Positions 1 to 64,000 of a DNA stretch of 64,000 nucleotides are shown here, piece after piece. The stretch is from NCBI GenBank assembly GCA_045649925.1, contig JAZRQS010000002.1:1072-65071 (forward strand). Reading direction: 5' to 3'. The notes below the pieces were generated by a model that did not search any database, was not told the origin of the DNA, and saw only the letters and a list, made by a program, of their open reading frames with translations. Positions within the stretch are counted from its first letter, which is position 1. Each line of letters begins with the position of its first letter. The DNA comes from Eubacteriales bacterium (GTDB lineage: Bacteria; Bacillota; Clostridia; Oscillospirales; CAG-272). The position numbers were made by a program, and so were the translations under genes.

Positions 1-679
1 AGTTTACCTTTACAGGATGCTTGCCTGTTATGTTGTTCACGAGCGTCATAGACTTGAATGATGTATCCACAAGCACGAGAGCGTCTTGCTCGAAGAGGCT
101 GTCGGCAAGAGGAAGCACATCAGAGTTTTCAAGCACGCGTCTTTGCGAGTGTAGCAGGGTAGCACCCACCTCTGTGGTGTCTATGGTCTGCTTTTCGTCA
201 AATACGATGCTGTAGCCCTCTATGCCCTCGGGAGTAGCATACGCCTCGTGTGCGCCAAATGAGAAATACATATCCTCATTTCCTGTGTTCTCTGTGCGAT
301 ACTCTACCAAAAGCGAGTTGCCCAAGAGAAGAAAAGAAACATCAAAATGGAAGTCAAAGGGATAACTCTTCTTCAGCTCCTCGTTTGAAGCGAGACGGAA
401 TGTAGCGTGAGTGTCATCACACTCAAGAAGCTCAAACTCGTTGAGCTTTGCAAAGCCATGCTTTGTGAGAGTGTACTGCTTGCCGTTATGTACAAACTGA
501 TTATCCTTGAGCGCTCCGCAGATAGGGAACATAATGGGTGCGTGTCCGCCCCATACAGACGGGTCTCCACACCACATATATTCGTGGCCGTCATTTCCCG
601 TCACGCTCTGTATCTCAGCACCCATAGTGCTGACTGTAACTGTAAGGCTGTCGTTTTTCAAAGTAATTATACTTGACAT
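1..679 (-). CDS. Aldose 1-epimerase family protein (LacX-like), 3' end beyond window start
   Basis: Not in the ORF track. Manual translation from ATG at 679 gives MSSIITLKNDSLTVTVSTMGAEIQS...YMWCGDPSVWGGHAPIMFPICG...KHGFA...YPFDF...FSFGAHEAY, typical LacX/galactose mutarotase-like motifs. AGAGG RBS upstream. Confidence 0.85.
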   Translation of the reverse strand, partial: MSSIITLKNDSLTVTVSTMGAEIQSVTGNDGHEYMWCGDPSVWGGHAPIMFPICGALKDNQFVHNGKQYTLTKHGFAKLNEFELLECDDTHATFRLASNEELKKSYPFDFHFDVSFLLLGNSLLVEYRTENTGNEDMYFSFGAHEAYATPEGIEGYSIVFDEKQTIDTTEVGATLLHSQRRVLENSDVLPLADSLFEQDALVLVDTSFKSMTLVNNITGKHPVKVN

Positions 680-737
680 AATAAACCTCTTTCGCAAGTT
701 GTATTTAGCAGTGTAGTTGTTAAAATCACTAAACAGT

Positions 738-766
738 ATTATAACACATCTGCGTTGCAAAGTCAC
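738..766 (-). promoter_or_regulatory. Sigma-A-type promoter for the aldose epimerase gene
   Basis: Minus strand GTGACT-17 nt-TATAAT with TGn extended -10. Confidence 0.55.
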
Positions 767-945
767 TACTTTTTTCACTTTTTTTGACAAATTTTATCTC
801 GCTCACCATGCGAAAATAAATTCTACAAAAGCACCACAAAAAACTGAAAATTTTTTTCATTATTTTCCAAAAATGCAAAAATAAGAAAAATAAAATGAAA
901 AAATATTTTTTATTTGTAAATTTTTTAAAAAAATAATTATTTTTA

Positions 946-974
946 TTGACAAATGAATAATAATAGTGTAAAAT
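946..974 (+). promoter_or_regulatory. Sigma-A promoter of rpiR/BMC operon
   Basis: TTGACA (946-951), 17-nt spacer, TAAAAT (969-974), AT-rich upstream element. Confidence 0.8.
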
Positions 975-982
975 GAAGAAAA

Positions 983-999
983 GTGAAAAGATTTTTCAC
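983..999. promoter_or_regulatory. Palindromic operator candidate (probably RpiR)
   Basis: GTGAAAA-GAT-TTTTCAC perfect inverted repeat at the predicted +1. A related TGAAA-N4-TTTCA lies at 846-859. Confidence 0.55.
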
Positions 1000-1073
1000 A
1001 AAAACGGCACGTCTGCTCGTGCAGTAAAAAGTGCGATTTCATAGCATAACAGCTTAGTTTTTGGAGGGGAGAT

Positions 1074-1910
1074 ATGAACAGAACGCTACTGATTGCCCAG
1101 TCGTTGTATTCTGAGATGGGAAAGTCAGAGAAAAAAGTGGCAGATTGGCTCTTTTCCCACTCCGGAGAAAATTTTTCCTACTCCATCACCGAGTTTGCAG
1201 AAAAATGCGACAGCAGTGAGGCTACGATAGTCAGATTTTCACGCCGTCTCGGCTTTTCGGGGTTTGGCGAATTGAAGCTCTCTCTCGCACAGGAGGTCGA
1301 GCGAAAGATTATTTCACCATATGTCACCGAGTCCGACTCCTGCTATGAAATTTTTGAAAAGCTTTGTAACGATACTTACCTCTCGCTCGAGAGGACAAAG
1401 AAGATGCTTGCCTCTGAGAGCATGGCTGAAGCGGTGCGAGCGCTCTCAAGTGCGAGAAAGATAGTCCTCGTCGGACTTGGAAGCTCGGCGACAGCGGCAG
1501 CAGAGGCGGCAAACAAGCTCCTGCGTGCAGGGTGCAACGCTTCGTCGTATGCCGACACACATATGCAGGCTATTGCGGTCTCCCAGCTCACCGAGAGTGA
1601 CGTGCTCATAGGTGTATCTCAGTCAGGCTCATCAAAGGACGTAGTCGAGTGTCTGAAAATAGCAAAGAGCAGGGGAGTGACCACTATCTGCGTCACAGGC
1701 AAGGAGAAATCCCCGCTTACAAGGCAGAGTGACATTGCGCTCGTCACCGATACCGAGGAGGTGCGCCACGGATACCTTGGACTGAATTCACACCTCTCGC
1801 GCACGCTCCTTATGGATGCGCTTTGTATAGGAATTGCATATGCAGGTGACCGACTCGACGGCATCAGCAGTAATGCACAGGCGCTTGAATCCAAGCGTAT
1901 TACTGAATAA
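1074..1910 (+). CDS. MurR/RpiR family transcriptional regulator (HTH + SIS sugar-phosphate domain)
   Basis: SEATIVRFSRRLGFSGF HTH motif; SIS motifs GLGSS, GVSQSGSSKD, SPL. Confidence 0.93.
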   Translation: MNRTLLIAQSLYSEMGKSEKKVADWLFSHSGENFSYSITEFAEKCDSSEATIVRFSRRLGFSGFGELKLSLAQEVERKIISPYVTESDSCYEIFEKLCNDTYLSLERTKKMLASESMAEAVRALSSARKIVLVGLGSSATAAAEAANKLLRAGCNASSYADTHMQAIAVSQLTESDVLIGVSQSGSSKDVVECLKIAKSRGVTTICVTGKEKSPLTRQSDIALVTDTEEVRHGYLGLNSHLSRTLLMDALCIGIAYAGDRLDGISSNAQALESKRITE

Positions 1911-1972
1911 CATAAATAAAGCAAATTAAAAGACTATTATATAAAATCTATATTTTCTGACGGAGGAAAGCA

Positions 1973-3172
1973 ATGAAAATTCTGGTAATCAATGCAGGAA
2001 GCTCGTCGCTCAAGTATCAGCTCTTTGATATGAATGACGGCTCCGTTGTAGCCAAAGGTCTTTGTGAGAAAATCGGAATCGGTGGAGCGGTAACGCACAA
2101 GCGACCGGGAAAGGAAAATTACTCCTGTGAGGTAGAGCTTAAGTCCCACGACGATGCTATTGCACTCGTGCTCAAGCTTCTTACCGATGCAGAGCTTGGA
2201 GTTATCTCCTCGGTAGACGAGATAGGCGCTGTCGGACATCGTGTCGCTCATGGTGGCGAAAAGCTCAAGCGCTCCTCGCTCATCGGCGAAGATGAGCTTG
2301 CATATCTCTACTCCATCGTAGGCATCAACCCCTTGCACGGCCCACCCGCAATAAAGGGAATTGAGGCTTGTCGCAAGATAATGAAGGACACTCCTCAGGT
2401 AGGAGTATTCGACACCTCCTTCTACAGCGACATGGAGGAAAAGGCTTACATCTATGCGCTCCCCTATGAGTATTACGAAAAGTATCAGCTCCGTAAGTAC
2501 GGCTTCCATGGTACATCTCACAGATACGTATCCTCAAAGGCGGCAGAGATGCTTGGCAAGCCGATAGAAGAGCTCAAGATTATCGTTTGTCACCTCGGAA
2601 ACGGCTCGTCTATCACAGCTGTCAAGAACGGCAAGGCAGTAGATACCTCAATGGGCTTTACTCCTCAGGATGGTCTGCCTATGGGAACAAGAAGCGGTGC
2701 GCTTGATCCTACAGTTATTACCTACATAATGAAGAACGAAAACATTTCCCCCGATGAAATGGATAACATAATGAACAAGAAATCGGGACTTCTCGGTGTG
2801 TCGGGTGTTTCGAGCGACTGCCGTGAGGTAATGATCGCTGAAAAGGAAGGGAACAAGAGAGCAAAGCTCGCACTTGAAATCCTTGTCCACAGCATCAAGA
2901 AGATAGTCGGATCCTATATTGCCGAGATGAACGGAGTTGACGCCCTCTGCTTTACTGCAGGTATCGGCGAAAACGACTCAAAGATTCGCGAGCTTGTGGC
3001 GAGCGATATGAGCTATCTCGGTATAGAGATAGATAGTGACGCAAATGCAAACGCAAAGCGTGGAGAGCCCGCTGACGTTTCCTTGCCTGCGTCAAAGGCT
3101 AAGGTGCTCGTAATTCCTACCGATGAGGAATATATGATAGCCTTGGATACACAAAAAATAGTAACTAAATAA
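1973..3172 (+). CDS. ackA: Acetate/propionate kinase
   Basis: ILVINAGSSSLK, GHRVAHGG, YGFHGTSH, HLGNGSS, FTAGIGEN, PTDEE. Confidence 0.95.
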   Translation: MKILVINAGSSSLKYQLFDMNDGSVVAKGLCEKIGIGGAVTHKRPGKENYSCEVELKSHDDAIALVLKLLTDAELGVISSVDEIGAVGHRVAHGGEKLKRSSLIGEDELAYLYSIVGINPLHGPPAIKGIEACRKIMKDTPQVGVFDTSFYSDMEEKAYIYALPYEYYEKYQLRKYGFHGTSHRYVSSKAAEMLGKPIEELKIIVCHLGNGSSITAVKNGKAVDTSMGFTPQDGLPMGTRSGALDPTVITYIMKNENISPDEMDNIMNKKSGLLGVSGVSSDCREVMIAEKEGNKRAKLALEILVHSIKKIVGSYIAEMNGVDALCFTAGIGENDSKIRELVASDMSYLGIEIDSDANANAKRGEPADVSLPASKAKVLVIPTDEEYMIALDTQKIVTK

Positions 3173-3192
3173 TTTGAAAGGAATATACAGAA

Positions 3193-3999
3193 ATGCAATC
3201 ACCATTCGAAATCAAAAAAGAAATATGCGAAGTAGGACACAAGCTTTATGCTAAGGGCTACGTTGCCGCAAACGACGGTAACATCTCCGTTAAGGTAAGC
3301 GACAATGAGTTTTACTGCACACCTACAGGAGTATCCAAGGGCGACCTTACACCTGACATGATCATCAAGATCGACGGCACAGGTAAGAAGCTCGAAGGAA
3401 AGCTCAACCCCTCATCCGAGATCAAGATGCACCTCCGCGTGTATCGTGAGCGTCCTGACGTAAACGCTGTTGTTCACGCTCATCCCCCTGTTGCTACTGC
3501 TTTTACAGTTGCAGGCGTAGAGCTTGACCAGTACATTCTCCCTGAGGCAGTTCTTACAATAGGAAACGTTCCTACATGTGAGTACGGCACGCCCTCTACA
3601 ATGGAGATTCCCGATTCTCTTATGCCTTATATTCAGAACCACGATGCATTCCTTCTCAAGAACCACGGTGCTCTTACAGTAGGATGCAATCTTAAGAAGG
3701 CTGCTTTCGTTATGGAAGAGGTTGAGTTCAACGCAGTTATCTGCAAGCACGCTCGTGAGCTCGGAAATGTAGAGGAAATTCCTTGCGACCAGCTTGAGAA
3801 GCTTATGGAGCTCCGCCAGAAGATGCAGATCCCCGGCAAGCACCCCGGATGCAAGAAGTGTAAGAACCTCGGCACAAGCAACTGCCGTTGCAAGCACAAC
3901 TCCGACGGCTGCACATGCGGTGGCGACAAGGTAGCAAACGCTGATCCCGCACTCGTTGCAGAGATTACAAAGAGAGTAATCGCAGCCCTCGGCAAATAA
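3193..3999 (+). CDS. fucA: Class II aldolase (fuculose/rhamnulose-1-phosphate aldolase type) with C-terminal encapsulation peptide
   Basis: ANDGNIS, TPTG, PSSEIKMH, HAHP, LKNHG Zn-aldolase motifs; C-terminal amphipathic ALVAEITKRVIAAL. Confidence 0.85.
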   Translation: MQSPFEIKKEICEVGHKLYAKGYVAANDGNISVKVSDNEFYCTPTGVSKGDLTPDMIIKIDGTGKKLEGKLNPSSEIKMHLRVYRERPDVNAVVHAHPPVATAFTVAGVELDQYILPEAVLTIGNVPTCEYGTPSTMEIPDSLMPYIQNHDAFLLKNHGALTVGCNLKKAAFVMEEVEFNAVICKHARELGNVEEIPCDQLEKLMELRQKMQIPGKHPGCKKCKNLGTSNCRCKHNSDGCTCGGDKVANADPALVAEITKRVIAALGK

Positions 4000-4018
4000 T
4001 TGAAGCGAGGGAGCAGAT

Positions 4019-5473
4019 ATGGCAATAAACTGGACAGAAGCACAGATCGATGAGATCGTGAAAAACGTTCTGGCACAGGTGAAGCCCTCCAGCACTCCCA
4101 ACAAGACGTGGGACGCGTCATCATATTGCGGAAGAAAATTCGTCGGAGTTTACGATGACATGAATGATGCCATCGAGGCGGCGAATGCAGGATATCGCGC
4201 GATACGTTCCATGAGAGTGGAAGAAAGAGAAAAGCTTATCACAAAGATAAGAGAGCTTACCCGTGCGGAAGCATCTATAATGGCTGCACTCGGTGTAGCC
4301 GAAACAAAAATGGGTAGAGTAGACCACAAGACAGCGAAGCATATGCTCGTCGCTGACAAGACTCCCGGCACAGAGGATATAGTATCTCACGTAAAGACAG
4401 GCGACTTTGGTCTGACACTTACCGAGATGGCTCCCTTTGGAGTAGTCGGAAGCATCACCCCCTCTACGAACCCCAGTGAAACAGTAATATGCAATAGTAT
4501 AGGTATGATAGCGGCAGGAAACGGCGTTGTATTCAACCCCCACCCCAATGCTATTGCGACCTCGAACTATGCAGTGGACCTCGTAAACCGCGCGTGCGTA
4601 GCGGCAGGTGGACCTAAGGTGCTCGTATCATCTGTAGTAAAGCCTACCCTCGACACAGCAAACATTATGTATAAGCACCCGTCGATACGACTCCTCGTCT
4701 GCACAGGCGGCCCCGGTGTTGTAAAGGCAGTTCTTTCATCAGGAAAGAAGGCTATCGGCGCAGGTGCGGGAAATCCCCCTGTTATCGTTGACGACACCGC
4801 TGACATAAGAAAGGCGGCAAAGGACATCATCGACGGATGCACCTTTGACAACAACCTCCCGTGTATTGCGGAAAAAGAGGTGTTTGCTTTCAGCAATATC
4901 GCAGACGAGCTTATCTCAGGAATGCTTGACGCAGGCGCATACAAGATTTCGAGAGAGCAGGCGGACAGACTCGCAGACATTGTTCTCAATGATGTGAAAA
5001 ATCCTAAGACAGGAATAGTCAAGAAGGTAGTAAACAGAGATTGTGTCGGTCGCGACGCCTCCGTTCTTCTTGAAAAGATAGGCATAAAGGCAGGTCCTTC
5101 GGTCAGATGTATAATCTGCGAAGTTCCCTTCGAGCATCTCTTCGTGCAGGAGGAGCTCATGATGCCTATACTTCCTATAGTCAGAGTAAACAACATTGAT
5201 CAGGCAATAGAGCTTGCCGTAAAGGCAGAGCACGGAAACCGTCACACAGCGCATATGCATTCCAAGAATATCGACAACCTCACACGTTTTGCCCGTGCGG
5301 TAGAAACCACGATATTCGTAAAGAATGCTCCTTCCTATGCAGGCATCGGCTTCGGTGGAGAGGGTCACGCCACCTTCACAATAGCAGGACCTACGGGAGA
5401 GGGAATAACCTCGGCAAAGAGCTTTACAAGACTTCGCCGTTGCGTTATGGCTGACAACTTCCGTATTATATAA
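4019..5473 (+). CDS. pduP: CoA-acylating aldehyde dehydrogenase (PduP/EutE) with N-terminal encapsulation peptide
   Basis: PSTNP, TGGPGVV, GAGAGNPP, FDNNLPCIAEK, EELMMP, HGNRHTA, TIAGPTGEG. Confidence 0.93.
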   Translation: MAINWTEAQIDEIVKNVLAQVKPSSTPNKTWDASSYCGRKFVGVYDDMNDAIEAANAGYRAIRSMRVEEREKLITKIRELTRAEASIMAALGVAETKMGRVDHKTAKHMLVADKTPGTEDIVSHVKTGDFGLTLTEMAPFGVVGSITPSTNPSETVICNSIGMIAAGNGVVFNPHPNAIATSNYAVDLVNRACVAAGGPKVLVSSVVKPTLDTANIMYKHPSIRLLVCTGGPGVVKAVLSSGKKAIGAGAGNPPVIVDDTADIRKAAKDIIDGCTFDNNLPCIAEKEVFAFSNIADELISGMLDAGAYKISREQADRLADIVLNDVKNPKTGIVKKVVNRDCVGRDASVLLEKIGIKAGPSVRCIICEVPFEHLFVQEELMMPILPIVRVNNIDQAIELAVKAEHGNRHTAHMHSKNIDNLTRFARAVETTIFVKNAPSYAGIGFGGEGHATFTIAGPTGEGITSAKSFTRLRRCVMADNFRII

Positions 5474-5488
5474 GAAAGGAAAAAAGCA

Positions 5489-6685
5489 ATGGATTTCAAC
5501 GCTTCACAGCTTGAGAGCATAGTACGCCGCGTGCTTGGTGAAATGGGAGCCTCCTCTGCAGCAGCAGGCGAGATTCCGAAAACCGGTAAGGTCGCAATGC
5601 TCACAGCACAGAAAACTATAGAAGTAAAGGAATTTGCCATTCCCGCCCTTGAGGATGATGACATTCTCGTAAAGGTAGAGGGATGCGGCGTGTGCGGAAC
5701 TGACGTACACGAGTGGAAGGCTGACCCCTTCGGGCTTATCCCCGTTACTCTCGGTCACGAGGGAACTGGTGAGATAATCGCACTTGGCAAAAACGTAAAA
5801 TGCGATACGGCAGGCAGACCCATCAAGGTCGGCGACAAGATCGTTACCTCCGTTATCAGCTGCGGCGAGTGTAACATTTGCCGCCTCCAGCCCGCACACA
5901 CAAACCTCTGCGACAAGCAGGGTGTGTTCGGACTTATCGCTCACAGCGATGCACAGCCCTTCACAGGTTGGTTTGCTACCCACCTTCTCATCAGAGCAAA
6001 GGGCGCTACATATTTCGTAGTAAACGACCTCAACCTCAATGAAAGAATGTTGCTTGAGCTTGCGACTGTTGCAGTTCACGCATACGAGAGAGGTGCAAAG
6101 ACAGGTCTTCTCAACTTCAACAGCAAGGTGCTCATTCAGGGACTTGGCCCCGTTGGTCTTATGATGATTTCCGTGCTCCGCGCGGCAGGTATCAATCACA
6201 TCATCGCCATCGACGGCACACCCAAGCGTCTTGAAATGGCAAAGAAGCTCGGTGCTAAAACACTTATCAACTTCCGTGAGTACGACACTCTCGATAAGAG
6301 AATAGAGGCTGTAAAGGCTGTAACGTACGGAAGCGGCGCTGATTTCGTGTTCCAGTGCACAGGCGCTCCTGCGGCAGCGTCCGACGCATACAGCTATGTA
6401 CGTCGTGGCGGCGGCTTCTGCGAGATGGGCTTCTTCGTAAACAACGGAGAGTTCTCCGTAAATCCTCACTTCGCATTCTGTAACAAGGAGATCAACCTCG
6501 TTGGCTCTTGGGACTACAGCGCAGAGGATTATCCTACTACAATGGCGTTCTTGCGTCAGGCGAGAGAAATGAAGATTCCGATAGAGGAGCTCATCACTCA
6601 CTCTTATCCTCTTGAAAAGCTCAACGAGGCTATGGAAATGAACGTTTCTCAGCAGGGCATCAAGATCTGCTATATAGCAGAATAA
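5489..6685 (+). CDS. Zn-dependent (MDR) alcohol dehydrogenase with N-terminal encapsulation peptide; probable lactaldehyde/propionaldehyde reductase
   Basis: CGVCGTD, GHEGTG, structural Zn CGECNIC...C, GLGPVG; N-terminal QLESIVRRVLGEM. Confidence 0.88.
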   Translation: MDFNASQLESIVRRVLGEMGASSAAAGEIPKTGKVAMLTAQKTIEVKEFAIPALEDDDILVKVEGCGVCGTDVHEWKADPFGLIPVTLGHEGTGEIIALGKNVKCDTAGRPIKVGDKIVTSVISCGECNICRLQPAHTNLCDKQGVFGLIAHSDAQPFTGWFATHLLIRAKGATYFVVNDLNLNERMLLELATVAVHAYERGAKTGLLNFNSKVLIQGLGPVGLMMISVLRAAGINHIIAIDGTPKRLEMAKKLGAKTLINFREYDTLDKRIEAVKAVTYGSGADFVFQCTGAPAAASDAYSYVRRGGGFCEMGFFVNNGEFSVNPHFAFCNKEINLVGSWDYSAEDYPTTMAFLRQAREMKIPIEELITHSYPLEKLNEAMEMNVSQQGIKICYIAE

Positions 6686-6703
6686 GAAAAGGAGTAAGCT
6701 CGT

Positions 6704-7033
6704 ATGGCACTCGGCATGATTGAGGTCTACGGCTTCACCACTTCAATAATCGTCGCCGACAAGGTGGCAAAGACCTCCGACGTAAAGGTGGTCGCTATCG
6801 ATAAAAACAAGCCTGCAAACGGCGATTCCGCCGAGGTGCCGCTTGTTATGATAGTAAAGTTTGAGGGTGATACCGCAGCAGTAGAGTCTGCACTTGAAGC
6901 AGGCAAGGCCGAAGCAGAGAAAAGAGGACTCTACATAACCTCCAAGATAATTTCCAGACAGTCTCCCGAAATAGAGTGGTTTGCCCATCTCGGAGCGACA
7001 GGAAAAGATAAACTTCGTAACACAAATAAATAA
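6704..7033 (+). CDS. Divergent BMC-H shell protein
   Basis: ALGMIEVYG...ADKVAKTSDV...EGDTAAV BMC fold motifs with a loop insertion. Confidence 0.85.
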   Translation: MALGMIEVYGFTTSIIVADKVAKTSDVKVVAIDKNKPANGDSAEVPLVMIVKFEGDTAAVESALEAGKAEAEKRGLYITSKIISRQSPEIEWFAHLGATGKDKLRNTNK

Positions 7034-7071
7034 AATAAAAAAATAAATACAATTTTTAAAGGAGAAAAATC

Positions 7072-7347
7072 ATGAAAGAAGCATTGGGAATGGTTGAAAC
7101 CAGAGGACTTGTTGCAGCAATCGAGGCAGCAGATGCAATGGTAAAGGCAGCAAACGTAGAGCTCGTAGGAAGCGAAAAGATCGGTAGCGGTCTCGTAAGC
7201 GTTATGGTAAGAGGCGACGTTGGAGCTGTTAAGGCAGCAGTTGAGGCAGGCGGCGCAGCAGCTTGCTCACTCGGTGAGGTTATCGCAACTCACGTTATTC
7301 CTCGTCCTCACGCAGACGTTGAAAAGATTCTTCCTGCGCTCAAATAA
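7072..7347 (+). CDS. pduA: BMC-H shell protein, PduA/PduJ/EutM type
   Basis: [32 protein letters not shown] pore, RGDVGAV, HVIPRPH. Confidence 0.95.
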
Positions 7348-7354
7348 TTGAACT

Positions 7355-7630
7355 ATGGAAAAAGCAATAGCGTTACTCGAGGTACAGTCTATGGTTGCCG
7401 CAATTGCAGGACTTGATGCAATGGTAAAGGCAGCTGACGTAGAGCTTATTCATGTCGAGAAGCGCTTGGGTGGACGACTCGTCACAGTAGTCGTTGAAGG
7501 CAAGGTCTCCTCCGTTGAGGCTGCTGCAAGAGCAGGTGAAGCAGAGGCGGCAAAGGTCGGAAAGGTGAAGCTCTGTGAGGTCATCGCTCGACCGCATCCC
7601 GACGTAATGAAGTTCTTAAAAACAGAATAA
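7355..7630 (+). CDS. BMC-H shell protein with basic pore loop
   Basis: LDAMVKAADV, EKRLGGRLV, VIARPH. Confidence 0.9.
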   Translation: MEKAIALLEVQSMVAAIAGLDAMVKAADVELIHVEKRLGGRLVTVVVEGKVSSVEAAARAGEAEAAKVGKVKLCEVIARPHPDVMKFLKTE

Positions 7631-7694
7631 AATCTAAAAAACCAAAAAAAACAAAAATAAAAACAAAAAACTAATTTTAATGGAGGAAATTAAA

Positions 7695-7967
7695 ATGGAA
7701 GCATTGGGAATGGTTGAAACCAGAGGTCTTGTAGCTGCAATCGAGGCAGCAGATGCAATGGTAAAGGCAGCAAACGTAATTCTTGTCGGAAGCGAAAAGA
7801 TCGGTAGCGGTCTCGTAAGCGTTATGGTAAGAGGCGACGTTGGAGCTGTTAAGGCAGCAGTTGAAGCAGGCGGCGCAGCAGCTTCTTCTCTTGGCGAGGT
7901 TATTGCTACTCACGTTATTCCTCGTCCTCACGCAGATGTTGAAAAGCTTCTTCCTTCTATCAAATAA
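7695..7967 (+). CDS. pduJ: BMC-H shell protein, PduA/PduJ type (near-identical paralog of 7072..7347)
   Basis: Same motifs as 7072..7347; start moved to ATG 7695 after GGAGG. Confidence 0.93.
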
Positions 7968-8008
7968 TTAAGAAGAGAAGTAATTTTTCCACAAAAGCGT
8001 AAAGCGTT

Positions 8009-8050
8009 ACGGTATTGAGGCTTTTGCCTCAATACCGTGCCCTACGGGGC
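8009..8050 (+). other. Intra-operon tandem stem-loops without U-tract
   Basis: ACGGTATTGAGGC-TTTT-GCCTCAATACCGT (13 bp) immediately followed by GCCC-TACG-GGGC. Confidence 0.7.
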
Positions 8051-8173
8051 AAAATCCCACATTCGTTATCAAGCTGGTTATTCAGAAAACAAAAATTCGC
8101 AAAGCCCGTAAAGATGAGTACAATTCCGTGAAAACGGTTAAAGATATATAAATTGATAAAAAGGAGCAGTAAA

Positions 8174-8827
8174 ATGGAACTCAACAGCTCACAGATCGCC
8201 GAAATGGTGAAAAAAGTATTGAATGAAATGTCGTCAGGCACACCTTCCTCTGACGGAGATATCCCCGTAGGAGTTTCAAACAGACATATTCATCTCTCAA
8301 GAGAGCATCTTGACATTCTCTTTGGTCAGGGATATGAGCTCACACCCATAAAGGAGCTTTCCCAGCCTGGACAGTATGCATGCAAGGAGCTCTTGACAAT
8401 AGTCGGACCCTCGCTTCGCCCCATAGAAAACGTGCGAGTGCTTGGACCTGTCCGTCGTGAGTCGCAGGTAGAAATATCAATGACTGACTCCTTTACACTC
8501 AAGGTAAAGCCCCCCGTTCGTGAGTCGGGAAAGATAGAAGGCTCTGCCCCCTTGACCATCATCGGTCCTCGTGGCGTAGTGACCTTGAAGGAAGGCTGTA
8601 TTATAGCAAACAGACACATACATATGCATACCTCTGACGGACAGCGCTTTGGTGTCCGCGACGGAGATTACGTAACAGTTGATGTAAACGGTAAAAAGCG
8701 CACGCGCTGGTACGACGTTCAGGTCAGAGTATCGGACGCATTCGCACTTGAGATGCACGTAGACACAGACGATGCAAATGCAGCAGGAATAGGAAACGGC
8801 TGCAAGGTAAAGCTTGTTAAAGAATAA
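8174..8827 (+). CDS. pduL: Phosphate propanoyltransferase PduL with N-terminal encapsulation peptide
   Basis: GVSNRHIHLS, LSQPGQY, RVLGP, ANRHIHM, MHVDTDDANA; N-terminal QIAEMVKKVLNEM; start at ATG 8174 after AAGGAG. Confidence 0.95.
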   Translation: MELNSSQIAEMVKKVLNEMSSGTPSSDGDIPVGVSNRHIHLSREHLDILFGQGYELTPIKELSQPGQYACKELLTIVGPSLRPIENVRVLGPVRRESQVEISMTDSFTLKVKPPVRESGKIEGSAPLTIIGPRGVVTLKEGCIIANRHIHMHTSDGQRFGVRDGDYVTVDVNGKKRTRWYDVQVRVSDAFALEMHVDTDDANAAGIGNGCKVKLVKE

Positions 8828-8844
8828 AACAGAGGTATATAGAA

Positions 8845-9093
8845 ATGTTAAAAGGTATAGTTATCGACAATATCGTATCTACAAGAAAGCAGGATTCCCT
8901 CGTAGGAAGCAAGTTCCTTGAGGTAAGAATAATTGAAAACGGCGCTCCCACCGAAAAGTATCTTATAGCAGTAGATAGCGTCGGCGCAGGTATAGGCGAA
9001 ACAGTCCTCATCACAGAGGGCAGTCCCGCCCGCCTCGCACTTCACAACCAGCAGTCCCCCGTTGACGCTGTTATAGTAGGTATCGTAGACTGA
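8845..9093 (+). CDS. eutN: BMC-P vertex protein (EutN/CcmL/PduN)
   Basis: VSTRK, IAVDSVGAGIGETVL, VDAVIVGIVD. Confidence 0.95.
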   Translation: MLKGIVIDNIVSTRKQDSLVGSKFLEVRIIENGAPTEKYLIAVDSVGAGIGETVLITEGSPARLALHNQQSPVDAVIVGIVD

Positions 9094-9108
9094 TTTTGGA
9101 GAAAATAA

Positions 9109-10449
9109 ATGCTCACAGAACTTAAGAAAAAAATACAAAACGGCGGTGTCATAGGCGCAGGCGGAGCAGGCTTCCCCTCCTATGCGAAGATGGCGCCCGG
9201 CGCTGATACGCTTATCGTAAACGGTGCAGAGTGCGAGCCGCTTTTGTATACCGACTACGTTCTTTTGCGTGAGTATATGCAGAGACTTATCGCCGCAATT
9301 ACGATAGTTGCGCGTGAGCTTGGTGTAAAGCAGTCCTTCCTCGCTATGAAAAATCATACGGCGAAAAAGCTGTCACTCGAGGACGGACAGAGACTCGCTG
9401 AGAATATTTACATACGCTCCTTGCCCGATGTTTACCCCATGGGCGACGAGATAATTCTCATATACGAAACGACAAAAAGAATAGTCCCTCCGGGAAAGCT
9501 TCCTATGCACTGCGGAGTTATCGTTTACAACGTCGAAACAGTGCTGAATATAACTAAATGTATCGAGAGCGAAACTCCCGTTGTTGAAAAATGGCTCACA
9601 GTCGGCGGCGATATAGAAAATCCCCGTGTAGTCCGAGTTTCCGTAGGTATAAGAATAAGAGATTTGTTCTCTGTGCTTGGCGTTACAGTAGACGACGACC
9701 ACGTAGTCATTGATGGCGGACCCTCTATGGGTAAGATAGTAAACCACAACACAGGCGTCGTGCTTAAAAACACAAAGGCGTTGCTCGTGCTCCCAAAGAG
9801 CTGTGTCGCAGTTTCCTCAAAAATGGTTTCTCTCGACGCCCAGCTCAGACGAGGCTCGTCTGCCTGTTGTCAGTGTACACGATGCACAGATATGTGCCCT
9901 CGTGCACTCATAGGTTATCCTCTCGCACCTCACAAGCTCGTGCGCGTCGCCTCTGCAGGTGATGCCATAGACCCGTCAGTATATCTCAGTGCGACAATGT
10001 GCTCAAGCTGTGGAATATGCGAAACGGCTGCTTGCTGTCAGGGACTTTCCCCGAAGGATATGATAGCGGCATTAAAGACTGAGCTTGCAAAAAAGAAAAT
10101 GAAATACATCGTAGACGATCCTACCAAGCCCCTTGAGCAGAGAGATTACAGACTTGTTCCAAGCGAGCGCTGGAAGGCGTTGCTCGGGGTAGAGAAGTTT
10201 GACCGTGAGGCTATTCTTTACAACGTAAAGATAATCCCCGACTTTGTAGAAATTCCTATGAAGGGACACATCGGTGCGCCCTCTATCCCCTGTGTAAAGC
10301 CGGGCGACTTCGTCAAATACGGCGACAAGATAGCAGATGCAGCCGACGGACTTTCAGTCCCTCAGCACGCATCAATCGACGGTAGAATTTTCGTCGCAGA
10401 CAACGACAAGATAATCATCGAAAAACAAAACACAAATTTGAGTAAATAA
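9109..10449 (+). CDS. pduS: PduS/RnfC-like flavin Fe-S oxidoreductase
   Basis: GAGGAGFP, NGAECEP, YPMGDE, GGPSMG, CCQCTRCTDMCP and CSSCGIC, C-terminal HIGAP...HASIDG. Confidence 0.9.
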   Translation: MLTELKKKIQNGGVIGAGGAGFPSYAKMAPGADTLIVNGAECEPLLYTDYVLLREYMQRLIAAITIVARELGVKQSFLAMKNHTAKKLSLEDGQRLAENIYIRSLPDVYPMGDEIILIYETTKRIVPPGKLPMHCGVIVYNVETVLNITKCIESETPVVEKWLTVGGDIENPRVVRVSVGIRIRDLFSVLGVTVDDDHVVIDGGPSMGKIVNHNTGVVLKNTKALLVLPKSCVAVSSKMVSLDAQLRRGSSACCQCTRCTDMCPRALIGYPLAPHKLVRVASAGDAIDPSVYLSATMCSSCGICETAACCQGLSPKDMIAALKTELAKKKMKYIVDDPTKPLEQRDYRLVPSERWKALLGVEKFDREAILYNVKIIPDFVEIPMKGHIGAPSIPCVKPGDFVKYGDKIADAADGLSVPQHASIDGRIFVADNDKIIIEKQNTNLSK

Positions 10450-10460
10450 GGATAGAATTT

Positions 10461-11006
10461 ATGTATCAGGCTGTTGGTGTAATAGAAATAAAAAGTATAG
10501 CGAAGGGCATAGAGGCTTGTGACGCGGCGCTCAAGAGCGCAGGCATCAGCCTTGTTTCCGCCCACCCCGCTTGCCCCGGAAAATACGAGATGATACTCAC
10601 AGGCAGTATCTCCGACGTTACCGCCGCCGTTGAGCACGTAAAGGGCAGATACGGAGAAGCACTCGTCGATGAGAGCATAATGGGTAGAATAGACGAGTCC
10701 GTCATAGCCGCTCTCTTTGGTGCTCAGGTCGCAAAGCGCGAGGGCAGTCTTGGTATCATAGAAACGTTTTCGGCAGCCTCCGCAATAAAGGCGTCTGATA
10801 TAGCAGTCAAGACTTCTCGTGTGCAGATATATGACCTCCGCGTCTCTCGTGGAATGGGTGGAAAGGGAATAGTCCTCCTCACAGGAGAGGTAGGAGACGT
10901 CACTGCGGCAGTTGAAGCAGGTGCAGCCCATGCCAAAGCGCAGGGACTTCTCTCACAGATGTCCGTCATAGCCGCTCCCCACGCTGATTTGTGGGAGCAA
11001 ATGTAA
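10461..11006 (+). CDS. pduT: BMC-T shell protein PduT
   Basis: Tandem BMC domains; ACPGKY (Fe-S-binding Cys position); GMGGKG. Confidence 0.9.
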   Translation: MYQAVGVIEIKSIAKGIEACDAALKSAGISLVSAHPACPGKYEMILTGSISDVTAAVEHVKGRYGEALVDESIMGRIDESVIAALFGAQVAKREGSLGIIETFSAASAIKASDIAVKTSRVQIYDLRVSRGMGGKGIVLLTGEVGDVTAAVEAGAAHAKAQGLLSQMSVIAAPHADLWEQM

Positions 11007-11024
11007 GCTTTTAGGAGTAGTTTT

Positions 11025-13553
11025 ATGGAAAACATAAAGTTCGTGATAGAAAAAAGCGAAAGAATAGAAAAGCTCAAGGCTGACCTTTATGCAAAAATGC
11101 CTGAAATAGAGGCAGACAGAGGCGTGCTTGTTACCGAGAGCTATCAGGCGACAGAGGGTATGCCTATCATAAAGCGCCGTAGCGCTGCTTTCGCTCATAT
11201 ACTTAAAAATATTCCGATAGTAATAAGAGATAACGAGCTTATCGTAGGCTCAAACTCTATAGCTCCTCGTGGCTGTCAGGTATTCCCTGAGTACTCGTAT
11301 GAGTGGCTTGAGGCAGAGTTTGACACAGTAGAGCACAGAAGTGCCGACCCCTTCTACATATCGGAAAATACCAAGGAGCGCTTGCGCAAGGTTTACCCCT
11401 ACTGGAAGGGTAAGACCACGAGCGATCTCGCAAAGGCGAATATGGCACCTGAGGCCTATGCCGCATTTACAGTACACAACATATTCACCGTAGGTAACTA
11501 TTTCTACAACGGCGTAGGTCACGTCTGCGTAGACTACAAAAAAGTAGTAAACTACGGATATTCCAAGATAATTCAAGAGGCAAAGGACGCTCTTGCAAAG
11601 CTCGACTGCGGAATGGGAGATTATATCCCGCGCAGTAACTTCCTCTATGCAGTTATAGAAAGCTGTGAGGCAGTTATCGGCTATGCTCATCGCTATGCCG
11701 ACCTCGCTCGCAAGATGGCATCTGAGGAAAAGGACGCTACTCGCAGAGCAGAGCTCTTGCAGATAGCAGAAAACTGCTCACACGTTCCCGAGCATGGCGC
11801 TCGTAACTTCTACGAGGCATGCCAGTCATTCTGGTTTGTACAGCAGCTCTTGCAGATGGAGTCCAGCGGACATTCCATCTCCCCCGGTCGCTTTGACCGT
11901 TATATGTACCCCTTCTACAAGAAGGATAAGGACGAAGGAAAGATTACAGTCGAGTTCGCACAGGAATTGCTTGACTGTATATGGATAAAGCTCAATGACT
12001 TGAACAAGGTGCGTGACGCCGCATCTGCCGAAGGATTTGCAGGCTACGGACTTTTCCAGAACCTCATTGTCGGCGGTCAGGACGAATACGGAAGAGATAC
12101 TACAAACGACCTTTCCTTTATGTGCCTTGAGGCTTCCATGCATGTCAGACTTCCTCAGCCCTCCATCACCATGCGTGTATGGAACGGCACACCTCAGGAT
12201 CTGCTCATCAAGTCGGTTTCCCTCACTCGAGAGGGACTTGGCATTCCCGCATACTACAACGACGAGGTCATCATTCCGTCAATGATGTCGAGAGGCGTAT
12301 CCCTTGAGGATGCAAGAGATTACTGCATCATCGGATGCGTAGAGCCTCAGAAGGCTGCAAAGACAGATGGCTGGCACGATGCGGCATTCTTCAATATGTG
12401 TCGTCCTATGGAGCTCGTTTTCTCAAACGGCTATGACAAGGGCGTGCAGATAGGACTTGCTACAGGCGATGTAACCAAGTTCAAGACCTTTGAGGAGTTC
12501 TTTGATGCGTACAAGGCTCAGCAGGCGTATATGGTAAAGCTTCTTGCAAACGCCGACAACGCCGTCGACTCTGCTCACGCGACACTTTGTCCCTTGCCCT
12601 TCCAGTCCTGTATGGTCGATGACTGTATAGGTAGAGGAAAGAGTATGCAGGAGGGTGGAGCAATATACAATTTCACAGGTCCTCAGGGATTTGGAATTGC
12701 AAATATGACAGACGCTCTCATGGCGATAAAGGAGCTTGTATTTGAGAAAAAGCTCGTCACTATGCAGGAATATAAGGACGCACTTGAGGCGAACTTCGGT
12801 CAGGGCATCAAGGGCGCAAAGGCAGAGGAAATTACAGTGCAGATAGTCACCGCACTCTCAAAGAGTGGAGTTAGCGTGACTGATGCGCAGATAAAGGACA
12901 TATATCGCGAGGTCACCGAAAATGGTGGCGTTAGTGCAGAAAAGAAAAAGAGATACGAGGAAATCCTTTCCCTCATCGGCACAGTTGCCAAGTATGGCAA
13001 CGACATCGAGGAGGCTGACGAAATGGCGAGAGAGGTCGCTTACTCCTACACCAAGCCTGTAGAGAAGTATACCAACTATCGTGGAGGTCAGTTCCAGGCA
13101 GGTCTTTACCCTGTATCTGCAAATGTTCCGCTCGGCGCACAGACAGGTGCGACCCCCGACGGCAGATTGGCATACACCCCCATCGCTGACGGCGTAGGCC
13201 CTGCCGCAAACCGCGATACAAATGGTCCTACAGCTGCGGCAAACTCCGTTTCCAAGCTCGATCACCTCATCGCATCAAACGGAACGCTCTTCAACCAGAA
13301 ATTCCACCCCTCCGCACTCAGCGGAATGGCAGGACTTACAAAGTTCGCATCATACATCAGAGCATTCTTTGACCGCAAGGGTATGCATATGCAGTTCAAT
13401 GTAATCAGCAGAGAGACCCTTCTTGCAGCTCAGAGAGAGCCTGAAAAGTACAAGACGCTCGTTGTCCGTGTTGCAGGCTACAGTGCGCTCTTTACGACAC
13501 TTTCAAAGTCACTTCAGGACGATATTATAAATCGTACTGAGCTTGGCTTCTGA
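11025..13553 (+). CDS. Glycyl radical enzyme, B12-independent 1,2-propanediol dehydratase
   Basis: Cys loop IIGCVEP, Gly loop VRVAGYS, GVGH, SSGHSIS, GWHDAA. GYGLFQN and GLYPVSAN carry the Phe/Val seen in propanediol rather than glycerol dehydratases (recalled, not aligned). Confidence 0.88.
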   Translation: MENIKFVIEKSERIEKLKADLYAKMPEIEADRGVLVTESYQATEGMPIIKRRSAAFAHILKNIPIVIRDNELIVGSNSIAPRGCQVFPEYSYEWLEAEFDTVEHRSADPFYISENTKERLRKVYPYWKGKTTSDLAKANMAPEAYAAFTVHNIFTVGNYFYNGVGHVCVDYKKVVNYGYSKIIQEAKDALAKLDCGMGDYIPRSNFLYAVIESCEAVIGYAHRYADLARKMASEEKDATRRAELLQIAENCSHVPEHGARNFYEACQSFWFVQQLLQMESSGHSISPGRFDRYMYPFYKKDKDEGKITVEFAQELLDCIWIKLNDLNKVRDAASAEGFAGYGLFQNLIVGGQDEYGRDTTNDLSFMCLEASMHVRLPQPSITMRVWNGTPQDLLIKSVSLTREGLGIPAYYNDEVIIPSMMSRGVSLEDARDYCIIGCVEPQKAAKTDGWHDAAFFNMCRPMELVFSNGYDKGVQIGLATGDVTKFKTFEEFFDAYKAQQAYMVKLLANADNAVDSAHATLCPLPFQSCMVDDCIGRGKSMQEGGAIYNFTGPQGFGIANMTDALMAIKELVFEKKLVTMQEYKDALEANFGQGIKGAKAEEITVQIVTALSKSGVSVTDAQIKDIYREVTENGGVSAEKKKRYEEILSLIGTVAKYGNDIEEADEMAREVAYSYTKPVEKYTNYRGGQFQAGLYPVSANVPLGAQTGATPDGRLAYTPIADGVGPAANRDTNGPTAAANSVSKLDHLIASNGTLFNQKFHPSALSGMAGLTKFASYIRAFFDRKGMHMQFNVISRETLLAAQREPEKYKTLVVRVAGYSALFTTLSKSLQDDIINRTELGF

Positions 13554-13608
13554 TAAGTTAGATAAACTCTTACAAATTACGATAAAATCTTATGAAAGGA
13601 AAACCGCT

Positions 13609-14394
13609 ATGAGTTATTACGATACTACTGGTAGAATATTCGATATTCAGCGGTTTTCCGTTCATGACGGTCCGGGAATAAGAACGATAGTTTTCTTAAA
13701 GGGCTGTCGTCTGCGTTGTCGCTGGTGCTGTAATCCCGAGTCACAGGAATGGGATATACAGAAAATGATAATAAACGGTGAGCAAAAAATTGTCGGTGAG
13801 GATACCACAGTCGAGCGGGTAATTGCCGAGGTGGTAAAGGACGAGGCGTTTTACAGACGCTCAGGCGGAGGACTTACGCTTTCAGGTGGTGAGGCAATGT
13901 GCCAGCCCGAATTCGCCATAGACCTCTGCAGAGCAGCACACGATTACGGAATAAGCACCGCCATAGAAACTACGGCGGCAGTTCCGTCTGATGTGGTCGC
14001 GCGAGTCATTCCTCACATAGACTACGTGCTTTTGGATATAAAGCATATGAATTCCGAAAAGCACAAGGCATTTACAGGCAAGAGCAACGAGCAGATACTT
14101 TCAAACGCCCGCTACATCGCTGAAAATGCAAACGACCTCACCATTCGAGTGCCCGTAATTCCGAGCTTCAACGATACTGCAGAGGAGATTTCGGCGATAG
14201 CTAAATTTGCAAACTCGCTCCCCTCTGTCACAAAGCTTCATCTCTTGCCTTATCATCGTCTTGGACAAAACAAGTACGATGGACTTGGCAGAAAATACGA
14301 CTTTGAGAACGTAGCGACAATTCCCGATGAAAAAATGAACTACTTGCTTGACATAGCGCGAGAGAGTGGACTCGTATGTCAAATAGGAGGATAA
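13609..14394 (+). CDS. Glycyl-radical activating enzyme (radical SAM, short form)
   Basis: HDGPGIRT, CRLRCRWCCNPES (CX3CX2C), SGGE; start at ATG 13609 after AAGGA. Confidence 0.93.
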   Translation: MSYYDTTGRIFDIQRFSVHDGPGIRTIVFLKGCRLRCRWCCNPESQEWDIQKMIINGEQKIVGEDTTVERVIAEVVKDEAFYRRSGGGLTLSGGEAMCQPEFAIDLCRAAHDYGISTAIETTAAVPSDVVARVIPHIDYVLLDIKHMNSEKHKAFTGKSNEQILSNARYIAENANDLTIRVPVIPSFNDTAEEISAIAKFANSLPSVTKLHLLPYHRLGQNKYDGLGRKYDFENVATIPDEKMNYLLDIARESGLVCQIGG

Positions 14395-14395
14395 A

Positions 14396-14761
14396 ATGGA
14401 TTTTTCAATGCAGGATAAAATGCGTATAATTCAGGAGCTGGTCCCCGGTAAGCAGATAACGCTTGCCCATGTTATTGCCAACCCTGATAAAACGCTTTAC
14501 TATAAGCTTGGTCTTGACCCTCAGGTCGAGCGTGAAAGAAGCGCTATCGGTATCGTTACCGTCAGCCCTGCCGAAACGGCTGTTATCGGTGCAGATATCG
14601 CAATGAAGGCGTCAGGCGCCGTGGTCGAATTTGTAGACCGCTTTACAGGCACGGTAATTATGACAGGCTCGGTCTCCGAGGTTGAGACCTCAGTCCTTGC
14701 AATTACCGAGTACTGTAAAAACAAGCTCGGCTATACAGTTTGCGACGTTACCAAAACATGA
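14396..14761 (+). CDS. pduU: Permuted BMC shell protein PduU/EutS
   Basis: RIIQELVPGKQITLAHVIANP, AIGI, FVDRFTG. Confidence 0.93.
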   Translation: MDFSMQDKMRIIQELVPGKQITLAHVIANPDKTLYYKLGLDPQVERERSAIGIVTVSPAETAVIGADIAMKASGAVVEFVDRFTGTVIMTGSVSEVETSVLAITEYCKNKLGYTVCDVTKT

Positions 14762-15186
14762 GAAAGCTGATACTTATCGGGCGTGTTGCGGCAGGGAAAA
14801 CCACTCTGACGCAGGCTCTGCTCGGCGAGGAATTGCACTACTTCAAGACGCAGTACGTGCAATACGGGGATATGATAATAGATACTCCGGGCGAATATAC
14901 CGAGCTGCGAAACCTCAGTGGAGCTCTCGCCTTGTACGCCTATGAGGCTGATGTTGTCGGACTTGTGCTCTCGGCGGACGAGCCGTATTCCATCTTCAGT
15001 CCAAACATCACTTGCCTTGTCAATCGCGACGTAGTCGGCATAATTACAGGCGTGGATAAGGAAAGGGCAAACCCTGACAGAGTGGAGCGCTGGCTCCGTC
15101 TTTCAGGCTGTAAAAAAGTATTCCGTGTCAGCTCGTATACGGGTGAGGGAATATCCGACATAATAGATTACCTAAACAGAGAATAA
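14758..15186 (+). CDS. pduV: PduV/EutP small P-loop protein
   Basis: LIGRVAAGKTTLTQAL, YFKTQ, IDTPGEY, VSSYTGEG; ATGA overlap with pduU. Confidence 0.92.
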   Translation: MRKLILIGRVAAGKTTLTQALLGEELHYFKTQYVQYGDMIIDTPGEYTELRNLSGALALYAYEADVVGLVLSADEPYSIFSPNITCLVNRDVVGIITGVDKERANPDRVERWLRLSGCKKVFRVSSYTGEGISDIIDYLNRE

Positions 15187-15206
15187 CATAACTCAAGGAG
15201 TAGCTT

Positions 15207-15998
15207 ATGAGCAAAACAAAGGTCATCTCATTTGCAAATAATAAGGGCGGTAGCGGAAAATCTACCACCTGCTCAAACGTAGCGTACATAATGGCGTCAA
15301 TGGGCAAAAAGGTGTTGCTTGTCGATGGCGATATGCAGATGAATCTTACACTTTCGTTCTTTTCAGAGGACGAGGCGCTGGAGTATGCAAAAAGTGGAAA
15401 AAACCTCTATGCAGCAATAAAGGATGCACGCGACGTTTCTGATTTTATAGTTCCCACCGCATACGAAAACCTCGACATAATCCCCTCGTCTACGCTTATG
15501 AGCTCTATAGAGTTCGACCTCTTTACCAAGTGGCAGAGAGAGTTCATTTTGAAAAAGGGCTTGTCCGCAGTTATCGAGGCAGAGACTTATGACTATGTGC
15601 TTATAGACGCTCCCCCTACGCTCGGTGGCTGGGTTATGAATATCCTCTGTGCGACCGACTATCTCGTCATTCCCGTCGAGGCAAGTCCGTGGGGACTGTT
15701 CGGTCTTGCAAATATGTTTGAGTTCTACTCACAGGTAAAGACAATGTCGCCCACACTTGATTTGCTCGGCATCGTCATTACAAAGGCAGACGAGAGAAAG
15801 AACTACTTCAAGGGTGCAGTTCAGAGTCTGCGAGAGCTTGACGGAGTGCGCCTCTTTGATAGCATAATAAGAGTAGATAGCGCAGTCGAATGGGCGCAGG
15901 ATAATAGCAAGCCCGTCGCCGCGTATAAGAAATCCTCGCGTTCATCACTTGAATATACAGAACTTGCAAAGGAGATAATGAATTATGTCAATAGGTAA
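15207..15998 (+). CDS. ParA/MinD-family ATPase (McdA-like candidate)
   Basis: Deviant Walker A NNKGGSGKST, VDGDMQMN, IDAPP; 20 nt after pduV with its own AAGGAG RBS. Confidence 0.9.
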   Translation: MSKTKVISFANNKGGSGKSTTCSNVAYIMASMGKKVLLVDGDMQMNLTLSFFSEDEALEYAKSGKNLYAAIKDARDVSDFIVPTAYENLDIIPSSTLMSSIEFDLFTKWQREFILKKGLSAVIEAETYDYVLIDAPPTLGGWVMNILCATDYLVIPVEASPWGLFGLANMFEFYSQVKTMSPTLDLLGIVITKADERKNYFKGAVQSLRELDGVRLFDSIIRVDSAVEWAQDNSKPVAAYKKSSRSSLEYTELAKEIMNYVNR

Positions 15999-16329
15999 GA
16001 ATAGCCTCTCAAGAGTATCTGCGGCAGTAAACGCAAGTCCCGCAGAGGAAGTTGTTAAGGAGTTGGTTGCTCCTGTCGCTGAAAAGAAGAGCGAAGCAAA
16101 GAAATCCCCTGCGAAAGCTCCTGCTAAAGCGCCCGCAAAGGCTCCCGCACAGAAAAAAGCGACCACAACAAAGTCAAGCGCAAAGGCTCCTGCAAAGGCT
16201 CCCGCAAAGGCTCCCGCACAGCAGGAAAAGCCTGCAGCTCCCAAAAAGCCTGCACAACCGAAAAAGGTCGCTGCCGCAAAGAAGGGCTATGTTTCCTTCG
16301 GTGACGAGCTTCCTGTACATCTTCTTTGA
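15985..16329 (+). CDS. Small Lys/Ala/Pro-rich disordered protein, putative ParA partner
   Basis: Start overlaps the ATPase stop, AAGGAG RBS; (KAPA)n repeats; C-terminal GYVSFGDELPVHLL. Confidence 0.8.
   Translation: MSIGKNSLSRVSAAVNASPAEEVVKELVAPVAEKKSEAKKSPAKAPAKAPAKAPAQKKATTTKSSAKAPAKAPAKAPAQQEKPAAPKKPAQPKKVAAAKKGYVSFGDELPVHLL
16111..16221 (+). repeat. 12-nt coding tandem repeat (AKAP), in two 42-nt blocks
   Basis: gcgaaagctcctgctaaagcgcccgcaaaggctcccgcacag (16111-16152) vs gcaaaggctcctgcaaaggctcccgcaaaggctcccgcacag (16180-16221). Confidence 0.85.
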
Positions 16330-16341
16330 TTAGATTTAACT

Positions 16342-16371
16342 AAAAGAGCAGATAAAAATCTGCTCTTTTTT
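16342..16371 (+). terminator. Intrinsic terminator closing the BMC operon
   Basis: AAAAGAGCAGAT-AAAA-ATCTGCTCTTTT then T-run. Confidence 0.85.
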
Positions 16372-16449
16372 GTTATTTTCCCTCTTGAAAAAATCGTCGA
16401 AATGTAGTATAATTTATGCAATATTTTAAAAAATGCGGAGGATGTAAAA

Positions 16450-17550
16450 ATGGAAAACACCCAAAAGATTTCATTTTTTGGAAAGTTTAAAGCATTTCTC
16501 AAAAGAAAAGATGTGGATATCTCTCTGAAGAGATACGGAATTGACGCTATGGGTGCTATGGCACTTGGTCTTTTTGGCTCGTTGCTTATCGCCACGATAT
16601 TTAACGCTATAGGCCTTATCCCTGGCTTTTCCTTCTTTGCGACGATAGGTGCATACGGCTCAAAGGCGGCAGGATGCGCTATGGCAGTAGCTATAGCATA
16701 TGCGCTGAAGGCTCCACCTCTCGTTATATATACCTGCGCCCTTGTCGGATTTATAGCAAATGATATGGGAGGAGCAGGCGGTCCTCTTGCAGTTTTGATA
16801 ATCGCCATAATAGCCGCAGAATTCGGTAAAATGGTGTCAAAGGAAACAAAGGTCGACATACTCGTTACACCCTTCGTTACGCTTTTTGTCGGTGGAGTGC
16901 TCTCCGTCTTGCTTGCAGGTCATATAGGCACGCTCGTAGGATATATAAAGGACTTTATCGGCTGGGCAATGCTTCAGCATCCCTTCGTTATGGGTGTTAT
17001 TGTGTCAGTCGTTATAGGTGTCGCCCTTACACTTCCCATCAGCTCTGCCGCTATATGCGCAGCCCTTGTGCTTTCAGGCGCAAACGGTGGTGGCGAGGGA
17101 CTTGCGCTCGCAGGTGGCGCTGCCGTTGCAGGCTGCTGCGCGCAGATGGTCGGCTTTGCCGTAATGAGCTATAAGGAAAACAAGGTAGGCGGACTTATCT
17201 CGCAGGGAATAGGCACGAGTATGCTCCAGATGCCTAACATAGTGAAAAATCCGAGAATATGGATACCCCCCACGCTCGCCTCTGCCATTACAGGACCGAT
17301 AGCAAGCTGTGTGTTTGGACTTAAGATGTACGGCGCGGCTATCAATTCGGGTATGGGCACCTGCGGACTTCTCGGCCCTATAGGAATTATCCTCGGCTGG
17401 TTTGGTGGGGAATACCCTGCATCCGTTAGCGCATTCGACTATATAGGTCTTTTGCTCATCTGCTTCATTCTCCCTGCCGTTATCTCGCTTGTTGTAGGTG
17501 CTCTGCTCCGTAAAATAGGCTGGATAAAGGAAAACGACCTCAAGCTCTGA
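16450..17550 (+). CDS. PTS EIIC-like membrane protein (PfoR/PTS_EIIC_2 family)
   Basis: MGAMALGLFGSLLI, KETKVDILVTP, LPISSAAI, GTSMLQMPNI, SGMGTCG; own TTGAAA-17-TATAAT promoter at 16385-16413. Confidence 0.85.
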   Translation: MENTQKISFFGKFKAFLKRKDVDISLKRYGIDAMGAMALGLFGSLLIATIFNAIGLIPGFSFFATIGAYGSKAAGCAMAVAIAYALKAPPLVIYTCALVGFIANDMGGAGGPLAVLIIAIIAAEFGKMVSKETKVDILVTPFVTLFVGGVLSVLLAGHIGTLVGYIKDFIGWAMLQHPFVMGVIVSVVIGVALTLPISSAAICAALVLSGANGGGEGLALAGGAAVAGCCAQMVGFAVMSYKENKVGGLISQGIGTSMLQMPNIVKNPRIWIPPTLASAITGPIASCVFGLKMYGAAINSGMGTCGLLGPIGIILGWFGGEYPASVSAFDYIGLLLICFILPAVISLVVGALLRKIGWIKENDLKL

Positions 17551-17571
17551 TATTTAATAACATTGATATAG

Positions 17572-17605
17572 AAGTCGGTATCTCATACGAGATACCGACT
17601 TTTTT
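17572..17605 (+). terminator. Intrinsic terminator
   Basis: AAGTCGGTATCTC-ATAC-GAGATACCGACTT + T-run. Confidence 0.85.
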
Positions 17606-17717
17606 GCGTAAATAGGGGAGGTTTAGCGCTATTCACCACCATTTTACACATTGACAAGTCTGTGTTTTTGTGATACAATGTATCTGTATAATTTTGTCTA
17701 TTTTGAGGTCGCATGAT

Positions 17718-19031
17718 ATGGTACAGATAACAAGCGTAGAAAAACGCTCATACGCCGCGCGTGCAGGTATAAAAGCTCACGATGTATTACTTGCAATAAA
17801 CGGAAATGAAATAAACGATGTCCTCGACTACCGTTTTTATCTTACGGAAAAAGAGGTAGAGCTTTCTCTCGTGAGAAAGGAAAAGGACTTTTCTGTCACC
17901 ATAAAGAAGGAGATGTACGACGACATAGGTCTTGAGTTTGAGACTCCGCTTATGGATAAAAAGCACTCCTGCAGAAACAAGTGTATTTTCTGCTTTATCG
18001 ACCAGCTGCCGAAGGGTATGCGCGACACCTTGTATTTCAAGGACGACGATGCCCGACTTTCATTCTTGCACGGCAACTATATAACTCTTACAAACCTTGC
18101 AGATAGCGATATAGACCGAATTATCAAAATGCGCTTTTCTCCGATAAATATTTCTATTCATACAACAAATCCCGAATTGCGCGTAAAAATGATGCACAAC
18201 AAGAGGGCAGGAGAGGTGCTTTCCTACCTGGACAGGCTGAATGAGGCAGGCATAAGGATGCACGGTCAGGTGGTGCTTTGCCGAGGCGTCAACGATGGCA
18301 ACGAGCTCGATAGAACCATGCACGAGCTGTCAAAATACTATCCTAACCTCGAGAGTATGTCGGTCGTTCCCGTCGGTCTCACCGATTACCGAGACGGACT
18401 TTATCCACTCGAGCCCTTTACACCCGAGGACTGTGCACGCATCATTTCGCAGATAGATTCATTTGCCGAGCAGCACAAAAAGAAGCACGGCTCACGCCTG
18501 TTTTTTGCCGCAGACGAGTTTTATATCGAGGCAGGTATGCCTATCCCGGACGAAGAGCATTACGAGGATTATAAGCAGATAGAAAACGGCGTAGGTATGA
18601 TACGCTCGCACAAACAGGAGTTCGACTTCGAGCTTGCAGAGATGAAGCGATATGGCGAAGCTCCCACCGAAAGCGTCAATGCTTCAGTCGTTACAGGCGT
18701 TGCCGCCTACGACTATATAAAGGGACTGTGCGACACCCTTGAAAAAGAATTTGAAAATGTAAAAATAAACGTCTATAAAATAGTAAACAATTATTTTGGA
18801 CATAGGATAACCGTCGCAGGACTTTTGACGGGAAAAGACATATACGAGCAGTTAGAGGGCAAGGAGCTTGGGGACACCCTTCTTATACCCGCAAACGCGC
18901 TCAGACACGAAAAGGATTTGTTCCTTTGCGGAATGAGTGTCACCGAGCTTGAAGAAAAGCTTGGCACCCGCATCAGAGTAGTAGAGAATGACGGATGCGA
19001 TTTCATTTCCGCAGTAATGACAAGAAAGTGA
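17718..19031 (+). CDS. DUF512 / PDZ-containing radical-SAM-like Fe-S protein
   Basis: CRNKCIFCFIDQ, KDDD.RLSFL.GNY, QIENGVG, VAGLLTG; usual position upstream of der. Confidence 0.88.
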   Translation: MVQITSVEKRSYAARAGIKAHDVLLAINGNEINDVLDYRFYLTEKEVELSLVRKEKDFSVTIKKEMYDDIGLEFETPLMDKKHSCRNKCIFCFIDQLPKGMRDTLYFKDDDARLSFLHGNYITLTNLADSDIDRIIKMRFSPINISIHTTNPELRVKMMHNKRAGEVLSYLDRLNEAGIRMHGQVVLCRGVNDGNELDRTMHELSKYYPNLESMSVVPVGLTDYRDGLYPLEPFTPEDCARIISQIDSFAEQHKKKHGSRLFFAADEFYIEAGMPIPDEEHYEDYKQIENGVGMIRSHKQEFDFELAEMKRYGEAPTESVNASVVTGVAAYDYIKGLCDTLEKEFENVKINVYKIVNNYFGHRITVAGLLTGKDIYEQLEGKELGDTLLIPANALRHEKDLFLCGMSVTELEEKLGTRIRVVENDGCDFISAVMTRK

Positions 19032-19034
19032 GGG

Positions 19035-20375
19035 ATGAAAATGGGAAAACCGATTGTAGCCATCGTAGGCAGACCAAACGTAGGAAAAAGTACCCTGTTC
19101 AATAAATTGATCGGCGAGCGTCGTTCCATCGTAGAGGACGTCCCCGGTGTAACACGAGATAGAATTTACGGAGAGGGCGAGTGGTGCGAGCGTAGATTTA
19201 TACTCATAGACACAGGTGGTATAGAGCCCAAGTCTGACGATATAATTTTGTCGCAGATGCGTACACAGGCGCAGATAGCCATTGAGTCAGCCGACGTAAT
19301 AATATTTATGTGTGATATAAGATCGGGACTTCTTGCCGATGACCGAGACATCGCTATCATGCTTAAAAAGAGTGGAAAGCCGATAGTCTTGTGCGTCAAC
19401 AAGATAGACCGAGTAGGTCAGGTGCCTCCCGAGTTTTACGAGTTCTATGAGCTCGGATTTGAAAACGAGCCTATCGCTATCTCCTCTCTGCATGGAAGCG
19501 GAAGCGGAGACCTGCTTGACACTATTATCTCCTATTTTCCCGAAGAGGAGGAGCAGAGCGATGACGAGGACGTAATAAATGTAGCGGTTATAGGAAAGCC
19601 TAACGCAGGCAAATCCTCCATAATAAACAAAATGCTGGGCGACAACAGACACATAGTGTCAAATATCCCTGGAACTACACGTGATGCCGTAGACTCCGAG
19701 CTTGTAAATTCGCACGGAAAATACAACCTCATTGATACTGCAGGCGTGCGCCGAAATAGTAAAATAGAAGACAGAATTGAAAGATTCAGTGTCCTTCGTG
19801 CGCATATGGCGGTAGAGAGGGCAGATGTTTGTCTTATTATGATAGACGCCCAAGAGGGAATTACCGAGCAGGACGAGAGAATTGCAGGTATCGCCCACGA
19901 GGCAGGAAAGGCGTCGATTATCGTCGTCAACAAGTGGGACCTTATCGAGAAGGATAACAATACAGTAAACGCCTTCAACGCTAAAATAAAGACAGCGCTC
20001 AGCTATATGACCTATGCGCCCATCATTTATGTGTCAGCGCTTACAGGTCAGAGAATAGACAATATATTCGAGATGATAAATCAGGTGTTCGCAGAGTCAA
20101 AGAAGCGTGTCACCACAGGTATGCTCAACGACCTGCTAAACGATGCTCTCACCCGTCATCAGCCCCCCTCGGACAAGGGCAAGAGATTAAAGCTCTATTA
20201 TATGACGCAGGCAAGCGTAGCACCACCCACGTTTGTAATATTCTGCAACTCTGCCGAGCTTTTCCACTTCTCTTATCAGAGATATATTGAAAACTGCATA
20301 AGAGAAACATTTGGTTATCTTGGTACTCCGGTAAGAATTGTAGTGCGTCAGCGTGGCGACGAAAACGATAAGTAA
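19035..20375 (+). CDS. der: Ribosome biogenesis GTPase Der (EngA)
   Basis: Two G domains GRPNVGKS / GKPNAGKS, DTGG/DTAG, NKID/NKWD, KH-like C-terminus. Confidence 0.97.
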   Translation: MKMGKPIVAIVGRPNVGKSTLFNKLIGERRSIVEDVPGVTRDRIYGEGEWCERRFILIDTGGIEPKSDDIILSQMRTQAQIAIESADVIIFMCDIRSGLLADDRDIAIMLKKSGKPIVLCVNKIDRVGQVPPEFYEFYELGFENEPIAISSLHGSGSGDLLDTIISYFPEEEEQSDDEDVINVAVIGKPNAGKSSIINKMLGDNRHIVSNIPGTTRDAVDSELVNSHGKYNLIDTAGVRRNSKIEDRIERFSVLRAHMAVERADVCLIMIDAQEGITEQDERIAGIAHEAGKASIIVVNKWDLIEKDNNTVNAFNAKIKTALSYMTYAPIIYVSALTGQRIDNIFEMINQVFAESKKRVTTGMLNDLLNDALTRHQPPSDKGKRLKLYYMTQASVAPPTFVIFCNSAELFHFSYQRYIENCIRETFGYLGTPVRIVVRQRGDENDK

Positions 20376-20390
20376 AATAAAGGAAAAACA

Positions 20391-21674
20391 ATGTTTATAG
20401 ATAATATTAAAGTATATCTGAAGGCAGGAAACGGAGGCCATGGCGCAATATCCTTCCGTCGCGAGAAGTATGTGCCGGCGGGCGGACCTGACGGTGGCGA
20501 CGGCGGACGAGGCGGAAACGTCATAGTACGAGTAGACCCCGGCTCAAATACCCTGCTTGCATACAGATACAAGAGAAAATTTGTCGCCGAAAACGGAGAA
20601 AACGGAAAGGGCGACAAGTGCCATGGCAGAAACGGCAAGGATACAGTAATCACCGTACCCCCCGGCACACTATTGAAGGAGCCTGACACAGGCAGAATAA
20701 TATTCGATATGTCCACCGACCGAGAGTTCGTTATATGCAAGGGCGGTCGTGGAGGCTGGGGAAACAGACATTTCGCCACCCCCACCCGACAGATACCTCG
20801 CTTTGCGAAAAACGGCACTGATGGTGAGGAAAAAGAGGTGCTGCTTGAATTGAAGATGATAGCAGATGTAGGACTTATCGGCTTCCCCAACGTAGGAAAG
20901 TCCTCTATCCTCTCTCGCATATCGTCTGCCAAGCCGAAAATAGCGGATTATCACTTTACCACCCTTTCTCCCAATCTCGGCGTTGTTTCTACAGGCGAGG
21001 GCAGAGGCTTTGTCGCAGCAGATATCCCGGGACTCATCGAGGGCGCATCTGACGGACTTGGACTTGGTCACGAGTTTTTGCGCCATGTAGACCGCTGTCG
21101 CTTGCTTTTGCATGTGGTGGATATATCCGAGATAGAGGGCAGAAGCTGTATCGAGGATATGGAAAAGATAAATTACGAGCTTGAGCGCTATAGCCCCGAG
21201 CTTGCTACACGCCCGCAGATAGTGGTTGCAAACAAGTGCGATATGCTCCCCCCAGACTATGACTATTCGGCATTTGAAAAGTACGTAGACGAAAACTACG
21301 GAGAAAAGCCCGTATATGTGTCTGCGGTGACAGGAAAGGGCCTTGACGAGCTTGTGTCACGCGTACGCGACGAGCTTGAAAAGCTCCCCGAAATAACCGT
21401 ATACGAGCCTGAGGTATTGCCCGAGGAACATATAGGCTTCAGAGCAAACACTACGGCAGATACGACAGTCCGTCGTGAAAACAACACCTACTATGTCGAG
21501 GGCGAGTGGCTTATCAACCTTATGGGACAGATAAACTTCGACGATTACGAATCCCTCAATTATTTCCAGCGCTCCTTGCAGAAAAACGGCGTTATCGACT
21601 TGCTGAAGGAAAAGGGAATACAGGACGGCGATACAGTAAACATATACGACTTCGAGTTTGACTTTGTGTATTGA
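20391..21674 (+). CDS. obgE: GTPase ObgE/CgtA
   Basis: FRREKYVPAGGPDGGDGG, GFPNVGKS, DIPGLIEGA, C-terminal DUF1967-like tail. Confidence 0.97.
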   Translation: MFIDNIKVYLKAGNGGHGAISFRREKYVPAGGPDGGDGGRGGNVIVRVDPGSNTLLAYRYKRKFVAENGENGKGDKCHGRNGKDTVITVPPGTLLKEPDTGRIIFDMSTDREFVICKGGRGGWGNRHFATPTRQIPRFAKNGTDGEEKEVLLELKMIADVGLIGFPNVGKSSILSRISSAKPKIADYHFTTLSPNLGVVSTGEGRGFVAADIPGLIEGASDGLGLGHEFLRHVDRCRLLLHVVDISEIEGRSCIEDMEKINYELERYSPELATRPQIVVANKCDMLPPDYDYSAFEKYVDENYGEKPVYVSAVTGKGLDELVSRVRDELEKLPEITVYEPEVLPEEHIGFRANTTADTTVRRENNTYYVEGEWLINLMGQINFDDYESLNYFQRSLQKNGVIDLLKEKGIQDGDTVNIYDFEFDFVY

Positions 21675-21685
21675 TTACAAAACAA

Positions 21686-21721
21686 AAAAACACCTTGTTG
21701 CATATGCAACAAGGTGTTTTT
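21686..21721. terminator. Bidirectional terminator
   Basis: Perfect palindrome AAAAACACCTTGTTGCATATGCAACAAGGTGTTTTT between convergent genes. Confidence 0.85.
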
Positions 21722-21726
21722 CTATG

Positions 21727-22341
21727 TCATACCGTGAGATTAAGCGCAAAGCCCGCGATAATTCCCACTACTGCCGAAAGGCAGATTATGATTATTGGGT
21801 GTGTCTTCTTTTTAAAGACGAGGAATGCGGCGACTGCAAATATGGCAAGTGAGATGTACAAGCTCACGTCGGTGAGGCTGAAATTCTCAAATCCAAACGG
21901 AAGGAATACAGTCTTTACCATAGAGAGCACTGCTACGCCGATAAGACCAGGCACAGCCGACTTTAGTCCATACATACAAGCCTTTACATGCTTGTTGGAC
22001 TTGAAGGCGTCAAATATTCTCGCCACTATCAGTATTATGATAAAGGAGGGAAGTATTACGCCAAGTGTGGCGAAAGCGCCACCGACAAGTCCCCAAAGAC
22101 CGCCGAACATCTCGGTCATCTGCTCCGTTCCTACATACGTCGCCATGTTAACTGCAAAGGGGCCTGGAGTACTCTCGCTTACAGCGACAAAGTCGATGAC
22201 CTGCTGAGGAGTAAGCCACCCCTTTTCAAGCACTGCCTGCTGTATGAGGGGGAGCATAGCATATCCACCGCCAAATGTGAATGCGCCTATCTTGAAAAAT
22301 GTGAAAAATAAGCTGAACAGTAAAGTGATAAGCTCGCTCAT
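21727..22341 (-). CDS. chrA: Short-chain chromate transporter, second half of pair
   Basis: FFKIGAFTFGGGYAM, SESTPGP, LPSF. Confidence 0.9.
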   Translation of the reverse strand: MSELITLLFSLFFTFFKIGAFTFGGGYAMLPLIQQAVLEKGWLTPQQVIDFVAVSESTPGPFAVNMATYVGTEQMTEMFGGLWGLVGGAFATLGVILPSFIIILIVARIFDAFKSNKHVKACMYGLKSAVPGLIGVAVLSMVKTVFLPFGFENFSLTDVSLYISLAIFAVAAFLVFKKKTHPIIIICLSAVVGIIAGFALNLTV

Positions 22342-22901
22342 TTCTTCTGCCTCCTTTCATTTATCAAGGAGTACACAAGTCCGAATATCGCACAGCCGAT
22401 TATTACGAAAATGAGGTTGATGTCGATAAAAGCCGATACGAGAAAGGCGAGTCCCATTATGGTGTATGCCGCCCACTCGCGAGGAGTTTTCTTGAACATC
22501 ATATACAGTGCCTTGAATATCAAGGCGAGCACGCCTGCGCGTATGCCGTAAAAGGCATACCTTACCGCTCTGTAGTCGTAAAACTCTCGGAGCAGGTAAG
22601 CGATTACGCTTATCAGCAAATAAGACGGCAAAACTACGCCAAACGTGGCAAAAGCCGAGCCGAGCACACCTGCCACCTTGTAGCCTACAAAGGTCGCGGA
22701 GTTTACTGCAATAGGGCCTGGGGTGGATTCTGCAATAGCGATAATGTCGTGGATATCGTCGTCAGATATCCACTTGTGGTTTTCCACAGTCTCGCGGTGT
22801 ATCAAGGGAATCATCGCATATCCACCACCAAAGGTGAATGCGCCTATCTTGAAAAACACGGCAAAAAGCTGGAAAGCCTTCTTTATGTCGAATTTTTTCA
22901 T
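22338..22901 (-). CDS. chrA: Short-chain chromate transporter, first half of pair
   Basis: FFKIGAFTFGGGYAM, AESTPGPIAVN, LPSY. Confidence 0.9.
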   Translation of the reverse strand: MKKFDIKKAFQLFAVFFKIGAFTFGGGYAMIPLIHRETVENHKWISDDDIHDIIAIAESTPGPIAVNSATFVGYKVAGVLGSAFATFGVVLPSYLLISVIAYLLREFYDYRAVRYAFYGIRAGVLALIFKALYMMFKKTPREWAAYTIMGLAFLVSAFIDINLIFVIIGCAIFGLVYSLINERRQKK

Positions 22902-22913
22902 TTTTATCCTCTG

Positions 22914-23387
22914 TTATTCTGCAATATATACCTTGCTCATTACCATAGGAATACGGGGTCTGTCGGAAAAGTCGGTGGGCACAGATGCTATCTCATCGAC
23001 TACGTCAATTCCCTCTACTACCTTGCCGAATGCGGCGTAAGAGCCGTCAAGGTGGGGGGCATCCTCGTGCATAATAAAGAACTGTGAGGAAGCAGAGTTG
23101 GGGGCCATAGAGCGAGCCATAGAGATTACTCCACGTGTGTGCTTGAGGTCGTTCTTGATGCCATTTGCGGCAAACTCGCCTACTATCTTCTCGTCAGCGC
23201 CACCCATTCCGTTTCCGAGAGGGTCGCCGCCCTGTATCATAAAGCCTGCGATAACACGGTGGAATGTAAGGCCGTTGTAAAAGCCCTCGCTTACCAGCTT
23301 TTCAAAGTTTGCTACTGTCTTGGGCGCTACTTCAGGATAGAGCTCAAGCTTTATTTCTTTTCCGTTTTCCATTTCAATTACTATCAT
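22914..23387 (-). CDS. ppiB: Cyclophilin-type peptidyl-prolyl isomerase
   Basis: APKTVANF, FHRVIAGFMIQGGDP, SMARS, SQFFI, LDG.YAAFG; start at ATG 23387 after AAGGAG. Confidence 0.93.
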   Translation of the reverse strand: MIVIEMENGKEIKLELYPEVAPKTVANFEKLVSEGFYNGLTFHRVIAGFMIQGGDPLGNGMGGADEKIVGEFAANGIKNDLKHTRGVISMARSMAPNSASSQFFIMHEDAPHLDGSYAAFGKVVEGIDVVDEIASVPTDFSDRPRIPMVMSKVYIAE

Positions 23388-23456
23388 TGTTTTTCTCCTT
23401 TGTAAATATTTATTTATATGCTTGAATAAACTAATATAAAAATCAAGTGGGGGGTA

Positions 23457-24554
23457 ATGCATTTGGAAAAACGCATTGATTTTTCACGGTATGCCGCTAT
23501 TATAATATGCATACTTGGCGCACTCGGCGCTTTATATATAGTGTTTAAGTATCTTTTGTGGAGTGTCTTGCCGTTTGCTTTTTCGTGGGGCGTAGCGTTT
23601 GCCATACGCCCATTGTCAGAATATCTGCACAGACGGACCTCACTTCCCAAAAAGGCACTAAATTTTTGCCTTGTCCTGCTTGCCCTGTTACTCGTGTTTT
23701 CCTTGCTGTTTATAATAAGCGATCGTCTCGTTACGGAAATACGAGATTTCATAGAATGGATTGAGCAAAATCCGGGCGTAGTAAGCGATACAGTAGGTAA
23801 GATAAATTCTCTGTTTGAGCGCTTTTCCTCTCGCCTCGACATATTCAAGACGTCAGGCACAGGCATAGACGTGCGCTCCTATATTTCAGAGGTCACCGAG
23901 GGCGCGACACAGCAGATGCTGTCGTCACTTCCGAGCGTGGTCGGTAAAATAGCCCTCACTCTTCCGAAGGTGCTGATATTCACGCTTATTACGGTCATCT
24001 CTGCATTCTATTTCAGTATAGACCTGAAAAAAATAAACGACAGTGTCTTGTCTCCTCTGCCACAAAAATGGAGAGAGAGGCTTGTTGAGGCGAAGGATAT
24101 ACTCCTTTCCACCACAGTAAAATATCTTCGCTCCTACCTCATAATAATGCTCATCACGTTTTCCTTGTTGCTCATCGGCTTTCTTATTCTCGGAGTAAAG
24201 TATTACTTTGTTCTGTCGGTGATTTTTGCCCTGATAGATATACTGCCACTTCTGGGCGTAGGCACGCTTCTTATTCCGTGGGGGATATTTTCCCTCGCCA
24301 CAGGGGATTTATATCTCGGTATGGGATTACTTGTCCTGTACGCGATTATCGTCGTTGTACGGCAGATAGCAGAGCCTAAAATAATAGGCGTCAGCCTCGG
24401 CATACACCCGCTTCTTACATTGTTTGCAATGTATCTCGGTTTTACTGTGCTGGGGTTTGTTGGTATGATACTCGGTCCGTTTGTCGCATTGATAGCGAGG
24501 AGCATAGCGAGCGCATTCCTTCATTATCGCTCGTCAAGCGCCACACGACAGTGA
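23457..24554 (+). CDS. ytvI: Sporulation integral membrane protein YtvI (AI-2E family)
   Basis: LPF, DILPLLGVG..LIPW, RQIAEPKIIG..LGIHPL, GFVGMILGP. Confidence 0.88.
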   Translation: MHLEKRIDFSRYAAIIICILGALGALYIVFKYLLWSVLPFAFSWGVAFAIRPLSEYLHRRTSLPKKALNFCLVLLALLLVFSLLFIISDRLVTEIRDFIEWIEQNPGVVSDTVGKINSLFERFSSRLDIFKTSGTGIDVRSYISEVTEGATQQMLSSLPSVVGKIALTLPKVLIFTLITVISAFYFSIDLKKINDSVLSPLPQKWRERLVEAKDILLSTTVKYLRSYLIIMLITFSLLLIGFLILGVKYYFVLSVIFALIDILPLLGVGTLLIPWGIFSLATGDLYLGMGLLVLYAIIVVVRQIAEPKIIGVSLGIHPLLTLFAMYLGFTVLGFVGMILGPFVALIARSIASAFLHYRSSSATRQ

Positions 24555-24578
24555 GTCTCGCACTATTGAAATTAAGCG

Positions 24579-25292
24579 TCAGATGAAAAGTATCTTTCCC
24601 ACGTCTGTAAGAGGTCCGTCGTGGAGACACACGACCTCGCACCCATGCTTTTTTGCAAAGTGAAGAATGTCCTTTCCGCTTGGATGCAGGTCAATGCTTC
24701 CGTTGAAATACACCTTGCCGTCACAGTAGCCACTCGCACCGCCTATAAAGCCGTAGTCGTGGCAGGGAAGAGCGATATGCCCGCTCTCTATCAAGAGGGC
24801 GTCTATACCACATTCGACGAGTGTGCGGTGAAGTGATATGTCAGACGTCACCACGCCGTCGCCCACTTTACAGCAGGAGCAGGAAGCATATCCCTGCTTC
24901 ACGCCCTTTAATTCGTAGCCTCTTTGTGTAAGCATTGACACAAAAATAGAAAGTCGGTCGTGCCTGCCAAACACTATCCCATCGTGTATATAGGCGTTGA
25001 AAAGAATATCATGCGGATATTCGGGATACATTCCCTCGTCAGAGAGGAAAAAAGAGAGATACGGAGCGCACTCTCGTATTTTTGCAAAGAGTGACTCGTT
25101 TTGCATAAAGTACTCACGATGTGTAAAAAGAGATGCCCCCTCGATAAGCATAATCATATCGGGGTGCGACTCCACACCCTGCGAAAGACGGGAAAAGCTC
25201 TGCACCTTGACCACAGAGAAGCCCATGCGCTCCAGACTATGAACGGACTGCTCACATATTCGGCAGTCCACTAAAGCAATAGATTTTTTCAT
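24579..25292 (-). CDS. Conserved hypothetical protein (DUF6873-like, amidinotransferase-like fold)
   Basis: HPDM, YP.DI.FNA, VKQGY..C, TSD, YGFIGGASG, L.DVG motifs common in clostridial hypotheticals. Confidence 0.7.
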   Translation of the reverse strand: MKKSIALVDCRICEQSVHSLERMGFSVVKVQSFSRLSQGVESHPDMIMLIEGASLFTHREYFMQNESLFAKIRECAPYLSFFLSDEGMYPEYPHDILFNAYIHDGIVFGRHDRLSIFVSMLTQRGYELKGVKQGYASCSCCKVGDGVVTSDISLHRTLVECGIDALLIESGHIALPCHDYGFIGGASGYCDGKVYFNGSIDLHPSGKDILHFAKKHGCEVVCLHDGPLTDVGKILFI

Positions 25293-25310
25293 AATATAAA
25301 ATATAAAACT

Positions 25311-25349
25311 AATAAAAAACCGCCAAACTCATATTGGCGGATTTTTATT
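25311..25349 (-). terminator. Terminator after rpmB
   Basis: CCGCCAA...TTGGCGG stem flanked by A/T runs. Confidence 0.7.
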
Positions 25350-25352
25350 TAA

Positions 25353-25538
25353 TTAAGCGCGCTCAACCTTACCGGAACGCAGACAACGAGAACAAACATA
25401 AACAGTCTTGTTAGAACCGCCTACAACTGCCTTTACCTTACGAATATTGGGCTTCCATGTTCTGTTAGTCTTACGGTTAGAGTGGGATACGGAGTGACCG
25501 AAAACTACACCCTTGCCGCACAAACTGCACTTTGCCAT
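25353..25538 (-). CDS. rpmB: 50S ribosomal protein L28 (Zn-ribbon form)
   Basis: [29 protein letters not shown]. Confidence 0.97.
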
Positions 25539-25803
25539 TGCTTGACACCTCCTAAGTGTTATACGTAGAATAGTATATATTTTTATTTATATCACAAATC
25601 GACACCAAACATTATATCACAATAATTTCATAAATGCAATAGTTATTTGATTTTTTCTTTTAATTTTTTATATATTTTTTTCTTGATTTTTCGTGCAGGT
25701 AGTAGTATAATATATATGTAAAAGGTTTTGATACGCAGAAAGCACGACCTTCGGTATCAAAAGTGAAATATTCAATATGATTTAATATGAAAGGGGAATT
25801 AAA

Positions 25804-25998
25804 ATGTCCAAGTTTTTTAGTGTAATAGGTTTTCTCGTTACTGTTGCCGCTCTCGTTCTCGCTGCACTCAAGATTTTTGATTGCGTAAGAGAGTACTACG
25901 GCTGCGATTGCGACTTCGACTGCGACGATTGCGACTGCGATTGCTGCGAGGAGGAGTGCGAGGCTGCCGAAGAGGTTGCCGAGGCAGACGCTGAGTAA
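25804..25998 (+). CDS. Small membrane-anchored Cys/Asp/Glu-rich protein
   Basis: AAGGGG RBS, TTGATT-17-TATAAT promoter (25683-25711) and terminator downstream; N-terminal hydrophobic helix, then CDCDFDCDDCDCDCCEEEC. Confidence 0.75.
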   Translation: MSKFFSVIGFLVTVAALVLAALKIFDCVREYYGCDCDFDCDDCDCDCCEEECEAAEEVAEADAE

Positions 25999-26008
25999 TA
26001 GACGGAAT

Positions 26009-26040
26009 AATAAAAAAGAGCCGAAAGGCTCTTTTTTATT
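26009..26040. terminator. Bidirectional terminator
   Basis: AATAAAAAAGAGCC-GAAA-GGCTCTTTTTTATT. Confidence 0.9.
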
Positions 26041-26272
26041 ACTTAATTTCCACAGTAACGTGCTTGCCGCAGTTATTAGCCGCCGCCTTCATTACGGAGC
26101 GTATCGCCTTTGCTATCTTTCCGTGTCTGCCGATTACCATGCCGGTATCGTCCTCAGCTACGGAAAGTACGAGATTGACGTTGTTGCCGTCTATCTCTTC
26201 AGTTACAGTCACCTCATCGGGAGAGTCAACTATAGCGCGTGCAATGTCCGCAAGTACAGTTTTCAAATCCAT
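26039..26272 (-). CDS. khpA: KH-domain RNA-binding protein KhpA (YlqC)
   Basis: D.G.VIGRHGKIAKAIR; follows rpsP. Confidence 0.93.
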   Translation of the reverse strand: MDLKTVLADIARAIVDSPDEVTVTEEIDGNNVNLVLSVAEDDTGMVIGRHGKIAKAIRSVMKAAANNCGKHVTVEIK

Positions 26273-26302
26273 TATCAAATCTCCTTGTTATATTGTCGGA
26301 GA

Positions 26303-26548
26303 TTACTTAATAATGTCACTCTTCTTGAGAAGCGCCTTAACAGTGTCTGTAGGCTGTGCACCCTTAGCGATCCATGCAGTAGCCTTTTCAGCGTCGATCT
26401 TGATCTCAGCAGGCTCGGTGAGGGGGTTGAAGTAACCGATCTCCTCGATGAATCTACCATCTCTGGGGTATCTGCCGTCTGCTACAACTACACGGTAGAA
26501 GGGAGCCTTCTTAGCGCCCATTCTTCTAAGTCTGATTTTAACTGCCAT
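26303..26548 (-). CDS. rpsP: 30S ribosomal protein S16
   Basis: [32 protein letters not shown]. Confidence 0.98.
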
Positions 26549-26603
26549 TTTTGTTTCCTCCAATAAAATTGTATATATTTTTATTTTTTATAAAAATCCG
26601 AAA

Positions 26604-27938
26604 TTAGAACGGAATTTTCATCCTGCCAAACATGCCCTTCATCTTTGAGGGAGAAGAGAACTGCTTCATCATTTTCTTCATCTGATCAAACTGCTTTATC
26701 AGACGGTTTACCTCCTCGACGGAGCACCCACTACCCATCGCTATTCTCTTGCGGCGAGAGCCGTTGAGTATAGAGGGATTGTGTCGCTCTGCAGGTGTCA
26801 TGGAAAGCACTATCGCCTCTGTCCTTGCCATCTGCTTTTCGTCTACGCTGAGGTCCTTGAGTGAGCCGGCCTTTACTCCGGGGAGCATGCCGAGTATCTG
26901 CTCGAGATTTCCCATCTTCTTCAATTGCCTGAGCTGATCGAGGAAGTCGTCAAGTGTAAAGGTCGCCTCGCGCATCTTCTTTTCGAGTTCCTCGGCTTTC
27001 TTTTGGTCAAACGCCTCTTCCGCCTTTTCAATAAGCGAGAGCACATCTCCCATACCGAGAATACGAGATGCCATTCTGTCGGGGTGGAAAACCTCGATAG
27101 TATCGAGCTTTTCTCCTGTGCCGACAAACTTTATAGGCTTGCCTGTTATAAACTTTACGGAAAGTGCTGCACCACCTCTGGTGTCGCCGTCCATCTTTGT
27201 AAGCACAACGCCTGTGATGTCGAGCAGCTCGTTGAAGGACTCTGCTACGTTTACGGCGTCCTGACCTGTCATTGCATCTACTACGAGCAAAACTTCTGTC
27301 GGGCTTGTAGCAGATTTGATGTTTTTCAGCTCGTCCATCAGCTCTTCATCAATGTGAAGGCGTCCTGCTGTATCTATGAAAACGAGGTCATATCCGTTTT
27401 TGCGAGCGTGCTCTACGCCTGCCTTCGCTATCTCAACGGGCGAAATGCTTGAGCCCATTGAAAAGACTGGAATAGAGAGCTGCTCACCCACGATTTCAAG
27501 CTGCTTTATAGCCGCAGGTCTGTATACGTCGCAGGCGACAAGCAGGGGATTTTTGCCCTTCTTCTTGTAGAGAGCGGCTATCTTACCACTGTGTGTCGTC
27601 TTACCTGCACCCTGCAGACCGACCATCATTACGACCGTCGGAGGCTTTGAGGAAATCTCTATCTTTCCTTCCTCGCCACCCATGAGCTTGACAAGCTCCT
27701 CGTTTACTATCTTGATTATCTGTTGCGCAGGAAGAAGGCTTTCAAGCACCTCTGCTCCTATTGCGCGCTCTGTTACCGATTTTACAAACTCGCGTACGAC
27801 CTTGAAGTTAACGTCAGCCTCAAGTAATGCCAGCTTGACCTCGCGCATTCCCTCACGGACATCGCTCTCTGTGAGCTTGCCCTTGTTCTTGAACTTCTTG
27901 AATGCGTTCGCAAGTTTATCTGTAAGGCTCTGGAACAA
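26604..27938 (-). CDS. ffh: Signal recognition particle protein Ffh
   Basis: ALLEADV, GLQGAGKTT, DTAGR, DGDTRGGAALS, Met-rich M domain. Confidence 0.98.
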   Translation of the reverse strand: MFQSLTDKLANAFKKFKNKGKLTESDVREGMREVKLALLEADVNFKVVREFVKSVTERAIGAEVLESLLPAQQIIKIVNEELVKLMGGEEGKIEISSKPPTVVMMVGLQGAGKTTHSGKIAALYKKKGKNPLLVACDVYRPAAIKQLEIVGEQLSIPVFSMGSSISPVEIAKAGVEHARKNGYDLVFIDTAGRLHIDEELMDELKNIKSATSPTEVLLVVDAMTGQDAVNVAESFNELLDITGVVLTKMDGDTRGGAALSVKFITGKPIKFVGTGEKLDTIEVFHPDRMASRILGMGDVLSLIEKAEEAFDQKKAEELEKKMREATFTLDDFLDQLRQLKKMGNLEQILGMLPGVKAGSLKDLSVDEKQMARTEAIVLSMTPAERHNPSILNGSRRKRIAMGSGCSVEEVNRLIKQFDQMKKMMKQFSSPSKMKGMFGRMKIPF

Positions 27939-27953
27939 TCCGAGATCCTCCTT

Positions 27954-28310
27954 TTATTTTTTTGAAAGAATGACGTCAGCGCATTCCTGCGCACATGAGA
28001 GCAGGGCGCGTACCTTGTCGTTGTCAGTTTCGCCAAGCTCGTCGGAAAGGGAAGTGAGCTTTCTCGCCAGCTTCTGCAAATTGGTGAATTGCTCGGCAAG
28101 TCCGAGCTTTTCTTCGAGGAAGAACAACTCCTCCTCCCCCTTTTTGATAAGGTGGCGCACTCCCTGTCGAGAGATACCCTCACTCTCTGCAATCTCTGCG
28201 AGTGAGAGGTCGTCGTTGTAATATAGATCAAGTATGCTTCTGTGTCTGTCGTTTAAAACGTCGCCATAGAAGTCGAGCAAGTACGGGACGTTCATATTTT
28301 TCTCAAACAT
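27954..28310 (-). CDS. ylxM: YlxM family protein
   Basis: LLDFYG..L, DLSLAEIAE..GISRQGV; upstream of ffh. Confidence 0.92.
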   Translation of the reverse strand: MFEKNMNVPYLLDFYGDVLNDRHRSILDLYYNDDLSLAEIAESEGISRQGVRHLIKKGEEELFFLEEKLGLAEQFTNLQKLARKLTSLSDELGETDNDKVRALLSCAQECADVILSKK

Positions 28311-28560
28311 AGCATACCTCAAAATCAAAATAACTACTGTAAACCAAATTACTTTACAAGTATATCACACAAAGTTTTCTTTGTCAAGTAAAAAAGACAA
28401 AAAAATTATAAAAAAAGATAAGTTTTTTTGAAAAAAGACTTGATATTTAGAGAAAGATATGCTATTATATATAAATGTATGAGCATGTTCAAGTTTCGCA
28501 CCCTCTCAGGTGAGACTTTGATAGATGAAAATATCCAAGAATATTTTAGGAGGAAGAAAA

Positions 28561-28824
28561 ATGCCGAATATCAAGTCTGCGAAGAAGCGTGTTAAGGTTA
28601 TTCAGGCCAAGACATTGCAGAATCAGATTTTCAAGACACAGATGCGTACTATCATCAAGAAGTATGACGCTGCGCTTGAGAGCGGAGATAAGGAAGCAGC
28701 TTGTGCAGCGTATAAGCTTGCAGTTAAGAAGATCGACCAGGCAGTTAGCCGTGGTATCATTCATAAGAACTGCGCTGCGCACAAGAAGAGCGCTTTCACA
28801 ATTAAGCTTAACAAAATGGCGTAA
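28561..28824 (+). CDS. rpsT: 30S ribosomal protein S20
   Basis: MPNIKSAKKRV, GIIHKN.AA. Confidence 0.97.
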   Translation: MPNIKSAKKRVKVIQAKTLQNQIFKTQMRTIIKKYDAALESGDKEAACAAYKLAVKKIDQAVSRGIIHKNCAAHKKSAFTIKLNKMA

Positions 28825-28838
28825 ACCTTATTATATAG

Positions 28839-28870
28839 AAAAAGCACGGAATAACCCACCGTGCTTTTTC
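28839..28870 (+). terminator. Terminator after rpsT
   Basis: AAAAAGCACGG...CCGTGCTTTTT. Confidence 0.8.
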
Positions 28871-28925
28871 TATTTTTATGTAGCATTTTTGCTCTCGCTC
28901 TTTTCGCACCCCAACAAAGTAAAGT

Positions 28926-28965
28926 CCCTCACAAAAAATCCCCTCGCAAAAAATCCCCTCGCAAA
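28926..28965. repeat. Short 15-nt tandem repeat (about 2.7 copies)
   Basis: ccctcacaaaaaatc ccctcgcaaaaaatc ccctcgcaaa. Confidence 0.7.
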
Positions 28966-28967
28966 GC

Positions 28968-29000
28968 AAAAAGGCCTTCACTTTTGTGAAAGCCTTTTTT
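28968..29000 (-). terminator. Terminator after rpsR
   Basis: AAAAAGGCCTTCAC-TTTT-GTGAAAGCCTTTTT. Confidence 0.75.
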
Positions 29001-29018
29001 CGTCCATATATTAAAGCA

Positions 29019-29270
29019 TTAGTTGCTAACGTAAGGAAGAAGAGCAGCCTGACGAGCACGCTTGATAGCGGTTGTGAGCTCGCGCTGGTGCTTTGCGCAG
29101 GTTCCGGAAACACGGCGGGGAAGAATCTTTCCACGCTCGGAGATAAACTTCTTAAGTCTGGGAACGTCCTTGTAGTCGATAACTTCTACTTTATCGGTAC
29201 AGAAAGCGCAAACCTTCTTTTTTCTGCGAATATTAGGACGGAATGAACGCTGTGTATCGTTTCTATCCAT
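29019..29270 (-). CDS. rpsR: 30S ribosomal protein S18
   Basis: [32 protein letters not shown]. Confidence 0.98.
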
Positions 29271-29342
29271 TTTAAAAATCCTAAACCTTTCTTCAAAATC
29301 AATTTTCGCTCGGAATTGCTCCGAGAGCAGTCAGGTGACTGA

Positions 29343-29795
29343 TTAGAACGGCAGATTGTCGTCAGAGGTAACCTCTTCAAAGCTCATACCGCTACCGCTT
29401 GTGTAAGCAGGAGTGGAGTAGTTTGAAGGAGCGTTATACTGAGAGTCGGAGCGATTGTCGTCACTCTTGTTGCCGACAAAGGAAACCTCGTCAGCGAGAA
29501 TTTCGACTGTGTAGCGCTTAGCGCCGTCCTTATCTTCCCAGTTTCTTGACTGGATCTGACCGCATACGAGTATGGGGCTACCCTTTTTGAAATACTTGGA
29601 AACGAATTCCGCGGACTGTCTCCATGCGACAACGTCAAGGAAATCAGCTGTCTGCTGTCCTTGCTCTGCAGCTCTTGCATATCTGCGCTGTACAGCAAGT
29701 CTGAAGCGGCATACTGAGATACCGTTGGGTGTCTGCTTGAGTTCGGGGTCAGCCACCATGTTACCAATAAGAATAACCTTGTTTAAGCTTGCCAT
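29343..29795 (-). CDS. ssb: Single-stranded DNA-binding protein
   Basis: LNKVILIGN..ADPEL, C-terminal DDNLPF. Confidence 0.97.
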   Translation of the reverse strand: MASLNKVILIGNMVADPELKQTPNGISVCRFRLAVQRRYARAAEQGQQTADFLDVVAWRQSAEFVSKYFKKGSPILVCGQIQSRNWEDKDGAKRYTVEILADEVSFVGNKSDDNRSDSQYNAPSNYSTPAYTSGSGMSFEEVTSDDNLPF

Positions 29796-29816
29796 TTTTT
29801 CGTCTCCTTTGTTTTT

Positions 29817-30176
29817 TTACTCTGCTGCTTCTTCAGCGACAGCAGCTTCAGCAACAGCCTCAACTGCAGGAGCCGCCTTCTTAGCTGTAGCAACGGTAAC
29901 CATAGCACGAATGATGCTGTCGTTGATACCGAATATACGCTTCAGCTCAGCAGGGAAATCGGTAGCGCTCTTGAAATTAACGCAAACATAATATCCTTCA
30001 TTGATGTAGTTGATAGGATATGCGAGCTTGCGCTTACCCCACTCGTTAACTGACTCGATTGTACCGTTATCAGCAATAAGCGTGGTGAACTTTTCGACAG
30101 TAGACTTGATCTCCTCTTCGGGGAGCTGGCCGTTTACTACGAACAAGACTTCATAAGAACCAATCTTTTTCTCCAT
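29817..30176 (-). CDS. rpsF: 30S ribosomal protein S6
   Basis: YE, WGKRKLAYPI, EGYY; rpsF-ssb-rpsR order. Confidence 0.97.
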   Translation of the reverse strand: MEKKIGSYEVLFVVNGQLPEEEIKSTVEKFTTLIADNGTIESVNEWGKRKLAYPINYINEGYYVCVNFKSATDFPAELKRIFGINDSIIRAMVTVATAKKAAPAVEAVAEAAVAEEAAE

Positions 30177-30184
30177 TTTAATTA

Positions 30185-30230
30185 CACCTCCTTATGGTCG
30201 TTTCGGTCACATACGTGACAAGGAGCAGGA
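30185..30230 (-). ncRNA. S6:S18 ribosomal protein leader
   Basis: Minus strand CTCCTTG-tcacgtatgtga-CCG-aaacgaccat-AAGGAGG: a stem sequestering the RBS with the conserved CCR loop motif. Confidence 0.75.
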
Positions 30231-30300
30231 CAAATAGTCCAAACCATTTATGAATTATAACATAATAAACACGTTTTGTCAAGGGATTTGCCAAATATTC

Positions 30301-31494
30301 TTAATTATTTTCCTCGCCTGCTTCAAGTGGGTTGTATCCCTTGTAATCCTCTATATCTATAGGCAGATTTCTCTTTTGCAGAGAGCGGGCACAGTGCAGA
30401 CGGATATCTACGGAAACTGTGCAGAAGAGAGGAATAGCTATTATTGTGCCGAGCACACCGAAAAGTCCGTAGGAGATGAGCGAAATCACTATTATCGTGC
30501 CCAATTCGGGACGGAGCTTTTTCTTCATCATCGCAGGCTCAATTATAAAGCTCTCGAATATCTGTGTTACGAGAATTGTTATAAGGAGCATAAGAGCATG
30601 CTGTCTGTGTGTGATGAATACAAGAGTAAGTGTGAGCAGTGCGCCTATTATAGGTCCAAATACAGGCACTATTCCAAGCACGAGAAGTATGAGGAATATC
30701 AGCGGATAGAAGGGTATTCCTGCAATTCTGCATACAAGGAAGGTAATCGAGCTTATATACAGGGAGCAGAGAATACGAGCAGAGAGGAATTCCGTAAAGT
30801 CGGTGTAGAGCCTTTTCAGGAATACCGCTATCTTGCGTTCCCACTTGTGAGGGCATATAGCAGTGAGCACCTTTGCGCATATAACTCCGAGATATTTTCT
30901 TGATGCAATGAAGTATATCGACATGATAAGTCCCAACACAATGTCGGATATCTCGCCGAATATTTTTCCACTCAAGGACTGTATCTGTGATGCAAGCGAA
31001 GACGAGTCTACAGAGAGAAGCTCATCGTAAACATAGGTCGTTACGTTGTTGTAGATATTGAGCAGTATCGAGGAGTCCTCGACGATAGACTCTATCCAGT
31101 CACGAGTGGTATTTATAGAAGTTATGATAGACGCTCTCAGCTCGGTTATCGTGGTGAGCATGGGAGGGATAATCATAGTGAATACTATGGCTACTACAAG
31201 CAGGAAAACAAGGTAGACCGTCACAAGAGACAACGCCTTTACAGTTTTCGGTCTGTCCTTCTTTTTGCACACCAGCTTGGTATACAACTTTTCGTTCGAA
31301 CGTGCAAACGGGAAGAAGAACAAGGCGAACAGCACGCCATAGAATACAGCCTTCATCTTTGAAAGCAAGAGGATTATCCAGTCCTTGACTGTCACAAGAT
31401 TAGCGCACAGGAGCCAGAACAGGATACCAAACATCAATACACCAAGCGCGTACGCCGCTATGGTGAGATTTCGCTTGTTGAAATATTCTTTCAT
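30301..31494 (-). CDS. AI-2E family transporter
   Basis: Multi-TM; VPVFGP.IG, QIFE..IIEP, G.IIAIP. Confidence 0.85.
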   Translation of the reverse strand: MKEYFNKRNLTIAAYALGVLMFGILFWLLCANLVTVKDWIILLLSKMKAVFYGVLFALFFFPFARSNEKLYTKLVCKKKDRPKTVKALSLVTVYLVFLLVVAIVFTMIIPPMLTTITELRASIITSINTTRDWIESIVEDSSILLNIYNNVTTYVYDELLSVDSSSLASQIQSLSGKIFGEISDIVLGLIMSIYFIASRKYLGVICAKVLTAICPHKWERKIAVFLKRLYTDFTEFLSARILCSLYISSITFLVCRIAGIPFYPLIFLILLVLGIVPVFGPIIGALLTLTLVFITHRQHALMLLITILVTQIFESFIIEPAMMKKKLRPELGTIIVISLISYGLFGVLGTIIAIPLFCTVSVDIRLHCARSLQKRNLPIDIEDYKGYNPLEAGEENN

Positions 31495-32717
31495 TTCGCA
31501 TCCTCCTTTTCTTCGATAGAAGCATCGCTTGACGCTTCTTTGTCCGTCTCGTAGGAATTTGCGTCAATGGCAAAGAATTCCTTGTAGGAGGAGTGCTCTG
31601 TCGGCAGATTTTTCTTTTTCAGTCGATGGTTGATAAATCTCTGCGCAAATATATAAATGGTGGAGAAGAGAGGAACTGCGATGAACATACCGACAATTCC
31701 GAAAATTCCGCCTATTATTGTGATTGCGACAATTATCCAGAGCGAGCTTAATCCGACTGTTTCACTCTGTATACGGGGACATATTATATTTCCGTCTATC
31801 TGCTGTACCACGAGAATAATAACCAAAAACCAAAACGCTTTTACAGGGTCTGAAATAAAGATTATTATAAAGCTCGGGATAGCTCCGAGGAACGGACCGA
31901 AATACGGGATTACGTTGGTAATGCACACTATTACGCTGATGACAGAATAGTAGGGCATCTTGAATATCCAGAGAATGATGAATACTATTACTCCGACAAG
32001 GAGCGAGTCAATGAGCTGACCGACAAAAAATCTTCCAAAGGCTCTGTCGGCGTTTTTGATTACCTCATACGAAAAGGTAAACGCTTTTTTAGGGAGTATG
32101 GCGGAGAAATACTTCTTCGTGCCTGCAATGACGTTTTCCTTTCTCAGCATTATATAGAAGGAGAGCACAATGCCGATAAGGAGCTTTACCGTTACGACAA
32201 GTATCTGACCACTCCACACAGGTATCATAGAGCCTATATATTCTATAAGCTCGTTTGCAAAGCTGGAAATGGAGCTGTCGATATTGTCAATGTTGAACAC
32301 GCCCGAAAGACTGTTGATAAAGCTGATGACCTTTACCGCAAGCTCGGATATCTGCTGAATGAGCTCCTCATAGTTGTTGAGTATCTGAGGAATAGTGAGC
32401 AACAGCAAAAGCGAGATAAACGCCATCATGGCGATATAGGCTATAATAATCGACACCACTCTCTTTATTATCGGGTGCGAGCGCTTTTTCTCAAGGTGAG
32501 AGAGCATTTTCTCTGCGCCTACCATTACAGGATTGCATATATAAGCAATGAGAAGTGCATAGAAAATGGGAGAAACAATGTCAAAAAAGCCCGATAAGGA
32601 AATTTTTATCGTGCTGAAATTAAGACCTATCTGAATTATAGCTATAGCGACGGCGAGCACGCAGCACGCAATAAGCGATATAGCCATATATTTTTTGTTT
32701 CTGTCTATTTTGAACAT
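31491..32717 (-). CDS. AI-2E family transporter
   Basis: IAYICNP, TNVIPYFGPFLGAIP, QQIDGNIICP, GMFIAVP. Confidence 0.9.
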   Translation of the reverse strand: MFKIDRNKKYMAISLIACCVLAVAIAIIQIGLNFSTIKISLSGFFDIVSPIFYALLIAYICNPVMVGAEKMLSHLEKKRSHPIIKRVVSIIIAYIAMMAFISLLLLLTIPQILNNYEELIQQISELAVKVISFINSLSGVFNIDNIDSSISSFANELIEYIGSMIPVWSGQILVVTVKLLIGIVLSFYIMLRKENVIAGTKKYFSAILPKKAFTFSYEVIKNADRAFGRFFVGQLIDSLLVGVIVFIILWIFKMPYYSVISVIVCITNVIPYFGPFLGAIPSFIIIFISDPVKAFWFLVIILVVQQIDGNIICPRIQSETVGLSSLWIIVAITIIGGIFGIVGMFIAVPLFSTIYIFAQRFINHRLKKKNLPTEHSSYKEFFAIDANSYETDKEASSDASIEEKEDAK

Positions 32718-32916
32718 TCTTTGCTCCCAAAAAATTTTTTAGTTGCTTTTGTTTATTTATTATACATTATATTATATAAAAATTCAACATTAAATTATGA
32801 ATTTAATAAAAATCATAAAAAATTTGCCCCAAAGTCCATAAAAACCAAAAAAAGCATTGAAAGTATCGCCAATAAAGTGTATAATTATATCACGAAAAGT
32901 AAAAAAGGATAAGGAT

Positions 32917-33792
32917 ATGAAATTCTACGAGAGCGCATATGCGAAAATAAATCTCTTCCTCGACGTTAATTGCAAAATGGAAAACGGCTTTCATGGTATA
33001 AGCTCCGTTATGCACGCCGTCAGCCTGAAGGACGATATAACAGTGGAGCTCGTGAGACCGAGGAAAGAGCTTATCACCATGTATATAAAGGGGGATTTCT
33101 ACCTTCATTGCGGAAACAAAAATCTCGCTTATCGCGCCGCAGAGGCGTTTATGGAGGCGTATGGGGAGAAATTCCCGATACACATAACCATGCACAAGCG
33201 TATTCCCGTAGCGGCTGGTCTTGCGGGAGGAAGCAGTGATGCGGCGGCAGTCCTTCGCGCACTCAATCGCGCAAAAAACAAGCCGTTTACTGTAAGCGAG
33301 CTTTGCACAATCGGTGAAAAGCTCGGCTCGGACGTCCCCTTCTGCATAAGAGGTCGCACACACTTGTGCGAGGGCAGAGGAGAAATTCTCACCCCCATAA
33401 AGAGCAATCTTTCCTTAAATGCCGTAGTCGCTATAGCAGGCGAGAGAGTATCTACCCCTGCGGCTTACGGAAAGCTTGATGAGATGTATAACGACTTCAA
33501 GGTCATTGACGGCTCTTATACAGAGAGAATGATACAGGTAAAGTCTGCACTTGAGCATGGCGACAGAGGCGAGCTCTGCCGAAATTTATACAACATCTTT
33601 GAAGGAGCAGTGTTGCCCGAATGTCCTGGCGCCGTTGAGCTGAAGGAAAAAATGCTTTCTCTTGGTGCAGAGGCTGCAATGATGAGTGGAAGCGGTCCGT
33701 CGGTCTTTGGCATCTTTGCTGATAGAGAGTCTGCGCAAAACGCAGCGACAGCAATAGGCGCAAACGCCTATGCAGTACACAGTATAGTATAA
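32917..33792 (+). CDS. ispE: 4-diphosphocytidyl-2-C-methyl-D-erythritol kinase
   Basis: AYAKINLFL, KRIPVAAGLAGGSSDAA, GSDVPF, MSGSGP. Confidence 0.96.
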   Translation: MKFYESAYAKINLFLDVNCKMENGFHGISSVMHAVSLKDDITVELVRPRKELITMYIKGDFYLHCGNKNLAYRAAEAFMEAYGEKFPIHITMHKRIPVAAGLAGGSSDAAAVLRALNRAKNKPFTVSELCTIGEKLGSDVPFCIRGRTHLCEGRGEILTPIKSNLSLNAVVAIAGERVSTPAAYGKLDEMYNDFKVIDGSYTERMIQVKSALEHGDRGELCRNLYNIFEGAVLPECPGAVELKEKMLSLGAEAAMMSGSGPSVFGIFADRESAQNAATAIGANAYAVHSIV

Positions 33793-33828
33793 GGCAAGGC
33801 ATTTTCGTGCTTTGGCAAGGAGATAGAT

Positions 33829-34590
33829 ATGAGTGAAGGAATTTACGGCGCACTCGCTCCGTATTATGACCAGCTTCAGCAGGTAGATTACGTTAGCTGG
33901 GCTGACTTTTTTGAGAGGGCGTTTTCCTTATATTTTGACGGCAAGGTGAGTGATGTGCTCGACCTCGGCTGTGGTACGGGTAGTATGACGCTCGAGCTGT
34001 GCCGTCGGGGATACGATATGATAGGCGTGGACATTTCACCTGAGATGCTCGCACTCGCCGCTCAGTCGGGCGATAGGGAAGGTATGTCGGATAAGCTCTT
34101 GTGGCTCTGTCAGGATATGCGCTCCTTTGAGCTTTACGGCACAGTAGAGGCGACGGTATCCTGTCTTGACTGCCTGAACCACCTCACCGACACAAGGCAG
34201 CTGACCGAGTGTCTCTCACTCGTGCATAACTATCTTGTTCCAAACGGACTTTTCATATTTGACTTAAACAGTAAATACAAGTTTGAAAATATATACGCCG
34301 ACAATTCCTTCGTGTTTGAGGAGGAGGAGCTTATGTGCGTATGGCAGAATTTTTACAATAGAAAAACTCACCTGTGCGACTTCTGTATCTCCTTGTTTGA
34401 GCAGGATTCTGACGGAAGATACGTAAGGACAGACGAGTATCAGAGAGAGCGTATGTACCCCGTAAGCACGATTAAAAAGCTCCTTTGCAAGACAGGCTTT
34501 GATGTGATAGGGATATATGGTGACCTTGATTTCACTCCTGCCACAGAAGAAGACGAGCGCCTTTACATAATAGCGAGGGCAAAGAAATAA
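33829..34590 (+). CDS. Class I SAM-dependent methyltransferase
   Basis: [28 protein letters not shown]. Confidence 0.9.
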
Positions 34591-34621
34591 TAGCACAAAA
34601 ACAGAGGAAATAGAGAATAAA

Positions 34622-35503
34622 ATGGAAAAATCGACGATTTTGAGAGGTATGACGAGAGACGGAAGCGCCCGTGTCCTTGTCATAAATTCTACCACTATGG
34701 TAAACGAGGCGGCAAAAATACACACCACAGCCCCCACCGCTACTGCGGCGCTCGGCAGACTTATCTCAGCCGCTTCAATGATGGGTAGCCTTATGGGAGA
34801 GGTAAACAACAGAATTACGGTAGGCATAAACTCCGCAGGACAGGCTGGCAAGCTTATTTGTGTAGCAGATTATTACGGAAACGTAAAGGCGTATATTGAA
34901 AACCCTTTGGTAAACCCTGAAAAAAAGCCAAACGGAAAGCTTGACGTCGGAGGGGCTATAGGTGGAGGCTCGCTTTACGTTATTCGTGAGGACGGGGCAG
35001 GAGAGCCTCACGTAGGCACGATAGAGCTTCGCTCAGGAGAAATAGCAGAGGACATCACCGCCTACTTTGCCGAGAGCGAGCAGATACCCACACTTTGCTC
35101 ACTTGGTGTGCTTGTAGATGTGGACTATTCCTGCCTTGCGGCAGGTGGTGTGCTTGTTCAGCTTTTGCCGTTTGCAGATGAGGGAGTAATAGACCTGATA
35201 GAGAGAAATGCCCCCAACCTTGTAAATGTTTCACGTTATTTCCGAGAGGGAATGTCAAATCGTGAAATAGCCGACATAGCTATGAGAGATATCGAGTACG
35301 ATATTTTTGACGAGCTTGAGGTTGAGTATAAATGCGACTGCGAAGCAAAGAGATTTCTCGATAGCATCAGGTCGCTTGGCGAAAAGGAAATAAAGTCAAT
35401 GCTCGACGAGCAGCAAGCTGAGGGCAAGCCGAGAGAGCTTGAGGTAAAGTGCCGTTTCTGCAATAAGAATTACGTCTTTGATGAAAAGACACTTTTGAAA
35501 TAA
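34622..35503 (+). CDS. hslO: Hsp33 redox-regulated chaperone
   Basis: AALGR, GEIAED...YF..SEQ.P, AGG, CDC...CRFC. Confidence 0.95.
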
Positions 35504-35543
35504 AACAACAATATAGCAAAAAGTATATAAAAGGGAGAAGCAA

Positions 35544-36797
35544 ATGAGATACTTACAGGGAAATGCAGTAGTAGGACAGTCAGGTGGCCCGACAGCCGCT
35601 ATAAACGCTACTCTGTCAGGAGTTATAAGAGGAGTGTTTGACGCTCGTAAGAAGGGCATAATAAACACCATTTACGGAATGAGAAACGGTATAGAGGGCT
35701 TGCTTGAGGAAAGAATTATAGATCTTTGCGAGGAGTTTGAGGACAAGGAAAAGCTTTCTCTGCTTGAGCATACTCCTGCCGCCGCACTTGGCTCCTGCCG
35801 TAAAAAGCTGCCTCCCGTTGGCGAGGGGGATGAGGTGTATGAAAAGCTCCTTGCCATCTTCAAGAAGTATAATATACGCTATTTCTTCTACATCGGCGGA
35901 AACGACTCAATGGACACAGTCGCAAAGCTTTCCGCATATACGAAAAACCACGATTATGAAATGAGAGTAGTGGGCGTGCCCAAGACTATAGACAACGACC
36001 TTGTCGGCACAGACCACACCCCTGGCTTTGGCTCTGCCGCTAAGTATATCGCCACCACTATGCAGGAGATAATACGTGACTGCTCTGTCTATACGGTAAA
36101 GGCGGTTACTATAGTTGAGATAATGGGTAGAGACGCAGGCTGGCTTGCCGCCTCTGCTGCATTGCCGGGAGCAGTATTTGGCGAGGAGCTTGCCCCCGAC
36201 CTTGTTTATTTGCCCGAAAAGGTGTTCGATATGGACGAATTCCTTTCCTCCGTACGCCGTTGTCTTGAAAAGCACCCCAACGTCGTCGTAGCCGTTTCTG
36301 AGGGTGTGCGCTTTGCAGACGGCAGATATGTCGGAGAGGGGACACAGAGCGGTAGCGTAGACGCCTTCGGTCATAAGTATCTCGCAGGCACCGGCAAGGC
36401 GCTTGAGCTTACTGTAAAGGCAGAGATAGGATGTAAGGTACGCTCTATCGAGCTCAGCCTTCCCCAGAGATGTGCCGCTCATCTTGGCTCTCGTACAGAC
36501 ATTACAGAGTCCGTCAAGGTGGGTAGGTCCGCAGTGAAGGCGGCGTGCGCAGGTCAGTCTGAGGTAATGATGTGTATGGTACGTAAAGAGGACAAAAACG
36601 GCGCATATAAGATAGATGTAAAGCCCTCGCCTATATACGACATCGCAAACAAGATAAAATATGTTCCCGATAGCTTCATCAATAAGGCAGGGAACAACGT
36701 GACAGACGAGTGCCTTGAATACCTGCTCCCCCTCATAGAAGGAGAAACAAGTGTAAAATATAAGTCAGGCTTGCCCTTGCACTACGTTATCAAGTAA
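35544..36797 (+). CDS. pfp: 6-phosphofructokinase, probably PPi-dependent
   Basis: QSGGPT..IN, GGNDS (Asp at the donor-specificity position), PKTIDND, MGR. Confidence 0.88.
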   Translation: MRYLQGNAVVGQSGGPTAAINATLSGVIRGVFDARKKGIINTIYGMRNGIEGLLEERIIDLCEEFEDKEKLSLLEHTPAAALGSCRKKLPPVGEGDEVYEKLLAIFKKYNIRYFFYIGGNDSMDTVAKLSAYTKNHDYEMRVVGVPKTIDNDLVGTDHTPGFGSAAKYIATTMQEIIRDCSVYTVKAVTIVEIMGRDAGWLAASAALPGAVFGEELAPDLVYLPEKVFDMDEFLSSVRRCLEKHPNVVVAVSEGVRFADGRYVGEGTQSGSVDAFGHKYLAGTGKALELTVKAEIGCKVRSIELSLPQRCAAHLGSRTDITESVKVGRSAVKAACAGQSEVMMCMVRKEDKNGAYKIDVKPSPIYDIANKIKYVPDSFINKAGNNVTDECLEYLLPLIEGETSVKYKSGLPLHYVIK

Positions 36798-36837
36798 TAG
36801 ATACGCTTAATAGATACGCTATCAAAACAGAATAACA

Positions 36838-36882
36838 GCACAACCGCAAAAAGCATAGACGCCTCATGCGGTTGTGTTTTTT
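36838..36882 (+). terminator. Terminator after pfk
   Basis: GCACAACCGCA...TGCGGTTGTGT + T-run. Confidence 0.75.
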
Positions 36883-36945
36883 ATTTTTTCGTTCTATTGA
36901 TTTGTTTTTTCTGTTTTTTGGCGAGGAGAGTTTTTCGCTCGAAAT

Positions 36946-36983
36946 AAAAAGCCGTCAGTAGTCGTTTGACCACTGACGGCTTT
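36946..36983 (-). terminator. Terminator after ftsZ
   Basis: AAAAAGCCGTCAGT...ACTGACGGCTTT. Confidence 0.8.
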
Positions 36984-37007
36984 GTTAGCTATTTTCTTAT
37001 AAGAGAA

Positions 37008-38126
37008 TTATCTTCTCTTGTTGATCATGTCCATGATAAAACCAAAGTCTGTGTCGCTGAGAGAAGACTTTTCAGGCTTCTTTGCGGCAACAGCCTCAGG
37101 TGTAGGCTCCTTGATTTCGGATACGGGCTCTGCCTTTACAGTTTCAGCGAAGATGTTTTTCTTGCCACTCTCAAAGCCTGTAGCGATGATTGTTACGCGC
37201 ATCTCATCGTTGAGCTCGGGATCGAATGCAGCACCCCAGATGATGTTTGCATCGGGATGAGCCTCCTCAGCGATAAGTGTAGATGCCTGTGTGATCTCGT
37301 CGAGTCCGATGTCGGGAGATGCCTTGATGCTGATAAGGATACCCTTTGCACCCTTGATGGATGTCTCGAGAAGGGGAGAGGAGATAGCAGCCTTTGCTGC
37401 GAGCTCTGCCTTTTCAGGACCATCTGCAATACCTGTACCCATATGAGCGAGACCTGCCTCCTGCATAACGGATGTAACGTCAGCGAAGTCGAGGTTGATA
37501 AATCCGGGAACATTGATAAGCTCGGAAATGCTCTGTACGCCTCTGCGGAGAACATCGTCTACCATCTCGAACGCCTTTGCAAGAGAGAGACGAACCTCGG
37601 AGATCTGGTTGAGTCTGTCGTTGGGGATTATGATAAGGGAGTCTACGTACTGTCTGAGGTTTTCGATACCTGCCTCAGCCTGAAGCATTCTCTTCTTACC
37701 CTCAAAGCTGAAGGGCTTTGTAACAATAGCAACAGTGAGTATGCCCATATCGTGAGCTACCTTCGCTACTACAGGAGCAGCACCTGTGCCTGTACCACCG
37801 CCCATGCCGGCAGTGATAAATACCATATCTGCACCGAAAAGAAGCTCCTTGATTTCCTCAAGGTTTTCCTCTGCGGCGAGCTTACCTGTTTCGGGGAATG
37901 CGCCTGCGCCGTGTCCCTTTGTTACCTTGTTACCGATAACGAGCTTTTTTGTAGCGCTTGAGGATTCAAGCGACTGCACGTCTGTGTTGATAGCGATGAA
38001 TTCAACGCCTCTGAGGTTGCTGAATATCATGCGGTTTACAGCGTTGTTACCGCCTCCACCGACACCAATAACCTTGATGTTTACGTTGTTCGCTGTGGTT
38101 TCTTCGACGCCAAAATTGAAGTCCAT
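37008..38126 (-). CDS. ftsZ: Cell division protein FtsZ
   Basis: [35 protein letters not shown]; start at ATG 38126 after GGGAGG. Confidence 0.97.
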
Positions 38127-38402
38127 ATTTTTTACCTCCCGTAACAGATACCGCCGAAAAATCGGCAATCTATACTTATTTTTTTGTTTTCTGTATTTGA
38201 CGGTCTGTTGTCGGGCATCGGTATAGCGAAATGACGAATATGTAGCGCGCGTAAATACCCTATAACTTAACCTATCATATAAATATGATACAGTTAAATG
38301 GGTTAATTTTCAAGGGTTTTTGAAAAAATTAACGGTTTATTAATAATTTTATATAAGACAAATATTTTAATACCTCGTATACGCGCCTGAATCTGGCTTT
38401 TG

Positions 38403-39962
38403 TTACTCGGTCACGCCGAGTTCTGCGTCAAGTCGGTAGGTGGCAGAGGAGGGTACGCTGACGTTTATTACAGCGCTTCTGTCACTACCCTCACCAAGTG
38501 CGGGGAGTACGCTCTCACGATAGGCGTTTTCAGCCGACTTCAGCTTCAGCTCTATTTCCTCGGAGCTTCCGAGGTCGCACCTTACGTTGCCGTTGAAGAT
38601 GAAGTATATGCGCTGTGTATTTGCAAAACTGACGTATGAGATATGTCCAAGACCCCTGTAGTCTGCAAGTGCTTGGGTTACCTCCTTTACGTAAGTCGCA
38701 TTTGCGTTGAATTTTATAGTCTGCCCGGCTTTTTCGACGGAAAACGACGGCAATGCGAGCTTTGTCAAGGTGTCCGACTCAAACTCCTCGTCTTGCCCGT
38801 ATATGTGTAACACTTTAAGCTCAGAGGACATAACGTAGACAATCCCCTCGTTGTCAAGGGCATAATATCTCGGGCTGTCGTAGAAGACAGACACATTAAG
38901 ACGGCGAGGGTATTTTCCCTCTATTTTAACATCCTCGACAAGCGCAGAGATTTCCTTTATCTCGTCTGAGAGCTTGCCTTCATTGAGAGTTACATAGGAT
39001 TTGCCCTCATATTTCTCGCATATCTCGATAATGCTCGAATTTATTGAGGCGATATCTGCTGTCTTTACTGTGACCTTTGTTATTTTGGTAGATGCGCCTA
39101 TGCAGAGCAAAAGCGTGGCAATAGCAAGCACAAGCGATACCAGAATACAAATTCCTGTGAGCGGGGAAATTCTGTGTCGCTTCGGCAAGGGCGGTAAAAG
39201 TATTACCTCCTCTGCATCTACGGGTACAAATACTCGTTTTCTCTTTTGAGCGAGATTTGGTGTCCTGCCGGCTCTTAAGTCTTGGTTTTTGGTGCTTGCA
39301 AGGGCTATTTTTGCCTCTCTCTGCTTTTCGGGGGCACGCTTTTCATTTGCGCTCGGACGTGCCTGCGCACCTGAATTTCTCACACTTCTCACGCTTGCCC
39401 ACTCGCTTGACTTAGTGCTCGCTCTAGGAGCTTCTGCCGTATTCCTGACAGGCGCAGGAGGTTTTCTTACGCCCTGCACTCCCTGTGTGCTTGCTACTTG
39501 CTGGGGATTTCTCTGAGGCGCTCTATCGACCACAGGAGCTCTTCTTACAGGATCGACAGGTCGTGCGGAGGCAGATGTGCGACGCCATTGCTGTATGTCA
39601 ACGGGGGAAACACGACGGCGAGAGGATGTCATAAGCTCGGTGTCCTGCTCGTTTATCGAATTGAAGTTTATGTTCTTCTCACGAGTGTAGCTATCCACTC
39701 TGCTGAATTCTGAGAGCACGTCACGGCTCTTCTGGTTTCCTGTGTTGGCAGGGGAGGGGACACGATTTGCATCGACTCCTCTTGCTTTCTCTTGTGATTT
39801 ATTTGAGGGCGAGTGTGACTGCTCGCGCACCTTTGCATTAGCGGCGGTGACCCACTCAGAGCTTGAATTTTTATTTTGATTTGACGCATATCGCTTGGCA
39901 GAGATGTCGCTTACCGCCTCTGCGACAATAGTCTTTTCAAAATCGAGCTTGTCCTCTTTCAT
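38403..39962 (-). CDS. ftsQ: FtsQ/DivIB-like protein with very long N-terminal low-complexity domain
   Basis: Position between murG and ftsZ; single TM near aa 270-290, then POTRA-like (VEDVKIEGKYPRRLNV) and beta domain. Confidence 0.65.
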   Translation of the reverse strand: MKEDKLDFEKTIVAEAVSDISAKRYASNQNKNSSSEWVTAANAKVREQSHSPSNKSQEKARGVDANRVPSPANTGNQKSRDVLSEFSRVDSYTREKNINFNSINEQDTELMTSSRRRVSPVDIQQWRRTSASARPVDPVRRAPVVDRAPQRNPQQVASTQGVQGVRKPPAPVRNTAEAPRASTKSSEWASVRSVRNSGAQARPSANEKRAPEKQREAKIALASTKNQDLRAGRTPNLAQKRKRVFVPVDAEEVILLPPLPKRHRISPLTGICILVSLVLAIATLLLCIGASTKITKVTVKTADIASINSSIIEICEKYEGKSYVTLNEGKLSDEIKEISALVEDVKIEGKYPRRLNVSVFYDSPRYYALDNEGIVYVMSSELKVLHIYGQDEEFESDTLTKLALPSFSVEKAGQTIKFNANATYVKEVTQALADYRGLGHISYVSFANTQRIYFIFNGNVRCDLGSSEEIELKLKSAENAYRESVLPALGEGSDRSAVINVSVPSSATYRLDAELGVTE

Positions 39963-39973
39963 TTTTTACCTCT

Positions 39974-41086
39974 TTATTTTTTCTTTGTCAGCTTCATTAT
40001 CTCCTCGAAGACCCTGCGGTTTGCATCAGGGTGAGCAAACTGCTTTACGTTTGACTCCATAGCTTCGCGAAGCTCTTTATTTTCTATAACATTTTTTACG
40101 TGATTTGTCAATAGGGCAGAGCAAAGTTGTGCTTCTTCGACAAGAATAGCCGCATTTTTGTCGGCGAGGGCCTCTGCATTTTTCTTTTGATGTCCGTCTG
40201 TCGCCAAGGGATAGGGTACGAGTATGCTCGCCCTTCCCACGAGCGAAAGCTCGGATATTGTCATTGCGCCTGCACGTGATATTACGACGTCTGCCGCACT
40301 CATCAGGGTAGGCATATTGTTTATATAGGGCAGGAGCTTTATTCTTTCGCTCGGAGCTTTTATAAGGGAGGCGAGCTTTTCCTTGCACTCGTCGTAGTTT
40401 TCTTCACCTGTCGAGTGAATATGATATACATGCTCGTTTTCCTCACAGAAGCTCGCCATCATCTCTATACACGTGTCGTTGAGCGCCTTTGCTCCACGAC
40501 TTCCTCCAAAGGAAAGTATGAGCCTGTCTGTGTCACCAAGACCAAGCTCGCGTCGTGCCTCTTTTCTGTCTATGGTAGAAAATCCTGTTCGCATAGGATT
40601 TCCCGTCACCACGCACTTTTCAGGAGATTGCAGCCTTTTTGCCCCCTCCTCGAAATTGAGCATAATGCAGTCCATATACTTTTCAAGCATTCGCACAGTA
40701 AGACCTGCATATGCATTTGACTCGTGGATAGCGGTCGGGATATTACACATCGCCGCCGCACGTAAAACAGGCCAGGAGACGTATCCTCCGGTTCCTACTA
40801 CTACGTCGGGCTGGAGCTTCTTTATCAGGCGCTTGGTTTTCAGGGGAGAGTAGAATGCGAGCCACAGAGCGTACAGGTTTTTGGGAGTGAGCTTTCGCTC
40901 AATGCCGAGTGCCTGCGCATGATAGATAGGAAAGCCCTCGCGCTTGACGAGCCTGTTTTCCATTCCCTTTTTTGTACCGATGAAGAAAATTTCCGCATCG
41001 CTTATATTCTCTTTTATTATCTGAGCTATGGCAATGGCGGGATTTACATGTCCCGCCGTTCCACCGCCTGTAAGAATAATTCTCAT
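39974..41086 (-). CDS. murG: MurG glycosyltransferase
   Basis: GGGTAGHVNPA, GTGGYVS, HESN, TGNP, GGSRGA, SRAGA, HQ..NA. Confidence 0.97.
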   Translation of the reverse strand: MRIILTGGGTAGHVNPAIAIAQIIKENISDAEIFFIGTKKGMENRLVKREGFPIYHAQALGIERKLTPKNLYALWLAFYSPLKTKRLIKKLQPDVVVGTGGYVSWPVLRAAAMCNIPTAIHESNAYAGLTVRMLEKYMDCIMLNFEEGAKRLQSPEKCVVTGNPMRTGFSTIDRKEARRELGLGDTDRLILSFGGSRGAKALNDTCIEMMASFCEENEHVYHIHSTGEENYDECKEKLASLIKAPSERIKLLPYINNMPTLMSAADVVISRAGAMTISELSLVGRASILVPYPLATDGHQKKNAEALADKNAAILVEEAQLCSALLTNHVKNVIENKELREAMESNVKQFAHPDANRRVFEEIMKLTKKK

Positions 41087-41112
41087 ATTATCTCCTTGTG
41101 GCGTATATGTAT

Positions 41113-42645
41113 TTATCTGTATTTCAGGTGAGAGCTTCTGGATACGGAGAGCAGAATTCCCATTTCAGCAAATAGCATTACAAGAGAAGTACCACCATAG
41201 CTGAAGAAGGGGAGAGCAATTCCTGTATTCGGGAATGTGTTTGTTACAACTGCAATGTTGAGCAAAACCTGAACAGCGACCTGCGTCGTTATTCCAAATG
41301 CAGTTACACGAGAGAATGTGTCTCGGTTTGTTTTCGCTATATGATAGCCTCGCCATACGAACAGGGCGAAAAGCGCCATTATCGCGGCGGCGCCTACAAA
41401 GCCGAGCTCCTCGCAGGTTATGGTGAAGATAAAGTCGTTTGCAGGCTCGGATACATAGCTGTATTTCATTCTGCTGTTTCCAAGGCCGAGACCGAAAAAT
41501 CCGCCTGAGCCTATTGCATTCAGACCCTGAAGCGTCTGCCAGCCTCCCCCCTGCGCATCTTTGGTGGGGTCAAACCATATCACAAGACGCCGTCTTGTGT
41601 AGGGAATTGCTACTGCAAGTATGGCTACACCGAGAAGTCCGCATCCGCAAATGTAGCCGAGCAGCTTCTGCTCAGAGCCTGAGGCGTACATTATCATCAT
41701 TCCTATACAGCCGAGAATGATAAGGCAGGAAAGATGCTTTTCAAGCATTACAAGACCTGCAGTGACTCCTATAAGCAAAAACGGATAGAGAATACCATAG
41801 AAAAAAGCCATTCTCTTGTTTGAGTAGTTTGTTATCCTGTCCTCGAATACCGAGTAGTACCATGCGAGTATCAGCACCAGAGCCATCTTCGCTACCTCGG
41901 AGGGCTGGAATGATATAGGACCTATCGCTATCCATCTCTGTGCGCCGTTTCCTGCAAAGCCCATTACAAGCACGAGCACGAGCAAAACGAGCGAAACACC
42001 GAAAAATCCGCGGGATACCATCTTGTAAAAGGCGGGAGTAAACAGCGAGGCGACAAACATTGCCACAAGTCCTATCAAGACGAATGTGATCTGCTTTTTT
42101 ACAAAGTGCAGGCTGTCGCCGTATCTCGTCTGCGCAAAGGCGTAGCTTGCGCTGAATACCATTACAGAGCCTATGCACACGAGTATGCATATAATCAGCA
42201 CCATTACCCTGTCCACACCTGCGCTGGTCTTGGGATAGAATTTCTTGTCCTTAAAATTGATACCGCCAAACAGCGCTCTCCACAAAAACGAAAGAGGCTT
42301 TGGCATCTTCTTTATAGCAGAGGGGAGTTCACTTTCCTTGCCAAGCGCTTCGGAAACTGAGATCTCGTCGTCATATCGCAAAAATTCCTTGATCGACATT
42401 TTTTGGCGCCCCTCGCTCGCACTTACCGAGCTTGTCAGAGTGCTTGCACGACCAAACCCCGCCACGCTAATTTCCTTCTCGTCAAGCTCTACGCCATCGT
42501 TTGAGCCTTCACTGTCAAGGATGACTTGTGTGTCGGTAATTACCTCCGCCCCATCAGGCTCGCTTATATTTTTTGTATCAGGTGTCTTGCCAAAGCTGAC
42601 ACTGTCTACACTTGTATATGAATTATCCTTGTCTTGCATCGGCAA
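41113..42645 (-). CDS. ftsW: SEDS protein FtsW/SpoVE with long N-terminal extension
   Basis: MVFSAS, GAQRW, QPSE..K, AIGSGG..G.G, DFIF..EELG, PNTG..LPFFSYGG. Confidence 0.92.
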   Translation of the reverse strand: MPMQDKDNSYTSVDSVSFGKTPDTKNISEPDGAEVITDTQVILDSEGSNDGVELDEKEISVAGFGRASTLTSSVSASEGRQKMSIKEFLRYDDEISVSEALGKESELPSAIKKMPKPLSFLWRALFGGINFKDKKFYPKTSAGVDRVMVLIICILVCIGSVMVFSASYAFAQTRYGDSLHFVKKQITFVLIGLVAMFVASLFTPAFYKMVSRGFFGVSLVLLVLVLVMGFAGNGAQRWIAIGPISFQPSEVAKMALVLILAWYYSVFEDRITNYSNKRMAFFYGILYPFLLIGVTAGLVMLEKHLSCLIILGCIGMMIMYASGSEQKLLGYICGCGLLGVAILAVAIPYTRRRLVIWFDPTKDAQGGGWQTLQGLNAIGSGGFFGLGLGNSRMKYSYVSEPANDFIFTITCEELGFVGAAAIMALFALFVWRGYHIAKTNRDTFSRVTAFGITTQVAVQVLLNIAVVTNTFPNTGIALPFFSYGGTSLVMLFAEMGILLSVSRSSHLKYR

Positions 42646-42757
42646 GCTCTCCTTTTCTTTTATGTCTTTTTGATTATATCGAAGCCGTATTGAAGCCTAA
42701 TACTATATAATAAATATATTGAAGCTTTTCGTATCGTTACTGAATTATTCCAGAGCT

Positions 42758-43750
42758 CTATTTCAAGCCGAAAAATGCGACACAGCAGAGGATCAGTGTT
42801 GTAGCTGACGCGACCGCCACTATCTTTATCTCGCTCCATCCACACTGCTCAAAGTGATGATGAATAGGCGTCATCTTGAATATGCGCTTGCCGTGTCTGA
42901 GCTTGTATGAGGAAACCTGAAGAATTACAGACAGACCCTCAAGCACGTATATAAAGCCTACAAGCACTATGATAAGAGGATTTCCTATCATAAATGCAGA
43001 GCCACACACGAGCGCACCGAGGAAAAGCGAGCCCGTATCGCCCATAAATATCTTGGCAGGATAGAAGTTATACACGAGAAATCCGAGTGTGACTCCAGAT
43101 ATAGCGCCTGCAAGTATGACACTTGATATAAGGTCATACCTGAATGCCGCTACGGCAAAAAACGCGCCCACTATCATAGTGACAGAGGAGGCAAGACCGT
43201 CAATTCCGTCGGTAAGATTTACACAGTTTACTGTGCCGAGGCAGACCAAAATAGCGAAGAAATAGTATGCAAAGCCCAAATCAACGATTACGTCAAAAAA
43301 CGGAATATAGAGCGATGTGTCGATTACCCCGTACAGCTTCAACAGCGCTATGTAAGCACCTGAAAACGTGAGCTGGAGCACTATCTTCTGCAGGACAGTA
43401 AGTCCCTCGTTCTGTTTTTTCTTCAGCTTGGTGAGGTCGTCTACGATTCCTACAGCGCCGTTTGCAAGAGCGAACAAAAGCGTCAGGGCGAGAGGGAGTA
43501 TATATTCAAACGAATACTCAAGGCTTGCTATAGCGCCGAGCGCTATGCATACAATCGCCACTACGACAAGGAAAACGATACCACCCATCGTAGGCGTGTT
43601 TTCCTTTCCCTTGTGCCAGCGAGGACCTATGTCGAGTATCTTTTGCCCTACCTTCATGCTCTTCAGCTTGGGTATTATATATCGTGTTAGAAGTGCAGTA
43701 AATATAAAAACTGAAATGAGTGATATAAGGTAGTATGCAATAGTCGGCAT
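42758..43750 (-). CDS. mraY: Phospho-MurNAc-pentapeptide transferase
   Basis: TPTMGG, DD, NLTDGIDGL, PAKIFMGDTGS, PIHHHFE. Confidence 0.97.
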   Translation of the reverse strand: MPTIAYYLISLISVFIFTALLTRYIIPKLKSMKVGQKILDIGPRWHKGKENTPTMGGIVFLVVVAIVCIALGAIASLEYSFEYILPLALTLLFALANGAVGIVDDLTKLKKKQNEGLTVLQKIVLQLTFSGAYIALLKLYGVIDTSLYIPFFDVIVDLGFAYYFFAILVCLGTVNCVNLTDGIDGLASSVTMIVGAFFAVAAFRYDLISSVILAGAISGVTLGFLVYNFYPAKIFMGDTGSLFLGALVCGSAFMIGNPLIIVLVGFIYVLEGLSVILQVSSYKLRHGKRIFKMTPIHHHFEQCGWSEIKIVAVASATTLILCCVAFFGLK

Positions 43751-43821
43751 GGCATTTTCCTTTCTTTGCTTTTTTGTGTCGTCTTATCAATTTGATAAGC
43801 TTGTTTATTACTTTTATTATA

Positions 43822-45222
43822 CTACATATTTATATGTTGCGCAAGATATTTTATTACTCTGTCTGCACCTATTGAAAAAGATGCCTTCACGAGCAATATG
43901 TCATTTGGCTCAAGCTGGCTGAGTATCGTCTCGCCACATTTTTCCACGTCGTTTATGTCCTCGATAGAGAAAATGCTTTCCGCAGGCATTCCTGCTCTGC
44001 GAGCGCCATCTGCATAGCCGAGCGCATTCTTGCCAAAGGTGAATAGCAGGGAAATACCCTTTTTCGTTATGTATTCTCCCACGCCCTCGTGCATTGCCTG
44101 TGAGCCGTCGCCAAGCTCGCGCATATCTCCGAGCAGGGCGAGTGTCCTCGCCTTTTTGCTCTCGCCAAGCGCATAAAGCACATCCGAGGCGGCTCTCATT
44201 GACTCAGGCGCCGCATTGTAGCAGTCGTCAAGTATGCACACATCGCCAAGATTGTATATGCTCTGGCGTCTTTTTACATTTGTGAATGACAAGAGCCCGC
44301 GCCTTATTTCGTCAGCTGACATACCGAGCTTGCTCGCTACGATGCAAGCGTAGAGCGCACCCCACACAAGATGTCGACCTATGGCAGGGATGGTCATTCT
44401 ATCGACCTTGTCTCCATGGATAAAGTCAAATTCCGTTGAGGTGTCGTTTATTTCTATGTTTTTAGCGCTGTATTCGCCATTACCCTCAAGACAGGCGAAA
44501 ACAGGCTTGTAGCCGTTATAATCATATCGTGTGAGCAGAGGCTCGTCGCCGTTTACTATGACCTCGCTACCCACCTTCATGCCGTTTACAATTTCCATTT
44601 TTGCTCGGCAGATGTTTTCTCTCGTCTTTAAAAATTCAAGATGTGACGAGCCTATCATGGTTACTACGGCAAGGTCGGGGCGAGCTATTTTAGAGAGATA
44701 GTCAATATCCCCTGGTCCGTCCATTCCCATTTCTACGACACATACATCGGCGTCCTCAGGAGTAGCAAGCAGAGTAAGAGGCAAGCCTATTTCGCTGTTT
44801 GCATTTCCTTCGGTCTTGTGTAGCTTGAATTTTTCTTTCAGTACGGCAGAAATGAATTCCTTCGTTGTGGTTTTTCCCACGCTTCCCGTTACCGCTACTG
44901 TTGTGCGTCGGTGTGAGATGTGACAGCCCTTTGCAAGCTCGCCGAGAGCATACAGCGTGTTTTCGCATATTATGGCGGAGACACCGATGTCCTCGCATCT
45001 CTCACACATTATAGCAGATGCGCCGTTTTCTTTGGCGCGAGATATATAGTCGTGTCCGTCTACCTTTTCTCCCTTGAATGCGAGGAAAAGGTCACCCCCA
45101 CACACCTCTCTTGAGTCCGTAGCTATTCCATATATTTCTGTCGTCTCACATCCTATAGTGCGAGCTTTACAGTAATGAGCTATTTCCTTTACGCTGAGCG
45201 GACGGGGAAGAACTATTCTCAT
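43822..45222 (-). CDS. murF: UDP-MurNAc-tripeptide D-Ala-D-Ala ligase
   Basis: DSR, TGSVGKTTTKE, IGLPLT, EMGM, DDCYNA.PES, LGDMRELG, LVKAS. Confidence 0.95.
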   Translation of the reverse strand: MRIVLPRPLSVKEIAHYCKARTIGCETTEIYGIATDSREVCGGDLFLAFKGEKVDGHDYISRAKENGASAIMCERCEDIGVSAIICENTLYALGELAKGCHISHRRTTVAVTGSVGKTTTKEFISAVLKEKFKLHKTEGNANSEIGLPLTLLATPEDADVCVVEMGMDGPGDIDYLSKIARPDLAVVTMIGSSHLEFLKTRENICRAKMEIVNGMKVGSEVIVNGDEPLLTRYDYNGYKPVFACLEGNGEYSAKNIEINDTSTEFDFIHGDKVDRMTIPAIGRHLVWGALYACIVASKLGMSADEIRRGLLSFTNVKRRQSIYNLGDVCILDDCYNAAPESMRAASDVLYALGESKKARTLALLGDMRELGDGSQAMHEGVGEYITKKGISLLFTFGKNALGYADGARRAGMPAESIFSIEDINDVEKCGETILSQLEPNDILLVKASFSIGADRVIKYLAQHINM

Positions 45223-46736
45223 TTTTTATTATCTCCTTTTTTGCGATTATGTTGCGCCTCTTGTACTATTTTTCGCTCGTCAAATGGGAATGTTCCCGAG
45301 TCGTCTATCTGATAGCACTCGTGTCCCTTGCCTGCGAGAATTATTACATCGCCCTTTTTCGCATTTAATATGGCGTATTCTATTGCCTTTTGTCTGTCAA
45401 GTATAACTCTGCGACGGTCGATGTCACTCATTCCGCCGATAATATCTCTTATTATCTCTTTTGGCTTTTCGTTTCGTGGATTGTCCGTCGTCACTATTAC
45501 AAAATCAGCGAGCGATTCTGCCGTTTTTCCCATTGGAGCTCTTTTGCTCTTATCTCTGTCTCCACCACACCCAAAGACAAGGACTATCCGTCCCTTTTCA
45601 CCTCTGTATCCCTGCATTGAATTAAGGAGATTTCGCAGAGCCTCCTCGGTGTGCGCATAGTCGATATAGACGGAGTATCCCTCGTCATATTCAAGCTCAA
45701 CCTTTTCAAGCCTGCCTGAAATGCTCGTCATTTCTCCTATAGCTTCCTTTGCACACTCCAGCTCCACCCCTGACAATAGGGCACAGCTTATTGCAAGGAG
45801 CGAGTTATATACTGTAAAAATGGCGGGAATGGAGCATTTTATCTCCGTATCTCCGTATGGGGAGGAGTAGATGTACTCGACGCCCTGTCCTTTTGATAGA
45901 AGAATACGCTTAGCCGAGTATTCGGCATCGGACTTCGCTGAGCATTTTGCGACAGTGCAGTATGAGGAGCTTATCAGCGCCTTTGCATGCTCGCTATCGC
46001 AGTTGAAAATTCCGTATCTGCACTGGCGAAACAGCTTTGCCTTCGCCATTTTATATTCGTCCATTGTTTTGTGAAAGTCGAGATGCTCCGGCGCAAGATT
46101 TGTAAATACAGCGCACTCGAAAAATATGGGAGCGACTCGCTCAAGATATAAGGCGTGGGAGGATATCTCCATTACCACATGTGTGACACCCTCGTCGTAC
46201 ATTCTTTTGAGTATCTCGTAGAGGATTTCGGGGATAGGCGTGGTCATGCTTTTGAGTCGGTCGTGTCGGGTGTCGCTGTCGGGCAGGCTGAATACCCTGT
46301 CACCTATAAGACATTCTACTGTGCCTATAAGACCTACCTTGTAGCCTGCCTTGCAAAGAATGCTTCTCAACATGTACGAGGTCGAAGTCTTCCCGTTTGT
46401 ACCCGTAATGCCTATTATCTTCATTTTGTCACAGCACGAGCCGTAATACCTTGAATATGCATACGAGAGGGAAGCCCTTGCGTTTTCCACCTCGAATATC
46501 GGTAGCCCCTCTATGTGCTCGTATTCTGAATTTTTCTCCACTATTATGGCGACAGCGCCCTGTCTTTTGATGTATTTGAGCATCATCTGTGGGTTGTAAT
46601 TGCTCCCACGAACGCAGATAAACAGACACCCTGCGTCAATTTTTGAGGTGTCTGACGACAAACAGCTTACCTCAATGTCGTCTGCAGAGAAAAGGGAAGT
46701 GTACTCGTCGGGATATAAGAGCTCAGATAATTTCAT
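45219..46736 (-). CDS. murE: UDP-MurNAc-dipeptide mDAP ligase
   Basis: GITGTNGKTS, TTP, MEISSH, HLDFH, DYAHT, DNPR (mDAP-type), AGKGHE. Confidence 0.96.
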   Translation of the reverse strand: MKLSELLYPDEYTSLFSADDIEVSCLSSDTSKIDAGCLFICVRGSNYNPQMMLKYIKRQGAVAIIVEKNSEYEHIEGLPIFEVENARASLSYAYSRYYGSCCDKMKIIGITGTNGKTSTSYMLRSILCKAGYKVGLIGTVECLIGDRVFSLPDSDTRHDRLKSMTTPIPEILYEILKRMYDEGVTHVVMEISSHALYLERVAPIFFECAVFTNLAPEHLDFHKTMDEYKMAKAKLFRQCRYGIFNCDSEHAKALISSSYCTVAKCSAKSDAEYSAKRILLSKGQGVEYIYSSPYGDTEIKCSIPAIFTVYNSLLAISCALLSGVELECAKEAIGEMTSISGRLEKVELEYDEGYSVYIDYAHTEEALRNLLNSMQGYRGEKGRIVLVFGCGGDRDKSKRAPMGKTAESLADFVIVTTDNPRNEKPKEIIRDIIGGMSDIDRRRVILDRQKAIEYAILNAKKGDVIILAGKGHECYQIDDSGTFPFDERKIVQEAQHNRKKGDNKK

Positions 46737-46887
46737 ATGTCACCTCGTAAAAGATTTTTACCCTTTATAGCTCGGTGCTTTGATTATCCCTTATTCTCGT
46801 TATCCTTGAATTACAGTATATCCCTTGTCTTGTAAATTTCTGAAAACGGGAGTATATTTTCGTATTGTAATATACCCCCGTCGCTTG

Positions 46888-49161
46888 TCAGTCTCTGTCG
46901 TCGTACAGGAATCGTACTGTTACGACAGTTCCGCGGTCAACAGATGTACCTGCGGCTATAGATTGATATGTAGCTCTCGCAAACTCCGTTTCGCTTATCG
47001 CATAGTTCTGCGAGCCTTCTATTTTGATATTAAGACCTCTTGAAATTAGTATCTGATTTGCTTCCGTTACGCTCTTGCCGATAAGGTCGGGCACTACTGC
47101 ATTTGAAGTACTGTTGTAAGCAGTATAGAGTATTACAGTGCCCATTCCTTTTGTGAGAGCAGTGCCCGAGCGAGGTGTCTGTGCAGTTATGACCTCGTCA
47201 TCACCTGCAGAGCCAAAGTCACAGGAAAGACCGAGCTTGCTTATAAGGCGCTTTGCCTCACCTACAGTCTTGCCCACATAATTGCCTATATTAACACTCA
47301 TGGAAGCGAGCTGCTCATCTGTATAGTTAGGCTCGTAACCAAGATAGGGCATTACCTTGGACAAAAGGTCGGATATGTAAGGCGCCGATACAGTAGCTCC
47401 GTAGAAGTTTACTGTAGGCTCGTCGACGATTATGATTACTGCAATTGAAGAATTGACATAGGGAGCATATGCTACACAGGAGCCTATGCGGAGTGTGTAG
47501 TTTCCGTTTTTATCGGGCTTGTCGAGCTTTTCACTCGTTCCCGTCTTTGCCGCAATTCTGTAGCCTGCGACATATGCATTCTTCGATGCACCATTTCCCG
47601 ATACGCCTTCTTCAAGTATTGCGCTGACAGTCTCTGCTGTCTGCCTTGATATAACCTGTCTTTTTATTGTGGTTTCGTGCTTGTATACTACATTGTTGTC
47701 CTCGTCGATAAGTGAGTCTATAAGGTGAGGCGTGACGAGGTATCCGCCGTTTGCCACCGCACATATAGCAGTAAGCTGCTGAAGTGCAGTAACCTTGAAT
47801 CGCTGACCAAAGGAAGCGACTGCGAGCTCTACAGAGCCGAGTCCGCTCTTGTTGTGGAATATAGTTGCGCTTTCACTTGGGAGGTCGACGTTGGTTTTTT
47901 CAAGATAGCCGAACATTCCAAAGTATTTGTAGAAGTTCTCTGTGCCTATTCTCTCTGCGAGCTGCATAAGAGTAGGGTTGCAGGACTGCTGAAGTCCGTA
48001 AGCAAATGTTATTCCTGAGCCGTGAGAGTTGGGGGAGCGCCAGCACTTGATTTTTACGCCACCAACTATGTGATATCCGGGGCAGGAGAAGCCGTGCTCG
48101 TTTGCCGTTGTTTTGCCGAGCTCTATGCCCATCGCCGCCGTTATTATCTTAAAGGTCGAGCCGGGCTCGTAAAGCTCGCTGACTGCCTTGTTTCTCCACA
48201 TATCGTATAGAAGGGAGGTGTTGTATCTCTGGTATTCCTCGCTACCGACCTCGTAGCCTGATGCATCAAGGAGCGCCTGAGAGAGCTCGTCAAGAGTGTA
48301 GGGACTATTCGGGTCAAAGGGTGAGGAGGTCGCCATACCGAGTATAGCGCCTGTGTTTACATCCATCACTATGCCTGTCGCCCTGTTCTTTACGTTAAAC
48401 TCGGAAACTATTTCGGCAAGCTCGTTTTCAAGCTCGCGCTGTATGTAGGAGTCAATTGTCGTAACGAGCGAAAGTCCGTCTACTGCGGGGATATAGCTTG
48501 AGTAATCGTAGGGGATTTCGTTACTGTGAGCGTCTACTGCCGTTATGTATTTTCCGTTAGTTCCTGTGAGGTCGTCGTCGTAATACATCTCAAGACCGAA
48601 AAGTCCCTGCATATCACTACCCGTAAAGCCTATAACGTGAGCGGCAAGAGTGCCGTAAGGGTAGTAGCGTGTGGTGCTCGCCTGAGTATATACCATACGC
48701 GAGAGCTTGTGCTCGACCACAAATTCCATTACCTTGTCGTAGGTATCCTCGTCTATCGACTTCACTATAGTTTCGTCGAGTCGGTTGGTCTTCTGTGTTT
48801 TTTCGTATATGGTATCGTAGGAAACTCCCGTTATCTCTGACAGTCCCTCGGATATGAGAGTTGCATAATCTGTTTTGTTCTTTTCGCTGTATTCCTTTAT
48901 ATCCTTTGGGGAAATGAAAAGACGCCATACAGTTTTGTTGGTCGCAAGCAGGTTCATATTTGCATCGTATATGTCGCCTCGCTCGGCGGTAAGAGTAGAG
49001 CTGACAGTTATCTGGTCGATTACCTTCTGCTGATACTCATCGTACTTGAACACCTGCATGTAAAATATTTTTCCGAGCAAAAATAGCATAAAAATCCCCA
49101 TAAGCGTTAGCAACACGGAGACTCTTTTTGTCATTAATTTAGTTGTATCCTTCTTCGGCAT
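46888..49161 (-). CDS. spoVD: Class B penicillin-binding protein (FtsI/SpoVD) with PASTA domains
   Basis: RG.IYD, RYYP, EPGSTFK, SCN, KTGT, C-terminal PASTA repeats; start moved to ATG 49161. Confidence 0.9.
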   Translation of the reverse strand: MPKKDTTKLMTKRVSVLLTLMGIFMLFLLGKIFYMQVFKYDEYQQKVIDQITVSSTLTAERGDIYDANMNLLATNKTVWRLFISPKDIKEYSEKNKTDYATLISEGLSEITGVSYDTIYEKTQKTNRLDETIVKSIDEDTYDKVMEFVVEHKLSRMVYTQASTTRYYPYGTLAAHVIGFTGSDMQGLFGLEMYYDDDLTGTNGKYITAVDAHSNEIPYDYSSYIPAVDGLSLVTTIDSYIQRELENELAEIVSEFNVKNRATGIVMDVNTGAILGMATSSPFDPNSPYTLDELSQALLDASGYEVGSEEYQRYNTSLLYDMWRNKAVSELYEPGSTFKIITAAMGIELGKTTANEHGFSCPGYHIVGGVKIKCWRSPNSHGSGITFAYGLQQSCNPTLMQLAERIGTENFYKYFGMFGYLEKTNVDLPSESATIFHNKSGLGSVELAVASFGQRFKVTALQQLTAICAVANGGYLVTPHLIDSLIDEDNNVVYKHETTIKRQVISRQTAETVSAILEEGVSGNGASKNAYVAGYRIAAKTGTSEKLDKPDKNGNYTLRIGSCVAYAPYVNSSIAVIIIVDEPTVNFYGATVSAPYISDLLSKVMPYLGYEPNYTDEQLASMSVNIGNYVGKTVGEAKRLISKLGLSCDFGSAGDDEVITAQTPRSGTALTKGMGTVILYTAYNSTSNAVVPDLIGKSVTEANQILISRGLNIKIEGSQNYAISETEFARATYQSIAAGTSVDRGTVVTVRFLYDDRD

Positions 49162-49267
49162 TTTCCTTTGGTAGTTCAAGCCATTTCCTCCATATAAATA
49201 GGGATAGCGATAGTTTGTATTTATCAAGCTATCGCTATATCATATTTAACTTAAACAGTTTTTATTC

Positions 49268-49933
49268 TTATTTGCCAAAACCTTCGGAGAAAGCGCTGAG
49301 CAGTCCTGATATGAGTGGATTAGACTCGCTTGCCGTATCGTATGCAACGGCAGAATCCTCATTGCTGAGGCTCACATATTTATGCTCGAGAGCATTCTTT
49401 CTTACCATTCCGAGGTCGTTTTTAGCTATGTTTTCTATAAGAGCGAGGTCGTTCTTCTCGTCAAGCTGCATAACAAGAGTGTTTTGTGTGCTCTTGAGCT
49501 CTGCCGCCTTTTCATTCATTGATGCTATCTCGTGGGTCATATTGTTTATGTTCATTCCCACGTAGATAAGGAGCATAAGAATAGTCGCGCAAAGAGCGAG
49601 CATAAGTATCGTGCCGAGAGGGAGCTTTGCACGAGGATCCTCGGCAACAGCCATGTTGACGCTCTGCATAGGCATAGTCACATCGGGAGCTGTCGTTCTG
49701 CCGTTTGAACGGGGAAGAGAATTGGCCTTTGTAATTCTGCTTTCTGCCGTGAAATCTCTCTGTACGACATTATTGCTCTTGAGCGCTCCGTTTTCGGAGT
49801 ATCCGTCCTCACGAGCACGTCTGCGCATCATTTCGCCGACTGTTACGCCTTGATATGTATATTTATCACGAAGCTTGACAAACATGGGATTTACTTCCGC
49901 ATTTCTTGTCGTGAACAAAATCGTGCGCGTCAT
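49268..49933 (-). CDS. ftsL: FtsL-like protein with N-terminal extension
   Basis: Between rsmH and the PBP; one TM plus coiled coil plus IENIAKNDLGM. Confidence 0.75.
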   Translation of the reverse strand: MTRTILFTTRNAEVNPMFVKLRDKYTYQGVTVGEMMRRRAREDGYSENGALKSNNVVQRDFTAESRITKANSLPRSNGRTTAPDVTMPMQSVNMAVAEDPRAKLPLGTILMLALCATILMLLIYVGMNINNMTHEIASMNEKAAELKSTQNTLVMQLDEKNDLALIENIAKNDLGMVRKNALEHKYVSLSNEDSAVAYDTASESNPLISGLLSAFSEGFGK

Positions 49934-49978
49934 TTCATTTCTCCTTCTTTTAATATGCCTGTGCAGGTGTTCCTGCAG

Positions 49979-50920
49979 TTATATCTTTTCTGCTACCCTG
50001 AGCTTTGCGCTTCTTGAACGCGGGTTTTCCTCAAGCTCCTCTGCCGACGGCAGAATGGGTTTTTTCGTGGTTGTCTTTATCTTCGGCTTCTTTCCACATA
50101 CGCAGACGGGGAAAGAACGGGGACATTCGCATCCGCTTGAGAGGGAGGCGTATGCCTGCTTTACTATCCTGTCCTCAAGCGAGTGGAAGGATATTATGGC
50201 GATTCTTCCCGTAGCACTCATTCGTGCCTCTGCCGCTTCAATAAGCGGGGAAATAGCATCAAGCTCGCCGTTTACCTCTATGCGAATTGCCTGAAAGGTT
50301 CTCTTCGCAGGGTGTGGGCCGTTTTCTCTCGATGCCTTCGGGATAGCTGACTTTATTATCTCTGAGAGCTGGTAGGTGGTTTCAATGGGAGAGATTTCTC
50401 TCTGTGAAGCTATCTTTCTCGCTATCTGAGGTGCAAAGCGCTCTTCGCCGTATTCATATATTATTTTCTTTAAGTCGAATTCGCTATAGGTGTTTACTAC
50501 CTCGCGGGCAGTAAGGGGAGAGCTTGTGTCCATTCTCATATCGAGAGGGGCATCGTGGTTGTATGCAAAGCCTCTTTCTGGAGTGTCGAACTGATATGAC
50601 GAGCATCCGAGGTCAGCGAGCACACCGCCGAGGTTGTCTATGCCCAGCTCGTCAAGGACGCGTCCAAGCTCAGAAAAGTTTTCATTTATAAATATGACCT
50701 GCGACGAATATTCTGCAAGTCGTTCTTTTGCAACGGAAAGGGCGGTGATATCACGGTCAAAGCAAATGAGTTTCGCGTTGGAACCGATACGCTTTACTAT
50801 CTCAAGTGAGTGACCGCCACCGCCAGTGGTACAGTCAACATAAGTATATCCCGGACGGATATTGAGCGCTTCTATGCACTCGTCAAGCAATACAGATTTG
50901 TGATTAAACTCGATAGTCAT
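49979..50920 (-). CDS. rsmH: 16S rRNA m4C1402 methyltransferase
   Basis: HKSVLL.E, D.T.GGGGHS, DLG.SS.Q, LDMRMD, FQAIRIEVN, FHSLEDR, NPRSRSAKLR. Confidence 0.97.
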   Translation of the reverse strand: MTIEFNHKSVLLDECIEALNIRPGYTYVDCTTGGGGHSLEIVKRIGSNAKLICFDRDITALSVAKERLAEYSSQVIFINENFSELGRVLDELGIDNLGGVLADLGCSSYQFDTPERGFAYNHDAPLDMRMDTSSPLTAREVVNTYSEFDLKKIIYEYGEERFAPQIARKIASQREISPIETTYQLSEIIKSAIPKASRENGPHPAKRTFQAIRIEVNGELDAISPLIEAAEARMSATGRIAIISFHSLEDRIVKQAYASLSSGCECPRSFPVCVCGKKPKIKTTTKKPILPSAEELEENPRSRSAKLRVAEKI

Positions 50921-50921
50921 A

Positions 50922-51359
50922 TCAGAGCTTGTATGTCAGGATAATTTCCTGCATCTTCTTCTTACGTTCCTCTGTCTGCTTTTCCTTCTGGCGCTCATCC
51001 CACGCTTCCTCAGACCAGATCTGTATGTAGTTGCCGTAGCCGGCAATAACCACATTCTTGGATATGCCCGCATATTCAATGAGGGCAGAGGAGAGGGTGA
51101 CACGTCCCTGTCCGTCAGGAGTGGGGTCTATAGCCTCGGTGTAGAAGATATCCTTGATGTCATCTGCAATGGCGTCGGGAATGCTCTCTATGACCTCGGA
51201 CTTTCTTTCCCATTCGTCCTGAGAATATATGACAAGGGACTCCGAATTGAGATTTCTTGTAATGTAGAAGGAATCGCCAAGCTTATCTCTGTATTTGGAA
51301 GGAATAAATACTCTGTTCTTTGCATCAAGTGAATGTCTATAGTTACCGACAAATGACAT
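50922..51359 (-). CDS. mraZ: Transcriptional regulator MraZ
   Basis: DAKNRVFIP and DGQGRV repeats, IW...W; first gene of dcw. Confidence 0.93.
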   Translation of the reverse strand: MSFVGNYRHSLDAKNRVFIPSKYRDKLGDSFYITRNLNSESLVIYSQDEWERKSEVIESIPDAIADDIKDIFYTEAIDPTPDGQGRVTLSSALIEYAGISKNVVIAGYGNYIQIWSEEAWDERQKEKQTEERKKKMQEIILTYKL

Positions 51360-51437
51360 ATGATTTATCTCCTTCCTTAAAATTTCGTGATTTCTAACTC
51401 AAATTTGTGGGATTTTTAGTAATTTGGGTAAAATTAT

Positions 51438-51491
51438 CCCCCACATTCCACCACGTGTATATATTATAAAGCCTTTTTGGTAAATTGTCAA
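51438..51491 (-). promoter_or_regulatory. mraZ/dcw promoter with MraZ boxes
   Basis: Minus strand TTGACA-17-TATAAT (51491-51463), then GTGGTGGAATGTGGGGG (GTGG at 10-nt period). Confidence 0.8.
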
Positions 51492-51718
51492 TAGTTTTTT
51501 TGATTATTTTTTGATTTTTTTCATAAAATGCCCAAAAATTTTCGCAAGAGTGGTGGAAAGTGGTGTAAATCGCAAAAATCACATAAAAAACGCAAAAAAA
51601 TGGGCAAAATACAGGTGGTATAAAATTAAATATTTATAAATTTTATTGAAAGAACTTTATTTTTTCGGAGAAATATGATATACTTTACTTGTCAATAAAG
51701 ATTTTGCGAGAGAAATAT

Positions 51719-52057
51719 ATGAAAAAGATATTAGAGCTTTTTTCGGTGGGGAAATCCACCACCTCAAAGCAGTATAGAAGAAAAAAAGCCCTCCAGCTTC
51801 ATGGACAGGCGATAAGATATGTCACCGAGATGCGCGACGGCAACGAGGACGTCGTCGGAAAGGGTGGAAACCTGAGTGTGCGAAACGGACAGCTTATCGT
51901 GTTTTCATCATCGGATATAATAATGAGAGCCGATGTTGACAAGCTCGATATATCCGACCTTATGTCAGGCGATGGCGTTATCATAACGGGCGAAAATCTG
52001 GAGGAGGGCGGAAAGCTGAGGAAGCTCACCGTTCATTATGTTTATCATAGGAAGTAA
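51719..52057 (+). CDS. Hypothetical protein
   Basis: Clean 112-aa ORF divergent from mraZ, directly upstream of ispD; no motif recognised. Confidence 0.7.
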   Translation: MKKILELFSVGKSTTSKQYRRKKALQLHGQAIRYVTEMRDGNEDVVGKGGNLSVRNGQLIVFSSSDIIMRADVDKLDISDLMSGDGVIITGENLEEGGKLRKLTVHYVYHRK

Positions 52058-52061
52058 TAAA

Positions 52062-52862
52062 ATGAGTGTAAGGTATCATTTATCGAGAGCTATGCGACTT
52101 TTTTGCGGACGGCTTCGTCCCCGTACCACCGCTATCATCGTGGCGGCGGGGAGTGGCACGCGAATGGGAGAGACCACACAGGCAAAGCAGTTTTTGTCAC
52201 TCAACGGCACGCCTGTGCTCGCACATACGCTTATCGCATTTGAAAAATGCAAATATATCGACGAGATAATTATAGTTACCAAAAACGAGCATTCTGCGAC
52301 AGCGAGAGAAATTGCCGACGAATACAGGATAAAAAAGCTGTCGCACATAGTGTCGGGAGGAGAGGAGCGCTTTGACTCTGTGCTCAACGGCATGGCAGCA
52401 GTTGGCGAAAAGACTGCCTTCGTTGCTATACACGATTGTGCGAGATGTCTTGTCACTCCAAAGCAGATAGGCGACGTTGTCTCTGCCGCATACGCCTACT
52501 CTGCCGCGACAGCAGGCTCGCCTGTCAAGGATACAGTAAAGAGGGTAGCTAAAAACGGCTTTATTATAGAGACTCCCGCTCGCACTGAATTGTGGAATGC
52601 AGCGACACCTCAGGTGTTCAATGCGTCTATGTATCGTGCCGCCGCAATAATGGCGAAAAAGGAAAGCTTCGCTTGCACCGACGACAATATGATAATGGAG
52701 CGCATAGGGCAGAGAGTGAAAATGGTAGATACGGGATATGAGAATATAAAGCTCACCACCCCTGAGGATATCGCCGTTATGGAGGCTATAATCCGAAAGC
52801 GCAAAAATGAAGAAATGGCTAAAAAATCCAAGAAAAAGTCGAAAAAAAGGAGTGCGACCTGA
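52062..52862 (+). CDS. ispD: MEP cytidylyltransferase
   Basis: [48 protein letters not shown]. Confidence 0.95.
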
Positions 52863-53344
52863 TGGAATTCAGAGTAGGTCACGGATATGATGTGCACAGA
52901 TTAGTCGAGGGACGAGAGCTTATAATAGGAGGAGTGAGCATACCTCACACACTCGGCTTGCTTGGTCACTCGGACGCAGACGTGCTTTTGCATGCGATTA
53001 TGGATTCCATACTCGGCGCATTGTCGCTCGGCGATATAGGAAAGCATTTTCCCGACAGCGATGCTCGCTATTTGGGCATATCGAGCGTGCTTTTGCTTTC
53101 ACACGTCTACGAAATGATGAATCAGAAGAATGCAAAAATCGTGAATATAGACTGCACAGTTATAGCGCAAAAGCCTAAGCTTGCGCCGTATATTGAGCAG
53201 ATGAGAGCCACTATAGCAAAGACCTTATCCTGTGAGATCGAAAGGATAAACGTGAAGGCTACCACAGAAGAAGGTCTTGGCTTCAGCGGACGAGAGGAAG
53301 GAATTTCGGCGCATGCTGTATGCGCACTCGAAATCCACGGATAA
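52862..53344 (+). CDS. ispF: MECDP synthase
   Basis: [35 protein letters not shown]. Confidence 0.97.
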
Positions 53345-53356
53345 AATCACGCTCCC

Positions 53357-53568
53357 GTCCATACGGCCTTCCTCCATACAGGAAGTCGGTCGTAGGGCAG
53401 GTATATAAAGAATTCCTTGACGGCAGATTCTGACACTTCCTGCGATTTTTCGCTCGCCGTTTTGGCAATTCGGATTTTTTCCGCATTATTATCTTATGGA
53501 AAAAATCCTTCTGTGACACAGAAAAGCATATGCGATATGCAAATTCAATGCTGCAAAATCGCCAGAAT
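53357..53568. other. Highly structured intergenic element (ncRNA or MITE/REP-like repeat)
   Basis: Nested inverted repeats forming a multibranch fold; see findings. Confidence 0.5.
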
Positions 53569-53619
53569 GTTCTTGAAAGTATTATAAAACAACAGATAAA
53601 TAAAAACGAGGTATAAAAA

Positions 53620-54267
53620 ATGATAAAAATATCACCTTCGGCGCTTGCCTGCGACTTTTCAAAGCTCGGTGAAGAGGTAATAGAGGTTGAAAAGGCAGGA
53701 GCAGATTACATTCATCTCGACGTAATGGACGGAGTTTTCGTTCCCAATATATCCTTCGGTATCCCCGTTATAGCATCCTTGCGTAAGGTGACGAAGATAC
53801 CCTTTGACGTGCATCTGATGATTACAGAGCCCGAGAGATATATTACGGAATTTGTCGAGGCTGGTGCCGATGTGATAACTGTGCATTACGAGGCGTGCAG
53901 TGATATAGCCGTAACGCTTGAAACAATACGCTTAAACGGCAAAAAAGTAGGACTTTCCATAAAGCCGGGCACTCCTGCAAAGGAAATATTCCCTTATCTT
54001 GATAAGTGCGACTGGGTGCTTGTAATGACTGTCGAGCCTGGCTTCGGGGGACAGTCGCTTATCGAGTCCACTCTCCCGAAAATAAAGAAGATAAAGGACG
54101 AGGCGCAAAGACGCGGACTTAATATAGAGGTGGAGGCTGACGGTGGTATAGGAGCGAAGAATATATCGCTTCTCAAGGATGCAGGCGTAGACATCGTCGT
54201 AGCAGGCTCTGCCGTGTTTGGTGCGTCTGACAGACGAAAGGCTATCGAAGCTTTAAAAAATGTATAA
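53620..54267 (+). CDS. rpe: Ribulose-phosphate 3-epimerase
   Basis: HLDVMDG.FVPN, DVHLM, MTVEPGFGGQ, DGG, VAGSA. Confidence 0.97.
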   Translation: MIKISPSALACDFSKLGEEVIEVEKAGADYIHLDVMDGVFVPNISFGIPVIASLRKVTKIPFDVHLMITEPERYITEFVEAGADVITVHYEACSDIAVTLETIRLNGKKVGLSIKPGTPAKEIFPYLDKCDWVLVMTVEPGFGGQSLIESTLPKIKKIKDEAQRRGLNIEVEADGGIGAKNISLLKDAGVDIVVAGSAVFGASDRRKAIEALKNV

Positions 54268-54332
54268 AAAGTACTTGCAAATATAAAAGAGTTGTGTTAT
54301 ACTGTATAGGCTAAATTTTATATTGACTGATT

Positions 54333-54415
54333 TTCTTATCAAGAGTGGTGGAGGGACTGGCCCTGTGAAGCCCGGCAACCTGTTTGTACAAGGTGCTAAT
54401 TCCCGATAGATGAGA
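54333..54415 (+). ncRNA. SAM-I (S-box) riboswitch aptamer, P4 apparently absent
   Basis: CTTATCAAGAG-TGGTGGAGGGACTGGCCC-TGTGAAGCCC-GGCAACC...GGTGCTAATTCC-cgata-GATGAG upstream of metK. Confidence 0.93.
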
Positions 54416-54416
54416 C

Positions 54417-54456
54417 AAAGACTCGGGAGCTTTTGTCACCGAGTCTTTCTTTTTTG
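54417..54456 (+). terminator. Riboswitch expression-platform terminator
   Basis: AAAGACTCGG...CCGAGTCTTT followed by a T-rich run. Confidence 0.85.
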
Positions 54457-54497
54457 AAATTTGAAAAATAAAATGTGTAATATATAAGGAGAAGAAA

Positions 54498-55679
54498 ATG
54501 AAAAAGCTGTTTACATCAGAATCTGTTACAGAGGGACATCCCGACAAAATCTGTGACAAAATATCAGATGCAATTCTTGACGAGATACTTCGTCAGGATC
54601 CCACATCAAGAGTAGCGTGCGAGACCTTTGCTACTACGGGTATTATAAACGTAATGGGTGAAATTACTACAAGTGCGTCGATAGACGTGCAGAGCATAGT
54701 ACGCGAGACTGTCAGAGAAATAGGATATGATCGCGCAAAGTATGGCTTTGACTGTGACACTTGCGCAGTGCTTACCTCTATTCACGAGCAGTCCCCCGAT
54801 ATCGCTCTCGGTGTCGACCGCTGTAAAGAGGCGAAAGACGGCGAGATGACAGACGAGCTTGACACAGGCGCGGGCGATCAGGGACTTATGTTTGGTTATG
54901 CCTGCAACGAGACTCCCGAGCTTATGCCTCTGCCAATCTCACTTGCGCACAAGCTTGCGCTTCGTTTGACAGAAGTGCGTAAAAACGGCACACTTTCATA
55001 CCTCCGTCCCGACGGAAAGACTCAGGTTACAGTAGAGTATGACGACGGCACGCCTGTAAGAGTTGATACCGTTGTCGTTTCCTCACAGCACGATCCTGAG
55101 GTTACTACAGAGCAGATAAGAGAGGATATAATCAGAGAGGTCATTACCCCTATTATCCCTGCCTCTCTCGTAGACGGAGACCTGAAGATATATGTAAATC
55201 CTACAGGCAGATTTGTCGTTGGTGGACCTCAGGGAGATACTGGTCTTACAGGTAGAAAAATAATAGTAGATACATACGGCGGATATTCAAGACATGGTGG
55301 CGGCGCCTTCTCAGGCAAGGATCCCACCAAGGTTGACCGCTCCGCGTCCTACGCCGCTCGCTATATTGCGAAAAATATAGTTGCCGCAGGTCTTGCCGAC
55401 AAGTGCGAGGTTCAGATAGCCTACGCTATAGGTGTGGCAAAGCCTATTTCCGTTATGATAGATTCCTTCGGTACTGCAAAGGTAGATGAGGAAAAGATTT
55501 CCGAGGCGGTTTCCTCGCTCGTCGACCTCCGTCCCGCTGCGATAATCAAGAAGTTCGACCTTCGCAGACCTATATACAAAAACTATGCCGCATACGGACA
55601 TATGGGCAGAGAGGACATAGATACTCCGTGGGAAAAGACAGACATCGCCGAGTCGCTCAAGGCGTCCGTTGGAGTGTAA
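54498..55679 (+). CDS. metK: S-adenosylmethionine synthetase
   Basis: [34 protein letters not shown]. Confidence 0.98.
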
Positions 55680-55763
55680 TAGCAGACATTTAATTTCATA
55701 GCGGTAACAATAAGCTCTTGGATTGCATATCATAATACAAAGGTCTTGTTTTCGGAGGTAAGT

Positions 55764-56087
55764 ATGAAATTTTCGGAAATCGCTGAGATTTTTGTTTGTG
55801 TGTTGGCGGTTTGGGGAGCTTATTGTATATTTCGTGCATTCGTTTCGTGGTGCTTGCCGAAAAGCAACATTTCCATCGCCGTTCATACGACTCAGGGCGA
55901 GTCGGAGTACGAGCTATACACCTCTCTCAAGGAGGCGCATCTCATTACAGAGGGGAAGTGCGACATTTCCGGCGAGGTCGTCATTCTTGTTGATGGCGCT
56001 GTCACAGACGAGGATTTGAAGAGAATAGCAGATACGGGCTGTGCCACATATCTGAATTATGATACCTACAGAAAGAGGCAGAAGTGA
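55764..56087 (+). CDS. Hypothetical protein with N-terminal TM helix
   Basis: GGAGG RBS, hydrophobic N-terminus, stop overlaps the recD2 start. Confidence 0.65.
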   Translation: MKFSEIAEIFVCVLAVWGAYCIFRAFVSWCLPKSNISIAVHTTQGESEYELYTSLKEAHLITEGKCDISGEVVILVDGAVTDEDLKRIADTGCATYLNYDTYRKRQK

Positions 56088-58291
56088 AAGAACAGAAAAA
56101 GGAGCAGATAGAGGGCTTCGTTGAGGAAATTATATATCGTAACGACTCAAACGATTACTCGGTAATACTTGTCGCGCTCTCGGAGGACGAATACACCGTT
56201 GCCGTAGGCGATATTCCAAATGTCGCTGTCGGAGAGGGACTCGTGCTTTCGGGTACTTGGACATACCATAGTGATTACGGCCGTCAGTTTGCCTTTGACG
56301 ACTACCGTATATTTCTTCCTCAGGACGAGGCATCAATGTATAAATATCTGTCGAGTGGAGTCATAAAGGGACTTGGCCCTGCGACGGCGAAAAAGATAAT
56401 ACTTCGCTACTCCAGCGACAGCTTTGACGTAATAGAAAATCACCCCGACTGGTTATGCGACATATCGGGTATATCGCCGAAAAAGGCGGCGAAAATTAGC
56501 GAGTCCTTTATTGAGCAAAAGGAAATGCGTGGTCTTATGATGCTCTGTGACGGAAAGCTCGGCACGGCATCAATAGGAAAAATATGCGGAAAGCTTGGCC
56601 CTGGAGCCGTAGGCTTGATAAAGAAAAATCCCTATATGCTCTGCGACGAGGACTTTGGCATAGGCTTTGACAGAGCCGACAGTATAGCTATGTCATTTGG
56701 CATAGAAAGAAACGACGAATATAGACTTGCAAGTGGATTGTCATATGTTCTCAATACGTCGTCAGCTCTCAGCGGGCACACCTGCCTGCCGAGGGAGGAG
56801 CTCATTACATACGCCGAGCAAAAGCTTGAGGTAGGGCGAGAGACCATTGTAGACGCTATAGATAGTATGACGGAAAAGGGCGAGCTTGTGTCATATTTTT
56901 TTGAGGATACGGAATACGTGTTTACGAGAAAATATGCATCGAGCGAGGAGTATATTTCTTCCAAATTGCTTGCCTTGGACAAGCTGTGTCCTGCCTTTGA
57001 CTATTCCGATATAGAGTCATTTATTATAAAAATAGAGTACACGCTTGGCATTTCATATGCAAAAATGCAGAGAAAAGCCATAGCAGAGGCACTTCGATCA
57101 GGTGTTACTGTAATCACAGGAGGTCCTGGTACGGGAAAAACTACAATAATCAAGGCGCTTATCAGTATCTTCTCATCTATGGGAATGGACGTCGCCTTGG
57201 CTGCGCCTACAGGACGAGCGGCAAAGAGAATGTCAGAGGCGACAGGCGAGGAGGCAAAAACCGTACACCGAATGCTCGAAATGGAAAAAAACGATTTTGG
57301 AAAAATTCGTTTTGGACGAGACGAGAAGCATACACTTGACGAAAAGGTGGTTATCATAGACGAGGCGTCAATGATAGATACCTCCTTGACAGAGGCTTTG
57401 CTTCGTGCCATAAGAGGTGGCACGAGAATTATATTTATCGGTGACGCCGACCAGCTTCCCCCCGTCGGAAGCGGAAATGTGTTAAACGATATAATCAAGT
57501 CAGAGAGATTTAACACAGTCAGACTCTGTGAGGTGTTCCGTCAGTCACAGGACAGCCTTATCGTAACAAATGCGCATAGAGTAAATGGTGGAGAAATGCC
57601 TATCCTCGATTCGACAGATGGCGACTTTTTCCACGTACTGCGCTCTTATGACGATACAATAGCACCCACCATATCGAGTCTGATATTAGAGAGACTGCCA
57701 AAGACCTATGGTCAGGATATAGTTAATAAAATTCAGGTTATAACTCCATCACGAAAGGGCAAGGCAGGCACCGAAGCTCTCAATGCTATATTGAGAGAGC
57801 AGATAAACCCTGCAAGTAAGCAGAAAAGTGAGCTTTCCGTCAAGGGAAATGTTTTCCGAGAGGGAGACCGAGTTATGCAGGTGAAAAACAATTACGACAT
57901 AGAGTGGGATAAGGGTGGCTATCACGGCTGTGGCGTGTTCAACGGCGACATCGGCACGATAGAGAGCATAGACGCCCATACTCATACTGCCATAATAAAT
58001 TTTGACGACAGAATTGCAAAATATGAGTATGAATGTCTTGAGGAAATCGAGCATGCATACGCTATCACAGTGCATAAAAGTCAGGGAAGTGAGTATCCCG
58101 TCGTCATTATACCGCTCTATTCCTGTGCCCCTATGCTTATGACGAGAAACCTTATATATACTGCTATTACACGTGCAAAAAAAATGGTAATAACAGTCGG
58201 GCGCAAGGAAATAATGAAGCAAATGGTGGACAACGACAAGCACGCTACACGCTATACGATGCTCTCGGACAGGCTTACAAGAGAGGCGTGA
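56084..58291 (+). CDS. recD2: ATP-dependent RecD2-like DNA helicase
   Basis: HhH IKGLGP, NPY.L, TGGPGTGKTT, APTGRAA, DEASM, GDADQLPPV, AITVHKSQGSEY, YTAITRAK. Confidence 0.95.
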   Translation: MKEQKKEQIEGFVEEIIYRNDSNDYSVILVALSEDEYTVAVGDIPNVAVGEGLVLSGTWTYHSDYGRQFAFDDYRIFLPQDEASMYKYLSSGVIKGLGPATAKKIILRYSSDSFDVIENHPDWLCDISGISPKKAAKISESFIEQKEMRGLMMLCDGKLGTASIGKICGKLGPGAVGLIKKNPYMLCDEDFGIGFDRADSIAMSFGIERNDEYRLASGLSYVLNTSSALSGHTCLPREELITYAEQKLEVGRETIVDAIDSMTEKGELVSYFFEDTEYVFTRKYASSEEYISSKLLALDKLCPAFDYSDIESFIIKIEYTLGISYAKMQRKAIAEALRSGVTVITGGPGTGKTTIIKALISIFSSMGMDVALAAPTGRAAKRMSEATGEEAKTVHRMLEMEKNDFGKIRFGRDEKHTLDEKVVIIDEASMIDTSLTEALLRAIRGGTRIIFIGDADQLPPVGSGNVLNDIIKSERFNTVRLCEVFRQSQDSLIVTNAHRVNGGEMPILDSTDGDFFHVLRSYDDTIAPTISSLILERLPKTYGQDIVNKIQVITPSRKGKAGTEALNAILREQINPASKQKSELSVKGNVFREGDRVMQVKNNYDIEWDKGGYHGCGVFNGDIGTIESIDAHTHTAIINFDDRIAKYEYECLEEIEHAYAITVHKSQGSEYPVVIIPLYSCAPMLMTRNLIYTAITRAKKMVITVGRKEIMKQMVDNDKHATRYTMLSDRLTREA

Positions 58292-58437
58292 AAATATAAT
58301 CCACCGAAATCCCTGCTTTGACAGTAGGAAATCGCACAAAAAAACAACAAAGACATTTGAGCGTGACAAAAAGGTATTGCAATTTGAGATAAGCTGTTGT
58401 ATAATAAAACTTGTATAAAACTCCAGGGGAACAAAAA

Positions 58438-59472
58438 ATGCAAAAACGTTTGGGAATTGACTTGGGCAGCTCGTCTGTGGTCATCAGTAAGCCGACGAGT
58501 GGCATAATTTCCAAAGAGGAAGCTATTGTTGCTGTAAAGAGAGAGAACAACGCCTTGCTCGCTATAGGAAATGAAGCGGAAAAGCTTTTTTCACATAACA
58601 AGAGCGGCGAGGTAAGAATAGTAAGGCCTCTAAAGGAAAACATCATTACAAAAGAATATACGCAAAACCTGATTTTCACAGCCTTGAGAAACGAGGTGTC
58701 GGAGGGCGATTCTGTAAGTGCGCTTATCAGCGTGCCGTGTTGTCTCAGTGAGGTAGAGGAAAGTGCCTTGCGTGAGGTGGCATCGCTAGCAGGAGTGTCG
58801 GAGACATATCTTGTGTATTCACCCATAGCCGCACTCGTCGGTGGAGGCGTTACGCTTGATCGTTCCAGCCTTACTGTAAACATAGGCGCCGCGCGTACGG
58901 ATATACTGCTTATATGTAGAGGAAGAATTTTTCACAAGAGCACACTTGACGTAGCAGGCGACGATTTCGACTTGGCTATAGCGAATTACATAAACGACAA
59001 ATACGGCGTAAGAATAAGCCTGCGCACAGCAGAGGCGATAAAGATAAATATCGGTACTGTGTGGCTCAGCAGTGACAGGAAATTCGTCGATGTAAAGGGC
59101 AGAGATGCAAGGACAAAGGAGGTAAGGACTGTAAGGATTTCCTCTGATGAAATGTTCACAGCCCTTGAAGAGCCCACCTCGGCAATAGTCGGTGCTGTAT
59201 GTAATGCTATAGCGAAGATACCTACCGATTGTGTAAACGAGGTTTTTGAAAAGGGAATTATGCTCTGTGGTGGCGGTAGCACGCTCGACGGACTTGACAA
59301 AATGATAGGTGGAATTACAGAGGTGCGCACCCGACTTCTCGAAAATCCGTTGGAGGTCGTATCACTCGGTCTTTCGAAGATCATCGACACAATGCCACCA
59401 AAGCTTCCAAGAGGAGCAATAAATATATCAAGAGAATACTTGAAAAATGCAACGCTAAAGGGGAGGATTTAA
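58438..59472 (+). CDS. MreB/Mbl-family actin-like protein, divergent
   Basis: GIDLGS, RPL, VP....EVE..A, AGD.FD, TAE.IK, GRD, GGG; catalytic motifs degenerate. Confidence 0.85.
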   Translation: MQKRLGIDLGSSSVVISKPTSGIISKEEAIVAVKRENNALLAIGNEAEKLFSHNKSGEVRIVRPLKENIITKEYTQNLIFTALRNEVSEGDSVSALISVPCCLSEVEESALREVASLAGVSETYLVYSPIAALVGGGVTLDRSSLTVNIGAARTDILLICRGRIFHKSTLDVAGDDFDLAIANYINDKYGVRISLRTAEAIKINIGTVWLSSDRKFVDVKGRDARTKEVRTVRISSDEMFTALEEPTSAIVGAVCNAIAKIPTDCVNEVFEKGIMLCGGGSTLDGLDKMIGGITEVRTRLLENPLEVVSLGLSKIIDTMPPKLPRGAINISREYLKNATLKGRI

Positions 59473-59475
59473 AAA

Positions 59476-59583
59476 ATGAGCAAAAAAGCAGAAAGAAAAA
59501 AGCTTGCTGTGAGAATTCTTTGTCTTGTTCTCGCAGGTCTTATGTGCCTCAGCGCAGTAGCAATGATAATTATGTATATCTGA
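59476..59583 (+). CDS. 35-aa basic-then-hydrophobic membrane peptide
   Basis: Below the ORF-track cutoff: MSKKAERKKLAVRILCLVLAGLMCLSAVAMIIMYI; GGGAGG RBS, terminator right after. Confidence 0.75.
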   Translation: MSKKAERKKLAVRILCLVLAGLMCLSAVAMIIMYI

Positions 59584-59594
59584 TTTAATGCGAT

Positions 59595-59641
59595 AAAAAT
59601 AGCCGTCTTGACATGCTGTAGGAAATCAAGACGGCTTTTTT
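59595..59641 (+). terminator. Intrinsic terminator
   Basis: AGCCGTCTTGA...TCAAGACGGCT + T-run. Confidence 0.8.
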
Positions 59642-59719
59642 ATTTTGCTTGTATCTTTTATTTTGCTTGTATCTTTTATTTAGCTGGAGCTATATATAAA
59701 AACACACTCCTCTGTGTCT

Positions 59720-60475
59720 TCAAAGTGCGCGCTTTTTTCTCGGCAGAGATACAGCCACGCCTATTACCATGAGAGCGAGCCATATCAGTATTATGCGTCC
59801 CCACTCCCACGCTTGCTTTTCAATAAGATAGGGGAATACGATATTTGATGTCGCCTTTGTTTTTGTTTTCAAACTGACCATAACGGATAATGCCTTGACG
59901 CTCGAAAATCGTAAACGACGCAAACACCGATACAGCCATAGCGACGAGGACTATGCTACTGACAGAAAACACGCTTTTCCAAGCCAGATAGGTCGCTAAA
60001 ATTCCTGCAAGAGGAGAGCCGAAATAAGAGGCAAACGTGTATCCGAGTGAGCATCGGGTGGAATATTTCAGCTCCATATTCTCCGACACGACCTTCGTCA
60101 TAGGTCCATATATCATAGCAAGGAAAAATCCCCTCGCACCGTACGCTATATATGAGGTGAATGGTATTTCTCCGTAAAGCTCGTTCCCGTTGCAGAAAAA
60201 TGCAAAGAGAAAATTGCTGATGCCTGCAAGACCCAAGCCGAAGCTCATCATATATTTTGACTTTATTTTATCTCCTATTGCGCCGTTTATCAGCTGACCT
60301 ATAGCATAGGTGTAAAAATAAACTGATGAGGCCAAGCCAATGTCGTCCTTGGTAAAGCCCTGCGACTGCATAGCGGGAGTTACTGTCGATAGGATGTTTC
60401 TCGCCAAATACACCGCAAGATATGAAACAAAGCATAAAAATCCGATTTTAAAAGCCTTTTTGCATTAGGTGACAT
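59720..60475 (-). pseudogene. MFS transporter (GlpT/UhpT-like) pseudogene
   Basis: MFS motifs Y.ARN, YAIGQLING.IGD. The RBS-preceded ATG at 60475 is out of frame with the main ORF, and the C-terminal TM is in another frame with most of the second half missing. Confidence 0.8.
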
Positions 60476-60696
60476 AGCTTTTCTCCATAATTTTGTAATC
60501 AACATAGGAAGTATAAACCAAGTGTATTGCTTTGTCAATAGAGTTTTGCTTTTATGTCGTGTTTTCCCTGAAAATGATTTGAGCCTTTAGTTTTATCCTG
60601 TATTGACAAAGCAGGGCTAATGTGGTATAGTTATCGTAATAAAGACAACAAATCGTTATTAAGCGATACAGTAATTATAAAAGGAATTTATACAAT

Positions 60697-61374
60697 ATGA
60701 GAATGAGAAAAAAGAAAAACGGTGCGCAGAGACTTGCCGCGTGCAGTGACCTCTTGGTTTGCGAGAGGGAAGGCGTTATAAGTGGAGCGCATGATGTCTT
60801 TTCGCATGACGGCGAGCTTCACCTCGAGATAGGGTGTGGAAAAGGCGGATTTGCCTGCGGTATGGCAGAGAAGCACCCTGACATCAATTTTATTGCGCTG
60901 GAGAGAGTGCACGATGTTATAGTTTTGGCTCTTGAAAAGGCGAAAAGCCGAGAGGGAGACAGACAGAGTGACAACTTGCGCTTTATGCTTACCGGAGCAG
61001 AGCGCTTGGAGGAAATATTCGCACCCGAATCTCTTGACACCATATATCTCAACTTCAGCGATCCGTGGCACAAAAAGGGATATGCAAAGCGCCGTCTCAC
61101 ATATAGGAAATTCCTTGTGTGCTACTTCAAGCTCTTGAAAAAGGGAGGAAAGCTACGCTTTAAAACTGACAACAGGCCCCTTTTCGACTTTACACTTGAG
61201 GAGCTTGATGCGCTTGGAATCAAGTGTGATTTCATTACAAACGACCTTCATTCGTCAGAGTATGCGCACGGCAATGTGATGACAGAGTATGAGGCTAATT
61301 TCACGGCACAGGGGATGCCGATAAACGCCCTCTGCATTACATCAGAAGGCCCTGTAGCTCTTCCTGAGGAATAA
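60697..61374 (+). CDS. trmB: tRNA (guanine-N7)-methyltransferase
   Basis: MRMRKK, LEIGCGKG, LNFSDPW, RRLT, FKTDN, TEYE. Confidence 0.96.
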   Translation: MRMRKKKNGAQRLAACSDLLVCEREGVISGAHDVFSHDGELHLEIGCGKGGFACGMAEKHPDINFIALERVHDVIVLALEKAKSREGDRQSDNLRFMLTGAERLEEIFAPESLDTIYLNFSDPWHKKGYAKRRLTYRKFLVCYFKLLKKGGKLRFKTDNRPLFDFTLEELDALGIKCDFITNDLHSSEYAHGNVMTEYEANFTAQGMPINALCITSEGPVALPEE

Positions 61375-61445
61375 AATCACCCGACTGAAGAGAAAACTAT
61401 ATTCGATATCCTTGAAGCTATAGCTTGGGAAAGGAGCAAAAATAT

Positions 61446-61739
61446 ATGTCAAACAAAAATAAGCTCGGAAAATTTGAAAACCTGCGACCTGTAATAGAGG
61501 AAAAACACGATTTCTGCGCCTCTCTGTATAGAAATAAGGACCAAAAGGAGCCGTCTTTTAAGGTATGCGCAAAGGGAAGCTATGACATAGATGTTTTAAA
61601 GGTAGGAGCAGTCGCCTTGATTGCGCTCACCGCCCTGACAGTCGCAAATGCCTCTACAGTAATAAAAAAGGCAAAATATGAGAGATTGAAAAAGCTTAAT
61701 GCGAAATTAAAGGAAGAGATAAATTATCTCAAAAAGTAA
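61446..61739 (+). CDS. Hypothetical protein (central hydrophobic helix, basic coiled-coil end)
   Basis: AAGGAG RBS, clean ORF followed by a terminator. Confidence 0.6.
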   Translation: MSNKNKLGKFENLRPVIEEKHDFCASLYRNKDQKEPSFKVCAKGSYDIDVLKVGAVALIALTALTVANASTVIKKAKYERLKKLNAKLKEEINYLKK

Positions 61740-61745
61740 AATATT

Positions 61746-61784
61746 ATGGCTGACCGATCAATGTGAGCGGTCAGCCATTTTTTT
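61746..61784. terminator. Terminator between convergent genes
   Basis: ATGGCTGACCG...CGGTCAGCCAT + T-run. Confidence 0.8.
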
Positions 61785-64000
61785 ATTCTATATAGTCTAT
61801 GCCGTAGTATTTGCATATTCCTCGGCAAATTGCCTCTGCCCAGTTTTTTTGACATTCCTCGTCGTGTAACTTTGCGTAATCATCGGCGTTTGAGAGAAAG
61901 GCAAGCTCGCACAAAATAGCGGGCATATCAGTTTCTCTTGTGACCTGATGATTGCCATATTTTACGCCTCTTTCTACTGTAGGAACAAAGTCCACCATAT
62001 AGTTGTAAACATAATTGGCAAGGTTTTTGCTCTTTGTGCCCGAGTAGTAGAATACCTCAGTGCCAGATGCCGAAGAGCTTGTGGCCGAGTTGCAGTGTAT
62101 CGAGACGAATATATCTGCCTTCGCCTCGTTTGCTATCACACATCGCTGGTCAAGTGATACGAAATAGTTGTCATCGCGTGTCATAAGTACTGTAAAGCCT
62201 TGTCGCTCACATTCCTGCTTTACAAGCTTGGCGACAGCGAGGTTTATGATGGATTCACCACCGTCAGCGCCTCCGTCGCTACCAGCATGACCTGCATCAA
62301 TGCATATGAGATAGTCAAGCTCTCTTGCGATGGCCTTACGCTCTACCGTTACGATAAATCCGTCGTGATTGTTGCCCGAAATTGTATAGCTGTCGTTCTT
62401 TGGTACGGATATTTTCGTTGTGTCACTTGTTGCAGGTACATAGTATATCTCGTACTCAAAATCTCCGTGTCTCACATAAAGATGAGTGGAGGTATACTGC
62501 TTTATGTAGCATAGATATTCTTCAAGAGAGAGTGAATGTCTTTCCATAAATACCGCGTGAGGTATTCCGACGTATCTGTAGAAATGCTCAAATCCGTTGG
62601 CACCAACTCCTGTTGAGTCTGCATATTCGCTCTTGTATCTTTTTATAAAGCCGTAGCTTGATGCCTGCTCGGAAAGGAATTTTTTCGCTGTGGCAATACT
62701 GTCTATTTCGCTTACTTTAGAATTTGAAATGTATTTCAGCGCTATCGAGTGCCCGCTTAATGCATCCTCGCAAATTCCCGAATAAGCGGAATACACGAGT
62801 AGCTTTCCTGTGGAGTCTGACTTTGCATAATCCTTACAAAGCAGGTCGAGTGCTATGCGAGCCTCTCGTGACAAAAGCAGAGAAGAGCTTGAAAGCCCTG
62901 CGCTTTCAATATTGCCGTATAGCTTTTCAACATCTCGCTCCGATATATGTGAGGTGAGCTCCTCGTTTACTTCTATAAGCGAGCCTTTATAAAGGTCGTT
63001 TTTGCTGAGGGAGACAGTCTTTGTCTCGTAGCTCGGCTTTGATGTGCGCTCATATTCACCAAGCGTTACACTCGGGGTGTACAGCGCATATAAGGTAGCG
63101 CCATTTATAGAGCTTGAGGTTATGGAATAGTGGGGAGCAGACGAGTAAAAACGGTTTGTATGCCAGCCCAAAAAACCTGTAGGCGACGGCAGAGAAACAG
63201 GGAGCTTGGACTTGTAAAAGCCGAATGTCTCTGTCTTCTGATCGTTATATACCAGCTTTACAAAAAGCTTTTCTTCCTTCTCAAATACGGCGTATAGAGT
63301 CGTGTCCTTCGTTATTTTTTGCGCAGGGTCAAATCTGACACCATCGCCGTCCTTCCAATACAAGAAGGTATAGAGGGTGTTGTCCTTTTCGTATTGTGTT
63401 ATTTCTTTTGCAGGAGATTTGCTGTTATAGTCGACATATTCAGTGCTGATAAGGCTTGTGCCGTCATAATACTTCACAGTAGCCTTTACAGTGATGGATA
63501 CGGGAATGTTTTCTTTTTTAGTATAATTTGCGCTCTTCGGAATAAAATCACAGTAGTATGTGTTTGTGCCGGGGGTGAGCGTCTGTCCCGACCTGAACAC
63601 TACCTCGCCTGCCAGATTTGCTTCAAAGGCAGGGGTGGATTTTGAGTGTAGCAATCCTTTATTGACAGTTATTTCTACGGGTGCTTCTATAGGAGAGATA
63701 GTGAGTGTGGCAGTCATATCGTCGATGGGGAGATAGTTTTTTTCATCTCCTGAAAAACTCGCGACGACATCGTATTTTCCCGCGTTTACAAAGGAGTTTT
63801 CGGTATATTTTACTGTAACACCTTCGGGCAGGGGAGAGCTGATTTTGAGCTCGTGGGCTTGTCCGTTGTAGTCTACTGTAAGGTCGTCAAAGGACACACC
63901 GCTCATATCATACTGCGCAGGCAAAATTTCCAATATCGCAAACGACTCGTATTCTACTTCCTCGCTGTGTAAATTCCACAGTACCACGCGACTCAGATAT
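61783..64000 (-). CDS. Multidomain cell-wall protein: MBG-like and InlB-B-like repeats, degenerate VanY-like (M15B) domain, C-terminal N-acetylmuramoyl-L-alanine amidase (Amidase_3); 5' end beyond window
   Basis: Frame open to the window end; amidase motifs IDAGHAG, E, MTR, SIHCN, CELAF; VanY-like GFIKRY...YRYVGIPHA...ISGNNHDGFIVT. Confidence 0.85.
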   Translation of the reverse strand, partial: YLSRVVLWNLHSEEVEYESFAILEILPAQYDMSGVSFDDLTVDYNGQAHELKISSPLPEGVTVKYTENSFVNAGKYDVVASFSGDEKNYLPIDDMTATLTISPIEAPVEITVNKGLLHSKSTPAFEANLAGEVVFRSGQTLTPGTNTYYCDFIPKSANYTKKENIPVSITVKATVKYYDGTSLISTEYVDYNSKSPAKEITQYEKDNTLYTFLYWKDGDGVRFDPAQKITKDTTLYAVFEKEEKLFVKLVYNDQKTETFGFYKSKLPVSLPSPTGFLGWHTNRFYSSAPHYSITSSSINGATLYALYTPSVTLGEYERTSKPSYETKTVSLSKNDLYKGSLIEVNEELTSHISERDVEKLYGNIESAGLSSSSLLLSREARIALDLLCKDYAKSDSTGKLLVYSAYSGICEDALSGHSIALKYISNSKVSEIDSIATAKKFLSEQASSYGFIKRYKSEYADSTGVGANGFEHFYRYVGIPHAVFMERHSLSLEEYLCYIKQYTSTHLYVRHGDFEYEIYYVPATSDTTKISVPKNDSYTISGNNHDGFIVTVERKAIARELDYLICIDAGHAGSDGGADGGESIINLAVAKLVKQECERQGFTVLMTRDDNYFVSLDQRCVIANEAKADIFVSIHCNSATSSSASGTEVFYYSGTKSKNLANYVYNYMVDFVPTVERGVKYGNHQVTRETDMPAILCELAFLSNADDYAKLHDEECQKNWAEAICRGICKYYGIDYIE

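What the first reader, a model, noticed from the sequence alone, without database searches (positions are those of the whole stretch)
15207..16371. ParA-type ATPase plus disordered KAPA-repeat partner inside a glycyl-radical microcompartment operon: candidate McdAB-like metabolosome positioning system
Seen: the ATPase gene starts 20 nt after pduV with no terminator between them and has an intact deviant Walker A (KGGSGKST). Its stop overlaps a 114-aa ORF, and the operon terminator follows that ORF. No parB, parS palindrome, minC/minE or plasmid genes are in the window. Established: carboxysomes are spaced on the nucleoid by McdA (ParA-like) and McdB, a small, largely disordered adaptor with a basic N-terminus that stimulates the ATPase and a C-terminal motif that binds the cargo. 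Inference: this pair has the same layout (N-terminal K/R peptide MSIGKNSLSRV, disordered middle, hydrophobic C-terminal motif), but the partner is not recognisably McdB and has no terminal Trp. It may be a distinct family that segregates a catabolic BMC in an anaerobic Firmicute. McdAB-like pairs have been predicted near some non-carboxysome BMC loci, so the novelty would lie in this partner family and host.
Basis: partly seen in the sequence, partly recalled or inferred. Interest (0 to 1): 0.88.

Follow-up and report, generated by a model that had tools for sequence, protein, structure and literature searches.

The report
ParA-adaptor pair closing a microcompartment operon
A ParA-type ATPase and a small disordered partner protein end a gut bacterium's microcompartment operon and look like a system that spaces these protein organelles in the cell, a kind already predicted in print but never tested.

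Summary
A 263-aa ParA/MinD-type ATPase (15207-15998) with an intact deviant Walker A starts 20 nt after pduV. A 114-aa ORF (15985-16329) overlaps its stop by 14 nt. A strong hairpin terminator (16342-16369) follows.

The pair is conserved. All 80 closest loci carry the same small ORF. Its middle is variable, basic and disordered. Its ends are fixed: M-P/S-I-G-K-N-S/A-I-K-R-V at the start and G-D/E-E/D-L/M-P-x-[Y/H/W/F]-L-L at the end.

In 201 genomes of the host's family, the ATPase ortholog and partner occur in 25, all among the 40 genomes with shell genes. None of the 161 without shell genes has them.

The best reading is a McdAB-like positioning system for a catabolic microcompartment (confidence about 0.7, no experiment).

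The novelty claim fails. MacCready et al. (2020 preprint, 2021) and Basalla et al. (2024) already report putative McdB-like proteins beside GRM and PDU operons that carry a Tyr within the last four residues and end in LL, which is this family's signature. This copy has His at that position, as 28 of 150 family representatives do.

It is a new member of a predicted, untested kind. Interest is moderate.

The parts
1973..16329 (+). GRM5-type microcompartment operon. Gene order: acetate kinase, class II aldolase, AldDH, AlcDH, four BMC-H-type shell genes, PduL, EutN, PduS, PduT-like BMC-T, glycyl-radical enzyme 11025-13553, activase, PduU, PduV, ParA-like ATPase, partner. An RpiR regulator lies at 1074-1910.
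   Evidence: ORFs and translations. Pfam for PduU and PduV. All 7 BMC-domain hits of the genome lie in this locus. The same gene order occurs in related loci.
14758..15186 (+). pduV/eutP-type GTPase gene directly upstream of the ATPase gene
   Evidence: Pfam PduV-EutP, E 2e-47. PduV lies directly upstream of the ATPase gene in 72 of 80 related loci.
15187..15206 (+). 20-nt spacer with AAGGAG ribosome-binding site (15196-15201)
   Evidence: Sequence. No terminator-like site on the + strand here.
15207..15998 (+). ParA/MinD-family ATPase, 263 aa (McdA-like)
   Evidence: AAA_31 8e-51, CbiA 5e-19. No NCBIfam equivalog cut-off reached. Nearest solved structures are chromosomal ParA/Soj (8RAY 4.9e-29, 6IUB 2.5e-25); the Cyanothece McdA-like 6NON scores 3e-16. 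It is 33% identical to the genome's own Soj.
15243..15266 (+). Deviant Walker A, KGGSGKST (residues 13-20)
   Evidence: Sequence. K13, G14, G15, G17, K18 and T20 are invariant in 77 aligned sequences.
15985..16329 (+). Partner ORF, 114 aa (McdB-like adaptor). Overlaps the ATPase stop by 14 nt. Net charge +15, pI 10.2.
   Evidence: No Pfam or NCBIfam family. Present in 80 of 80 related loci. 649 cluster representatives at E<=1e-3. AF2 mean pLDDT 63, pTM 0.17. Charge and pI.
15985..16017 (+). N-terminal motif MSIGKNSLSRV, the putative ATPase-contacting peptide
   Evidence: M1, G4, K5 and R10 are invariant in 79 sequences. G, K and R are invariant in 150 of 150 representatives. AF2 predicts a helix at 7-16 and pLDDT 76 for residues 1-10.
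16099..16221 (+). KAPA repeat blocks within the disordered basic linker
   Evidence: Direct repeat family D1. The linker is not conserved in sequence or length across the family, which spans 73-223 aa.
16291..16326 (+). C-terminal motif VSFGDELPVHLL, the putative shell-docking peptide. His sits at the family's aromatic position, third from the end.
   Evidence: P110 and L113 invariant, L114 at least 90%. The P-x-[YHWF]-[LIM]-[LIM] end is present in 149 of 150 representatives: Y 106, H 28, W 8, F 7. AF2 pLDDT is 82 and 77 for the last two blocks.
16342..16369 (+). Intrinsic terminator closing the operon
   Evidence: 12-bp perfect stem, 4-nt loop, T-run.

Best explanation
The two genes encode a dedicated positioning and partitioning system for the fucose/rhamnose-type glycyl-radical microcompartment made by the same operon. 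It is built like McdA/McdB of carboxysomes.

Proposed mechanism:
1. The ATP-bound ParA-like dimer binds the nucleoid non-specifically.
2. The partner docks on the outside of the shell through its C-terminal G-D/E-E/D-L/M-P-x-[Y/H/W/F]-L-L motif.
3. The partner's flexible basic linker presents the N-terminal M-P/S-I-G-K-N-S/A-I-K-R-V peptide to the ATPase dimer.
4. Many such peptides on one organelle stimulate ATP hydrolysis and release the ATPase from DNA.
5. This creates a local depletion zone, so organelles move up the ATPase gradient, stay apart and are shared between daughter cells (Brownian ratchet).

Shown here: gene structure, conservation of the two short motifs, a disordered basic middle, and strict co-occurrence with shell genes.

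Inferred by analogy: DNA binding, ATPase stimulation, shell docking and the ratchet.
For: 1. Layout. The partner overlaps the ATPase stop by 14 nt in 68 and by 26 nt in 8 of 78 complete loci, which suggests translational coupling.

2. The partner is present in 80 of 80 loci that hold a 65-87% identical ATPase.

3. Context of those 80 loci:
- In 72 the pair follows pduV at the 3' end of a syntenic shell/enzyme locus.
- In 1 it follows the BMC-T gene directly.
- In 5 there is too little upstream sequence to judge.
- In 2 (L070, L084) there are no BMC genes in the flanks, but both genomes hold shell loci elsewhere.

4. The pair tracks the shell, not the signature enzyme. 15 of 66 assessable loci lack the glycyl-radical enzyme yet keep the pair.

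5. Host-family sample of 201 genomes:
- Shell genes in 40.
- ATPase ortholog (E<=1e-60) in 25.
- Partner profile hit in 24. The 25th was found by reading G475.
- All 25 are among the 40 shell-positive genomes; 0 of 161 shell-negative genomes has either.
- In 24 of the 25 the hit lies on the same contig as listed shell hits.

6. The genome already has a separate Soj-Spo0J pair on contig C53. This ATPase is therefore a second, specialised one.

7. The partner has the published McdB traits: a conserved charged N-terminus, low hydrophobicity (median GRAVY -0.57), biased composition, net positive charge in 79 of 79, and no predicted fold.

8. Its ring-bearing residue is third from the end, the same place as the Trp of H. 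neapolitanus McdB (passage in PMC11321042).

9. In H. neapolitanus the first 20 residues of McdB, and Lys7 in particular, are needed for McdA binding (abstract and passages of PMC12139897). Here K5 and R10 are invariant.

10. The C-terminal motif differs from the encapsulation-peptide-like helices at the N-termini of AldDH, AlcDH and PduL in this operon (read). That fits docking on the outside rather than packaging inside.
Against: - There is no experiment on any member of this family.
- Sequence homology to carboxysome McdA or McdB was not shown. By sequence the ATPase is nearer to chromosomal ParA/Soj structures than to the Cyanothece McdA-like structure.
- This copy has His, not an aromatic residue in the strict sense, at the key C-terminal position.
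- 15 of the 40 shell-positive genomes in the family lack the pair. In the 5 looked at, pduV lies upstream of the shell genes, a different locus layout. The pair is therefore dispensable for BMCs in general.
- A promoter-like match inside pduV (15017-15044) means separate transcription cannot be excluded.
- Kin are not independent, so the co-occurrence counts overstate the evidence: the ATPase ortholog is in 11 of 97 genera and shell genes in 20 of 97.
Confidence: 0.7

Rival explanations
1. The pair serves the microcompartment in some way other than a nucleoid-gradient ratchet. The polycationic linker (KAPA repeats, pI about 10) might bind DNA or form a condensate and tether organelles directly, with the ATPase only regulating release. 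Alternatively the partner might act as a small disordered scaffold during shell assembly.
For: - All 79 partners are net positive, with median pI 9.7.
- The linker is proline/alanine/lysine rich, like DNA-binding tails (recalled resemblance, not tested).
- Linker length varies from 73 to 223 aa through repeat expansion.
- The BMC association fits this reading equally well.
Against: - Linker sequence is not conserved; only the two termini are.
- The N-terminal motif and the coupling to a ParA-type ATPase match partner-stimulated ATPase cycling.
Confidence: 0.2
2. It is a DNA-partition module (a type Ib-like ParA plus a small centromere-binding protein), or a remnant of a mobile element, that merely sits next to the operon.
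For: - The ATPase is a classical ParA with the signature lysine.
- It scores best against chromosomal ParA/Soj structures and partially matches plasmid partition models.
- In 2 of 80 loci the pair is away from shell genes.
Against: - No NCBIfam partition equivalog reaches its cut-off.
- The partner has no predicted DNA-binding fold.
- There is no parS or iteron-like repeat near the pair.
- There is no ParB on this contig.
- The pair sits at a fixed position inside a chromosomal operon in 73 of the 75 assessable loci.
- It was not found in any of 161 shell-negative genomes of the family.
Confidence: 0.05
3. The small ORF is not a real gene, only a repeat-rich open frame after the ATPase gene.
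For: It is of low complexity. Two other frames over the same DNA are also open: 16052-16333 on + and 15945-16244 on -.
Against: - The start and end motifs are conserved in 80 of 80 loci and in 149 of 150 representatives, while the middle drifts.
- The overlap with the ATPase stop is conserved.
Confidence: 0.02

Closest known systems
Putative McdA/McdB-like pairs beside non-carboxysome BMC operons (MacCready et al. 2021, Mol Microbiol, section 2.9; preprint 10.1101/2020.08.11.246918; Basalla et al. 2024, Mol Biol Cell, Fig. 4)
   Same: A ParA-type gene followed by a small disordered ORF in or next to GRM/PDU-type operons. The partner has Tyr within the last four residues and ends in LL (preprint passage). 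That matches this family's P-x-Y-L-L end.
   Different: The published text gives four examples and a logo; I could not see the figures or supplements. This copy has His instead of Tyr. The N-terminal motif, the size of the family, the link to one locus layout and the Y/H/W/F spectrum are not in the text I could read.
Alpha-carboxysome McdAB of Halothiobacillus neapolitanus
   Same: The ATPase keeps the signature lysine. The partner is small, almost wholly disordered and encoded right after the ATPase gene inside the BMC operon. Its N-terminal basic peptide is needed for ATPase contact (K7). Its key ring residue is third from the C-terminus.
   Different: Alpha-McdB ends V/I-W-P-D with an invariant Trp; here the end is P-x-Y/H-L-L. 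No sequence homology was shown. The cargo is a catabolic metabolosome in anaerobic gut Clostridia.
Chromosomal ParA/Soj with ParB/Spo0J (for example M. xanthus ParA, PDB 8RAY; H. pylori Soj, 6IUB)
   Same: These are the best sequence matches among solved structures. The Walker motifs are shared. The partner contacts the ATPase through a short N-terminal motif of aliphatic and basic residues (passages of 10.1101/2025.03.14.642875).
   Different: There is no ParB_N domain partner and no parS. The genome has its own Soj-Spo0J elsewhere, 33% identical.
PduV/EutP GTPase, proposed to position Pdu microcompartments
   Same: It is encoded in the same operon, directly upstream, and has been linked in the literature to BMC localisation (passages in PMC8262871).
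   Different: It is a different fold and nucleotide. It is also present in pair-less BMC loci.

Membership tests
ParA/MinD (deviant Walker A) ATPases | [quoted passage not shown] | tested here: met
   KGGSGKST at residues 13-20. K13, G14, G15, G17, K18, T20, D40, D42, D134, P136 and P137 are invariant in 77 sequences. AAA_31 and CbiA score above their cut-offs.
Chromosomal ParABS (Soj/Spo0J) | Adjacent ParB with a ParB_N domain, and parS sites | tested here: not met
   ParB_N hits lie only on contigs C53 and C7. No parS-like site occurs in the window with up to 3 mismatches. The parS consensus I searched with was recalled.
Curated partition ATPase equivalogs (NCBIfam ParA_partition, RepA, SopA, PrgP) | Score above the curated cut-off | tested here: not met
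   Best is 80.2 bits against a cut-off of 180. All others are also far below their cut-offs.
McdA (BMC-positioning ParA) | ParA-type ATPase encoded in or next to a BMC operon and followed by a small partner gene | tested here: met
   The ortholog occurs only in shell-positive genomes of the family sample: 25 of 40 against 0 of 161.
McdA (BMC-positioning ParA) | Sequence relationship to carboxysome McdA beyond general ParA similarity | tested here: inconclusive
   The only McdA-like sequences on hand (PDB 6NON, 6NOO, 6NOP) match at 3e-16, weaker than Soj-type ParAs at about 1e-25 to 5e-29. MacCready 2020 itself doubts that the Cyanothece protein is a true McdA. No alpha-McdA sequence was available.
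McdA (BMC-positioning ParA) | ATP-dependent non-specific DNA binding and partner-stimulated release | not testable with these tools
   Only indirect evidence: R197 is invariant in all 77 aligned sequences, including the genome's own Soj. Its equivalence to the DNA-binding Arg of B. subtilis Soj is recalled, not checked.
McdB (BMC adaptor) | Small ORF immediately after the ATPase gene with a conserved charged N-terminus | tested here: met
   14-nt overlap with the ATPase stop. M1, G4, K5 and R10 are invariant.
McdB (BMC adaptor) | Aromatic residue within the last 4-5 residues (Trp in carboxysome types, Tyr or Phe in GRM/PDU types) | tested here: inconclusive
   Met for the family: Y, W or F in 70 of 78 loci and in 121 of 150 representatives, third from the end. 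This copy has His there, as do 8 of 78 loci and 28 of 150 representatives.
McdB (BMC adaptor) | Intrinsic disorder, biased composition, low hydrophobicity | tested here: met
   AF2 pTM 0.17, with only a helix at 7-16. The window copy's middle is 90% disorder-promoting residues; GRAVY is -0.54.
McdB (BMC adaptor) | Binds shell proteins and the ATPase | not testable with these tools
   One complex prediction gave no verdict (see Tried and rejected).
Type Ib plasmid partition partner (ParG-like ribbon-helix-helix protein) | Folded dimeric DNA-binding domain after a flexible N-terminal tail | tested here: not met
   AF2 with a 79-sequence alignment finds no folded domain. No Pfam match.

The most novel reading that the evidence does not exclude
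This Clostridial pair is an independently evolved third class of BMC adaptor, not homologous to alpha- or beta-McdB. It would have converged on the same three-part logic: an N-terminal Lys/Arg peptide for the ATPase, a disordered basic linker, and a ring residue third from the C-terminus for the shell. The natural Y/H/W/F series at that position, with His in about one fifth of the family, would be a built-in tuning of shell affinity. That would make the family a natural experiment on how ParA adaptors recognise icosahedral protein cargo.
Probability: 0.35. Interest if true: 0.6.

Novelty: new member of a known kind. Interest (0 to 1): 0.4.

Why it matters
How catabolic microcompartments are spaced and inherited is still open. 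A 2025 review asks for directed studies (PMC13052382, passage read). In Salmonella, neither McdAB nor the cell's own ParA or MinD moved Pdu organelles (PMC12866334, passages read).

This family gives that question a concrete handle:
- It is compact: two genes, a partner of about 100 aa and two short motifs.
- It is abundant: at least 649 clusters at 50% identity.
- It is tightly tied to one operon layout in gut Clostridia.
- It offers a ready-made allelic series (Y/H/W/F) at the presumed shell-docking residue.

It also matters for engineering. A portable positioning module might stop the polar aggregation seen with heterologously expressed shells.

The idea itself is not new, so the value is as a well-delimited test case, not a discovery of kind.

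Tried and rejected
**Complex prediction.** I submitted the ATPase dimer, 2 ATP and partner residues 1-35, with my own alignments. The score was 0.17 against a mark of 0.32, so there is no verdict. It counts neither for nor against binding. A BMC-H hexamer plus peptide would also exceed the chain limit.

**RNA evidence.** One metatranscriptome run (X1, contigs only, 0.05 of the sampled words) held contigs of relatives about 90-94% identical. They cover much of 6000-16275, including 15160-15935 over the ATPase gene. The library may contain DNA, contigs cannot show transcripts, and no contig bridges the pduV stop by 31 letters. Co-transcription is therefore neither shown nor refuted.

**Receptor search by covariation.** I tested every alignment column of 14 locus proteins against His versus non-His at the partner's third-from-last residue. 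The best columns were in PduL, the ATPase and PduS (p about 1e-5 to 5e-5, roughly the multiple-testing limit), not in shell proteins. There is no usable signal.

**Word-based homolog search with the single partner.** It found only 2 proteins, because of low complexity. The profile search was needed.

**ESM Atlas.** Only unnamed 'hypothetical protein' clusters were returned. Recognition was below the reliable range.

**Class-wide sample.** 4 of 399 genomes hit. One (G290, E 2e-4, an internal stretch of a 596-aa frame) is probably a low-complexity false hit. The family is therefore rare outside its lineage in an even sample.

**Literature.**
- One search was too broad and returned nothing relevant.
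- One search listed 12 of the 18 papers that use 'McdB-like' or 'McdAB-like'. By their titles and abstract openings, 9 of the 12 are about carboxysomes or CO2-concentrating mechanisms and 3 have a wider scope: two reviews, one on carboxysome positioning that also covers other BMCs (PMC8262871) and one on organelle positioning in general (PMC13052382), and the Salmonella study above (PMC12866334).
- Neither those listing entries nor the passages I read of the three wider papers report an experiment on a native metabolosome pair.
- Figures (Fig. 8f of PMC8359340, Fig. 4 of PMC11321042) and supplements were not available. They may list members of this very family.

**Not done.** I built no ParA/Soj/McdA/MinD tree, because no alpha- or beta-McdA sequences were available to me in usable form.
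Full report
**1. What is there**

The window's first 16.3 kb hold one long + strand operon of the GRM5 (fucose/rhamnose, glycyl-radical) microcompartment type. The gene order is:
- an RpiR regulator;
- acetate kinase;
- a class II aldolase;
- an acylating aldehyde dehydrogenase;
- an alcohol dehydrogenase;
- four BMC-H-type shell genes;
- PduL;
- EutN;
- PduS;
- a PduT-like BMC-T;
- an 842-aa glycyl-radical enzyme (11025-13553) and its activase;
- PduU;
- PduV.

All seven BMC-domain hits of the 1.55-Mb, 53-contig genome lie here.

The flagged pair closes the operon.
- Twenty nucleotides after the pduV stop, behind an AAGGAG site, starts a 263-aa ParA/MinD-family ATPase (15207-15998). It matches AAA_31 at 8e-51 and CbiA at 5e-19 and has KGGSGKST at residues 13-20.
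- Its stop lies inside a 114-aa ORF (15985-16329), a 14-nt overlap.
- A 12-bp perfect hairpin with a T-run follows at 16342-16369. A strong promoter-like site for the next gene lies at 16385-16413.
- There is no parS-like site in the window.
- The genome's ParB_N genes are on other contigs.
- A canonical Soj-Spo0J pair sits on contig C53. Its Soj is 33% identical to the ATPase here.

**2. The small ORF is a real, conserved gene with two fixed ends**

A scan of one genome per prokaryote species found 505 relatives of the ATPase. The best 80 (65-87% identity) were kept as loci.
- In all 80 an ORF overlaps the ATPase stop. 78 are complete and 2 are cut by a contig end. The overlap is 14 nt in 68 and 26 nt in 8.
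- The alignment of 79 partners has only 18% mean column identity. Even so, M1, G4, K5, R10, P110 and L113 are invariant.
- Length runs from 73 to 223 aa. The longest (L019) has about nine copies of a 12-residue repeat.
- All 79 are net positive, with median pI 9.7 and median GRAVY -0.57.
- AlphaFold2 with this alignment gives no fold: pTM 0.17 and mean pLDDT 63. It predicts only a helix at residues 7-16. Confidence is higher at both ends (76, 82 and 77) than in the middle (51-66).

A profile search of 1.84 billion cluster representatives found 649 proteins at E<=1e-3 and 224 at E<=1e-10.
- The best 150 are all 80-176 aa long.
- 149 of the 150 have both motifs.
- The start consensus is M-P-I-G-K-N-S/A-I/L-K-R-V.
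- The end consensus is V/I-x-L/I/V-G-D/E/G-E/D-L/M-P-x-[Y 106, H 28, W 8, F 7]-L-L.

The partner matches no Pfam or NCBIfam model.

**3. The pair belongs to the microcompartment**

Context of the 80 loci:
- In 72 the ATPase gene follows pduV at the 3' end of a syntenic shell/enzyme locus.
- In one (L007) it follows the BMC-T gene directly.
- Five have too little upstream sequence to judge.
- Two Lachnospiraceae loci (L070, L084) have no BMC genes in the flanks. L084 lies between a LysR regulator and an aspartokinase. Both genomes carry shell loci on other contigs.

Fifteen of 66 assessable loci lack the glycyl-radical enzyme but keep the pair. The pair therefore tracks the shell module rather than the signature enzyme.

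In an even sample of 201 genomes of the host's family:
- 40 have BMC-domain genes.
- 25 have an ATPase ortholog at E<=1e-60. The weakest of these is 1.6e-103, far from the Soj level of about 1e-35.
- 24 have a partner profile hit. The 25th (G475) has the ORF when read directly.
- All 25 are among the 40 shell-positive genomes. None of the 161 shell-negative genomes has either gene.
- In 24 of the 25 the pair lies on the same contig as listed shell hits.
- By genus, the ATPase ortholog is in 11 of 97 and shell genes in 20 of 97, so the count of independent events is much smaller than the genome counts.

Five shell-positive genomes that lack the pair have pduV upstream of the shell genes, a different layout.

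In a class-wide sample only 3 credible hits occurred in 399 genomes, one of them the window's own genome. The two others also have shell genes.

**4. How it most likely works**

The anatomy matches the partner-driven ParA cycle worked out for carboxysomes.
[quoted passage not shown] Lys7 is critical, and McdB releases McdA from non-specific DNA (abstract and passages of PMC12139897).
- The invariant Trp of that McdB is the third residue from the C-terminus and is needed for carboxysome association. Tyr can partly replace it (passages and section 10 of PMC11321042).
- In the family studied here, the invariant K5 and R10 lie in a short aliphatic-basic motif. That is the kind of motif through which ParB contacts ParA (passages of 10.1101/2025.03.14.642875).
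- The ring residue is again third from the end and is preceded by acidic residues.

I therefore infer the following chain: an ATP-bound ATPase dimer on the nucleoid; the partner anchored to the shell by its C-terminal motif; many N-terminal peptides per organelle stimulating hydrolysis; a depletion zone; and ratchet-like spacing and partitioning.

The operon's own encapsulation-peptide-like helices, at the N-termini of AldDH, AlcDH and PduL, look unlike the partner's C-terminal motif. That fits external docking.

None of these biochemical steps was or could be tested here. I put this reading at about 0.7.

The main rival (about 0.2) keeps the BMC link but changes the mechanism. The uniformly basic linker might bind DNA or form condensates, or the partner might act in assembly.

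A plain DNA-partition module is unlikely (about 0.05). It has no folded DNA-binding domain, no centromere-like repeats, a fixed operon position, and was found only in shell-positive genomes.

**5. Comparison with what is known, and novelty**

[quoted passage not shown] That test is met.
- It is not a ParABS Soj: there is no ParB and no parS. It reaches no curated partition equivalog.
- Its nearest solved relatives are chromosomal ParAs (8RAY 4.9e-29, 6IUB 2.5e-25). The Cyanothece McdA-like structure scores only 3e-16. Orthology with carboxysome McdA is not shown.
- The partner meets the published descriptive criteria for McdB: position after the ATPase gene, a charged N-terminus, disorder, biased composition and low hydrophobicity.
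- The family meets the C-terminal aromatic criterion. This copy has His there.

The central idea is already in print.
- Axen et al. 2014 listed ParA among ancillary BMC-locus Pfams (passages).
- MacCready et al. 2021, section 2.9, reports McdA/McdB-like genes in or near four non-carboxysome BMC operon types, with Tyr in the last four residues.
- Its preprint adds that these proteins end in LL.
- Basalla et al. 2024 names GRM and PDU and shows a logo with Y/F.
I could not see the figures or supplements to confirm identity.

In the text I could search, I did not find the following:
- the N-terminal consensus;
- the family's size;
- its restriction to one locus layout in gut Clostridia;
- its independence from the glycyl-radical enzyme;
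- the frequent His variant;
- any experiment on a native metabolosome pair.

**6. Verdict**

This is a real and well-conserved feature. Its function is very probably tied to the microcompartment, and it is most likely a McdAB-like positioning pair. It is a new member, the His variant, of a kind that specialists have already predicted but never tested.

Interest is 0.4. A specialist would not be surprised. Still, the family is a clean, abundant test case for the open question of how metabolosomes are positioned.

Noticed in passing
L007, L017, L019, L021, L031, L038, L041, L050, L055, L057, L064, L067, L073, L074, L080: 15 of 66 assessable related loci lack the glycyl-radical enzyme and its activase. 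They keep the shell genes and the ATPase-partner pair, and all but L007 keep PduU-PduV. Where the locus reaches far enough upstream, aldolase and/or AldDH genes are there too. This looks like a GRE-less, aldolase-type variant of the same operon.
   Followed up: partly
window 3193-3999: The class II aldolase has a C-terminal extension with a Cys-rich stretch (CKKCKNLGTSNCRCKHNSDGCTCGG) followed by an amphipathic helix-like tail. AldDH, AlcDH and PduL each start with a similar Q-I-x-x-I-V-K/R-x-V-L-type peptide, probably encapsulation peptides (read).
   Followed up: no
window 10461-11006: The 181-aa BMC-T protein has a Cys in an A-C-P-G-K context near residue 38. It resembles the Fe-S-binding PduT (recalled) and sits next to a PduS homolog.
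   Followed up: no
L019:10779-11447: The partner ortholog is 223 aa long. It has about nine tandem copies of a 12-residue K-E-E-K-P-A-V-K-A-A-P-A unit, so linker length evolves by repeat expansion while both ends stay fixed.
   Followed up: partly
L084 (pair at 9992-11070) and L070: In two Lachnospiraceae MAGs the pair (about 71-72% identical ATPase) is not in a BMC locus. In L084 it lies between a LysR regulator and an aspartokinase. Shell loci are on other contigs, as with 'satellite' mcdAB in some cyanobacteria.
   Followed up: partly
window 15017-15044: A promoter-like match (TTGTCA, 16-nt spacer, CATAAT; 10 of 12) lies inside pduV about 160 nt upstream of the ATPase gene. It is a consensus match only.
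   Followed up: no
own genome, contig C7:785-1938: Two ParB_N-domain genes lie in tandem, away from the Soj-Spo0J pair on C53.
   Followed up: no
window 16450-17550: The next gene, with its own promoter-like site, encodes a 366-aa polytopic membrane protein. It was not characterised.
   Followed up: no
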